From the NCBI GenBank assembly GCA_040357565.1, contig JBDODJ010000003.1: a stretch of DNA of 64,000 nt; one strand, written 5' to 3'. The notes beneath the pieces are model-generated. The model was not told where the DNA came from, ran no database searches, and saw only the letters and a program-made list of their open reading frames with translations. The position numbers were made by a program, and so were the translations under genes. This stretch comes from Cercozoa sp. M6MM. Its lineage: Eukaryota > Protista > Endomyxa: Ascetosporea. Positions 1 to 64,000 of this stretch are shown here, one piece after another. Numbering within the stretch: position 1 is the stretch's first letter; each line of letters starts with the position of its first letter.

Positions 1-84
1 ACCTCGGCAGCAATGGCAGCCGCTGACATGTACCATCGTCGCAAAGACAGCAGCGACATGCCTCCGACTCAAGAGCCCAAATGA
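1..84 (+). CDS. Possible 3' end of an upstream gene (…DSSDMPPTQEPK*)
   Basis: Frame 1 is open from the window edge to TGA at 82-84, with coding-like composition followed by an AT-richer spacer; no recognisable domain. Confidence 0.3.
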   Translation, partial: TSAAMAAADMYHRRKDSSDMPPTQEPK

Positions 85-207
85 ACGTGAGCCTCCGTTT
101 GCAACCGACGGTTCAAGTTCTTTTAACTGCTACTGCAGCTAGTACTAAATCCAGTTCAATAGTAGGTACAAAATCAATCTGTTCGTTCAGTTCGACGTCC
201 CTTCAGT

Positions 208-1872
208 TTAGAAAAGCGTGTAGAGCAGCTTGTCAACGGTGCCGTTCTTGGGGTTGATCTTGCCCTTGGTGGCCGTCTCCGTCATGTAGTCAATGACCTC
301 CTTGACCGTCTCAAAGTCGTCGCCCTTCTTCTGCAGCAGGAGGGCAGCGGCACCTGTCACACAACAGCACACACAGTAAATACATCCAGTGACACAAACC
401 TTGGGGAAAGGAGAGGTATAGCTTGAGGCACCAGCGACGTGCGGCGTGGCCATCGACGTGCCCGAGATCGTGAGCGTGCCCTTGGGCTCGGCGTCGTTCT
501 CCCACGGCTCGTTGAAGGTCGAGCGGATGGCGACGCCGGGCGCCAGGATGTCGACGCACGAGCCCCAGTTGCTGAACGAGGCCAGCGAGTCGTGAATGTC
601 CGTGGCACCCACCGTGAGCGCCTCCGGCGCCGAGGCCGGCGACACGTTGCAGGCGTTCTGGTTCTCGTTGCCGGCGGCAACGACGGGCACAACGCCCACC
701 TTGGCGAGCTCGGCAATCATGTCGTTCTCGGCCTTGGAGAACGGGCCGCCGAGCGACATCGAGACCACGGAGAACTTCTTGCCCGACGCAATGTGCTGGT
801 CGGCCACCCACTGCATGGCGTTCATGATGCCGAGCATCGAGCCGCCGCCCGTGCAGCCGAGTGCGCGCACGCCGATGAGGTTGACGTTCTTGGCGATGCC
901 GTAGTGCTCGGCACCGATCGAGCCGGCGCAGTGCGTGCCGTGCGCGTTGCAGTCAGTGCCGCAGCCACGCACCTGGCCGGGCTTCTTCTCGTCGCCAAAG
1001 AGGCCCGAGAAGCACGTGCCGTGCACGGCGCGGCCGCCAAAGTCGGCGTGCTTCGTGTTGATGCCCGTGTCGATCACGTAGACATCGACGCCCTCGCCCG
1101 TGGCCTCGTACTTGTACTTGTTGTCCAGCGGCAGGTCGCGCTGGTCCGAGCGGTCGACGCCTGTGCCACACCAACACAGAGTGCATCTACCAATCGAAAT
1201 GAGGACACGGAAGGACAGGCCTACCCCAGGCGCACGAGCCATCGCGATCGAAACAGGTCTGCACGCCCGACTCGGCAACGACCTCGCCGTCCTTGTGCAG
1301 GAAGGCCTCCTGGAAGGTCTTGACGACGCCCTCGATGTTGCTGTCGCGGCGCGGCTTGCGGCTCTTGCGGCCGCCCTTGTAGGCCCATCGGCCCTCGACC
1401 TGCACCTTGGTGGCCTGCTCGACGTAGGCGACACCCGGCAGCGAGCGGATCTTGTCAATGTCCGAGCGCTCAAAGTGACCCGTCGCGGCCATGAAGCGGT
1501 CGTTCAGGTTCAGGAAGTGCAGCTGCTCGACGTGCGAGCCGGCGGCAGAACGGATGGCGCCCTTGGCGGCATGGAACTGCGACACAGCCTCCTTGTCGAA
1601 CACCACGACGTAGGCGCCGTCGATCAGCTCGCTCACCGAGCCGAACTGCTCCAGCGGGGCAAGAGCGTTGGCGGCCGAGGCAGCTGCAACCAACAAACCG
1701 AACAGTCAAAGATCACTTGAAAAATCATCACGCAGCACACACAAAAAAAAAAAAAACGGCACGCGCCACGCGCGGGAAAAAACGCATGAACGCACACGCG
1801 AGTCGCGGAAATGCATCAACACGCTAACACTGAGCTGCTTGTACCGGCAAGAGCAGACAGAAGGAACTTCAT
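208..1872 (-). CDS. Secreted subtilisin-like serine protease (S8A, proteinase K-like) with I9 propeptide; spliced
   Basis: Signal-like MKFLLSALA|AASAANA across an intron, propeptide (YVVVF…GVAYVEQ), catalytic VIDTG, HGTHCAG, AAGN and GTSMATPH; GT-AG introns near 1685-1844, 1161-1224 and 354-431. Confidence 0.95.
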
Positions 1873-2188
1873 GTTAGTGCGATGAGAAAAAACACTCGTG
1901 TCAGTTGACAACGTTAAGAGCCCACTTGGTGAAGACTCACTAAACTACAATGCGATGCAGAGTTTGCGAAAGTTAGGGAGCGTGCCGGAGCAGAAATGCA
2001 GAAGTGCGATCCGTGGCTACAGAATCGTTTTACCGTTTTTTAAGGACGAGCCAAGATCCGAAAAAATACGATTGCGCGCAGCCCCCTACGTTCTGGGGCA
2101 CTTTGAGTGTCCATCTACGTTGAAAATACTGCGAGCACATCGCAGCGCCCTGCGGCGCCTTCGTATCTTAGTAGGACAATTTCAGACG

Positions 2189-2822
2189 ATGAGTGATGCC
2201 ACCCCGTCGGCGAAGCCATTCGAGCAGCTCTCGCGCGAGGAGTTGCTCGAACTGGCACGATCGCAGGAGGAAAAAATTGTACCTTCGCGATACTGTCGCT
2301 TGCTGGCTAACATAGAAACGCTGGTGTGCAGGCACGACTGCGTCGCTTGCACGAACGTCCAGTGCAGCCGCAGCCGTCGGCGAAGCGAAGGAAGAAAAAG
2401 GCGCGAAAGCAGGTGTGTTTTTTCTGACGACTTTACTGTTTTGGAGATGCATTCTTGTGCAGATTGATTTCAGCACATGTCGCAAGCGCCACATTGCCGT
2501 GAAGTTCGCCTACATTGGCGAGAAGTACTACGGTCTGGCCATGCAGGACGGCTTCGACACCGTGGAGGGTAGGTCATGTTGTTTATACATCGGCATGTTT
2601 GTAATTTTCTGTCCGCGCGTAGGTCGACTGGTCAAGGCATGTCAGCAGGCGCAGTTGATCCCGACCGACGGTGACATGAACGCAGTGAACTGGTCGCGCA
2701 GTGGTCGCACCGACAAGGGCGTCTCGTCGCTGGGCAACGTCTTCTCGGCAGTGGTGCGATGCAAGGCCTCCACAGGTGTTGGTGTCGTCGGGGCTCAGTC
2801 TACGCAAGAAGAGGTGTGCATA

Positions 2823-2857
<35 letters not shown>

Positions 2858-4161
2858 GCATAAGTGTGTGTGCGTGTCTATGTGTGCAGAGCGAGATGGA
2901 CTACATTCGCATTCTCAACGGCATGCTTCCGCCCGACATTCGCTGCTTTGCGTGGGCACCAGTTCCTGCGAACTTCTCGGCTCGCTTTAGTTGCATCTCG
3001 CGGTGTTACAAGGTGCCTTTGCTTGCAGCTTGTGTGTGTGTGTATGTGTGTGGCTTGCAGTATTACTTCTTTGAGGACGGCATGGACATTGACGCTATGC
3101 GAGTGGCGGCAGGCAAGCTCGTTGGCACGCACGACTTCCGCAACCTGTGCAAGGCTGACGTGCGCGATGTGTCGCACTTTGTGCGCACACTGCACTCGTT
3201 TGAGGTGTCACTTCTTGCCTCTCTCCATGTGTCGTTGTTGATGTATACTTTGCCTGCAGGTCAGGAAGGCCACGGGGTCGCGAATGTCAGGTGTTGGACG
3301 GCAAGACGCGCTGTGGGAAGTGCAAATTTCGGGCAGTGGATTCTTGTACCACCAGGTAGCTTTCTGTACTGTGCGCTTCCACATAGTTTCCTTACTCTGT
3401 CTGTGCTGTGTTCCAAGGTCCGCATGATGATGGCCGTGCTGTTCCACGTGGGCCAGGGCAAGGAGTCGCCCGCGGTGGTCGATCAGCTGCTCGATGTGGC
3501 CAGGTACCCGTGCAGACCGCAGTACGACATGGCGAGCGACAAGCCTCTGCTCCTGTTCGACACTGTGTACGACAGCGACCTTGTCCGGTGGCGCGTCGAC
3601 CCAGATGCGCAGCTCAACGTGTTTCGTCTGTTTCACCGACAGTGGAGGGAACAAACTATCTCGCTCAAGTTGCACGACGTCGTGGCACAACATGCGCTCG
3701 GAAACTACCTGCTTGCCAAGGTGTCCTTGACTCCCTACTCCCGTGCCATGTGTCTCGCTATCTCGCTGTGTTGTAGGAGGGAAACCCGGGCTTGCAGTAC
3801 GACTTGACCGAGGTTTCGACCGACGTGGTTGATGGGAATCCGGACACTTTTACCGGCACTCAGCTGCGCCAGTGGCAGCGAAATCAGTCAAAGGCACGTC
3901 ATGTGTCTTTTTAAAGCACACAGCAAGTTGTTCACCCGTCGTTTCTGTGTGCAGAAACCGACTCCAATGATGGAAAGAAAGAAGGGCGACTCCTTGGTGG
4001 CGCAAGTGCGCAAACTCAAGCCCGATGAGAGACAGAGCTTTGATAACAAGCGCGCGACGCTTCGTTCGCACATGTGCGACCACAACGAGAATCTTTCGGA
4101 GCGCGAGCGCGCTCTCGTGCAATCCTTCCTTGACGAGACTGAACTCCAGGACACTCAGTAG
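2189..4161 (+). CDS. PUS3: tRNA pseudouridine(38/39) synthase, TruA family (Pus3/Deg1-like); spliced
   Basis: RHIAVKFAYIGEKYYG, SGRTDKGVSS (catalytic Asp), LNGMLPPDIR, FSARFSC, GTHDFRNLCK, VRMMMAVLFHVG and YDMA motifs in successive exons. Confidence 0.9.
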
Positions 4162-4346
4162 CTATGCGTGCGCTCCACCTTGTAGCAATTCGATTGTCCG
4201 TAAACTCAAACTCAAACTCAAACTCAAACGTTTTCGTTGGATCGGATGCCCGGCCGTGGCGGGAGCTCAATATCGATTATAGTAGGAAACACGTTATCTT
4301 TTCTAAAACCGACTAAGTGGCGTGGTTTTTCCGCACCAGTCAGGGG

Positions 4347-4437
4347 TGAAGTTCGAGTTACGGTGCTATTTGATGGATGCTAATGTCGCTGTGTTGAAAG
4401 TTGTCACATGTGTCGTAACTAACTAACTCGAACTTCA
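4347..4437. repeat. Perfect 14-bp inverted repeat overlapping the TBCE stop codon
   Basis: tgaagttcgagtta (4347-4360) is the exact reverse complement of taactcgaacttca (4424-4437). Confidence 0.85.
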
Positions 4438-7275
4438 GTCACGGTCAATCCTGATGTTGCAGCAATATTTCCGTGTCGTTAGTCACACCAAAGTACGTTA
4501 GCTGGCGTTCTGTCCATGCAAGTCGAATACAAGGTGCCAGTGGACCAAAAAATGAGGGAGCTGATGCTACCACTGTCCTGCGCGGGGTTAAGCACCTGTG
4601 GCAATGAACCGCTGCCCGGCTGTTTTAGCGTGATGTACTAAACAAAGTGAGGTGAGTCAGATGTCTTTCTATCAAACTAACGAAACAAGAGCGAAAATGT
4701 ACCTGTTGAGAAGGACGCGTCCCAAACAGTTTCTTTAGCACCACCTGCAACTGGTGCAGCGTCATCCGCAGAGGAACTTTCTTCTTCAGCACAGCTCTGT
4801 ACTCGCAAACAGCAGCATACTGACTTGACAACAAGTGCACAACGAAAGTACCTTTCAGTGCCGAAGGCATCGCTATGCTCGTCCAAACACACAAAGGAAA
4901 CAGTCGCCACTCGGAGCAGTCCACTTCGTTGAGATGTCGTTTCTTCTGCAGAGTGATTCGTTAGACAACCCCAAGAAACGGCACCAAGAATGCTACGTTG
5001 TTGAGGCCGACCGTGAATTGAACACAGCTCATCGAAGCGAAAGCACTGGGCAAAAAAAAAAAGCGACTACATATATAGCGAAATATTTTAACTTAAAAGG
5101 TACCTGTTCGGGGTGCTGATGTAGCAAACATCGTTGCAGGTACAGCCGTTCGGCATCACTGCGTTCTCTCTCAGTCACGACACTCTTGTTTAACACTGCA
5201 TAGCTAAACATAAGTAGTACGACAAGACACAGATAGAGTACCATTGACGGACTTAAGACGCGCAAGAACTTCGCCACGAGCATACGTTAGACCGCCTCTG
5301 TTGGCGCAAAAGGTAGTGAACACTTGCTCATTTCTTTCCAGGAACCACAGTACTCTTGTTTTAACTTCTCGAAAAACGGAGTGGCGGAACATCGCAGATC
5401 AGTCAAACTCTGCAACTGAGCGAGTGCTTCGATGTCAGCAACATCTGCTTTTGCAAATTTCAAACATAAAAATGAACGTGTGTTGGTGAACAAACTGAAC
5501 CCACCACCAATTTGAGTTCCTTTCAGCCAAAGTCGCTCTAGCGACACCATAGTGTCGGAAGCGAGCTGTGCGTTTCCCAGGTCCTCTAGACCCGAGCCGT
5601 CCGCGCGGATCCATTTGCTGATCACCAACGAAAATAAAACTACAAGAATCACAAAATAAAGGGTACAGCTTTGGAAGTTGGCCGACAGTGGAAGTTAAAG
5701 AAGCAAACAAATGCAAATTTTTGCATTCAGCAATGTCGAAAATTTCCAACTGCAGAAAATCAGGTTGAGGACCTTTAATTTAGTTTTAAACAAAAGCAAA
5801 GTACACAAGGCAAATCTGCATTGGCGAAAAGCGACACGAAATCGTCATCAACGACGTCGGAAGCACTCAAACTGAGTTCCTTTAGGCCCTGAGCGAGTTG
5901 CCAATTAACCATTTCATTTAAACGTTTACTCGATAAATGTTGTGATGTACCTGCAAAGCACCACAGGTCCAGAGTTCGTGCACGACACGGCAAGCGTCGG
6001 GCACTCGGACCAACGAGAGCGATTTCACTTTCTTCCACTTGTCTGTATTCGGTGCATTCAACGGGTATAGAGCATTCACAAAATTCGATGTCTAATACCC
6101 AATGTTGGAGCCTTAAGAACGGCATCGAGCGTGTCGAAACGCATGAAGCTGTCACTCACGTCGACTTCGACAACGCCGCATTCCACGAGTGCGTGCACAT
6201 GCTTCCAGTCCTATTGTACAAAATTGTAACAACAGGTAATTACAGTTCAAAAATTGAAACGAAGGACAGTACACTCAACAGAGAATCACGCAACGACACG
6301 TGCTTTAAGTTGCCGCACGTTTCGCTCAGTGACTCGGCGCATACACTGCTGACCCCTGAGCACACGCACGGGCATGTCTTTGTGTTTGAAAAAAGAAATA
6401 ACAAACCAGACTCCGGCGGAATGGAAACAAAACTGAGTCGCGATAGCTGTGCTTGCATCTGTCTGGTCTCTTCTTCGCCCACAAACTCGACTTGCTACAA
6501 CAGAGGCAATTCCCGAAAGTCTATCAGTATCACAATCTCAGTTTTTTGAGATACGACTTTGAAACAGCCGTCGTTGCTTTGCAAGTCTGCAACGGCATCT
6601 TCTCCACTACATACACACGCACATGTTAAAAAATCAAGAAGAGCAAAAAGTCAGAAGTACGACAGTGCGTGCTCACTCTGTCGCAGGTGCGCAAAGTGTG
6701 ACACGGCAGAGCCACGTGCCAGCACATATCTCTCCTGACGCAACGACTCGTCCGCCTGTGCCAAACAAGACACATACAAACAAAAACATTAGTACATCAG
6801 AGAGTACTTCAGCTGCGTAGCGCTCTCGAATCGCTTGTGTCAAAGAGACGCCTTTCTTCACTGCATTCTCAAAGCAAGGCTGTTTTCATACATTGGAAGA
6901 CATGCTTTCAGTACACTTGTGAGCACGCACAAAGCTGCCATGCAAGGGGGCACATTCAAAAAGACGGTGCTCAATTTTTCTGCGCGTTTACTCGTAAGAT
7001 TCGAAAGAGTCAACACAAGAGAACAAACACCCTTGAGCAAATGTGCCGTCGTGCTTGCCGCGTGGCAGGTCCCATTCCACGCCTGCGTGCAGGCGCTGCT
7101 TTTTGGCACCACTTGCGCCACTTTGCTCTTCGGACGAAGGCAGCGGTCCTAGGTAGCGGACGGTGCCTTTGTACCCACCTGCAAAGCGTACAGACTCGTG
7201 AAAAATCCTGCTTGATGGAGAAATGATACCCTTGCAATGCCGGACCCGATCGTTGAGTTCTAAAACAGTCACCAT
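4435..7275 (-). CDS. TBCE: Tubulin-folding cofactor E (CAP-Gly + LRR + ubiquitin-like); spliced
   Basis: N-terminal CAP-Gly (GTVRYLG…GVEWD…RGKHDG), LRR-like exons, EVLARLKSVNGT…ERSDAERLYL, and C-terminal UBL (KKKVPLRMTLHQLQVVLKKLF); stop TGA at 4437-4435. Confidence 0.88.
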
Positions 7276-7363
7276 AGATGCTAGCGTATAGTAACACACG
7301 CCTGCACTAGTTTTTGTACAGTACTGTGCATAAACGCCCATTTGATTTTTTTCTTCAGTATGC

Positions 7364-8443
7364 TTATTCGTGCAGCTTAACACTCTTCGATTTGGTGACA
7401 TCATGAGTCTGCCAAGCCGATATGGTGATACAATGTTTATCTATCTCAATTGTAAATTTACAGTCTAGGGCGCTAGCACGATTTCCACAGTCCTCTTTCG
7501 CATCCTCTCTCCCGCCTCTTCTTGTGACTGGCACTGACAGACTCGAGGATCCGCCTACGAGCATTCGGGTACCAACTGAAGAGATTGTGTCTTTTTGACG
7601 GTGCAAGAAAAGGTCTGAGTGCACCTGTAGTCGTTTATATCGAGCGCACATGGCACTGTTGCGCATCGTCTCGTACAACGCGTCGACGACGCCAATACAA
7701 AGATGTGCCATTTCGTGCAAGTTGTGGTCGTCGTGTTCATTGTACACATGGAGGTGTGCGTGTCCTGCCACCGGGTACTTTTTCCTACAGTACTCCTTCA
7801 TCGCTTGCACGGCCGCTTTGTCGCATCTCTCTTTGTGCGACACCTTCATGCCTGCAAAGCAACTGACTGCATCCCCTTTCATCAGTGAGTATGTGATATA
7901 CCAACGTGAGCACACTGCGAAACGTAGCACCTCAAGTGGTGTTGGCACACTCGTTCGAACTTGTGTTGCATTACGCTGAGAATGTGTTGGTAGCGGTACC
8001 TTTTTTGTCAGAACATCTGATTCTAAATAAGATACCTCGCGTGTCCGTGAATCCAGTGGTTCTCCACGCAATCGCCATTTGCCAACTCACCAGCAATTGT
8101 GTCCAGGTTCCTGCGCTCTTTGAACTCGGCGATATGGGAAATTGATGCGATGACCAAGTACCACGTATAATTGACGTGGACCAGTCGCATCGAGGTGTCA
8201 CCGTCGCACACAGTTTTCACGACATCCGACATCAGACACGGCGCGTGCGACAGGTGACCGTGAGCTAACAGGTGTCCATGATGCCACACAAAGTTTCCTG
8301 CCATTTGCAACCAGGAATTCATACGGCACGCACGGGAGGAATTGCAGCATACCCGTATTTGCAGGATTTGGGTATCGAAAACTTGAGGAGCCGTTGCACC
8401 ACTGTGCCAGCAACAAGATGCAAAACGCCACCGAGGTCATCAT
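7364..8443 (-). CDS. Hypothetical secreted His/Cys-rich protein containing an HExxH motif; spliced
   Basis: Hydrophobic N-terminus MMTSVAFCILLLAQWC; exons flanked by GT-AG; LHEMAH at about 7703-7720. No family recognised. Confidence 0.55.
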
Positions 8444-8605
8444 ACGGCCATATCACAGTCTTACCGCAGGGAACACGTCAAAAGTTGCTTGCTTTTCACG
8501 GCAGTAACCCCAAATGAGAAACGCTCCCGTCAATCACAATGCAAGCTGACTGAACGAACGAAGTACCGACCTTGAAGAAGATGTCGTCCTGGGGAACGTA
8601 AAAAC

Positions 8606-8676
8606 GGGAGTTGGATAGCTCCGCTTTAAGCGAGAGGTGGACTACGGCCATGCGCTTGTGACGTGACCACCCCAGG
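8606..8676 (-). ncRNA. Dispersed structured element, copy A (hairpin + pseudoknot)
   Basis: Minus-strand cctggggtggtcacgtcacaagcgcatggccgtagtccacctctcgcttaaagcggagctatccaactccc aligns with copies at 16768-16839 and 27552-27614. The repeat is certain; RNA function is inferred. Confidence 0.55.
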
Positions 8677-8895
8677 ACTGAGCTAACCAACTGACTGAAC
8701 GAAATGAAATTAAACGAACGGCGCGGAAGCGACGCGAAACGAAAGCTGCCGTGCACCGAATGTCGCGTCGCGTCGTGCATTAATCGGGTCTAACGCAACG
8801 ACATAACCTAGGCGAGGTATTTCGGTTGCAAACTGATGGATAAAAAGCTGCGCTGCCGTGCCGCTGCCATGCCGTGCGTGTCAGCGCGAGCGGGG

Positions 8896-9789
8896 TCACG
8901 AGTCCTCGTTCGACTCGTCGGCGGCAATCACAAACATGCCAGTGACGGCGTCAATGGAAGCAAGCGTTCGAGCCTCGTGCACACTGCCGCCGTCGTCGTC
9001 GCTGTCGAAGTCGTCGACGTGCTCGCTCTCGTGCTCCGTGGTCGACGTGAAATCCGACGCCAGCGAGCGAGCAGGCTGCACAACAAAAGGAAACTGATCG
9101 AAGCGGGCTGAAGTTTCTGAAACAGGTGCACACACCCTTCCGTGCGCATTGAGTGGCACAGCAGTCTCCACAGGCGATGCTGGCCTCGCGCTCCGTTTGT
9201 TCGTCTTTCGGTGGCCGTGCACGTCGCACTTGCCGAGAGCAATATACCGCAGCAGTCGCAGGATCTGCGGAAAACTCTTGCCGCGCGTTTCCGGCACCTG
9301 CAGACAGAGGAGTGCCAAGACTAAAACGCCGCTTAACAACTCAGGAGGCTACCAGTCGCAGCACGAACAGCACGCTCAGCACGCCGATCCAGAAGTAAAA
9401 GAAGAAGGCATTCTGCCACATCAGAGTGGAAGATAACGGGGATGGAGGGTAATGGGGTAGGGAGAGGAAAGAGTGGAGGGGGGGGGGGGGACAAGTGAAA
9501 CTACGCCATCGCCGAGGCCCTTGGAGAGCGAGAGGAAAGTGATGGCGACGAGGCCACTCGTGACGCGGTTCAGCGAGGTCGCCAGCGACATTGCGCGCCC
9601 GCGGATCTCCAACGGGAAGATCTCGCTCAGTAACATCCTTTCATGCACACATTATATAGATAAATAAAAATAAATCAACAAACAAGTAGATGTGCATATA
9701 TATATATATATATATAAATACAAATTAACGTATAATACATTTATATAAAAATGTACAAAAATTATACATAAACTATACAAAAACATAGA

Positions 9790-9823
<34 letters not shown>

Positions 9824-11725
9824 CCACACGACGGGACCCAAGCCGACCGAGAAGCCGATCATAAAGAGCGACATGGACGACAGCAACGCCAGCACCGGCA
9901 GCTCCAGCCAGAAGCACAGCGACAGCGCCAGCAGCGACACCGAACACATCGTCGTCGATATCAACTGCAACCGGCGGATAAAGGGCAGTGGGGAGGGGGA
10001 GAATAGAGACACACCAGCAGTCGCCGACGGCCAAAGTAATGATCAGCAGTGAAGGTAGCCACCAGTATGGTAAGTGTCTTGGCCAAGCCAACCACCAAGT
10101 TGGCCCGCAGTCGCGCGTCCAGCGACTCTAATCCCGCACGCTTCAAACTGTAGGGGGTTAAAGCGAGGTAAGGGATTAAGAAGTAAAGGGAGAGGGGTAT
10201 ATCAGCGCGCCTACATGGCAGGCGTGTAGTAGACGATGGCTTCGGAACCGCAGGCTTGCTGCAGAATGCCGATGCCACAGCCGAGCAGAACAATGTGTCT
10301 CAGCACCCTTGTTCGCGGACACTATATCCATACATACGTACATATAGTCCATGGTACAGTCCACATGTACAGTTCATATGTACAGTCCTATGTACCAGAA
10401 TGTCCTTCCATTTAAAGGAAGACTCAGCACGCTGCCGCTGCAGCACGTCGGCGGCGGCCTTGTCCAGCGCCGTCTGCAGCGTCACCGCGTCGCACCGATG
10501 CGTCCGCTGCATCGATGCCTCCGCCTGCCGCAGTTCGCCCTTGCTCACCTATCTCGGGGGGGGGGGAGAGGGGTAGGGGTAAGGAGTAAGGCGGGGTAAG
10601 AGGGGCAAGGGGTAAGGCCTACCAAGTAGTAGGGTGACTCGGGCAGCAGCAGCAGCATCAGCAGAATCACGCAACCCGGCGCTGCACCGGCGCCGAGCAT
10701 CCAACGCCAGCCCGTTTCCAGCGGCAACTCATTGTGCAGCAACAATGCCACACTACGGGGGGGGGGGGGTAAGAGGGAGATATATGGGTAAATGGACCTA
10801 CATGTATCCTAGCAAGATGCCGGCATTGATGCTGATTTCGGCAAAGGAAACGAAGCGGCCTCGTGCGCCTGGTGGACACAGTTCCGACACGTACAGTGGG
10901 GCCACCACACTACATGAGGCAAGGAGTAAAGGGAGCAAGGGAGTAAGAAGCTGCGATACATGCCACCACCGACGCCGAGACCCACGACACTGCACCAAAG
11001 ATCCACCATAGTTTACACCGCCCAAGTAAAAAAAGTCTGTGCATACATTCGACCCAGCAGAAGCATGCCGAACATTCGCGCACTCGCCATCAGCAGCGAG
11101 CCTCTACAGAAATACAAGCGATAAGGGGTAAGGGGTAAGGGTAAGGGTAAAGAGGGTAAAGGAGGGAACACACGCAATGAAGCACACAGCGCCGAAAGCA
11201 ACGCCGTTGCGACGACCGAAGTTGTCGGACAACTTGCCTGCCTACAAATACGTGTGTCCACGAGGGGTAAGGGGGAGGTAGGGGGTAAAACTACCACGAT
11301 AGCACCAATCGGTGCGACCAGGTTCATGCTGCCCATGATGACTTCCTTCTGCGTGTCCGTGTAGCCCTCACTCTGCACATAACTCACACCACAGAACTAC
11401 GGAGCTAAACCACCAAACAGTACCTGCTCGATGAGCTCAATAGCACCCGACATGATGCCAATGTCGTAGCCCAGCAGAATCTGCGAAAGCAACAGATAAG
11501 GAACAAAAGGCAGACAGGAGGGCAAGGCACACTCGACAGCGACGCCATCAGTGCGGCGACCCACATGAACTTTGTCGGCGACACATCGCGCAGGTCCGAC
11601 GACTGCCTTGCACACCGCATTAAGGCACTGACAGGAGTATTGTGAAGTTAGCAAACAGAAAAACGCACCGATTGTGAAGATCGCTGTGTCAACAACTGGG
11701 AACCTACATCGTCATCGACCAACAT
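8896..11725 (-). CDS. MFS sugar-porter family transporter (polyol/inositol transporter-like); many introns
   Basis: LLGYDIGIMSGA, DNFGRR, PLYVSELCPPGARG, EISINAGILLGY, WRWMLG, PESP, DHYFGRRRLL, SEIFPLEIRGRA and VPETRGKS signatures. Confidence 0.93.
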
Positions 11726-11984
11726 TGGGCCGAGAAACCTCGTGCTCCACCAGCTTTGTGCTAGTTACTGTGCCTAATGGTGCCTCACGGTAATTCTCGG
11801 TGCGTTAGAGTGATACTTAACTACTCTAACAACTCAAAAGGTCGCGCTCCACTTTGGCTACGGGAATGGCAAAGGGTTTTGCCGTTTTTTGTGCAAACTC
11901 AGCTTTTCGTGCAGGTATCGATAGGATTAAACAGGGTTAACATGACACTTCTTGGACGAACAGAAACAGCACGCGGCAGCTCGA

Positions 11985-14087
11985 CTAGTCGCGTGAGACG
12001 AGACCCGGCGAGTCGAGCACGGCATAGCCCTGAAAGGCAAGGGATAGGTGTGTCCCCTGGCAAAAAGGAAAACGCTCTGTACAGTGTTGACGCCGCCTTC
12101 GTTCACTCCGACGTGCTTGGTGCGCACAAGGTGGCCGCCGACGGCCTCACAGAGCACCGAGTCGGCGTCACTTACGATGGAGGAGAAGAAGCCGACTTCG
12201 TTGAGGCACTGCGACAGCACAGTCGAAAGGTTGCGTGTGTTAGTGAGTTAAGCAAGGAGTACCGGGCCTTCCGAAACGCCGCTGGCCGTGACCAGACAGG
12301 CCGTTCGTGGAGCCGGTCGAATGCGCTTCATGAGCACAAAGGCAGCTCGCTCACGCGGCGACAACTGACGCAGTTTCTCGACAGCGTCGGCGCCATAGAA
12401 GTTGCATCCGCCGCCTTCGCGCTGCGGCTTCAGCACGAAATCGTCGGGATTGGCAATCACGGTTTCCACGATCTGGTTGACTGCCTCCTCGCCGACCTGC
12501 CAGAGGGGTACAGTGTGCATTGTCTGTTCTGAATGGTGAATGATAGTAGTAGCCTACCTCATCGATACTGAGCGAGTACATTGGCGCAAAGAACGGCAGC
12601 AGTCGCTGCACCTCGTCGTTGGATAGGAAGCGACGCAGCACCGACGGCTGCGTCAGCAGCTGCTGTACCTTCTTGGTGCCGGCCAGCTGCGAGGCCACGC
12701 ACGGCACCAGCACGGCACTGCTGCGCTCCAGTGCCTGCCTCAAATACCGATAATCATACATATTTCTATAGACATCAATATATATATATATATATATATT
12801 GATGTGTGAGATAGACTGGAAGGTAAGGGTACAGCGCGTGCAGTCCACTCCTGCTCGGTTGGGTAGTCAACAGGCGTGTAGGCAGAGCGAAAGTAGACCA
12901 GCGAGGCCACACGGCCGTCAACTTCGACGTGTCCGTCGGTGTTAACCTGCAGCTGACCCAGTGGCACACGCGCGACATCGCAGCCCTCCTCACCTGCAGT
13001 TAAGCAAATAACACAAAGGCAGCACACAGAAAATTGACTGACCTGACTCGAGAAAGAATTGTAAGTGTCGCTGATCTGTCGCGTTTCGCTCTTCCGGTTG
13101 CACGACAAAGACGATCAAAGGACGGCCCTAACCCCAAAAAATTATGCAAGGTATACCCTAAACCATACAGGTGTATAGCACGAAGGTACAGAAAGCGAGT
13201 TGCGCTGAGCGTGCTCATAGGCAGCACGCTGCAGCAGCGCGAAGGTCCGCTGGGTTCCCTGCTTGGGCAGCAGCACGCCGCTGTCGCGGTTGCTGTGCAT
13301 ATGCCAGAGCGACACGCGCTGCGACAGGAAGGCGAAGGACGCTGCGATCGTGTTAAGCTCTACCTGCAGGAAGTGCGGTTTGCCCTCACTGTACAGAGTG
13401 TTTGTGTGGTTCCACATAATAAACATATTGCACATAAACTAAGCATTGTACGTAGGCACGTGCAGCATGTAGTCGGAGCGGAAAATGTTCGCGCGCAGCT
13501 GCTGCGGCTTCTCCGGCAAGCACTCGATCAGTTTGCGCTGTACACAAAGCCACGTGCAATCTTAGACGACATGTGCAGCAAGTATCCATACAGTGAACTC
13601 GTCAGTCTCTGCAACAGTGGCAAGAGACTCGCGAAGGAACTCTTCATCGCGCGAGACTCGATCATACCTGAACACTCGCACACTCCTTCCTAGCACCAAG
13701 AGCCATAAATAAAACGAGTACAGGTTGTTCAGCAGGTAAGACGCGTTCTGCGCATCGCAAAATCTGCGATTTAACAATGTAAACATTTAACTGAACTCAA
13801 ACAGCCCAATGAAAGTACGCTTCGGCCGGGAATTCTGTCGGGTACAACGAGAACGGTGCGTGCACCAAACTCTTGCCGTCTGGCGCTCCCTGTTGTCGCA
13901 AATTATGGCGTCACGACCAAGTTTTACAACTCAAAGTTCACATACCACTAGTAGGCCATTGCATTGCGCAAAGGCGCGCGCGTTCTCCACGAAAATGTCG
14001 TGCTTCGACTGAGTTTCCAAAAAGAAGAAATCAACTCACCACGGAGCAGCCTGATGCAATCGAAAACCCTACCGGCGCAGAACTCAT
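11985..14087 (-). CDS. GSS: Glutathione synthetase (eukaryotic type); spliced
   Basis: HAPFSLYP, FRSDYMLH, QVELNTIAASF, VYFRSAYTPVDY, QLAGTKKVQQ, FVLKPQREGGG, GHLVRTK…NEGGV…GYAVLDSP; start codon approximate. Confidence 0.95.
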
Positions 14088-14269
14088 ATGCTAAAGTTGC
14101 GCTCAAAAGTAGCAGCACGCGCTCGAGCACACTAAATCGGAATTTAGTTGAAGCGACTCTCACCGCGATGCCTACAGTAAGAGATCGAATTTAGACCAGA
14201 AATGGGCAGTACTGTACATTATAAATACGCTGTGCCTTGATCTGAGTGTTTGAAGGTCCTGCGTAGTGC

Positions 14270-14291
14270 ACGCGCGTATAAAACGCGTATA
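14270..14291 (+). promoter_or_regulatory. Tandem CGCGTATA with an ACGCGT (MCB-like) site upstream of MCM10
   Basis: acgcgcgtataaaacgcgtata about 90-110 bp upstream of the MCM10 ATG in the divergent GSS/MCM10 spacer; function inferred by analogy only. Confidence 0.3.
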
Positions 14292-14378
14292 GGGCAATTT
14301 TATTGCTCTCCAGTGCCGGCGAGGGTGCCAATTTTTCGCGTCGGTCATATCTTCTCTTCCGCGCGGTTCGGTCAGAGC

Positions 14379-16653
14379 ATGTCACTCGCCGAGCTTTTCG
14401 GTGAAGACGCCGCTAAAGACGAACGTGAAAAGCTGCTGTTGCGGAGTGACTCGGAAAGTGACAGCGACAGTGACAGCGACAGCAGCGATGATGAAGCACT
14501 GGTGAAGAAAACACCGTCGAAAGCAGCTTCAAACGCACCGCCAAAAGCGAAGGCTGGAGCTTCCACAAGTGATTTCCGAGCAGCTGACAGGCCCGAAAAG
14601 CCATTTAGATTGCCTGCTCCGTTTTCGCACCTTCGAATTCAGCAGCCTACACAAATTCCTCTGACGACGATTCGACTGGCACTGGCTCGCAACAAGTACA
14701 TTTGCTTACCTTTTTTGTCAGACTTTAGTTAAACCCAAGTGTACCTTTGGTTAGATGCGTGAGTCTCAAAGCCTCGTTCTCGGACTGGAAGAGGGCAGCA
14801 GCCGATCTGCCGCGGCCAGGCACGGTGGCGGCCAGGCGAAAGACGAAACCCGTGTCGCTCAAGTCGACGCTTGTTGGAGTTGTCGTCTCTTGCAAGAAAA
14901 AGACAAGTGCGAACGGCAGCTTGTTTTCAACGCTCGAATTGAGCGACTTGGCCGAGCAGGTAACATACTTGATTTATATAGTACTGACAATGAAGCATGT
15001 TCGTATGTTTCAGTCAACTCGGATAACGTGCTTCCTGCACCGTGCAGCGCAGTCGCGGTGGCAGGAGCAGCTGAAACCCGGTCTCGTTATTGCACTGGCC
15101 GCGCCGACTGTGGTTCCGCCTCGTGATGCCAAGGTCTGTTGTTTTAAAAGAATTAGAACCGATGAATTAGTTGAAGGTGCGTTTTTTACAGATGGATCGC
15201 GCCTCGTTCTCCGTGAGCGACGCACAGCAACTACTCGTGTTTGGTCCGTGCGCCGACTTTGCCTACTGCCGCGCAGTGGCTCAGCGCAGTGGTTTGCGTT
15301 GCCGCAACGCCGTCAATAGTTCGCTGTTTGAGTACTGCGACTACCACGCCCGGCAGGTACTTCCCATGTTTTGTATTACAGTACATTAGTTATTCTATAT
15401 CTTTGTGTTTATTTGTTATTCTATTTCTTATATTCCTATCTTATGTATATTGCTGTGTCAAATGTTGGCAGGAGCACAAAAAGTACAGCGCGCGCCGAGG
15501 TGCAGCGACGAGTCTCGGGACAGGCACGTACCAAGGACTGCGAGGCACCTCAAGCCGCGGCAAAGCCAACGCACCACGAGCCTTGAACGACACCGAGGCG
15601 CAACTCGAAATGAAGCGCTACCTGGGCAACAGGAGGCGTCCAGTCGGACAGAAGGAAATGTCGGTCGACCCGGGTCGCATGCAGGAGAAGATTCGTCGCT
15701 CGGACGAGACTGTGCGAGTCGTCGGAGTCAACGGCGAGGTGCGTTCTGTGCTCAAGGAAGACGCCATTCGTGAGCAAGCTGCGCTGCAGCGTTCCAGCGT
15801 GGCGCGACAGCGACTGGCGGCAAAGTTCAAGGCGTTGCAAAATGGCGATCAGTCGACTGAACGAGTAACAGACAGAGGGTCGACCTCAACGCCCTCTCGA
15901 TCGCGAACTGCCGCCTCGTCGAAAGCGACAACACCACTCGAACGCAAGCTCAGCAAGCAAGGCTTCGAAGGAGGCGGTCTCACACTCAAGCTCGATGAGC
16001 CTCCTGCAGCAACGACGAGTGTGCTCGGCAAACGCACGCAACGAGAGCAGCCGAAACAAGCCAGCACCGACATTGACATGAGCGACATCACCGGCTTTGC
16101 CAACGAAAGCTCGCGTGCCAAGAAGCTGCGCGCTGCCGCCAACGAGAAGCAGCTCAAGACGGCGCTGGGTCGAGTTTCGCGATTCGCGCGACACGTCTCC
16201 TTGCAACAACGTGAGAACATTCTGGTACCCTTGGATTTCACTGCTTGACTGATTCCACGACTGTCTAATATATGTGTGTATGTGCAGAGTGAACTGGACA
16301 CACTGGCCAAGGCCGACCGTGCCGAGCAGCGAATGCAGCGTGTCACAGAGTCCAAGGTGTCGTGCGTCAAGTGCCTCGACTGCGGTTACGTGCAACGCAA
16401 GCCGCGCCTGCTATGCAAGTCGCGCAATCACCAGCTCGCCTTTGGCAAGGCGACACTGCACCACTTTTTCTGCCAGGATTGCGGTCGCTCCGAGTCATGT
16501 TTTACCAAGCACGTGACGCACGCGTGTCGCGGCTGCGGCGGCCGGCGCTTCAAGAGCGGTGGCGGCGGTCTCCACAAGGTGCGACTCGACATCACGTCGC
16601 GTTCGCAGCTCTCCGAGATGAAGAAGACGTCCGGCGAGCGCTTCCTTCGCTGA
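14379..16653 (+). CDS. MCM10: DNA replication factor MCM10; spliced
   Basis: LRIQQP, OB-fold (GVVVSCK…FSTLELSDL…GLVIAL), CCCH zinc finger (CRAVAQRSGLRCRNAVN…YCDYH) and C-terminal Cys clusters (CLDC, CKSRNH, FFCQDC, CRGCG). Confidence 0.88.
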
Positions 16654-16767
16654 GCAGTGCCGTGCGGCATGTGCTTGAACAAAAAATTGACGTGAACGGA
16701 AACATATCCGAGTCCAGGCTCAACGGAAATCAACGGACCGGACTGTATGTATCACGTTTATAGAAAG

Positions 16768-16839
16768 GGGAGTTGGATGGCCCCACCCTAAGCGGGAGAT
16801 GGATGGCGGCCATGCGCTTGTGACCGGACCCATCCCAGG
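16768..16839 (-). ncRNA. Dispersed structured element, copy B
   Basis: Minus-strand cctgggatgggtccggtcacaagcgcatggccgccatccatctcccgcttagggtggggccatccaactccc, in the spacer between convergent MCM10 and TrmO. Confidence 0.55.
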
Positions 16840-17045
16840 TACCGTACAGGGAACGGGAATTCGAAATGAATTTAAGTTACATAACGTAAGTTGGTTTCTT
16901 AGTAGACTGAACTAACTACTGTAGTTGTACTTGTACGGTAAGGTAAGTTTAAACAAAAATACGCGCACGGCACGAGCAGGCTTGCCGTGCGTTGGAAGTT
17001 CGGTTGTTTTGTGTGCATTCGTGTCGAAATCCACGATCACTCGGC

Positions 17046-18862
17046 TTACTCACACTCCGGCTCGCACTCCATCGAATGTTGCGCCACATATTCCTGCAGT
17101 TCGTGCAGCCACTGCTTCGAGCGTTGCCTAAAGTCAGCACCGCGATTACTTGGCTGCGTAGAATAGCGTAGCACACGGAACATACGGTGTTTGCGTTGCC
17201 CTCTCGTGCCTCACACGAACTACCTGTGAGATAGAAACTCAAAACACAGACCCTGAAGACACTAGAGAAATGTGCCGTGAACGTAAGCGGATTCGTGTTG
17301 ACTTGGAAATCAACTAAAAGCGAGTCGATTGAGAGACCGTAGTACGCGCCATCTGCGTCTCAATTCGAGTTGAAACTTATCACACAGAACAAGACAAAAA
17401 GTACCTCCATGGTTGGCCTTGGAGTGAGCCGTCCGACAATCCATTTTCAACGTGTCATTGATGACATTGTGTGCTTCTTGCGCACTCGTCAATAAATCAA
17501 AGTCGGTCACTCTGCACACACAAAGCACAGTGACCTCAACTAGCAAGAAACAAGGTCAGACGTACTGATGCAGCTGCTGCAACGCCAATGGATGCCATTT
17601 GACCAATGCAGTATCAATTCCTAGAAGGGCATCATTGGAGGGCAGCCATGTCGGGTACTTGACTTGCTGAGGGACGTCACTCGGATGAACGGGTTTAACG
17701 TCCTAAATGAACAGCCCATACGCTACAAGGAAGTCACTTTCGAGGCAAAAGTGGTCCTACAATGACTGGCGTGCCATCGACAAGATCAACGTTCTCCAGG
17801 TGCAAAGTGTTGCCTTCGATACTTTTTATTTTGACCAACGAAAGGCCCTGTTTAAAAAGAGGCATAGACACACCAAACATGGAGTTGAAAAGGCGTAAAA
17901 CAATTGGATTCGGTCGGTGCGGCGAACGACTCGCAAAAACGCCGATTTTGTGCTCGCCATTGAAGCGTGGTGCTCGTACCTTTGTGCACATTGTTTCTTC
18001 TACCCGAGTCAAGGCGGCCCGAATGAAAACTGACCATACCAGAGAACGAAGAGACGATGTTTTATTTGTCGCATCAAAATTCGCGTTGCGATCAAAGAGG
18101 AACAAGAGCCAACTGAAGGAGTACAAGCGGGTAAACTGGGGACAAGGGAGGTACAAACAAACAAAGTCACCAGTGTGAGTACTGCTCGAGTGATCGCAAG
18201 GCAGTGGGATCAAGATCGGGACTCAGGGTGACACGTGCAGGCCCACTGCACAGACTGCCCTGACGCGGACAGCCGAACTTCTCCCTCCAGATTGAGTGCA
18301 CTGCGCAGTTATCTAAACTTACTTACACACTGCTGTTTAAGTGTTAAGCACCTTTTCCGATGGGTCGAACCGAAAAGTGTTCCGAGTCGCTGTTGTTTTG
18401 ACTTTCTTCGTGTTCTGGCTCCCTCTGTGCTTTTGGAAACAAAAGGACGACAAGGCTGAAGGTGGAACTTGAGTACCTCATGCGACACAAACTGGATCAG
18501 AGGTCCGCACGTGCGAACAGAGTACCCGTGATTGTTTACTTCAGCATCAACAGCACGTGCCAACTGAGTGGCGACTGCGAAATGCCAATACAGATAAAAG
18601 AAAAAGAAGCAACATTTCAGGCCAAAGTACAATCGGCCAGGTCGCGTTTCCTTCGCCCTTCTTCCTGCAGGAAAAATGCGACTGGCGACTCAAAATCTGC
18701 GCCTTTTTTGGGTATCCGCAGCTGCAAAATATCCAACATTCCATAGCTACACCTGCCCTTGTTGCACAATCGTACGAGTGGTTCCACGTTGCGGCCTGTC
18801 TGTTGTTTGACTGCGCCCGCCAAAATTCGACTGAGCGCGCGTTGCGCTTTGGCCTTTGTCAT
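17046..18862 (-). CDS. TRMO: tRNA m6t6A37 methyltransferase TrmO/TsaA; spliced
   Basis: RPIGK|[29 protein letters not shown]…[14 protein letters not shown]|[13 protein letters not shown]|DVKP; both ends approximate. Confidence 0.9.
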
Positions 18863-19019
18863 TTAAGGGGTATTAACATGCACATGCGCATATCGTTGCA
18901 TCTAATTATTGTGCGTCGCACTCATTATTTTGTGATCAAACACTGGGGTGCTTCGTTGCCTGAGCTTAAAACAGGACCCAGGCGTGTGTGGTTACTGCGT
19001 AGGTTTTAGGGGTGATACC

Positions 19020-20395
19020 ATGCGCTTGATCGCTCCACTGTTTGTTTTCGCTGCAGTGGCCAGGTAGTGTGCATCATTGGAATAGCGTACTTGCGCTAAA
19101 GGAGTACGGGAAACATCGCTGTAGCGGACAGCGAACGGGTGCCCCTGTGGGCGATTACGACGTGCTTGTGCTGTCGCAGTCATGGCAAACCACGTTTTGC
19201 TGTGCTTGGTAGCACCACCATTCGACATTGGTTGTGTGGATAGTATCTACTGTATTTTTGTTTATCAATGAGCAGTCCCGATGCGATGGAGTGCTCTGCC
19301 TACGACGAGACTCACGTAGCGGCCTCTGAGTTGTCGCTACACGGTCTGTGGCCCAACTACGACGATGACGGTATAGTTATCTGGCCCTTTTGACCTTGTC
19401 TCTCGTTAGCACGGCTTTCTGCTGGCACAGGAGAGCAGCGAACCGGCCAGATGTACCCGCAGTTCTGCGACGTGTGGGCACGTTGCTTCTTCGACATGTT
19501 CCGGTGGTCGAGCTCGTGCGCAGTATCAGACCAAGTGCTAAACAAGTACAGCGATGACTTTGGTAGCCTTTATTTTTTATGGATATACTTATATAGTATA
19601 TAGTAATAATGATATCATAGACAGACCAGTATGCTCCTGGCTACGCACGCGAAGACAACGCCGCGGCACACCACGAGTTCCAGAAGCATGGCACTGTACA
19701 CATGTCAAGACACTGTTGTTGTAGGTGCTGTTGGTCTACTACACTTCCACCTGCAGTGCATGCCGATTGATGCCGATGCCTTCTTCGAGGAGAGCTTCCG
19801 CGCGCACAGACGAATGCCGACGCCTGCCGTGATTCGCACCAATGTCGGCAAGACAGTACTTTGTCTCTCTGTTGCCGGCCCGTCTGATGAGTATTGCAAT
19901 ACAGTATGTTTAATGTCAGGTGTCGCTGAGTGCCCTGCAAGAGGCCTACGGCGGTGCTGACTCGGTGGGCATCTCCTGCACCTCCGAAGGCGACCTGGAC
20001 CAAGTTTTCACGTGCTACGCGCCTTCATTCGACAAGTCACGCCTGGACTTCCGCGTCAACTGTCCGCGCAACCTACTCAAGAGTGCCTACACCAACGGGT
20101 GCCACGTCAACGGACACGGCACTGTGCGCATCCCACTCGCTACGGTAGTACTCCTGCCTCCCTTCTTTTAGACTTTCCTTTAAGTTTTACCTCCTCTAAC
20201 ACAACACACTTCATGTGTAGAAACAATGCGACGAGCATCATTTGCGCCAGAACTTTGTCTGTGAAACTGTACCGTTTGATACTTCAATTTTTATTGTACT
20301 TTAAATGTACCTATCTCTTGCTTTTTTGTGCAGATGCCGCCAAAGCCCACTCGAACTCGCCAACGCATGATTTACTGAGGTTACTGGGGTATTGA
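19020..20395 (+). CDS. Secreted ribonuclease T2; spliced
   Basis: Signal MRLIAPLFVFAAVA, DYDVLVLSQSWQTTFC, CAS I LHGLWPN and CAS II HEFQKHGT|C; last exon uncertain. Confidence 0.9.
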
Positions 20396-20663
20396 TTGCT
20401 GAATACACACCTCAGCCTGCGCTGTCAGTTGGCATCGAATCCGTCAACTCCGCCCGAGTTCGCTTTCGTTTCGTTTGTCTTCACGACGCCCGAACGCTAG
20501 ATTTGTTTTTGTTCTGAACGCAGCCTGTCTCAACGTGGCACAGGCACCACGAGCTTCCAACCGGCTCAATACCTTGTTTATTTTGGCTATACAGGACTGT
20601 ACTAGTTCAGGTAGTGTGCGCAGGCGTGTGTTAGTACCGTTTGCACCACCTTAGTACATCTGG

Positions 20664-23600
20664 ATGGATCAAACGAGCGAATCCGAGCTGGCAGCCCAGC
20701 AGTCATTGCTGGAGCGCTCGATTGCCGCGTCACCTTTCGAAGCTTACGATACGCGCGGTATCGTCGCTTTTCCTAATTTGCCTGCTCCGGATTTTGCATT
20801 TTATTGAATGGTAGTCGCGTTGGTACAAGTGCTTTGGCAGCGCGGCGATGTCAATGGTGCCAGGTAATTTATTTCTGTATTTTGCTACCTTGAGTCGCCA
20901 TCCCTGGTTTGCGCAGGAAAGCGATGCAAGAACTGCACCAATTGCATCCAGTGCACGCAGCTGCCTGGCTGAAAACCATTGAAGCCGAGAAGGAACTCGC
21001 TGACGCAACTGTTTGTTTTTCCCAATCGTTTTTGATGAGTAGTGTTAATTAAATTGTTGACACTTTTTAGGCCGAGTTGGGCGAGGACTCCGACTCAGAC
21101 TCGGAAGACGAAGACATGAATGACGAGGATGTTGGCACTGCTTCGTCGCCCTACGACACGGTTCTGCACCAGTGTGATCTGGCATTGGTAGGTTACAAAC
21201 ACTTCTGTGAAGACACTGTGTTCTGTGAATGGAGGTTTTTGTACTGCGGCAGGATGACTACGCCGACGCCAATATCGCGCTGCAAATGCTCAAGATTGCA
21301 CGGATTTCGACGAAACTTGCGCTTCAGAAGATTCGCCGAATGGTGTGTATTCTCCAGTTCTTCTTTTACTGCTGCTTGTGTTGGGAAATACAAAATGCAG
21401 AAGGCGCCCGACGATGCGAAACAAAGCAAAGTTGACGAAATTCTTGAACAATTGCGTTCGCGTGAAGGTTTCACTTCTTTTATAGTTTCGATCATTACAT
21501 TGTGACTATTAAATCTGAGTTATTTTTGAATTTTACTGTATTTTTGAAAGTTTCGCTCGGATAAGTTTGTTTGGTTTGTTGACAAAGACGAGGCTCTGCG
21601 AAGGGTTGGAAGAGACTTCCGTCGCGGTCACGAAGTGTTCGAAGCCGTACGTGCGCTGGAACAAGAATTCGGCACGCCTGTATACTTGCTCCTCTATCTG
21701 TGTGTTTCATCTATTGAACTTTTTTGATTGTTTGACGTGCAGGAGAATGTTCTGCAAGTCTACAAACGGCAGTTCGCGAGTGCTTTTGTTTTCGGTGCTG
21801 GAAATGACCTCGTAAATTATATTCATTCGATTTTTTAGTTAATCCACGTACTTTTGTTTGTGTTTTAAGCAGAAAAAGGCGACGGAACTGGCACAGCAGC
21901 ACAGTCTTGACTCGGAAGCCTTGACTGAACTGTTCGCAAACAACGAAAAAGTTACTGAATTCGTGAGCGAACTCGAAACTCAGCTCGGAGAACCTGGTTT
22001 GTTTTGCAGTCGTATCCCTCCTTGTGACTTTCCAACTTTATCCTGCTGTTTGAAGAGGCGAGTGCACCTGGTGCTCCGTCGGAGGAACGAGTGCAGCGGT
22101 GGCTACAGCACTTGCAGTCGGTGCAGCAGTCGCCGCACAAAGCTCTGCAAAAGTTCTCGCAGTTCGAGGCGCTTCTCGCTCGCTTCAACTCTGAGTGTAT
22201 TGCCTTTTTACCCCCTGCCCTTTGCTTCCTCACTTTTTTTGCTTTACCCTTTACCTTTTACCATTTTACCCTTTGCATTTCACCCTTTTACCCTTCGCCC
22301 TTTACGTTTTACCTTACCGTTCCTTGCAGGCTTTCTGTGGCCGCAGACGTGGCAGCGCACGCTCGAGTACCTGCAGCGCGAGTGCACGCTGCCGCTGACG
22401 CAGCTGTATTTGCCGCTGTTCCGCGCGGCCACGCGTGCCGTGCGCAACACGCCGCAGTACGTCTATGCGTGGCAGTGTCTGTTCGAGGCACTCGCCATGC
22501 CGCGTGCCGCCTCGCTGTCGCCTGGTAAGCACCGTCCCACTCACCTGGTCACACTGACTCATCATATGGTCACTGAGCACCGTCGCATGTGCGCAGAACT
22601 ATGTCCGCCCACGGTGCGATCGCACTGGACGCGCGTGCCACTGGCCGAGCTGTCTCCAAGCGACGAGGTCGAGGTCGCGCTGCGCGAGGGCGTCGCTGTC
22701 TTTGCACGTGCAGGTACTTTATGGCTCGCATGTGTGTGACTGGTGACTGGTGACTGGTGAATGGTGACTGATGACTGATGTGTGACACGTGTCCAGGTGC
22801 GCAAGACGGTGTGCTGTCGGTGGCATTGGCCGCCTGCGTGGCACTGCGCCGACTGGAGCACGCGTGTCCTCAGTACGCTCTCGTGTACGCCGTGGCGGCG
22901 TTGCAGAACACGCAGCCCACTTCGGTATTAATTCTCTCTTGTTAAGGGTGCGTTTTCTCTTTGTTACGGTCGCATTGGCATCTGGGCAATGCAGACTGTT
23001 TTTGATGACACGAAACTGCCGAAATTTACGCCGACGGATGTCGCATTCGCTTTTTTCAACGCGTGGATCGATTTGCTCGTCGATCTGCATCACGCCGCTG
23101 GTTTATCCCTCTTTACTTCCCCTCTTTACTTCCCTTGTATACCCCCTTCTTACCCCTCTTACACCCTCTTTACTTTTTACCTCCTGTACCCCTCCTGTCA
23201 CACTTGGACACAGAGGAAAGTGACTACTTGGAACAAGCGTCGAAGATTCACACGTTGCTGACTCGCTTGTTTCCCAAGGTGCCCCTTGTTTTACCCCCCC
23301 CCCCCGTACCTCTTTACCCCATGTTTGTTCACTGGTTGATTGAGGTCGCAGATGCCGACAGTGTGGCAAGCGGCGGCGCAGTTCGAAACGACGCTGCGCG
23401 CCGATTACAAGGCGGCACGTGCCATCTACAAGGTGGGCTTTACCCTTTACCCCCTCTTACTTCACCTCTATACCCCTCTCTACCCTCTTCACCCCCTCTT
23501 TATCCTACCATTTGCAGAAAGCAGTGAACGCAGCAGTGACGTCGGAAGCGTTGGCGACTGTTGCTGTTGAGGTACACTTTACCCTCTACCCCTACCCGCT

Positions 23601-25547
23601 ACCCCTCCCGTTTACCCCGTGCCCTTTTCCCCCCCCCCCCCCCCCCCGACAGTGGCGTCGCTTTGAACAATCGCACGGCGGCGTGTCGGATGCGCGACTG
23701 GTTGACACGCGTCTGCAGGAACGCCAGCGCATTCTGGCGCGGTACTTTTCCCCCCATATCCCTTACCTTCTTACNNNNNNNNNNNNNNNNNNNNNNNNNN
23801 NNNNNNNNNNNNNNNNNNNNNNNNNNNNNNNNNNNNNNNNNNNNNNNNNNNNNNNNNNNNNNNNNNNNNNNNNNCCCCCAGGAAGGAGAAAAAGACGAAG
23901 CGCGGCCGAGCGGAGATAACGCCGAAAGAAAGCGACGCCGACGAACGCGAAATTCTGCGCGAGATGCGGCGCAACCTCCAGTTGCGTGCCGAGCGGTACA
24001 CTTAGCTTGCCCAGTTGGCACGTGCCAGGGACCAATCGATCACTGAGTGATCAGTCAGTGATCAACTGCGTGTGTATGTTTTGGGGTCAAAAGGGACCGT
24101 CTGCAGCGCGAGCGACAGGCGCAAAAGTACCTGCCGCAGCAGGACGAAAAAATCGACGAATTGGCGCCGGAGAACGTCAAGCGCGCGCGTCATGGCGACG
24201 GTAATTACACCTCCCCTACCCTACCCCTACCCTACCCTCTATCCTACCCCTACCCCTACCCCTACCCCCTATCCTACCCCTATCCCTACCTCTACCCCCT
24301 TACCCCTACCCCTCTTACCCCCTTACCCCAGAGCGAGCGAAGCCAGCTGCAGGCGTGAGCGACAAGCACACGGCCTTTGTGTTCAACCTGCCGCCCGAGT
24401 GCGACGACACGGCGCTGCTGCAGTGGCTGCACATGCAGGCCAGCGACCGCAGCAACGGCGCCGTGCCTGACGTAGGCTTGTTTACTCCCACCTTTACCCC
24501 TTACCCTTACCCCTTACCCTTACCCCTTACCCTTACCCCTTGCCCCTTGCCCTTGCCCCTTGCCCCTCGCCCCTTACCCCCTACCCTTACCCTCCGGTAG
24601 ATCCACAAGGCACTGCCGCACGGCGAGAGTTTCGCCGACCACAGCACGGGCATCCGCATCCTCAAGCAGCGCGGCGGCGGCAGTCGCGGCCAGGCCTTTG
24701 TGGACTTCGAGACGGCCGAGTGGCGCGATGCCGCCGTCGCTTCGCTGCACGGACGTCTGCTGCACGACCGCGCTCTCCAGTGGGTGCTTTACCCCCCTCT
24801 TTACCCTCACCCCTTTATCCCTCTACCCCCACCACTTTACCCCCACCCTTTACCCCCACCCTTTACCCCGGTGGTAGCGCCGCGGCCGCGGCACGGGCGA
24901 GCAGAAGGACGTAACGGCGTCCGCGCGGACGTTGTACGTGGCACACACGCCGCGTCGCAGCGCCGATCGCGACATCCGCGCGGCCATGCAGGCGCTGCTG
25001 GCGCTGCGTGACCCGGAGGCCACCATGGACTTTGGCAAGGTGGAGGTACGCCCCGTGTATCTACCCCTATGTTCCCTCTTACTCCTCTTACCTTCTCTCC
25101 CAGGTGATCGAAGTGCGGCAAGGAATGACGCGCTCGGGCGACTTCAAGCCCTTCGCCTACGTGGAACTGGGCGACGCCGCGGCCGTGTCGCACGTGCTCA
25201 AGATGGCGGCGCAGATGGCGCTGCGTGGCACACCGCCGCAGATCGACGGCGTCACACTCGAGCTGCGCAAGTACGAACGCGGCGGCCGCAAGAAACGCGA
25301 GCGACGCGCGCCGACGCGACCGGTTCGACGGCCCAAACATGGCTTTGCCAGTGTTGTCAAGTTCGACAAGAAGGACAAGAAGGACAAGAAGGACAAGAAA
25401 GACGAGAAGGACAAGGCCAACAAGGGCACTAAGGCTGCTGAGGACAAGACTAATAAGGAAACTAAGGTCGATGACGCCGGTGCCATGCGCGATGATGAGT
25501 CGCCCAAGCCGCGCTCCAACGCCGACTTTGCCGCGCTCTTCTCCTGA
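20664..25547 (+). CDS. SART3: SART3/Prp24-like U4/U6 recycling factor (HAT repeats + 2 RRMs + LSm-binding tail); many introns, spans a gap
   Basis: HAT-like segments (WQAAAQFE…ARAIYK, WRRFEQSHG), RRMs (TAFVFNLP, RGQAFVDF, KPFAYVEL) and the C-terminal SNADFAALF motif. Confidence 0.85.
23775..23874. other. Assembly gap (100 N) inside a C-rich intron
   Basis: Run of N. Confidence 1.
24213..24328 (+). repeat. Intronic telomere-like (CCCCTA/CCCCTTA)n repeat
   Basis: Degenerate ccctaccctacccctac… tract between a GT donor and a CAG acceptor. Confidence 0.85.
24480..24595 (+). repeat. Intronic (CCCCTTA)n / (CCCTTG)n repeat
   Basis: ccccttacccttaccccttacccttacccc… fills the intron. Confidence 0.85.
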
Positions 25548-25955
25548 GTTTTGCTAGCCAAAAGTCAATACAGTTTAACGAACGACCAGCGATAGCGGTT
25601 CTTTTAGTGTTGGTGACTCAGTGTAGCCCATGATGTGGACATACCACGCTTCTTTCATGCAGGAAACAGAAGTAGCTTTTCTCCGCACAGAAGTGATTGG
25701 ATCCTCATCTTGACCGTTGATGCTTGTCCATGCATTACTGCTATCAGGGTCGAAGGTAGAACAGTGTAGAGGGGGCCTCATACCAGCTGGTGGTCAAGCA
25801 TTCCTACTTGATCCGCCTTAAGATTGAGTGCCTACATTTATCGCGTTTTTTTGGCTTCCAGCGCTCTGGAGTGCCCCGTCACTGCACTACAGCCAGATTT
25901 TGCCCAAGTTTGCTCACCTTCTACCCAACTCTGCTCAACTGCTCGAGTCTGCTTG

Positions 25956-26039
25956 GTTCCGGAGTTTGCTCAAGTTCCGGAGTTTGCTCAAGTTCCGGAG
26001 TTTGCTCAAGTTCCGGAGTTTGCTCAAGTTCCGGAGTTT
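25956..26039. repeat. Intergenic minisatellite, 18-bp unit, about 4.7 perfect copies
   Basis: (gttccggagtttgctcaa)x4 plus gttccggagttt; degenerate flanking copies; no spacers. Confidence 0.95.
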
Positions 26040-26332
26040 CGTTCGGAGTGCCTCGGACCTATCTTAACATTCGAGCCGCATAGTTTAAAGTCTGTACGAA
26101 CTGAAGGCGGCGGAGTGTTAAATGTCAGGGCCGAGCGATTCCGTGAGCGTCGCGAGCCTGCCAAAAATAACCGGACGCGAAACTTCGCCGCTGTGCCGCG
26201 CGTAAGGAACGCTTCGCCGACTCTTCGAGAGCGAGAAGGAGAAAGTCGCACTGCTCACCAATTAGCGAGATCAACTCGAGGTCGACAAGCGTGTTCTGCA
26301 ACTTTGAATCGACAGTTTCGCTCAACACGCTC

Positions 26333-26932
26333 ATGGACTGGCAGACCGATCAGAAGACTTTGTCAGACGAGTTGCAAGCGACCGCGGCTGAAGTTGAACG
26401 TCTCCGAGAGGTCGTGACTCGCCTCTAAGACCGTGAGCTGCTGTCTGGAGGAACAGGGTGCACCTATGAAGCAGAGCTGCGCCTCTTAGCGCAAATGAAA
26501 GACGACGACGCCTCTGTGCGTTCTGACTATGCGTCCACCGGTTGTGGCAGAGCGCCTATGAGCGCAACTAAAAGATGGCGATGCCTCGACTCCGACTACG
26601 TGTTGCGTCCCGCGTCATACAGATTGACGGAGTTACGCATCAAGATGCTGTGCGACTTAATCGCATCTGTCGCTCGCCAGGTAACAATTTATGAATTCAG
26701 TGGGCTTTAATTAATGAGTTTTGTGTCTGTTTGACTCCCTCTAGAACTTGTCCTGCACGGCGTGAACTGCCTGCATCAAGTGCACGATGCTGGCCTTCCT
26801 GTGCTGGAGTACATTCAGCAGGCCGACAGAGTCACTCCTTTGCTCTGGGAGCACGTGCCAGAAGTTCAGGAGCTCCGACCACAAGTTCACCTGCAAGAAC
26901 CTTCCGCAAGTTCGTTGCCTGCATGGGTGTAG
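26333..26932 (+). CDS. Small hypothetical spliced gene (coiled-coil N-terminus)
   Basis: MDWQTDQKTLSDELQATAAEVERLRE followed by plausible GT-AG introns; exon joining ambiguous. Confidence 0.35.
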
Positions 26933-27090
26933 GTACGCGTACAAGTTGAAGTCCGACAAGTGCAAGAACCGTCTGTCATCTCTGATCTGGGAGTGAAATC
27001 GGTGCCTCCATTAAATTTTACTAAGTATCGTGTTTCGATACATTTTTATTGTTTAAAGCAAATAAGTTTAGTTGTCCGTCCCTGCTTTGA

Positions 27091-27240
27091 TTACTTACCT
27101 GGAACCTTATGATTCGCATCAAAAAGGAGTAGTATCTCGTTGCAGTTTGCGAACCGGATGCGATACTCCAGTCGACTGAGTAGTAACTTATAGCGTGGAT
27201 TTTACCGATATCGTACCGTATGTAAATTTATGTAGGTCGT
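27091..27240 (+). ncRNA. U1 snRNA-like sequence (divergent gene or pseudogene)
   Basis: tacttacctgg 5' motif, catcaaaaag in a stem-loop at the U1-70K loop position, gttgcag loop and aaatttatg Sm-like site; SL2-SL4 spacing atypical. Confidence 0.3.
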
Positions 27241-27321
27241 TAATTGGCAAATTAATCAGAGTTAATATTGAACGAAACTGAACGGAATCGATTTGAAGCT
27301 AAAAGAATGCGGAGCTTGTGC

Positions 27322-27472
27322 TTATTCAACAAGAACAACAACGATCTCGAACTCGCAGTCGTCGATCTGCTCGGGCTTGCGCATGATGAGCTTGTCGGCG
27401 TCGATGCCGTCGACGCACTCAACGATCGGGAGACGCACGCTGCCGGCGACCTCCTGCGCCTTCCATGCCAAT
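27322..27472 (-). pseudogene. Duplicated 3'-terminal ~150 bp of the IleRS CDS
   Basis: [46 protein letters not shown] versus the gene's [46 protein letters not shown] (28124-28264). Confidence 0.85.
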
Positions 27473-27551
27473 TTTGGTACTCGCCCTTCCTTAAGCACTG
27501 TTTCTTTGATTTTCATTCGCTCCTGCAAGCTAGTTAGTTAGTTGAGTCTGT

Positions 27552-27614
27552 CCGGGGTGGGTCATAAGAGCATGGCCGTGTCTACCGCCCCCGCTGAGGG
27601 TAGGACCACACAAC
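27552..27614 (+). ncRNA. Dispersed structured element, copy C (more diverged, opposite orientation)
   Basis: ccggggtgggtcataagagcatggccgtgtctaccgcccccgctgagggtaggaccacacaac aligns with copies A and B. Confidence 0.45.
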
Positions 27615-28123
27615 GAAGTCGACTTCATGGTTGGTGCAGGTAGCGGGCTACAAGTAGAGAGGCGTCGCAGGCGGCGTCGGGTCGTCCCGTCGTCGCCCTC
27701 TCATCCCTGCACTCGATAACTAACAAACAAACGGACATAGACTTAAGGCCATCCATCACTGCTATGAGTGATGGCCTAGTCTATGCCGGGAACCTCTCGG
27801 TCCAGTGCCTGCTGCTGGGACGCTGGTTGTCTTTTGACAGTTGCTTCCTCGTCCCAGCCGGGGTTGGCCAGTGTCTTCAATTGTGCGCCATTGGGCTTCT
27901 GATAAGCTTCCGTCTAAAAGCCAACGAGCCTCCAAACCAGCCAGACGAGAACCCTTTGCGCTAAACCCGCCAATTAGGCACAACCTACGAAGCCGCTCTA
28001 CCGGCCTGCCGGACGACGAGGCGGAGCACCACGACACGAAGGAAACTAAGTCAAATGTTACCGTCGCGTACCGCAGCCTTTAGTAATATCGTTTCTTAAC
28101 ATAAAGGAACAACGAGCTCGAGT

Positions 28124-31100
28124 TTATTCAACACGAACGACAGCGATCTCGAACTCACAGTCGTCGATCTGCTCGGGCTTGCGCATGATGAGCTTGTCGG
28201 CGTCGATGCCGTCGACGCCCTCAACGATCGGGAGACGCACGCTGTCGGCAATCTCCTGCGCCTTGGCAGACACCGACTTGGCGACGGCCGACTCCTTGTC
28301 GACAAAGGCAAAGTGCACCTGCACCTTGTCGAGCGGCGACAGACCGGCGTCGCGACGGAAGCGCTGCACGCGGTTGCGGAACTCGCGCGCTAGACGCGCT
28401 TCGTGCAGCGCAGGCGTCACCACGGCGTCCAGCAGCAGCTACTCGGGGGAGGGGGTAAAGGGGGGGGGGGGGTGGTATGGGGACAAGCAGGCTCAGGTAC
28501 CAGCGCAGCGTCGTCGTCGGCAGCGATGCTGGCCCACCTGTCCGAGTCACCTGTGAACTCCTGACGCACGGCGAGATCCTCACGCGTCAGCTGCTCGCCG
28601 GCGATCTCGATGCTGCCGCTCTCCAGCAGACCGAGCACCTGCTCGTGCGAGAGCTTCTTGAGCTCCTTCATCACGTCGCGCATCTGCACTCAAAAAGTTT
28701 CGAAAATGTTAAAGCCTCATTTTAAAACTATAGCTTTGATTTAAAAAGTTTTTAGCTTCAATTGCGAAATGGTAAAGCTTTGCTTCAGAAGAGCGCACCT
28801 TCTTGCCGAGACGCTGGCCGAGACGCTTGCGATCAGGCTCGACGTGCATCTGCACGACGTCGCGCACGTCGTTGCAGAAGGTGACCTGCTCGACCGAGAG
28901 CTCCTCAGAGATGTAGCGCGTGAGCACCTCGTTGCTCACGTCGTCGAGCCACGCCGCGTTCGGGTGCTGCAAAGCAAAAACTTGAGTTGAGTCGAGTTGC
29001 GATGAGTTGAGTTGAGTTGAGTTGAGAGACAATGCACCAGAACACGCAGCTCGGCGAGCGGCTGCTTGAGCGAAAGCGTGCGCTGGTCGCGCAGCTTGCG
29101 ACCCAGGTCGATCACCTTCTGCATGCGCGCCACGCGACGCTCGAGCTACCCAGCAAAGCAAATCTCAACTCATGAAAAGTTTTGCGAAAGCTTTGAAGCT
29201 AAAGAGAGGAGCGGGTACATCGGCATCGCGCAGTTCGTCGCGCACCTCGGGCAGCAGCAGGAAGTGCACCGACGGCTGTCGCAGCTCGTGCTCCTCGGGC
29301 AGTGCGAGTCGCAGGTTGAGGTACATCTCCTCGACCAGGAAGGGCGTGAACGGCGCCATCAGTCGCGACAGGTCGAAAAGCACGCGCCACAGCGACTGCA
29401 GCGACTGGTGCGCCTCCTCGGCACCGAGCTGTCCGCGCAGACGCGAACGGTTCAGTCGCACGTAGATGTTGGTCAGCTCATCGATGAAACTCACGAGGCG
29501 CGGCACCACCTGCGGGGGGGGGGGGGGGGGGTAAAGGGTANNNNNNNNNNNNNNNNNNNNNNNNNNNNNNNNNNNNNNNNNNNNNNNNNNNNNNNNNNNN
29601 NNNNNNNNNNNNNNNNNNNNNNNNNNNNNNNNNNNNNNNNGGGGGGGGGTATGCCCATGCCCTACCGTGTAGAGACGGTAGGCGTCCATCTCGGTACGCA
29701 CGTGCTCGACGAGGGACTGGAGTCGTGCCGCCAGCCACCGGTCCATGAGGTTGCTCGGCGTGAACTCCAGGTCGGCCTGGAACTTGCCGCCGCACTCGTT
29801 CTCGTAGCGCGTGGCGTTCTCCGTGAGGAAACGGTACGCGTTGAACCACGGCTTGAACACCGAGCGCACCACCTCGTACACACCCTATCCACCAGGGGGG
29901 TGGGGGGGGGGTAGGGTGTGTGTGTGTGTGTGTGTGTGGGGTAAAACCTTCTCGTCAAACTTGAGCGACTCGGCACGCACCACCGGCGAATTGATCAAGT
30001 ACAGACGCACGGCATCGGCACCGTACTACACATACACAGGATAAGCTTGTTACGGTCCATACAGTACAGGTAGCAGTAGTAGTACCTTGGAAATCACATC
30101 CGTCGGCGGCGGATAGTTGCGCTTGCTCTTGCTCTACAGGGGGGAATAAAGGGGCGGGCTGGGGGGGGGGGGGGACACTACCATCTTCTTGCCGTCGATG
30201 GCAAGCACGAGGCCGTTGACGACGAGGTTCTTGAAGGCCGGCTTGTCGAACAGCGCCGTCGACAGCACCATGAGTGTGTAGAACCAGCCACGTGTCTGTC
30301 CACCAGTCAGTCAGCGGGTCAGAGAGTGGGTCAGAGTGACCCGATAACTGATCGCACAGTCACAAGAAGTAGTACCTGGTCGAGACCCTCGGCAATGAAG
30401 TCGGCCGGGTAGCCAGCCAGGAACTTCTCCTTGTTCTCGAACGGGTAGTGCTGCTGCGCGTACGGCATACTGCCCGACTCGAACCAGCAGTCAAACACCT
30501 ACACATACACGTGCACATTTGGTACCAGTCAATGAGGCACAGGGAGACTACCTCATCAACACGCGTCAGTTTGGCACCAGTGTCCGGACACGTGAGCACG
30601 AGACCGTCGATACTCTCGCGGTGCAGGTCGTCGACACTGCCGACAGGCAGACCGGCCAGCTGCTCCAGCATGGCCACCGACGTCACCACCTTGGTCACCG
30701 TCTCGCCCGACTCGGTCTGGCCGCGCTGCGCGGGGGAGGGGGTAAGGGTGGAGTGGGAGGGGAGGGGGTAGAGATACCCAGATCGGAATCGGCGTGCCCC
30801 AGAAGCGGTTGCGCGAGATGGCCCAGTCGCGAGCATCAGCCAGCCTGCACGTGTGGTCCAAACCGACCGTACAGTTAGTGTACAAGTGCCACTATATTGT
30901 AGCCACATAGGAGGTTGTGGTACCAATTGTGGAAGCGGCCCTCCTGCACGTGCTTGGGCACCCAGTAGGTCTGCTTGTTGTTGGCGATCAGACGGTCCTT
31001 GAGCACCTCGACGTCGACGAACCTACAGGTTAATCCGTCGAGAGACAGTACCTCCCAGGTAGTCGGGCAGTAGGCAGTGGGTACCAGGACTCGACGGCCT

Positions 31101-32956
31101 TGTAGATCAGGGGCGTCTCGGAACGCCAGCAGAAGGGGTAGCTATGCTTCTCGCTGGCGTGCTTGATAAGCACGCCGCGCTCCTTAAGCAGCGCGATGAT
31201 GTCGCTGTCGGCCTCCTTGATGTACTTGCCGGCCAGACCGTCGCCCAGTGCCTCTGTGAAGCAGCCGCTGTCGTCGACGGGACACACGACCTTGTCGCCC
31301 TTGCGCACGACGCCGTGCTTGGTGCACACGCGCAGATCGTCCTCACCAAAGCCCGGCGCCTGGTGCACAATGCCCGTGCCGCTCTCCGAGCCGACGTAGT
31401 CGTCCTCCAGCACGCGCCAGCAGCCGCGCTCCTGCAGGTCCGCGCGGTCCGCAAAGTACCTGCGTTGACATGTTTGTTCATGCTTTGACACTGAGTACTA
31501 GACACTGGCCTACGGGAACAGCGGCTCGTACTGCGTGCCCACAATCTCCGAGGCAGCGAACTTGCTGAGCACCTGGTAGTGCTTGCCTTCCTGTACACAT
31601 AATAGTGCATCCTGCTAGGTAGTTAAGGGGGTGTGACAGGCTGACTACCTTGGCCTTCTTGCCGTACAGCTTGTGCAGGCCCTGCTGAGCGACGACAAAG
31701 ACCTTCTTGGACGCCACGTCGCGAATACGCAGCAACTCGTGCGACGCGTTCACACAGAGCTATGCGTTGGTTTTGTTAAGGGAGGGACAAGTCAGAATTA
31801 AGGGTGCGTACAGGCGAAAGTAAATAAGGCTGCCTACCGCAAGGTTGGACGGCAGTGTCCACGGCGTCGTGGTCCACGCCAGCAGAAACTCGGGCAGGCC
31901 ACTCTCCTCGTCATGCGAGTCCTTGCTGTAGGAAGGGTAGGGGTAGGGTAAGGGCACAGGGGGTGAAGGGAAGGGGTACATGGCAAAGGCGACAACGACA
32001 GAGGGATCGTGCACGTCCTTGTAGTTCGACTTGGCCTCAAAGTTCGACAGCGGCGTGTTGAGACCAGTCGAGAAGGGCATGACCTTGTAACCCTGGTACA
32101 CGAGGTTCTTGTCCCACAGCTGACCGAACACGTGCCACACCGACTCCATGAACGAGATGTCCATCGTCTGTATCAACAGCAACACTGTCAGTCAGTCCAA
32201 GTACATACACACACACACACATACACACTGAGTTGTGTACCTTGTAGTCGCGCTCAAAGTCGATCCAGCGACCGACGCGCTTGACGACGTCCTCCCACTG
32301 CTGCGAGTAGCGCATCACGATGGCGCGGCACTCGGCGTTGTAGACGTCGATGCCCATGTCCAGCACCTGCTGGTTCGACTTGATGTCGAGCTTCTTGTTG
32401 ATCTCGTGCTCCACCGGCAGGCCGTGTGTGTCCCACCCAAAGCGACGCTCGACGTGGAAACCCTTGGCCGTCGCGTAACGCGTCACAATGTCCTTGATCG
32501 TACCGGCCAGGATGTGACCGTAGTGCGGCAGACCCGTCGCGAACGGCGGACCGTCGTAGAACGTGAATGGCGGCCGGCCCTCGCTACGACGCAGCTGCTC
32601 CTGCGCAGCGCCACAAAAGCAAAAGTGCCAAAGACACTTCCAATTTTGGGCCGACGTCAAAACTTACATGGAACGCGTTGATGTCATCCCAGTACTTCAA
32701 CTGCTGCTCCTCGCCGTCAGCAAAGTTGTACGAGGCCGACACTACGGAAAATAACAATGTTTGTTGTATTTTTCTGATCAGGGACAGGAAAACTGGAGAA
32801 AAACAACACAACTGCGCCAAAAGCGCATAAATCCCAGCACGGGCCAGTCAAAATACAGTGGGCACACGTATGGCACCGCCCGTTGGCGCAGCGAATTGCA
32901 GCGTGGCCCGAAAAAGATATGAACTCACCCTCCTCGAACGTAAAGTCTTGCGACAT
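28124..32956 (-). CDS. IARS1: Isoleucyl-tRNA synthetase, cytosolic type; about 18 introns, spans a gap
   Basis: [14 protein letters not shown] (HIGH), [49 protein letters not shown] and DGKKM|SKS (KMSKS). Confidence 0.97.
29541..29640. other. Assembly gap (100 N) inside a G/C-run intron
   Basis: Run of N. Confidence 1.
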
Positions 32957-33134
32957 GGCGAAGCACAACCGATTGATATTACGATTGTGGGCCCTGCGCA
33001 CGAAGATTCTCATCTCCTGCCACGGAGAGAAGGCGGACTGGCTTCGGAACTCGCAATACTGTTCCCGATGGCCAAAGATTAAAAAAATCCAACAAAGACA
33101 GAATCGTGACTTGTCTCGACAGAAAGGCACGAGA

Positions 33135-34506
33135 TCAGATAGTGATAATGATAAGTCCGCGCCGGCGCTGCATAGATTCATTAGGATGGAGTCTGGCACC
33201 GAGTTCGGTGAGGACTTCGCGAAGTTTTTTCGGCAGCTTGGCGCCGTGTGCACCGCTGTGTGTGCCCTTTCCTGCCGCAGCAGCATGTGTGTGGGCAGCA
33301 CAAGAGACAGGAGCGAGCAGAGGTACCGACAATGATGGTGTACTCGCCGTGGTAGTTGCGCTCGAATGCGTACTGCAAGGCGAGCATGAGCACATCTTCG
33401 GCCTCGACCTGCAGCAGGCCGTGCAGGTCGACCTTGCTGACGTTGTCGATTTCGCTGTTGTGTGCGCGCACGCTGAGTACTACGGCGTCGTGCTGGATGG
33501 CGTCGCGCCGGCGCTTCATCTCGTGCAGCTCGTTGGTGGCAGCAGAGGCGCGTGCCAGGTTGGACTGTCGGTGGTGCCGATTGACATCGCGCTGCTGCTT
33601 GAGGATCGACCCGGCCATGGCGTGCGCCTGCTCGCGCATCCGGTGCGACTGGTGCGCAAGGTCCTCCTTGCGACTGAGGTTCTGGTCCACACGCGAGAGC
33701 ACCTCGCGTACCTGCTGGCGGATCTCCATCTGGAGGGGGGTAGGTACAAGAGTCAAGGGAAGGGCAAGTCCATGTACCGGCATGGAGAACTCGTGTGCCT
33801 TGACTCGGCTTTGGAACAGGCGTGCTTCATCGTGAGTACGTGTGGCAGCGTTGGGCACTTCGCGTGTCTGCGTGAGACTGTGCAGTTTGGGCGCTGTGAG
33901 GTGTGCCGATCGCTGCCACTCCACACCGGTGCCTTTGCCGTACTTGCATGTGAGTGCCTTGTGCGCCTTGTTGACGTCTGCCTTGTTATCAAGAACCAAT
34001 ATTAAGCCAGAAAAACAGCCAAGAGGATTAAGACTGAGGCAGAGAGAGTGTACCCTTGGAGCACCAAGTGTAGTGTTGGTGCAGCACCTCGCGTGAGAGC
34101 TGCGGGAAGTGCTCCTGCAGTCGCCCGAGGTCGTGCGTCTCCTTGAGCGACAGGTTCGGCGATGCCGTGTTGCGCTGCATGCGTCGACCGACGCGCCGAC
34201 TGCCGGCGTCGTCTACTGGCAGCGCCTGTTTCAACAAACCTTACATCCCCCTTACCCTTTACCCTTTACGCCCCCCCCCCCCGTACCATGGAGGGACTCT
34301 CGTGTGCGGCATGCGCAAGTTGCTCGCTGCGAATCATGTCGAGACTCGGCGTCGGCGCGCGCTGATGACAATTAACCGTCTCCACGCTTATTCGGTTCTT
34401 TCGACGGTTACGACGACCACCTCGGCGTCCGCGCGGAGGCGACGGCGAGGGTGACCGGTGACTACACAGTGTTCGAGTTGGAACCAGGTGTGGATATATA
34501 TGTATT

Positions 34507-34556
<50 letters not shown>

Positions 34557-35261
34557 TACTATTATTAGGGTACTGTCGCTGACTGGCGAGCAGAGCCACT
34601 GCGGCGTCGTTGGCGTTTCCGTCATGCGCCAGCAATGTCTCCAACAGCACGTTTTCTAGGAAGGAGCGTCACATGCCATGGCATAGGGTCAGAGGCACAA
34701 CGACTACCATTGACATCGGGACACATGGCACGCAGAGTCTCCAGCACGCCGATCAAGTCAGTGTTGCCGTCGATGTTGTTGTCGGTACTGCTAGCTTCTT
34801 CTTCAGAGAACTGCTCAGTGTCCTCGACCTCTTCCTCTTCACTCTCCTCGTTCTCGGCCAGCAGCAGGTTGATGGCCTGTTCCACGTCCTGTTTTAACAA
34901 CTCATGAAAAAAACTGTTGAGACACAGAGAAAAAACAGGGCATACCATGCGTGTTTGGACCAATGCCGCTTGAATCCTTTCTTTTCGGAAGCCTAGAAAC
35001 GCGAGCATCAGACAAAGTGATTATAAAAAAGCAAAAGCAAAAGCAAAAGAAGCACGCACCATTGCCAAGAACTGCCAAAACTTGACGCGTTTTCTCGCCC
35101 AATTCCTCCTTTTTCGCCGTTGTTTTTACTGCGCCCAACTCTGGAAAATCCAGCGTCGACGTGTAGCGCGGCTTGCTCTGAACTCCGCCCTTGTAACAGC
35201 TGCAATACGGACAGGTGGAAAAGTACCGATGAAACTGGCGTGCGCGAGCGCCCTCGCTCAT
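33135..35261 (-). CDS. Smr-domain protein with UBA/CUE-like repeats and a DUF1771-like helix (N4BP2/Cue2-like); spliced
   Basis: DFPEL motif; UBA-like LGFRKERIQAAL…DVEQAINLL; CUE-like LQEHFPQLSREVL; Smr VDLHGL…TIIVG|KGTHS; start approximate. Confidence 0.8.
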
Positions 35262-35634
35262 CCAACTACACAAGTTACAGATCGGCACATCTGCGTCTTG
35301 GGTCATAGACGCTGGCGGTAATAGTACATTCAATGTCATGAAGTTGTTGTTGTTTTGGATGACTATTTTTGCATTCGGCGGAAACCACTCCTGGGACGAA
35401 TCGATTCTGGTCAGCCTCCTCTGGCATAAACTACCTACCAATGTGCTAATGTCTGTGCGCACAGGTCTGGGCAGCCCCTCTGCCTCTCTCTGGCTCTGAT
35501 ATGTCAAGTGTCGACTGATTATTAAAGAAACTCTACTCCCCACACCAGCACAGCACAAACTTCGGGAAAACGCCCGTTATCGTGTTGTAATCTATCGGGG
35601 GCGTGAACTGACGTGTTTCCAGAAATACGATAAA

Positions 35635-37940
35635 TTACACCATCTCAACGATGCGCTCCTCGCGCGCCATGGAACGGTTGTCTTCGCCACCCTGGAGCTG
35701 CTCGTGCACCAGATCGTGCGCCACGACGTCTCTGTCGACGGCAACTCGCTCCGCTACACTCGCGCATAGCGATGATGGCAAACAGCTAAAACAGAATGGA
35801 AGGGTACCCCAGGCATCGGAGCCAAGAATGTTCAACTTCATCGAGCGTTCTTGCAGCACCTCGATTCCTGCGCAAGATAAAACCGTAGAAAAGATGCGAT
35901 GCTTGCATATAAAAGCGAGATTGGTACTGGCAAGCGAAGCGTGCATGTTGTCGAGAACGCCATGCTGCTTGAGCACGAGTTCTTCCTCGTCCTGACAGTC
36001 CTCGGCGAGCACGTCGAACACGGCATCGGCAAACTCGCCCAGTGTCACCAGTCGGTCGTCCGAGAGGTGTCGCAGAGCGAACATGTGCTCACCGTACCTT
36101 TGCACCTGCGAAAAGTCAAGTATTAGAAAGACAACAACCAACAACAACAACAACAACAAGCAAGCAAGAAGACACGAGGTCACACCAGAGGCGAGGCGAG
36201 CACTTCCTCGCGGAACTCGTGTTTGCTCTCAAACTTCTTGGGAATCGGGCTGTCGTTGCTGAGCCCTATAACAAAAAACAGTTTCGACTCCTTGACTTGA
36301 CTTGACTTGACTCAAGTGAAACTGTGACTAGAAACAGTGTACACAGCTTGCGTGTAGGCAACACGTTGCTGGCCAGCAGTCGCCGCACGAATGTGCGCAG
36401 TTCACCTTGATCTACACGCACACTAAATATGACTGGGGGACAGAAAGAAGAATGGCGAGTACCATCAACGACAGCTTTCTGCGCGCGCAGGCGGCGGCCG
36501 CGCATGCGGAACTCAAGCGCGGCCAGCTGGATGGAGCACGCGTTGAGCCACGCCGACAGCAGCAGGCCCGGCAGCAACATGCCCGTGGCGGCCGCTAGCG
36601 ACAGCGAGGCGCCCATGCCGAGCCACACGTCGACGTGCGGCCCCGTGCTTTGCGCGCGCGAAGCAAAGGCACGCACCAGAGTTCCTGCAGCTATGGAGCG
36701 AACATGACCGCCCGTGTACATGCCCAGGGCGAGATTTTGCTGTAGCCAAAAGTGTGCGTATGTACTGATAGATATTGTATCAAGAGTTGGGGGTACATGT
36801 CCTGCGAACAGAGTCTCCTCGCAAGCCGGTCGCACACTGCAGAGCAAATATATAAGGCAGCAGGAAGTGCCATGTTGAAAGAGTCTACAGCAAGTCCTTC
36901 AGCAGCGCATCGTCGGACAGATTGCCAACGCAGTGCGCCAGACCGTAGTGAATAAACAGCGATCTGTCAACCTGTGTCAATACATATATATATATATATG
37001 GTCACAGGGAGTAGTGATACCCGCGTGTCCTTCTCAATGATATCGATGACGTGGTTCGTTCCGATAGCGCCAGCAGTGCAGATGGCAGCGAGGATCGCGA
37101 GCGACTTGCGGTTCTTGGCAAAGAATCCGGACTGACCGACGCCTACCGACGCCAGCGGCGCCGACAGTGCAGCCAGACCGCCTGCAGTACCAGTTCACAT
37201 ACCACGCACAGCTACCTTCTGCACCCGACCACAGACATACCCAAAAGCAGCGACTGGGCGGTGCGGCACTGACGCGAAACTGAAGCATCGTTGGTGTTCT
37301 CTTTTGGCACCGGAAGTTCGCGGTATTTTTTCTAAGTGAGTCAGGAGGTGAGCTTCCTCAAATCAAGGGAGGTGCGTGAGGTTGTAATCATACCTCCTTC
37401 TGGAGTCGCTCGAGTTCCTTCTTTGGCGACTCGAGCACTGACTTAGTACCGGCACTCTGTGCACCACAATGCATAAATCCAATCAGTACTGTTTTAAAAA
37501 AAGTAACAAATGGTACCTGCAAACGATACTGCGTCTGGTGCAGCGTACTCTGCTGGTTGTCGTAATGCCAGGCACGCTGAAAGCATCTGCGAAAAGTCAC
37601 ATCAACGCAACCACCTGTGCATATTTTAACTCACTCCGTCCAGGAAACGTTGTCGGGAAGTGCCTTGTTGGCACGTGACACTGCCACGGCACCGATGCCG
37701 CCAAACACGACACCGTCAATGACGACCTTCCACATGGGATGACCTGCATTCCATGTTTATGTTGTTTTTCTCGCAAACTGCTTCGGGGGCTTTATGTACC
37801 AGCTGCTGCGATGAAACTCACAACCTGCACACGCAGACACACACGGAAACGCGGAGTCAATCTGGGGACTGCATCAAAAGAGCCGGTGAAAATTCGGCTC
37901 AAGCGAGCCCATTCACGAACCACGGTGTTGTTGTCGTCAT
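35635..37940 (-). CDS. Membrane protein with a degenerate CPBP (Abi/Rce1-like) domain; spliced
   Basis: Several hydrophobic segments; PACEETLFAG resembles EExxxR; ATGMLLPGLLLSAWLN resembles TGSLxxxIxxHxxxN; start approximate. Confidence 0.55.
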
Positions 37941-38097
37941 ACGCTGTATTGCTTAAGTATTAGGGCAGACGACAGGTTTCCCGGCGTTTTTGGAGTTGGG
38001 GTGTTCTGAAAGTTGTGGGAAATTTCTTCCACAAGCAAAACTTCAGATCACACGGCTTTCCGCCATCGTTCCTGACTTTCGCTGACTTTGGACGGCA

Positions 38098-41000
38098 ATG
38101 TTGGGTGCTCTCGGTGATACCTTCGAGGCTGACGCGTCCACAGACGTTGTTGGCAACTTTGGTTCGGTTTGGTATCCTCGCCTTTCTTCCAATCTCACTG
38201 CGCGGCCGTGTCGTGCTTGATACTTGACGGTTGTAGCTCTGCCTGGCGTCCTCGCGATGAAGAAACGAACCTGTGCGGTCTAGATAACCAGGTACCCAAA
38301 TTTTGGTGGGTTTGTGTGAAATTACGAGCATCTATGGTGCGTGTCATACAGGGCAGCACATGCTACCTGAACTCGCTGCTGCAATCGTTCTTCATGCTGC
38401 CGGAACTGCGCGATTCGCTGCTGTCACTCACGAAAAGCGAGCTCGATTTTGATGAGTACCTCGCGCACCAGCAAAAGGAGAGCGCTAAACCTCCGTCTGA
38501 CGCTTTCTCTGCTGTAGCCCAAACTTATGCTTAGCTTTGAGCCATGCTTTGTACTGTTTGATCTATGCTTCATTTTGGTTTATATCGCAGGTGAATGACG
38601 ACGATGTGGCGCAGTTGCAGGCGATGGGTTTCACCCGCGGACAGGCCTTGCTGGCTGCGTCCAAGTACCCGAGCCCGGAGCAGCGGTTCGAGGCTCTCTT
38701 CGACGGCAGCATCACGACCGAGGACGCTGAGGCGTTCGAGAAGAAGTACGACGCGCACTTCAGCGAGAAGACGCCAAAGAAGCGTTTCCGCAAAGTGCCG
38801 ATCGAATTGCTGCGTCTGTTCGCGCAACTCGCCTTGCTTGACAAGCGAAGCACTTCGACTCGCGAGCTCACGGATGCTTTCAACTGGAAGAACAACGAGG
38901 CCGGTGTCCAACATGACGTGCACGAGCTTTCGCGCATTCTTCTCGACGTGCTGCATCGCCAACTGCGCGGTATTTCAGTTTAAAACTAACTTTATTTACC
39001 TTAATTTTTTTGTAATTTTGTGTGCACAGACAGCTCGCAGTCGAACCTGGTTCCAGGCCTGTTCGGAGGCAAATTGAGTCGGCGCACTCGTTGCTTGCAC
39101 TGTGGGCGTGAGTCACGTCATGCTGAGGACTTTCTGGACCTGCCGGTGGTTGTGGAGAATCTAGCCACACTGGAGCGGTCGCTTCGCGAGTCGGTGCGAC
39201 CCGAGTTGCTCGAGGGCAGCAATCGGTACCACTGCGAGCAGTGCGACGAGCGACGCGACGCTCAACGCGGCGTGGTGTTCGAGGAGATGCCGCAGGTGTT
39301 GCAGCTGAACTTGTGTCGCTTCGTGTGGAGTCGCAGCAAGGGCGATCGCGTCAAGCTCAAGTCCGAGTTTGCCTTTCCCTACGAGTTCCCGGCCTCGTGG
39401 CTCAACCCGTACGCTTGCCTTGTGCTGTCTTTGTGTTAGTTGACCTTCCCTGTAGTTGCGAAGAGAGTCAGTTCGACGGTGCCAAGAACCTCACCGGCAA
39501 GTACGAACTGCATGCCATTGTAACTTGTCTTTGTATCAATATATATATATATATATATATATATATTCCTATTATCTGGGATACAGGTACTGCACAGTGG
39601 CACTGCACATGCGGGCCACTACCACGCGCTTGTCAAGGCGCCTTCTGGCCGTAGCTTTCACCCTTTGTGTATGGCGTGGTATGAGAATGCGTTGGAGCAC
39701 AGAGTGGTACGACTTCAATGACGCCTCTGTGACTCGCGCCGACGACAAGGAGATTCGCAAGAGTTTTGGCGGCAACGATTGCGCCTACGTGTTGTACTAT
39801 CGTCTGGCCCAGGAGAAACCTGCCCAGGGTGCCAGCTACCTCGATACACTGACCAAGAAGAAGTCCGTGCCTGAGGAGGCCCGTCCGGAGAACCTAAGCG
39901 ACGTGCGGGTGCCTGCCTTCCTGCGCGCTGATGTCGCGCGCAAGATGGACACTCTGGTACTTTCATCGTTTCTCTTTAACAATTCTGCGTTTCTCCTGTG
40001 TCAGTCTTGACCATGACTCATGCGTCCAGGCGGAGGAGAAGGAAGCCTACGAAACAGCGCAGGCTCAGACGGTCTGGGACGTTGTTTCCGACCGGCATTT
40101 CACGTCGAATGACGATCTTGATGTCGCCGTGTGGAACGGCGGTACCCTACCCTTTACCCCCCCCCCCCCCCCCCCCCCTGTCCCAGAACCCCCCCCCCCC
40201 ACCAACAGAGAGTGAGCAAGTGGACGTTGATCTGCGCTGGACTGTCGCCGAATTAAAGCAGCACTTGCCGTTTGTACCACTGACTTGCCTTCCCCCCATC
40301 CCCTACTCGATTACCCCTCCCCCTCCCTGCAGGAAGGTGAGGTCTACCGAGTCAAGGTGCAGCGACACAGCGGCAACGTCGCACTGCTTCTGCGCAGTGT
40401 TGCCGACGAAACGGCGCAGTTGCGAGAGCTCAAACTGCCCCGCTACGAGCAGGACATTGTATACCTCGTCACCAACGACACCGCTCTTGTTGAGGTCGGC
40501 TGCTTTCATTGGGCGGGGGAAGGGGAGTAAAGATACATCATTTGTTTGCAGCTGCTAAAGAGAGGCGATAAGCGACTCGTTGCGACGCGAGATCTGACCT
40601 CTTTGGAGGTACTATCTGACTTTACCTCCCCAAACTTCGTGGTTCAAACATCCTGTAGCCGTCGAAATTTGATTCATGCGACGCTGACACTCTAGACTTG
40701 TAGCACCTTGTTTCATTTGTGTATCAATTGTATGTGTGTATGTATGTATGTATGTATGTTTGTATGTATTTATGTATGTATGTATGTATGTCTGCATGTA
40801 TGTATGTCATTGTGTTGATATTTACATCTGTATGTGTATGTACCTGAATGTACAAGTATATGTAGCTATGATGTATGATACACATATGGATATACGTATT
40901 TATATAGATTTATCTCTGTGTGCATGTATACATTAACTATATGTCTGTTAATATATATACAATATATATATATATATACCACACATATGATATGTTGGTC

Positions 41001-41707
41001 CACCGACAGTGTGTCGAGCGTGTTGCGACCTATGCCGCTGCACGAGGTCGAGCAGCGCAAGGACGAACAGCGCGAACAAACGCGCGTCGTCTGCGTTGAC
41101 TTGGACGACCGCGAGTGTCCCATTGTCACTGTGGTCAACCCGCCCAGGTACATCCCCTTCCCCACCTCATACCCCTACCCCTACCCCCACCCCCTCTTGT
41201 TGCAGTTCGAGCGAGTTTTGGTTCGTGCGCGCTGACGTGACGGACGGCGAGTTGCTGAAATTGATCACGCGCGTGGTGGCACGTGTCTCGCTGACGGTGC
41301 TGCACGTGCCTCCGCCCGTTACTGAGGAGGAGGTCACTGAGGAGGCCGAAGAGGCCACTGAAGAGGCTACAGATCATGCTGCTGAAGCTGCCGAGGTGAC
41401 TGAGGACGAAAGCGTCCGCGCGGAAGATCAGGAGGAGGAGGAGGCAGAGGATGTGGACGAGTGGTCCCGCAAGTGGCGCAATTTCGCTGTCGTTCCTGCT
41501 GCCTTTGAGTATGCCTGCAGTTTACCCCCCCCCCCCACCATACCCTTTCCCCCCCCCCCCCCAGTGAGAGCCTGGTGACATTGACGCGTGTCGACACGTG
41601 TCTGGAACTGCCAGTGTCGACGCTGCTGTCACGTGCCGACTTTGCCGGTCATCGCTTGCGAATTCTCACCAAGCAGGGGTACCTTACCCCACTCCCACTC
41701 TACCCGG

Positions 41708-41752
<45 letters not shown>

Positions 41753-42707
41753 NNNNNNNNNNNNNNNNNNNNNNNNNNNNNNNNNNNNNNNNNNNNNNNN
41801 NNNNNNNNNNNNNNNNNNNNNNNNNNNNNNNNNNNNNNNNNNNNNNNNNNNNCTCCCCCCGTATGAGCAGTTCGCCGCTCTTGTTCGGCAACGAGAGTGA
41901 TTTCTTGAGGTAACATTGTGTTGTTGCCGATATGTATGACTGATCGGCATCCTCGAACACGCAGGGTGCGAGTACTCCAGTTCGACCCGCACAAGCGACG
42001 CACCAAGTCTGTCCTGCGGAGCGACAAGGCCGCGCTCAAAAAGCAAGGCATCTCGGCACACTCGGCCGTGCTGCTGGAGCGGTATACTGCAGACTTACCC
42101 TACCTCTACCCTTGCATAACAGCCTGTGTGTTTGTTTCTAGTGCACCGTTGGAGGAGCAGAACGCTGGCAAGATGGCCATGATGCTGCGTGTCATGCCTG
42201 CTCTCGTGCAGGAGGAGCAGCAGCAGCTCACCTTTGTGGACACGCAGTTCTGCGACGGCAACCGTCCGCGCGGAGTGACGCTGCTGCAGCACGTGCGTCG
42301 ACTACTCCAGCAACAGCAGCAAACAGACCAGGTCGGTGAAGGCGAGCAAGAGGACAAGCAACTCGTGGTGGCCAAGTGGCACGACGCGCGCAAGCAGTGG
42401 CTCCCTGTCACCTGCGCGGACACCAACCTGCGTGCTGCGCCGCTCAAGCTCCGTCAGAATGGTACACTGGGTTCTCTTACCTTTTATGTCATGTGTTTGT
42501 ATGTGTATAAACGTGTGTGCAGCCATCGTGGCGTACCGCACGAGTCCGCTCCTGCCGCAGGACGAGGTGCAGCTCTGGCAGCCGCTGTCGGTGCGTCCCA
42601 AGGACACGGCGGCCACTCGCGATCGCATGCCGCGTGCCAAGGGTGCCAAGGCGCGTGTCGAACATGCCCTCGTTATCGACGACGATGGGTGGGGCGACTT
42701 TCAATAA
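38098..42707 (+). CDS. USP40: Ubiquitin-specific protease, USP40-like, with UBA insertion; spliced, spans a gap
   Basis: NLCGLDNQ|GSTCYLNSLLQ (Cys box), RLFAQL…LTDAFNW…QHDVHELSRIL, LHSGTAHAGHYHA (His box) and WYDFNDASV. Confidence 0.88.
40730..40990. repeat. (TATG)n/(TA)n microsatellite block in a ~420-nt USP intron
   Basis: tatgtatgtatg… and tatatata runs. Confidence 0.9.
41753..41852. other. Assembly gap (100 N) preceded by a long poly-G
   Basis: Run of N after about 43 G. Confidence 1.
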
Positions 42708-43126
42708 ACCGACCACGCGCGTCTATTCGGGTTGCAGTAGTTGCGTTAACCTGGCGTTGTTTCAGTGCATTTATTCGATTTAGCAATTCAATCGTAACTG
42801 TCGTTCCCCCCGCCCTGTTGACCCACCTAGACTGGTGCAGGGGGAACTATCTCGTTGTTTTCCTATAAGACTCAACTAACTAACGAACTCCCCCGCCCTG
42901 TTATATATCTGTCGTGCTCGACATTTCTAACGTCAATTGTCACCGCGTGGCGGTACTGCGTAAACTTACTGAAGCAAAGCAAAAATTGCCAGAGCTTGAG
43001 TCTAGACGCCGTTGGCAGTACCTATATACAGTATCTACTGTACAATATCTATGGACGCGATAGCGTCTTTTGCGTTGCAATGCTGTTAGTACAATGGTGT
43101 TGGTGAGACGGGAAACGATTGCCGTC

Positions 43127-44490
43127 TCAAAGCTTCTCCAGGAACTCCTGGAAGAGCGGCGATCGCTTGAAGCGCCGGAAGCTGTCAGTTTCGATGAGTG
43201 CGAGAACCTCCTCAGCCGCGGCGCAGAACAAGTCGCGGTGCAGCAGCAAGTTGTCGCACTTGTGCACGATCTCGAAGCGCTCGCTGTCCTTGATGTTGAT
43301 CTCGCGCAGCGACTCGGTCGAGATGAACTCGTCGTGAATCCACTGCGCCTTGGCGGCGATCTCGTCGTAGTCGAGACCGGCCTTGTCGATCTTGCTGCGA
43401 GCGGTCTCTTTGTCCGCTGGGCAGTCACCGTCTGGACACAGACAAGACACATTAGTTATACGGGGACACAGATAAGGTCTAGCTGTACTGTACCTTGCTC
43501 GGTCCCATCAAAAAGAGTCTGGAAACGGCGGCACGCCAGCCAGAAGTCAATGTTCTCCTGCGAGTACTCAGAGGCCAGGAAGCGCGTGAGGTACTCGACG
43601 CCCAACTCGTGCTCGATGAGTTGTCGCAGCTTGATGTCGTCTCGGTCGAGCTTGACTTGACTCACTTGAGTCGGGGTGTCGTCAATGTCAACGACAACGC
43701 CAGTGACACTGACACTGGCACTGACACTGGCACTGGTGCTGGCACTGACAGACTCGGGCACCAGCTCGACCAGGATGTCGTCGAACTCCTTGTAGTGTGG
43801 CACAACGACACAGTGTGTCACTGTCACCACTGTGCGCTGCAGCTTGTGTTGCAGCAGGCACAACTCGACGTGCACCTGCACCAGCGCCTGGACTGCACAC
43901 GGCGTCAGCGCCTGCTCCTGCTCGTGGGCACGCTTGATGGCGGCCACCTGTCGCTGCAGCTCGCCGCTGGCACGCGAGGCAATACGCGTGAAGCTGTACA
44001 ACAATGCACAAATATCAGTGCCCCTACTCCTTGCACAAGAAGCTTAAGTGAATGAAAGACACCGTTTGGCAGGCAAGTCGGCCATGGGATGTTCGCCAGC
44101 GAGTGTCAGGAACTCTGTGCACACAGAAACACATACATAGACAGCACACTCGGCTTAAAAGAAAATATTGACACATAGATATCCTCAAAAAACAAGGTAA
44201 GTGTACCGCGACGAAGTGCAAGGGCGGCGGTTTGCTGCGCCACCAGAGTGCCCAGCTTGCGACGCAACACGTGCATCTTCTGTCGCAGCAGCACCAGCTC
44301 GGCAGCCTGTCGCGCACTGATGCGGCCCAGCTCGCGTTGTGCGGCGCGGATCTGCGCAAAGGCGCGCTCGGTGGCGGCCAGTGCGGTGGCGATCTTCTCT
44401 CGCGTGCCGCGGTGCCAAAAGTCCTTGAGTTTGGAGATTATGCGCATCTCCTTCTCTACTTGTCTTTCTCGCTTACAACACGAGCACTTC
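43127..44490 (-). CDS. RGS-domain protein with N-terminal coiled coil; 5' end unresolved
   Basis: FLASEYSQENIDFWLACRRF, IHDEFISTESLREINI and LIETDSFRRFKRSPLF are classical RGS box motifs. Confidence 0.85.
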
Positions 44491-45355
44491 TGAGTATCTC
44501 AGAGACACAGTGACACAGCACACACGTGTCACACGGCTAGTGGCACCAGCTTACTGCAGGTGAAGTGTCAACTAAGTCCCAAAAAGCATGTCACTCTCAG
44601 AACAGTGAGTGTCCATGTGACTGGTCACATGTGGACCACTTTGGACTTGCTTTAAATCTATTGAGGATTGTGATTTCTGCACTGTGCGGTGCTAGTGGCG
44701 CAGTCTCAGTCACTCGGATCGTTCTGTTTCTTGAAAACTCAGCCTACCGACTACTCTAGCCTCTACGAAACGCAGTATGTCGGGAGATAAGAATGATCCC
44801 CACCTGGCCTGGTCCCAGGGAGCATTGTTTTGACCAGTCTCTTGCTGCAGAGTGAACCAAAAATACTCTCTGCTGACCTGTGATACTTTTGTTGCACTCT
44901 GCAGTCAATGCTTGGGCCTTCTGGGTCGGACTCAGACAATTTCCGGGTCAGTCACACAACCCGGTCAGTCAACGGTGTATTAGAAAGCAACCAGGATGTG
45001 CTTGATACATCTTGGACTAGGTAAGATGGTCAAACGCTCTAATCTGCGCTGCTAGAATGCTTGTTTCGGGAACGCTGCTTGTGTAGCCAGCAAACAAGAA
45101 GTGCTTGACTTTTGGCAAGGCCCGGGGGGAGGAAGGGGGTCTTTTGGCTTAGATTGCACAGTTTACCTCCGTGCTACTACTTTCTTGCCGTTGCTGTCGT
45201 ACTGTGTTTTATTGTCCTGCGTGGCTCGAAACAACTGAGGCTCTGGTTTATTCGAAGCCTGCTTTGCGCTGAAGTGTTACAGCACTAGTGACTCTCGTAG
45301 GGGGCATGGTGCAGTGACCGCCCAATTTGAAACGAATCAACTGATGCGTGGGACT

Positions 45356-46617
45356 TTAAATGTTGTTCGGCAGTTCTGGGCTCGACCGGCAGAACTGCAT
45401 TTTTGCGAAAGCAAAACGAGTGTACACACAAGCATAATGTATCTTGAACCGAACAACACAGAAAGCTAACGAGTGTACCTTCCAGGCAGCTCCAGGAAAC
45501 TGCAGCGACTTCACAGCAGAGGGACAAAACTGTCGTTGTGCCACATAGTTAAAACTTGAACTCGTAGCTTTCTTGTAATAAACGTGAGTGTAGTACCTCC
45601 GGACCGCGCACATAGCAGAATGCCGGAAAGTTTGGAATGTGATTGCCGCAACCAATTTTGTTCACTTGCACATGTCCACTCTTTCCATCTTCCGAACAGC
45701 TGCACGACCATTCTTCGTCGCATTTGTTGCAGCACTCACCTGGCAGGAGTAGCAGAATTGCTCAGACTGAAGACAAAACCGCACTAAATTTACTCTACTG
45801 TACCAGGCACATCGATCTGCTGGTCGATTGGACAAGGCGGCCAACAGTCAATAAACATACAACTCCAGGTGAGATCCTGCATGCAGTTGCACTTGAAACA
45901 GTCAGTTCCAACAACTGCTCCTGGCGTCGAGCATGGCGTGTTTGGCTCTGGCAGTTGTGGGCACTCCTGATGACTTACGATCTCTTGTACTTCTTGCTTG
46001 CATTTAGCAATGTTGAAGAAGCACTCGTTGTCGTAAGTTACTCCATTGTTTCCACAAACTGCCAAAACATGCTATTCTGAAAAAATGTTTGGCATTGAAC
46101 ACAAAAGAGCTTTACCGGGAGCGTATATCTCAATGCACGCAATGTCGCACCTGACCCGAATGCGGCTTAGTATTATTGTACCCAACTGCCAAATTGTTTA
46201 CATTTTAGCCAGGCAACGTACTCACAATGCGGACAGCACTCTCCTTCTGCAGTTTGCCAAAACTGTTGGTCGCATTGAGGAGCCGCACAACGAACTGTGC
46301 TGCAATCGAGCTCGTCTATTGTGTCGCTAGTGCACTCCCCTTCTGTGGAAGTCAGTCCGGGGTTGCCACAACGAGCTCCTTGAAAGCTGCACATGTTTGC
46401 ATATGTCTGCCCGTCTGACCCGCAAACCGGCGCCCAGATGCGTGGACATGGCCAGTGATCTGGCCAAAGAGAACAGTCGCGCTGTTCAAAAGCAACACAT
46501 ACAGTCATTGCGCACAAAGTCGAAAACCCAGCGAAATGAATCACTCACATTTTGCGCTCGAGTGCTCATAAGCTGCAAGTTCGCAACAACAAAAGCAAAG
46601 CGACCGAACATCTGCAT
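45356..46617 (-). CDS. Secreted Cys-rich protein: 2 Kazal + VWC-like + C-terminal Cys domain; spliced
   Basis: [27 protein letters not shown]|[23 protein letters not shown]|ECCSKC and FCYVR…PGAAWK|FC. Confidence 0.85.
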
Positions 46618-46826
46618 CAGTCTGTGCAAACCCAGGGAACTGCGATTGTAGCTGACCCTGGAAGGACTCAGTCTGACTCTAGAAGTTTCGCTTCAGCTTG
46701 GACGCGACGATGTCACTGAGAACTGACTCCGGCAGCTGAAAAATAGCCTTCCGGCAACAGTCTTTAATGGAGAAACAAAATAGATCTGTCTTGAATCCGC
46801 AAAAGCTGCAGCGTCGCTCTCTTCGG

Positions 46827-47600
46827 CTAGATATTTCCGGGCACTCGGCGAGCTTCTGCATTCGAGCTTGTCGAACAAAACTGACAAAGCATCGTATGAG
46901 GAATTATTTTGATAGGATACTTGAAATCGATCTCGAAAAACGCTGCCGTACCTTCCAGGCTGCTCCGGGGATTTGAGTGGATGTCATTGCCGACGAACAA
47001 TGCTAAATTTAAATTTAAACTTAAAACTTACAGTATCAGAAATTAAATTTTACGTCAAGAGTTTAGCTTCAAACATGCGATAATAGCACACACACGAGTC
47101 ACGCACAAAGGGAACTCGCGGTACCTCAGGACTGCGTACGTAGCAAAAAGCGGGGAAGTTGGGAATATGATGCTCGCAACCAACCTTGTCCACTTGCACG
47201 TGTCCGCTCATGCCGTCTTCCGTACAGCCGCATGACCATTCTTCCTCGCAACGATCACAACACTCGCCTGTATCAGCTAGACCGCATTACATGGTACAAT
47301 ACGAGGCATTCACAAGGTGGGATGACCCGGCACGTCGATTCGCTTATCACCAGGACAGGACACCCAGCATTCGATGATCATGCAGTTCCAGGTAAGCTCT
47401 GGGCCACAGTCGCACCGAATACAGTCAGTTCCAACGGTTTCACCGGGCGTCGAGCAAGGCGTGTTTGGGTCAGGAAGCTGTATGAAACAAACAGTGCCAA
47501 AGAAAACCTCAAAGATGCCACCACGTACGTTCTCAGTTTGCGCAAAAACGCCTGCAATCTGCAAACCTGCAAGCACGGCGACGGCTAAACGAGAGAACAT
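46827..47600 (-). CDS. Tandem paralog of the preceding gene lacking the Kazal domains; spliced
   Basis: Signal MFSRLAVAVLAGLQIAGVFA; [12 protein letters not shown]…VPG|ECCDRC…[11 protein letters not shown]|…PGAAWK|FC, with the same intron positions as 45356-46617. Confidence 0.85.
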
Positions 47601-47978
47601 TCGTACAGTTTGCAATAGCGAGGTAATCGCGTTTTGGTTTGGCATTTAGAACCTGAACTCCCGTTCAGCGTAGTTGTTTAAAGTCGGACAATATTGTTAA
47701 AATTTACAGAACTGACTTTCGTCAGTGCGATCATTCAACCGAACTGATAGGAAACACCGCACAGCACCCTGTCTGCCGGCAAACCCCGGTTCGCTACCGC
47801 TACGACACTAATGTTGGATACAAAAACCAAATAATTAGAAGAGTGCAGCGTTGAGGAATGAAGTTTTAACCTGACTTTGTCTTTTGACTGAAACAGTGTC
47901 TAAATTATATTTAAGTTTAAAATACACGACACCAAACCGAAATTTTCTGGCGGCGTGTATGTAAACTTTAAGGTCAGC

Positions 47979-49309
47979 TCATGGCTCAAATATGGGCGAG
48001 TGAGAAGCACGGGATTGTGCCATGCGCGCAGGTAGACTGTCGCGTCGGAAGACTGGTGGCCGTGGCGTTTTCACTTGTGCGTAGGTGCGTGTAGACGGTA
48101 TAGACATGTGCACGTTGCCGTCGGAAATGTTCTCGGCTCGACTTCTGTTTTTGCCAATGATGTTGCTTGTATTGCTGTTGTTGAAAGCAGCGTCAGCTGT
48201 GCGTTTAGTCAAACGACGTCGCTGTTTCCTTTCGAACCACGAGCGCAGGAAAGCGCCGAAATGCGAAAGCACTTCAGTAAAGCCGCCTTTCTGATTGTAT
48301 TGAGCACTCAATATCGCGACGTTCGTTATTCTACATTTATTGGATCAATGCAGGGGAGAAGATTTGAAAGGGAGAAATATAGCAGTTAATTTAAATTTCG
48401 ACTGTGTGAATAACTAAGTTTAAATTTTATACCTTTGCGTGAGAGGCAACATGATGTAGACGGGAGCCAGCAAGGCCAGTGCGATGGCAATGCACAGGAA
48501 GAAGACTCGGCCGCGCCAGACATTGCGCCAAACATCTTCGTCGACTTTGCGACGAGCGTTCATCGCCAGCTTCGAGTGGTGCACCTGCTGCTGCAGCGTG
48601 AACAGCATGTGGTACAAATTCATCGTGGAGGCATGGAGCTGTTCTTCGACCGTGCCAAGCTATATTTTACATTTGGAATGTAACTTATCTAAAGCAACGA
48701 GTTGCCCCGATGAAGAGTTGCGAAAATGTAAACTACATCGGTCTTGGTATCCTTATAGAAGTAGAAGGACATGCGTGAGATCGGATACGAGTTGGCCTCT
48801 GCGCATTTGCTTCTTCAAACCCCCCTACAGCACCTATTGTAAAAGCGGCTTACTGTTATCGAAGCAGAGCATGTAGGTGCCAGGACTCGTGACCGTGACA
48901 GCGAAGAAATTGCTCAGATGGTTTCGATCCTCAAAGACCGGGATGCGGCGTGGACCACGGATCTGCTCAGTCCGTCACCCCTTTTTATGAAGCTCACTTT
49001 CACTTTCCAACTGCCATTGCTTTAGATACGCGCACGATGACGCCATGACTGCCGTTATGTAAGCGCTTTCTTCGATTGCTGTCGGGTAGAATACTGAAAG
49101 AGCCAGCTAGTTTCTCTCCTGTTGCAAAATCAGATACTAAATTCAGTTGTTGCAGTCTCAGATACAAATCACTGTAAATTACCTGTTTCGAGACCGAGTA
49201 AAGCGTAGCACTCCTCAGCACGCGCCGGAACATAGACCGCATACGCTGTCGTGAGAGATATCAAATGAAGCAGCACGCAAACTGCTGCAACAAGGACGCG
49301 CTTGTTCAT
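47979..49309 (-). CDS. Divergent longin/R-SNARE-like membrane protein with a long post-TM tail; spliced
   Basis: N-terminal MNKRVLVAAVC; ARRKVDEDVWRNVWRGR followed by TM VFFLCIAIALALLAPVYIML; intron then joins in frame to ORF 47979-48311. Confidence 0.5.
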
Positions 49310-49822
49310 TGTGTTGGTGGTTTGCCGACTTCCAGGCAAAACGAGGGAAACGCAATCTCAAGCGACAAAATGCTCAGTAAATCAACAAACTGAATGCCCG
49401 TTGAGGGCTCATTGCAACGAGCTAGAGCGACCATGTGGGGCCGTGCGCCCATCCGCGCGGAAGTGGCAGGACTGAGTTGTCATCTCACATCCGCGCGGAT
49501 CCACAAATCTCTAATTTACTGGGACTAACTTTCAGCTTCTAATCCAACTGAATAGGCATATTCTGCTCAATTGTTATTGCTTGGTACTTTAACGAGTGAC
49601 TGGCGTCGATCCGTGAGAGTTAAAACTAAACTTACCAGTACTTCGAAATCGCCCGGTCGCGTCGAAAATGTTGTCACAAGAGCTCAGGGAGAAACGTTTT
49701 CAATTTACTCTCACGAGCAGCGTTTTTCCGTCAAACGAAAAAACAGAGACTGAGAATTGTTCGTAGTTCGCGCCTACGATGCGCCCTGGGCTGTCGGTGC
49801 TTTCCCAAACAACGCATGAGTG

Positions 49823-51610
49823 ATGAAGCAAGTTGCCGTCAACGTAGACTCTTGCTCGATATCCAGCGATAGCATGCCGGAAGAGGAAGTCCTTTGGGTG
49901 GATGTTGTGTCGAAAAACCGGACTTTGCCGCAACTGCAGATCAAGCCAAATGCGAGCCCAACCTGTCAGATTGAACGCTACGCTCGCGAACATCAACTAT
50001 CGCAAAAACAGATCCTTAAACTCAGCTCGAGTGTCGCATCAGCCTTGCAAAAGCGGAACGCAGAGAAGGCGATTCAAACAAGTCGTTTCAAACGCTGGGT
50101 GAAGAAGTTCTCGAGGCATCGGCGAGCAGAATCCGGGCCAAAGCTCGGCATTGTGGATGAACTTGAGGTGAGAAGAATGGCATCTTTGAAGCGATTAAGC
50201 GCATCTGACGCAAGCAACAGTCACAAGAGGACACGTCCAGAAGGAGGGAATTTGGCAGTCAGTTCGGAGTGGAAAGACGCTCCTGTTGGTGAAAGCGATG
50301 AGTCGACCAACTTTGGTGCCGAACGAAGCTGCGATCTAAGATCTCAATCGAGTGTTCTCAAGTCGGATAACGAAAACTTGAGTCGAATACTGCGGCAGCT
50401 GAAAGAAGTGCAAGTCTCGATTTCGCGCCTTGAGGCACGCACCGAGTTTCAGCAGCCGCACAAGAGCGAAAAAAGGAAGGAGGCAAAGATACAAACCGAC
50501 ACGGTGCATTTTTTGGAGGAAATCGCTCGGTGCGAAAAGATACAAGCAGAGCTCGACGGGAAGGTAGACATGCCGATAGCTCAGAGCCTGAGTGAAGAGA
50601 GCGGAGACGATGCGATTCGGACTTCCGAGTTAAAGAGGCAAGGTGGTGAGTCGCCACTTCTTGTCGAAAAGAAGAGCACCGGAAACGAACGAAACCAAAA
50701 GCGAGAACGTTGGGCTTCTCGGCCTTCACTCGAGGAATGTCAAGCACAGATCGTGTTCCACGAGGCAGATGCAGTCACGTCGTACGAAAGGTAAATGACA
50801 CCCTGCCCGGATAGATGTTGAGCAGAACTGAAATCAACACTATTTCATTGTTGTGTATGGTAGGTTGTTCTACGATGCAGAAGTAACTAAAAACCTAATA
50901 CATCTCAAAATCCCACCAAGTCTGTGTCATTTTGATTTCGTGTAGCTGCGGGAGCGAAAACAAAAATCCAGGAGGAAGGAACAGCAAGTGCGAGAGAGGA
51001 AAGAGACAGCCGCGAGAACGCACCGGTGGGTGAGTCCGATGAGCAGAAAGTACATCAAGATGATTGAAAGACTGCAAGGCAAGTCCAAGGTGCAAGCGCG
51101 CGACGCTTTCACCAGCGTAAGTCATACACAACATTTTAAAGTTCATTTACCTCACCGGACGAGATGCGCAGCTACACAAGGACTGGAAAAGAAGGCAGAG
51201 AGTCATTCTCCACAAAAAACAGATTCAAGACGAACAAAGGTTGCAAGCAGAGTTACAATCTATTGGCAGTCCTGTCATCACCGAGTACGCAAAGACACTT
51301 CGCAAAAGTGAGCCGCACATCCGAGACCCACTTGGTAAAAGTCTCTTCAAACCTTGACATGCTTAAACATTCATCCGTTTGGCTTCGACAGGATTCAGAA
51401 AACAGCGAGCTCGACAAAATTCGTTGTTGGAGCATGAGCGTCGACTCAAAGAGCAGTGTCCATTTAGCCCGGTCATCAACCGTCAGTCCGCTCACCTTGC
51501 GCAAAGGCAGCACGCCCGCCTGTGCGAAGCGATCCAAGCATTTAAAAGCCAGACGCAGCAACGAAGTGACAACAAACGTCAACGGTAGTCCTCGCTTCTC
51601 TTCGTTGACT
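49823..51610 (+). CDS. Hypothetical coiled-coil protein with a CPFSPVIN motif; spliced, 3' end uncertain
   Basis: 324-codon first exon ORF, further GT-AG-bounded exons and LKEQCPFSPVIN resembling the ECTFxPxIN motif of protist cytoskeletal proteins. Confidence 0.6.
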
Positions 51611-52004
51611 CGACTCCGGAAGTGTGCAAGAAGCGGGGGCAACAGCCAGTCGGGTAACGGTAGTAGCTAGTTTCAACAGTTCGTCAGTCGCTCATCAGTG
51701 CCAATGAACTTGGGTCCGGGACGACCTACAGGCAACAGGTCTGCGTCGTGTAAAATAAAACGTTATCAAAAATTCGGCTAGCTATTTGTGCAGTACCTAG
51801 TCCGCTAATGTCCCGTACCGCTTTCCTAAGTTTCCTTGACGAACCTAACTATTTGCCCTTGGGTGTCTGGTGTGTTTAGGTAGTTACTTACTGTCGTGTC
51901 GTGTACCCGTACCCTGGGATGTTTGTTACTGTTGGGACGATAGGGATTTTCGGGATTTCCCCATCGAGTTAGTACGCACGTTACGTTACCGTACCGTACG
52001 TTAG

Positions 52005-52375
52005 TCATCCGACGTGCTGATGCGGGGCCGTACGTGAGACGGCGCGAACCGTGCGCAGGTGGCTACCGAGGAGCTTAGTACGCCGGAAAAAGGAGAAGCC
52101 GGAACCGCCTCCTACTTGCACTGCAAGAGCGAATGTACTCTTGTACGAGGAAGGGTAGGACACGAGGGCAAGAGGTTGGTACCACGTCGCTTCGGCGCTG
52201 GCCGACGGAAGCCTTCGCTGTCCTTGCTGCGTGTGGCGTTACTGTTGTTGTTTTCATTGTTGTTGTCGGCAGTGTCAAAGAGAGGAATTCGAGTCGAGAG
52301 TCGTCGTCGTCGCTGGACGCTGTTGGCCAATCGGTGCACGTCTGGCTCTGCGGGGGGGGGGGGGGTATTTGTTGT

Positions 52376-52427
<52 letters not shown>

Positions 52428-55400
52428 ATGGTAACTAGACAGAGGAAGTGTACCGACAGGTCGAGGGAGTTTTCGTGCCACGACGGTTTTCGTTGCCTCG
52501 GGTGGCACAGGCACCGGCACGCTCTCGAGCGGCGGCGGACCTTCGCTCGCTGTGTCGGTACTGGCACGTGGTCTATGAGAGGCCGCTCCGGTATCAGCGA
52601 CGGGGTCACGCAAGGTGCCGCCACTTGCAGTGGCCACGTGTGCAGTGAGTGATCGCTGTCGCACCGTGTCCACCGTGCTGATGCGAAAGTGGCGCTGCCG
52701 GTGTCGGAACAGCGAGGACGGCACGATCGACCGCTGCGTCGCTGGCCGAGTGGCGGTGTTTGGCACCGACATCGAGCGTGCCTGGGTCACTGACGGTGCG
52801 GTCAGCGCGGACGGTGCAGTCACTGAGGGTGCAGTCACTGAGGGTGCAGTCACTGACTGAGCTGGCGCACGTGCGACGGTTCTTCTGTTTCTGTTGCGTT
52901 GCGACGCTTGCGGCTGCTTGAAAGGTCGACGTGCGCTGACGCTTGACGGTGCCGCCACTGACGGTGTCACACGACGGCGTTTCGCCAAGGGTTCTACACT
53001 CGCCAAACCGTCAGTGACCGCAGTGATCACGCACGTGCCCACTGGACGAAAAAGTACCGGCGTAGGAACGACGCACGCGTCGTCGTGAGACGAAACTCGG
53101 TGCATGCGGCACCGTCACACTCGCCGCCGATCGGCGTCGCGTCGCTGTCCGCGCGGACGCTGTCCTCGTCGAGACTGTCCGCACCGTGGCTGTCCGCGCG
53201 GACGCCGTGGTGATTGAGGCGACGGAGTGCAGGACCGTCTGACGTCGCGCGCGTTTGGCGCGATTCGCATGTCGCAGCGACAGCGTCGTCACTCGCGGCA
53301 GTTTCGGTTCGTGGCGGCGTTTCTCGACAGTGTTGTTTTGGCGGTTGTTGTTTTTCTGGAAGTTGTTGTTTTTCTGGTAGTTGTTGTTATGGAAGTTGCT
53401 ATTGCTGCGTAACGGACTGTCGTGTTCGATCACGTGTGGGTCGACTTTGATGTCGCGCTGTGCCACACCCAGAGTCGTCGCTCTGACGCGACTCGCGAAC
53501 TTGAGCGAGCACAGCGTTTCGTTTCTACAGGGAGGAGGTATGTGAAGGAGGTAAAGGGGTGTGTGTGTGCGTGTGTGGGGGTAAGTTAAGGAGGTAAAGG
53601 TGCGGGGGGGGGGGCAATACAAGTCCGTTTCGTCGGGCGAGATCTGGCAGAACATGAGTGTCTTGGCCGTGCCACCCAGCGAATCACTCAGCAGCGCCGT
53701 CAGTCGACTGTTGCGAAAGGGCACATGTGCCTGCCGACGCTGAAGTGCAGAAACAACATCACCTAGTGCCGACAGTGACTACACAGGGAAGCAACAGTAA
53801 CAGGGAGGGGTGGCATAGGATATGGTAAGGTGAGAAACGAACCTTGTTGATGTGCTGTGCCTCACGCAAGGAGGCGCCTTTGACGTTGCTGCGCGAGACG
53901 CGTTCGCTGCCTGCGAGATCGATGAGTACCAGGCGACCTTTCCTCGTCTCCTCAGCTGCAATCCAGGCGTCCATATGTGTGTGTGTGCGTGTGTGTGTAT
54001 GCAATGTACAAGTGCAAAAGTACATGTGTGAACGGTGAGGTCGACAAAGACGAGGAGATGCGAGCGCGAGGAGTGTGCGTTGAGCGAGGTGTCACCGGTG
54101 GAACGACGCGGGTACACTCGCCGCTCGAGCAGTCGCTGCACCTGCGCATGCGACGACACTGCCACACGGCAGAGGTTCGGCACACTCACGCTGCCGTCCG
54201 ACGCGATGCGCACCTCACGCGACAACGGGTCGCTCTGACTGTACTGACTGTGCCCACTGGCACAACTGCCAGTGTCGTCCTCAGTTTCGACCTAAGCAAA
54301 GTATGCATGGAGCATTGGTCAAGAAGCAAACAGGGATACCAACAGGTCGCGTACGCAGTCGTTGTAGATCTCGACCACGCTGAGGTGCACCTGCGACCGC
54401 GCGTACTGGGCCAGCCCAGCGAAGAGTGCTGACAGGGCGCGTCCGTTGACACCGCGATTGTCGGGTCCTTGCATCGTGTAGGTCTTGCCGCTGCCGGTCT
54501 GTCCGTAGGCAAAGATGCACACCTTGTAGCCATCCAGACACGACGTGACCAGTGGTGCCACCTCTTGGTACACCTGCTGCTGCGTGGCCTCTGCACATAC
54601 ACAAGTCTGCACATGTGAGACACCAGCAACCACATGCAGTAGCCAAAAGACACCTGGACCAAACACACAGTCGAATTGGAAGGAATGCCGGCCGCACGAA
54701 ACTGATTTCGGCGTGATTTTCTGCACGACGCTGTCGCCTCCACCAATATCTTCGTGCAGTGTGGGCGACTCAAAGTTCGATATGCTTCGACTGAGGGTAC
54801 AAGTATGTATGCATGGAGTATAAACGTAAAAGGAAGAGGTAAAGGTACCGCAAAGGACGCACGCGACAAAAGACGCGAATGTTACCGCGGGCAGTCATCA
54901 GTTCTTCGTGCAGCTTGCGTCGCTCGGTCTCGCTGGCCTCGAGTCGCTTTCGCAGGTCACTCTGCCTGCTCTCGATTGCTTTCGTCCAAAGCTAGGTGAA
55001 TACACACACAATGACAGCAACCGAACTCAGTCCAGCAGACGCGAAAGTACCTGCGCTTTTGGCGCGGCCGACTGAAGCACAGCTGCCACGCACTTGAGTT
55101 CGCCCAGCACGGCAGCTCTGTGTGACTCGAACTGCTCGCGCGTCTGTCGCAGCAACTGATGGAACTCGGCAAAGCGTTCGCACTGTTCGGAACGTGCGGA
55201 AGCATGGACTGCCAATCGCTTCGTTTCCTTGCTCAAACGCTTCTTCTCCTGGACAACGCTTGCACCGAAATCACAAATTCAAACTCTCAAAAGCAACTAA
55301 CGCTACCTGAGCAAGTGTGCCGCATTTCAGACGAAGCTTGTCGCATTTTTCACGCATTTCGGCCATCTCACGCTGCGTTCGACTCTGCGAAACAAGTTCG

Positions 55401-55557
55401 TATCAGTGTATGAGGCATACAAGGCACATACCAAATCACGATTCAACGCGAAGTTGCGCTCCGTCAGCATCGAGTTCACGAGGCGAAGCTGCGAACCAAA
55501 GCCACCTTCTTCGGTAGGATGGGCATTATGTGCATCCTCAGACGGCTTGTCCTGCAT
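52005..55557 (-). CDS. Kinesin-14 (KIFC3-like) with long low-complexity C-terminal tail; spliced
   Basis: Neck [57 protein letters not shown]|SLSALGD and [10 protein letters not shown]; both ends approximate. Confidence 0.92.
52377..52426. repeat. (TG)n microsatellite in a kinesin intron
   Basis: About 24 uninterrupted TG units next to a G run. Confidence 0.95.
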
Positions 55558-55851
55558 CGAGGCCTGTTCAACACGAAACAACACCAGTAAACCACTCAAA
55601 ACACGTGCTGTTCACTGCTTTGCATCGCACCTCGAAACAGGATTTCAAAAGCCAACGACGCCGTTCTGACTTTGGTGGTTCCTAGACTTGATCGAACATG
55701 CGCACTCGCGACACACACCGAAGGCGCCGATCGAGCTAAGTTTTGACTGCAGTGCCAATCGGCTCAGCTAATAGACGAGCCGATACAGAGTCGGTTTCGC
55801 TGACCAGAAAGCAAGATTCTACGGGCGCAGGCGTGTGCTAATGCTCAGGTG

Positions 55852-58800
55852 ATGGCCTTTGTGCTCCAGCGTTCCTTAGGATCGCTGCTGCAGCGATATC
55901 TGGCGCGTCTGTGTGAGAACGACATTGGTGAATCACTGCGACTCTCGCTGTGGAACGGTATCGGCCGGTTTTTGATCGCTTTAACTTCAACACTGCTGTG
56001 TCACTGGTGTGTGCTTTCTTTCTAGGTGAAGCGACCTTGCGAAATGTGCTGCTTCGACGAGACACGATCGCCGCTTTAATTGGCAAGGCACTTCGCAAGG
56101 AGGTACTTAAGTTAGACAGAACAAACACGTTTCGTTGCTCGAGGAATGAGAAGGCAGAACTTAGTACTTTTGGCTCTTCTGTGCAGCTTCGAGTGGAGAC
56201 AGCGAAAGTAAGCAAACTGCACGTTGTGCTGCCGTGGACGGCGCTGACTTCGCAGAGTGCTCGACTCGAGTTGCACGATGTCGTGCTGCACTGCAAGACC
56301 AAAGGTGCTTCCTCTTTGAGAGCTTTGTTCTCTTCCTGTTGTTTTTGTGGTGTCTATTTGACTGTCCTCACTCTTTGTTTGCCCCATAGAACCTCAAGAT
56401 GGCGGCCTGGACACCTCGGACTATTTGCACAAGGTGCACACATCGAGTGGTAACTGGGGGGGGGGGGGGGCGGGGCGGTCTGTGTCGTATGTTGCTCACC
56501 TCTGTCGCAGAGGAGGAGCAGTCGTCGTCGATGCTGCCGCGTCAGTTGTTGCGCAAGATCGCGGCGAACCTACAGGTGCGACTGTACAACGTGCGCGTCA
56601 AAGTGAACGCGCTGCAGTTCCGCATCGACGAGTGCAGTCTCTCGCCGGCCTCGGACACGTCGTTCGCACCGTCATTCTGCGTGCCCGAAGGACCGTTCGA
56701 ACTGGCACGCCGAGTGATTGATCTGCGCGGCGTTTCTCTCAAGATCAACGGCGACACCGTCGTGCGCAAGTTCGACACGCAGCTGCGTCTGCAGTCGCAT
56801 TTGACTGACGAGGCTTCCTCGGCCCAGGTATCTATTGCCCGCCCACCACCCCCCCCCCCCAGTCACCCCCTTTGCCCCCCCCCCTTTGCCCCCCCCCCTT
56901 TCGCCCCCCACCCCTTTGCCTCCACCTTTGCCTCCACCCCCTTAACCCCTACCTTAGGGCGAAGTGTACCCGTTGCAATCGCTGCTGCACGCTGTGGTGC
57001 CGCACTTGGAGTTGCACGTGTCACTGGCACATGTGCGAACCGTCTTGTCACTGCTGCACTCGCTGAAACCGGCAACTAGGCCACCTGTTGATGACGGTGA
57101 TGTCCTTGATTCCACCAGTGGCACTGAGCAAGATCGCACGTGGTTCAGTGTGTTTGGTACTTTGTATACATATATATATATATAAATATATACATATGTA
57201 TATGTATACACGTGTGTGTGTATTTGTGCTGCACGGTAGACCAACTGATCGCACAGGACCTGAAACCGTCGCGCAGTGAGAGACGAAAGGCACCGTCGGA
57301 GTGGCCACGTGTCACGCACGTTTCAGTGCCGAGTGTCACCGTTTCTCTGGTCGGTGCCGGCGGTGACACCGTGCTGCGCGTGTCGGCCGAGTCGCTGCGC
57401 GTGCTGACACGTGACTCGCGACTGAGTCGTTTCTCACTAGGTCACCTGCACGTGCTCGAGGTGACCAACGCCAGTCGGCACGTGCCACTGCTGTCGCTGC
57501 AGCCATCGGTGCAACTGATGCGTCGACACGTGCATGTCGTTGATGACTCGACTGACACTGGCACTGACACTCCTGACACTACTGACACTGACACTGACAT
57601 TGACACTGAGAAGACAGAGATCAAAATGACCACAGCGCCGGCACCGTCACTGTTTCCGGTTCAGTCGGTTCCAGTGCCAGTGGCAGTGACGGTGACACGT
57701 GCGCGCGACTCGTCGCTCACCGTGATTGCCGTGGCGGCACTGGGCGCCGTGCTGCCCGTGGCGGCGCAGTCGCGCTCGCAGTGGCTCGAGTTGGCACGTG
57801 AGTGGTCACTCCAACTGCGTTCCGCCAGTCAGCCACGTGGCACGGTCGCTGTGACCACTGGTGACTCGAGTGACCACACTGAGAGACGGCAACTACAGAT
57901 CACTGTCGCACATGCCGATGTCGCCGCTCATGTCGTCGACTATGACAGTGTAGGTTACCTATCCCCCCATCCTTCCCTATACCCTCCCTGGTGTAGTTCG
58001 AGTACGACGACGGTTACTCGGGCAAAGGGACGGTGTCACTGTCGGTGCGCCGACTGCAGCTGCGACATCAGCGACTGGAGCAGCAGCGACTGCTGAAACT
58101 GCGATGTCACGTGGCCACCGTCAGCAACCCGCCAGTGCAACTGAGTGCTTCGACTGAGGACTCACCGTTGCACGTGTGGCAAGGTACTTTTGCTTCATGT
58201 ATCTAGATCTATCCATCTATTTATCTATCTATATTTATAGTATATATATATATATATATGTATATATAGATATATATGCATATACTTATGTATCTCCTTG
58301 TAAATATAGATGTGTATGTATGCGTATGGCGTGTCTAGTGGTACGACGACCACCCACGCGGCGTCGACGGTCGTCGCTCCAGTTGGCACGTGCGCCGGAT
58401 CACTGGTGCCGTGTGACTGACCTGATGGTGTCACACTTCTCCCAGTCACCGTCCTTCAACACTGCGCACTCGCCTCGCTCACCTCGCTCGCCCCGACCGG
58501 TCAGTTGCTGTCTCGTTGCCTGTTTCTGTATTTCTCTGAAACCCACGGTATAGACTAGTGACCGATCGAGAGGCTACTCGGGTGACCACTCGAGTGACAG
58601 CACAAGCGATCACTCGGTGCACAAGTGGCAGTTGCAACTGGCGTCGGCGCAACTCACGCTGGCACCGGCTGTTGCGTACCTTACCCCTTCCTTTTAGTCC
58701 CCTCTTACCCCCTCTTTACTCCCCTTGTTACTCCCTTGTTACCCCCTCTTTTACCTCTTTCTTTCTTCCATTTACTTCCACCCCGTTTACCCCCCCCCCC

Positions 58801-61800
58801 CTGCAGGCATGTGTCTGTCGTGTGTGCCGCCGCCTTTGGCTGCCACGAGGTACTGCCACTGCGAGTGGTGCCAGTGGCACCGTCACTCGGGTCGCTGCCT
58901 CCGTGTGCACGTGCGGGTGACCACGTGACTGTCGGTGTGGGCGCACTGGCCGTCAAGTGGCACGTGGCACGTGCCTTGGACTACGACTCGAAGGACATGC
59001 TGCTGTCACGCGCGTTGCACTGCGACGGTGTGCTGCGACAACTGCAGGTGCACGCGCACGTGCGACGGCTGCTGCACGTGCCACACTGCCGAGTGTCGGC
59101 GTGCCTGGGTCACACCGTCTCGATCGACCCGTCACTGAAGCCACGTGTCTCACTGACGGTTAAGCAGCCGATCCAAGTGGCTCTGGACGCGCACTCGTTG
59201 CTCGGTGTGGCACGTGTCACCTCGCACGTGCGCATTTTGGCACGTGCACTGACGCGCGCACTGTCACGTGCTCAGTCAGGCTCGGCCGAGTTGGCACGTG
59301 GCAGCGCCACTGGGTCCGCTCGGAGTGATTCGACTCGGAGTGACGACAGCCTGCCCTGGCAGCGCGCAGTGTGGCACTCCAGCGTGGCCGTGTCGCTGCC
59401 GGTGACGCACGTGACACTGGTCCAGTGCAACGACGGTTCGAACACGTGCACGTGGTCACTGCCCACCGTCAGTGTAGCCAGTGATCAGGAGTCGCCCGAG
59501 CTGCGCGTGACAACGAGCGGCGACGCGCTCGAGTGCGACGTCACCGTGGCTACGGTGCCGCACAAGCTGATCCTCAAGGGAACCGTCGCACGTGGCGCAC
59601 TCACCGTCACCCACGCTGCTGTGGTCGCTCTGACCGAGTTGATGTCGGTGCTGCCACGTGCCAGCCGGCCTGCCGACTCCGCCGCCTCGGACGGACCTCG
59701 GCTGCGTGTCATCACTGATGTGACGGTGCGACGGTTTCAGGTGACACTGGAGCCTCCACTGGAGTCACGTGGCGGCCTGTCAGGTGAGTACACTCTGAGA
59801 GTACCAACGTGCACACTGATACCCTTGATCTTCCCGTAGAAGGCGAGCCCGGCAGAGTGAGCATCGAGAGTACGGACACGACGATCACGAGAGACTCCTT
59901 GCGTCGACTCTCCAGTGTGCGACTCGGCTCACTGACGGTGCAGCACGTGCGCACTGACGGTGAGGCGACCGTGACGCCCGTGTTGGCAACGGCACTGACG
60001 GTGTGGTCACTCGACTCGTCTGGCACGGCGTCGCTGCAGTGCGCGCGGCCTCTGCGCGTGTGCGTCTGGCCGTCGCTGCTGACGTCGCTGGTGCGACTGC
60101 TGCGTCCGCTGGGACGTCGCGCCAGTGACCACGTGTCCACTGACCACGTGCCCAGTGAGCGACGGTTTCTCGAAGTGTCACTGGGCGAGGTGAGCATCGT
60201 GGCACGTGCCAGGCCACAGCACACCGACAGTGTGGTCTCGCTGCACTGGCGACGACTCGCGCACAGTCGCGGACGCTTGCTGCTGCAGCAGTGCCAGCTG
60301 CGAATCAACGATCAACCGTGTTTCGAGTCGTCTGTGACACTCGCACTCGCTCGCGACGGTTCCGAAACCGTCATGGACCGGGTCGTCGTGCGAGCCACAT
60401 TGACACAACTGACGACCTTGCTGGCACTGACACATGATTTGACACGTGACTTGGCACGTGCACGTGGCCACGTGACGCACCGTCGCACTCACACCGACAC
60501 CGTCGCTGTCACTGAGAGCGAGACGGAGAAGTGGACGGTGTGCGTGCCAGGTGTCTCACTGCACCTCGATCAGTGGCACCTGCAGCTGCGCCACGTGACA
60601 GTGTCTCCGTCGCACACGTGCCTTCAGTCGGCAGTGGCCACGTGCGATCAGGTGACGGTGCTGCGACTAGGCGTTGCTGATCTCGAGTCTGCCACACCGC
60701 CTCTGGGTGACACATCGTCCGGCGAGTCACGCGAGTTGCTCACACTCACCAGTGAGGCACCGGCACTCACCGTCAGTGCCACTGATCGCCGGATCAACGC
60801 CACCGTACTGCACGTGGCTCTCACACCGCACGTGCTGTCGCAGTTGCGTCGCACCGTCCGCGCACTTCGCTTCGATCGCCAAAGCGACGTCGCTTCGGCC
60901 AAAGCGAGCGAATCGAACCGCGAACGAAACTGGACGGTTTCTGTCGACGAATTGTCGTGCCACTTGGGCCGATCCGAGGTATTTCATGTCGATTTCATTC
61001 TTTCTGTGCTGCGGCAGTAGTGAACTTTCGCAGGAAGTCAGGATAGCTTTGGCGAATTTCGAAATCGAAGTTGCTTCGAAAGCGATGCGACTCGAGTGCG
61101 CTTCGGCAAAGCTTTCGCAGACGAGTGAGTTGCTTTCGCTCGAGCGAGTCGTTCTCTCCGAGGATCGACGCGACTTGAGCGAACGTGTGATCACAGCGAC
61201 GTGCGACACTGCTTCGTGCGACGCAGTGACGCTCAAACAGCGATGGCTCGGCATTCGCAACTGTTTAAACAACCCTGATGAGAGGTACTTTCGCTTTTCA
61301 CTTTACCATCGCTTTACTTTCGCATCTCTATGTGCTTTTGCTTCAGCGAAAGTGCTTCCGCTGAAAGCGTTGCGAAAAGCGACGAAAGCAGGTCGAAATC
61401 GCAGGACGAATGCACTCAGGATGATCTGATGGGTCATCAGGCGCACGTGCTCTCTGTCACTCGCTCTGCCTCTGGTATCCAGTGGCACTACAGTCACCCA
61501 CGTGCTGTGACACGCTGCGATGCACCGCACGCTGCTCGTCTCTTTGTTTTCGATGAACACAGCGATCGCTGGCGACGCTTCAATCACGCGCGACGTCACA
61601 TCTACGCGAAGCGCTTTCGACTCGAAGTGCTTCGCGAAGCAATTTCAAAGCACGGCGAAATTACTTCGAAACAGAGCGAAATCACTTTGAAACAAAGCGA
61701 AACCACTTCAAAACAAAGCGAAACCACTTCAAAGCAAAGCGGAATTACTTCGAAACAAAGCGAAATTACTTCAAGGCAAAGCGATATCATTTTGAAACAA

Positions 61801-64000
61801 AGCGAAACAAGCGAAGACAGAGGGAAATCGCTGTCGTCGCCTTCGCTGTCGCTGCAGCACGTGCGAATCGACTCGCGTCGCAGTGCGCAGACTCAAGTGG
61901 CCGTTGCTTTGACTGTGGCGACTGCCCGCGTACGCGTGCACGAGTCACTGCCGCATGTGGAGTTAGCACACGTCAACTCGCGTCTGCGCACGTGGTCGAG
62001 TGACCTGGCAGAGACGACAGGTGGCATGTGTGCACGTGTGAGTTCCCGATCAGTCGTACTGGGCGACGGTTCAGTGATCGGCGCGCGCGATGTGACGGTG
62101 TCGGCGGCACGTGCCAGTGAGTCGCATGGTGAACACGTGCCGGTCGAGTTGCAGAGTGCCAGCGACGCGTGGACACTCGACGCGCAGCTCGCGCATCTGC
62201 AGACGACGCTGAGCGACGCTTCGGTAGTTTACCCCCCCCCCCCCCCCCCCCCTTTCCCCCCCCCCCCCCCGCAGATGCAGCGCAAGTGGCTCGCGCCGAC
62301 GGCGCTGACGCTGCGAAACGAGAGTGACGGTTGCGTGCGCCTGGAGTGCAGGTCGGTCGATGATGTCGAGACGGTGACCAGTGTGACTGTGTCCGCGCGG
62401 AGCGAGGCGCAGGTGCCGCTGTCGTCGGCGCTGCTGTCGCTGCGACTGGCGGCGGCGACATCGCGCACGCCATGGTTTCGCTACGCACCCGGACAGATCG
62501 TGTGTTTCTCCAGTGGTCACACTGACTGTGACCCTGTCACTGACGGTGTGATTGATGGTGATCGCACTGATCTCACTGACGGTGAGAGTGATCACACTGA
62601 TCGCACCGACGGTGTGGCTGGCAGACTGGCCCGTGTGCTGCGCCAACTCGTGGCGCACACTGCCGGCGACGTGATGCGACTCGTGCCGCGCGTGCGCACG
62701 ACCGACTGCTCGCTGCGACAGGTTCTGCGCCACGTGGCGCCACGTGTTACTATCACCGACACTGACGGTGACCAGGTATCATCTAACCTGACTGGAGGGG
62801 CAGTGTGAGATGGGTCAACTACCTTGTGAGACGGTGTGGTATGCAGGAAGTGCTGTCGCACGTGATGGCGTCGCTGCGCTGGCCCTTTACAGCCACACCG
62901 TCGCCATTGATCGCTGAGTCATCAGTGACGGTGTGGCACGTGACTCGGCACACGTGTCTGCAGCTGCGCAACGAGCTGCCAGTGGCGGTGTGCGTGGCTG
63001 CGCGGACTGTCGCACCGGGCGACTCGATCGACTGGCTACACACTGCTGATCTTGATGATGCCACTGAGTGCGACGGTGCAACTGACGTTGTGACTGACGG
63101 TGTGTCATTGGTGATCAATGACAGCGTGACGCAGCTGCCGTCGCTGATGCGCGTGGCGACGCTGCCGATTGATGTTGTGTGTCTCACACTGCCGCTGCTG
63201 TCTATGCACACCGACGGTGCTACCGAGACTGATCGAGACGGTGATCAGGGTGATCATAATGGTGATCGCAACGGTGATCGGAGTGATCATAACGGTGTCA
63301 CTGGCACCGACACGTGCGTGTACCTGCGACTGCAGCGACAGGCAGCACTGGCGCGTCTGCAGGCGCCGCTGCTCGTGAGTGCCGACGACGCCTGCCGCTC
63401 CTGGCTCCGCACTGTCACGCTGCGCGACGTACCTTGGCCCTTTAACCATCCATACTGCACCCTTAACTATCCACACTGCACCCTTAACCATCTACACTGC
63501 CCCCTAACCATTCACACTGCCCTCTTGACCATGAGACACCGTAGTCGACGCCACTACCTCTGGTGGACGATATGTTGTGTCTGCTGCGACGACCAGACTG
63601 CGTGGTAGCCTTGTTCCTGACCCCTTACCCTACACCCCTTACCCCTACACCCTTACCCCAACGCAGCGGTTCGGAGACTTCCTGCTGGAGCTGCCTCATG
63701 TGGCCCATGTGGCCGAATCGACGCAGTGTCCCAGGACAGCCACATTAACTGAGGAGACTCCGGTCCTACAGCCCGTGCACGCTAGTCGGACGATTAGCAG
63801 CACCGGCGTCGTGCTGTGTACTGATCGGTACCGTCAGCACGTGCACTTGCGTGCTGCCGTGGTCTGTTGGAACGCCTTGGACGACGCAGTCGTTGTGCTC
63901 AACGAAAGTGTCGCCGTCACTCCGCTGTATCTGCCTGCTGTTTCACCCTTACCCCTTCCCTACCCCCTCTTCTACCCCCCTGGTGGCAGGTCCTCGGTGA
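55852..64000 (+). CDS. VPS13B: VPS13-family lipid-transfer protein, most like VPS13B; runs off the window end
   Basis: Chorein_N: LLQRYL…LRLSLWNG|EATLRNVLLR…LHVVLPWTALTSQSARLELHDV; LRKIAANLQVRLYNV; FAPSF…LARRVIDL; WHYSHPRAVT; beta-strand-rich exons. Confidence 0.8.
61655..61808 (+). repeat. Coding 21-bp tandem repeat (SEITSKQ)x~7 in VPS13B
   Basis: Degenerate units of gcgaaattacttcgaaacaaa. Confidence 0.9.
63438..63531 (+). repeat. Intronic ~21-bp tandem repeat (cccttaaccatccacactgca)x~4.5
   Basis: Visible degenerate repeat between a GTAC donor and a TAG acceptor. Confidence 0.8.

What the first reader, a model, noticed from the sequence alone, without database searches (positions are those of the whole stretch)
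8606..27614. Unannotated ~70-nt intergenic element in three copies with a conserved hairpin and pseudoknot
Seen: copies at 8606-8676 (-), 16768-16839 (-) and 27552-27614 (+) share GGG(G/A)TGG…GTCA(C/T)AAG(C/A)GCATGGCCG…C(T/C)CGCT…CAAC. In that orientation the 5' G-rich arm pairs with the downstream arm despite substitutions (ggggtgg/ccacctc; gggatgggt/atccatctc; ggggtgg/ccgcccc). GTCA/TGGC closes an 8-nt loop, and loop AAGCG is complementary to CGCTT just 3' of the stem in A and B (only partly in C), giving an H-type pseudoknot. The stems contain G-U pairs that would be A-C mismatches on the other strand, which points to an RNA-level structure on that strand. All copies are intergenic and within a few hundred bp of a gene 3' end. 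Inference: a new structured RNA family (3'-end processing or stability element, ribozyme, or SINE-like element). By eye it does not fit HDV, twister, pistol, hammerhead, tRNA, 5S or SRP-Alu consensus.
Basis: partly seen in the sequence, partly recalled or inferred. Interest (0 to 1): 0.85.

Follow-up and report, generated by a model that had tools for sequence, protein, structure and literature searches.

The report
Truncated LINE retrotransposon 3' tails
The three "structured RNA" copies are dead, 5'-truncated insertions of a LINE-type retrotransposon, seen from the wrong strand; this is ordinary mobile-element debris, though the tail probably does fold into a hairpin that the element's own reverse transcriptase uses.

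Summary
The repeat is real. The three copies exist, and there is a fourth partial copy at 42820-42889. The shared 18-mer occurs 3 times against 0.23 expected by chance.

It is not a free-standing RNA gene family. It is the inner part of the roughly 300-nt 3' UTR of a non-LTR retrotransposon (LINE), read on the antisense strand.

- **Coding capacity:** long copies with the same end are about 5.06 kb. They carry one ORF of about 1530 aa with APE endonuclease, reverse transcriptase and RNase H.
- **LINE hallmarks:** copies share one 3' end, ...GACTCAACT followed by (AACT)1-4. They are 5'-truncated at 70 to 2539 nt from it. Short copies have 10-16 bp target-site duplications.
- **In the window:** copy A has a 13-bp duplication and copy D another.
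- **Lineages:** there is an old one (copies A and B, 75-85% identity) and a young one (copy C, 93-98% identity, with uninterrupted ORFs elsewhere in the genome).

A different, nested rod-like hairpin has two lineage-level compensatory pairs. It also has mismatches that become G-U pairs only on the LINE sense strand. This fits an RT-recognition tail, which is inferred, not shown.

Other first readers of this scan had already noted this LINE family elsewhere in the genome. Interest is low.

The parts
8559..8690 (+). Copy A (old lineage). It is 5'-truncated at the base of the big hairpin, and its last ~50 nt are replaced by a degenerate tail.
   Evidence: nhmmer hit 8561-8680. BLAST to the full-length LINE L067 at 7017-7102, 77% identity. 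Boundaries come from the flanking duplication.
8546..8558 (.). Target-site duplication of copy A, left copy (CTGACTGAACGAA).
   Evidence: Exact 13-mer found only at 8546 and 8691 within 8400-8800.
8691..8703 (.). Target-site duplication of copy A, right copy (CTGACTGAACGAA).
16763..16919 (+). Copy B (old lineage). LINE tail, sense strand +. It is 5'-truncated inside the hairpin, carries a ~30-nt insertion, and ends ...GACTGAACT AACTA.
   Evidence: nhmmer hit 16763-16924. Terminal motif at 16887-16913 plus tail. No target-site duplication was found.
27530..27896 (-). Copy C (young lineage). Sense strand is -. It holds the last ~165 nt of ORF2 plus the 3' UTR, with a ~35-nt internal deletion near the 3' end and an (AACT)3-like tail at 27530-27544.
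   Evidence: BLAST to L067 6684-7100 at 81% over 340 nt. tblastn of ORF2 residues 1467-1530 onto 27913-27779. Sequence read directly.
42820..42889 (+). It is the terminal 70 nt of the young-lineage LINE plus its tail.
   Evidence: nhmmer hit 42819-42888. BLAST to L067 7086-7151 at 88%. Flanked by a target-site duplication.
42807..42819 (.). Target-site duplication of copy D, left copy (CCCCCGCCCTGTT).
   Evidence: Exact 13-mer at 42807 and 42890.
42890..42902 (.). Target-site duplication of copy D, right copy (CCCCCGCCCTGTT).

Best explanation
The element is the 3'-terminal part of the 3' UTR of an APE-type non-LTR retrotransposon (LINE). The full element is about 5.06 kb with a single ORF of about 1530 aa encoding endonuclease, reverse transcriptase and RNase H.

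The window copies are dead insertions made by target-primed reverse transcription.
- The element's RNA is copied from its 3' end, an (AACT)n tail, into a nicked target.
- Copying usually aborts early, which leaves 5'-truncated fragments flanked by target-site duplications.
- Copies A and B belong to an old, decayed lineage. Copies C and D belong to a young lineage that still has uninterrupted ORFs elsewhere in the genome.

- P1: CUGYACCA with UGGURCAG.
- P2: GUC(C)UGGGG with CCCCAG(G)AC.
- P4: AUGGYC with GGCCAU.
- P5: CYACC with GGURG.

It most likely serves as the recognition structure that lets the element's reverse transcriptase pick its own RNA, as in 'stringent-type' LINEs.

Shown: LINE identity, common 3' end, truncation, tail, duplications, and strand of the ORF. 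Inferred: the hairpin's role in RT recognition.
For: 1. **Terminus is the most abundant part.** The terminal 27-mer has 198 genomic hits. All reversed controls give 0.
2. **Long copies are LINEs.** It has Exo_endo_phos (2e-9), RVT_1 (8e-26) and RNase_H (2e-4, 21.9 bits against Pfam's 25.8-bit cut-off; 25.6 bits in L048). Two copies align over 5058 nt at 97.5%. ORF2 fragments give 81 matches, some with open frames of 1547-1569 aa. Nearest Atlas clusters have the same three domains.
3. **Variable 5' truncation.** Twelve young copies share the 3' end but stop at 75, 75, 78, 79, 101, 140, 162, 162, 907, 1735, 2253 and 2539 nt from it. The old lineage shows the same gradient.
4. **Repeat tail.** The 3' end is ...GACTCAACT followed by 1-4 AACT units, then unrelated flank.
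5. **Target-site duplications.** Exact 10-16 bp duplications of unrelated sequence flank six short copies elsewhere and window copies A and D.
6. **Old-lineage link to the ORF.** Old-lineage copies L018 and L039 have RNase H-like remnants upstream of the tail in the right orientation.
7. **Structure.**
   - The nested hairpin has 32 cells with changes on both sides against 15.6 expected; 0 of 500 shuffles reach that.
   - This is driven by two lineage-level swaps, C-G to U-A, at columns 14-187 and 76-100. There is also a matched 1-bp deletion in both arms of P2.
   - The whole UTR folds with z = -4.3.
8. **UTR conservation.** Between lineages the 3' UTR is about 66-80% identical in most segments, while the last 150 nt of ORF2 is 51-59%.
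9. **Precedent.** A 3'-tail stem-loop is required for and recognised in retrotransposition of stringent-type LINEs (PMC1636434, PMC4176376).
Against: - No RNA data could be obtained, so neither transcription nor strand is shown directly.
- Covariation rests on only two master lineages, which means two or three independent events. Dead copies decay neutrally and add noise.
- RNAalifold on a gappy 40-sequence alignment found almost no consensus structure, at -2.1 kcal/mol.
- As an inverted repeat in DNA, the hairpin folds nearly as well on both strands.
- Copy A lacks the normal last ~50 nt. Copies B and C show no target-site duplication.
- The LINE clade was not assigned.
Confidence: 0.9

Rival explanations
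1. The short ~160-nt copies are a separate, non-autonomous SINE-like family. It consists of, or ends in, the LINE tail and is mobilised in trans by the LINE's reverse transcriptase.
For: - About 16 old-lineage copies and 2 young copies (L043 and L047, 162 nt each) stop near the same point, the base of stem P1.
- SINEs that share their partner LINE's tail are well known (PMC1636434).
Against: - There is no common 5' head, and no tRNA, 5S or 7SL-like part.
- Some apparently 'short' copies continue with deletions, for example L013 and L008.
- Truncation points also cluster at about 75 nt and spread out to 2.5 kb, as expected for aborted reverse transcription at a strong hairpin.
- Old-lineage long forms run on into RNase H-like sequence.
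Confidence: 0.07
2. This is an independent family of structured non-coding RNA genes or ribozymes on the reader's strand, with the hairpin and H-type pseudoknot as drawn.
For: - The proposed stems pair in 85-95% of cells.
- There is no Rfam match, so it would be new.
- The sequence is conserved between lineages.
Against: - There is no covariation: 1 cell with a change on both sides, and 476 of 500 shuffles do as well. The covariation score is 0.111 against a shuffled 0.112.
- The second pair of the outer stem is G/G in most copies.
- The central pseudoknot pair is lost in the whole young lineage without compensation.
- The minimum-energy fold on either strand does not contain these helices.
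- Every LINE hallmark is present.
Confidence: 0.02
3. In the old lineage the tail is conserved because it encodes the C-terminus of ORF2. The ORF would run to the TAA inside the (AACT)n tail, so no RNA structure is needed to explain the conservation.
For: - On the sense strand, the majority sequence of old-lineage copies reads as an open frame ending at the terminal AAC TAA. This was a manual translation, not a tool result.
- Some copies keep 100-120 aa open through the UTR (L031 and L028).
Against: - In the young lineage ORF2 stops about 310 nt upstream of the 3' end.
- The two lineages differ by 1-nt indels inside the most conserved core.
- Frames differ from copy to copy.
- The compensatory stem changes are not expected from coding constraint.
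Confidence: 0.04

Closest known systems
Stringent-type LINE 3' tails, such as eel UnaL2 and zebrafish ZfL2 (PMC1636434, PMC4176376)
   Same: - A conserved stem-loop lies in the last ~100-200 nt of the 3' UTR.
- It is followed by a short tandem-repeat tail rather than poly(A).
- The tail is kept between lineages while upstream sequence diverges.
- Many 5'-truncated copies exist.
   Different: - The repeat unit here is AACT and the hairpin is much longer, about 120 nt in several tiers.
- The ORF carries an RNase H domain.
- No partner SINE was found.
- Recognition by the RT is inferred here, not tested.
RNase H-bearing APE-type non-LTR retrotransposons, a domain order found in several LINE clades such as I, Tad1 and Ingi (clade list from memory)
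   Same: One long ORF has APE endonuclease, RT and RNase H in that order. Target-site duplications and a simple-repeat tail are present.
   Different: The clade was not assigned because no reference phylogeny was run. No separate conserved ORF1 was seen: the two upstream 'ORF1' frames are unrelated flank except for their last ~60 aa.
SINEs that borrow a LINE tail
   Same: They are short, dispersed, intergenic and retroposed, with the partner LINE's 3' end.
   Different: There is no Pol III-type head and no fixed 5' end. The copies are simply truncated LINEs.

Membership tests
Non-LTR retrotransposon (LINE) insertion | Long copies encode a reverse transcriptase and an endonuclease | tested here: met
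   RVT_1 at 8e-26 and Exo_endo_phos / Exo_endo_phos_2 at 2e-9; RNase_H at 2e-4 falls just under Pfam's curated cut-off (21.9 against 25.8 bits). All lie in a 1530-aa ORF that ends ~310 nt before the shared terminus.
Non-LTR retrotransposon (LINE) insertion | Copies share one 3' end and are 5'-truncated at variable points | tested here: met
   Copy lengths run from 75 to 2539 nt, and 5061 nt for full copies, all measured from the same 3' end. The old lineage shows the same gradient.
Non-LTR retrotransposon (LINE) insertion | 3' end carries poly(A) or a short tandem repeat of variable length | tested here: met
   One to four AACT units follow ...GACTCAACT in about 50 copies.
Non-LTR retrotransposon (LINE) insertion | Target-site duplications of variable sequence flank the insertion | tested here: met
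   Exact 10-16 bp duplications flank 6 of 8 short copies elsewhere and window copies A and D. None was found for B or C.
Non-LTR retrotransposon (LINE) insertion | No terminal inverted or long terminal repeats | tested here: met
   The two ends of the consensus are not inverted repeats (by eye). The inverted pair of hits in L043 consists of two separate truncated copies of 162 and 75 nt, the second with its own target-site duplication.
Stringent-type LINE 3' tail (RT-recognition stem-loop) | Conserved stem-loop near the 3' end, kept by compensatory change | tested here: inconclusive
   There are two lineage-level compensatory pairs plus one paired indel, and 0 of 500 shuffles reach the observed count. 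However only two lineages are available, and RNAalifold on a gappy alignment gave no structure.
Stringent-type LINE 3' tail (RT-recognition stem-loop) | Tail is required for, and bound in, retrotransposition by the element's own protein | not testable with these tools
   This needs binding or mobilisation assays.
SINE | Pol III promoter head derived from tRNA, 5S or 7SL, with a fixed 5' end | tested here: not met
   ARAGORN found none. Rfam found none at gathering or at E<=1. The 5' ends are variable.
Known Rfam RNA family or ribozyme | Match to a covariance model | tested here: not met
   There were 0 matches at gathering threshold in the window. In four loci only a chance SCARNA7 hit appeared, at E 0.26 on a GT repeat.
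   The covariation score equals the shuffled mean, and the central pseudoknot pair is broken in 17 of 37 sequences.

The most novel reading that the evidence does not exclude
The ~120-nt multi-tier hairpin is the specific RNA handle by which this RNase H-bearing LINE's reverse transcriptase recognises its own transcript. The clusters of truncation points at about 75 and 162 nt from the 3' end mark where reverse transcription stalls on it. Alternatively they mark a tail-only RNA that is mobilised in trans as a minimal SINE. Either way this would be a new, unusually large example of a stringent-type LINE tail, in a small intron-bearing eukaryotic genome.
Probability: 0.4. Interest if true: 0.25.

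Novelty: new member of a known kind. Interest (0 to 1): 0.12.

Why it matters
Mainly as housekeeping.
- A high-scoring "new structured RNA or ribozyme" lead is explained as retrotransposon debris.
- About 200 further loci in this 23.6-Mb genome can be masked or annotated with the same model.
- The young lineage has uninterrupted ORFs and 93-98% identical copies, so the family was active recently and helps explain the fragmented assembly.

The tail hairpin is a reasonable subject for studying how a LINE reverse transcriptase picks its template, but that principle is already established in other LINEs.

Tried and rejected
- **Introner or splice-site reading.** In one orientation the unit starts GTAC... 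and has a CTAAC near the end; in the other it ends AAG|GT. I dropped this once the unit proved to be the end of a longer ORF-bearing element with target-site duplications.
- **DNA transposon or MITE.** A +/- pair of terminal motifs 3.5 kb apart in L043 looked like terminal inverted repeats. They are two independent truncated copies.
- **Helitron end.** A hairpin followed by CTAG in the long form is the first hairpin of the 3' UTR, just after the ORF2 stop.
- **Coding readings of the core on either strand.** Frames are inconsistent between copies.
- **A conserved ORF1.** The two upstream ORFs are unrelated flank except for their last ~60 aa.
- **Other ORF-bearing lineages with divergent tails, for more covariation power.** All ten fetched were young-lineage copies with frameshifts.
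- **RNAalifold on a 40-sequence MAFFT alignment.** It gave no useful consensus.
- **Organism.** It was not identified. The protein Atlas gave domain architecture only.
- **Deliberate omissions.** No full-length consensus of the element was built, and no copy is singled out as functional.
Full report
**Observation.**
The shared 18-mer GTCAYAAGMGCATGGCCG occurs exactly three times in the window against 0.23 expected, and no shuffle reaches three.

The window is contig C3:186001-250000 of a 23.6-Mb, 2235-contig, intron-bearing eukaryotic assembly. BLAST of copy A finds 22 places genome-wide. A 27-nt core finds 36 places within three mismatches, and none for the reversed control. So the repeat is real and dispersed.

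The assembly gap at 23775-23874 lies kilobases from every copy and plays no part in the finding.

**The unit is larger than described.**
Aligning copies with their flanks shows similarity over about 160 nt. In some copies it extends 300 nt or more further on one side. A profile search adds a fourth, partial copy in the window at about 42819-42888.

The other end is ragged.

**One end is far commoner than the middle.**
- A 27-mer from the sharp end has 198 genomic hits.
- A 27-mer nearer the ragged end has 25 hits.

Many of the 198 belong to a very uniform subfamily. Fetching twelve of them showed that they share the same end but continue inwards for very different lengths, up to 2.5 kb.

**The long copies are LINEs.**
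That protein has 81 scored matches in the genome, several inside open frames of 1547-1569 aa.

Two such copies (L067 on C25 and L068 on C32) align over 5058 nt at 97.5%. Each carries one ORF of about 1530-1567 aa with Exo_endo_phos, RVT_1 and RNase_H. The nearest Atlas clusters have the same three domains.

The ORF stops about 310 nt before the shared terminus. The upstream "ORF1" frames of the two copies are unrelated except for their last ~60 aa. I therefore read them as flank read-through, not as part of the element.

**Hallmarks of target-primed reverse transcription.**
- **Common end and tail.** On the sense strand every copy ends ...GACTCAACT, or ...GACTGAACT in the older type. This is followed by one to four AACT units and then unrelated DNA.
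- **Variable 5' truncation.** Twelve young copies are truncated at 75, 75, 78, 79, 101, 140, 162, 162, 907, 1735, 2253 and 2539 nt from that end.
- **Target-site duplications.** Six of eight short copies examined elsewhere have exact duplications of 10-16 bp with unrelated sequences.

In the window:
- Copy D (42820-42889) is flanked by CCCCCGCCCTGTT at 42807 and 42890.
- Copy A (8559-8690) is flanked by CTGACTGAACGAA at 8546 and 8691.
- Copies B and C have no detectable duplication. B is old and carries an insertion.
- Copy C (27530-27896, sense on the - strand) includes the last ~165 nt of ORF2. It has a ~35-nt internal deletion near its end.

**Two lineages.**
Copies A and B belong to an old lineage, 75-85% identical to one another. 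Copies C and D belong to a young one, 93-98% identical, with uninterrupted ORFs elsewhere in the genome.

Old-lineage copies also come in graded lengths. Two of them (L018 and L039) have RNase H-like remnants upstream of the tail in the right orientation. They are therefore truncated LINEs too, not a separate small element.

Between lineages the 3' UTR is about 66-80% identical in most segments. The last 150 nt of ORF2 is 51-59% identical, close to what unrelated sequence would give in such an alignment.

**Structure.**
No Rfam family matches, either at gathering threshold or at E<=1.

- They pair in most cells but show no covariation. There is one cell with a change on both sides, and 476 of 500 shuffles do as well. 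The covariation score is 0.111 against a shuffled 0.112.
- The second pair of the outer stem is G/G in 26 of 35 sequences.
- The central pseudoknot pair is unpaired in 17 of 37 sequences, including the whole young lineage.

Minimum-energy folds on either strand do not contain these helices. Instead they give a nested rod of four stems, P1, P2, P4 and P5. Counted the same way:
- It has 32 cells with changes on both sides against 15.6 expected, and 0 of 500 shuffles reach that.
- This comes from two lineage-level swaps, C-G to U-A, in P1 and P5. There is also a matched loss of one base from each arm of P2.
- This amounts to two or three independent events. It is suggestive, not proof.

A young copy folds at -53.5 kcal/mol on the sense strand against -49.8 on the other.

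**Mechanism.**
Shown: these are retroposed, mostly dead LINE 3' ends.

Inferred: the conserved tail hairpin plus the AACT repeats is what the element's reverse transcriptase recognises and primes on. This has been demonstrated for stringent-type LINEs such as UnaL2 and ZfL2 (PMC1636434, PMC4176376). Truncation points cluster at about 75 and 162 nt, inside and at the base of the hairpin. That fits reverse transcription stalling there. A tail-only SINE-like derivative is the main alternative, and I give it under 10%.

**Comparison and verdict.**
This is a new member of a known kind, a LINE family with a structured, repeat-tipped 3' tail. The clade was not assigned.

Other first readers of this scan independently noted an RNase H-bearing non-LTR family with a structured tail and (TAAC)n ends elsewhere in this genome. 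I confirmed those features myself. One note reads the tail as a separate small element targeted by a LINE. The graded truncation series argues against that.

Interest is low. The value lies in retiring a "new ribozyme" lead and in giving a model that annotates about 200 loci. In keeping with the tools' notes, no full-length consensus was built and no copy is proposed for revival.

Noticed in passing
window 27914-27997 (+): An 84-nt piece matching the 5' end region of the LINE (L067 2154-2237, 79-82% identity) lies next to the truncated 5' end of copy C, in the opposite orientation. This could be a twin-priming-type inversion or a second insertion.
   Followed up: partly
window 27779-27913 (-): This stretch translates to a decayed LINE ORF2 C-terminus (residues 1467-1530, 48% identity, E 8e-5).
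   Followed up: partly
L046 (C1:423483-432483) 5698-7008: An internally deleted LINE derivative. Element positions 1-430 are joined to 4145-5047, giving about 1.3 kb with both ends and no ORF. It may be a non-autonomous form.
   Followed up: no
L007, L060, L034 (loci on C34, C750, C564): Several tails abut or nest in other copies' tails in inverted orientation, joined at the AACT repeats. Most duplications start with TA.
   Followed up: no
The Rfam scan of the whole window at gathering thresholds found no family at all.
   Followed up: partly
L067 6849-6872 and homologous positions in old-lineage long forms (L002, L028, L012): A perfect 9-bp hairpin lies directly after the ORF2 stop. Its arm sequences differ between lineages but stay complementary (CCACCGCC... 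against CCACCACT...). This is a second conserved UTR stem.
   Followed up: partly
window introns, e.g. around 2800-2900, 9760-9800, 57140-57200: Long TA/TATACA-type microsatellites translate as YIYIYI runs inside apparent introns of several genes.
   Followed up: no
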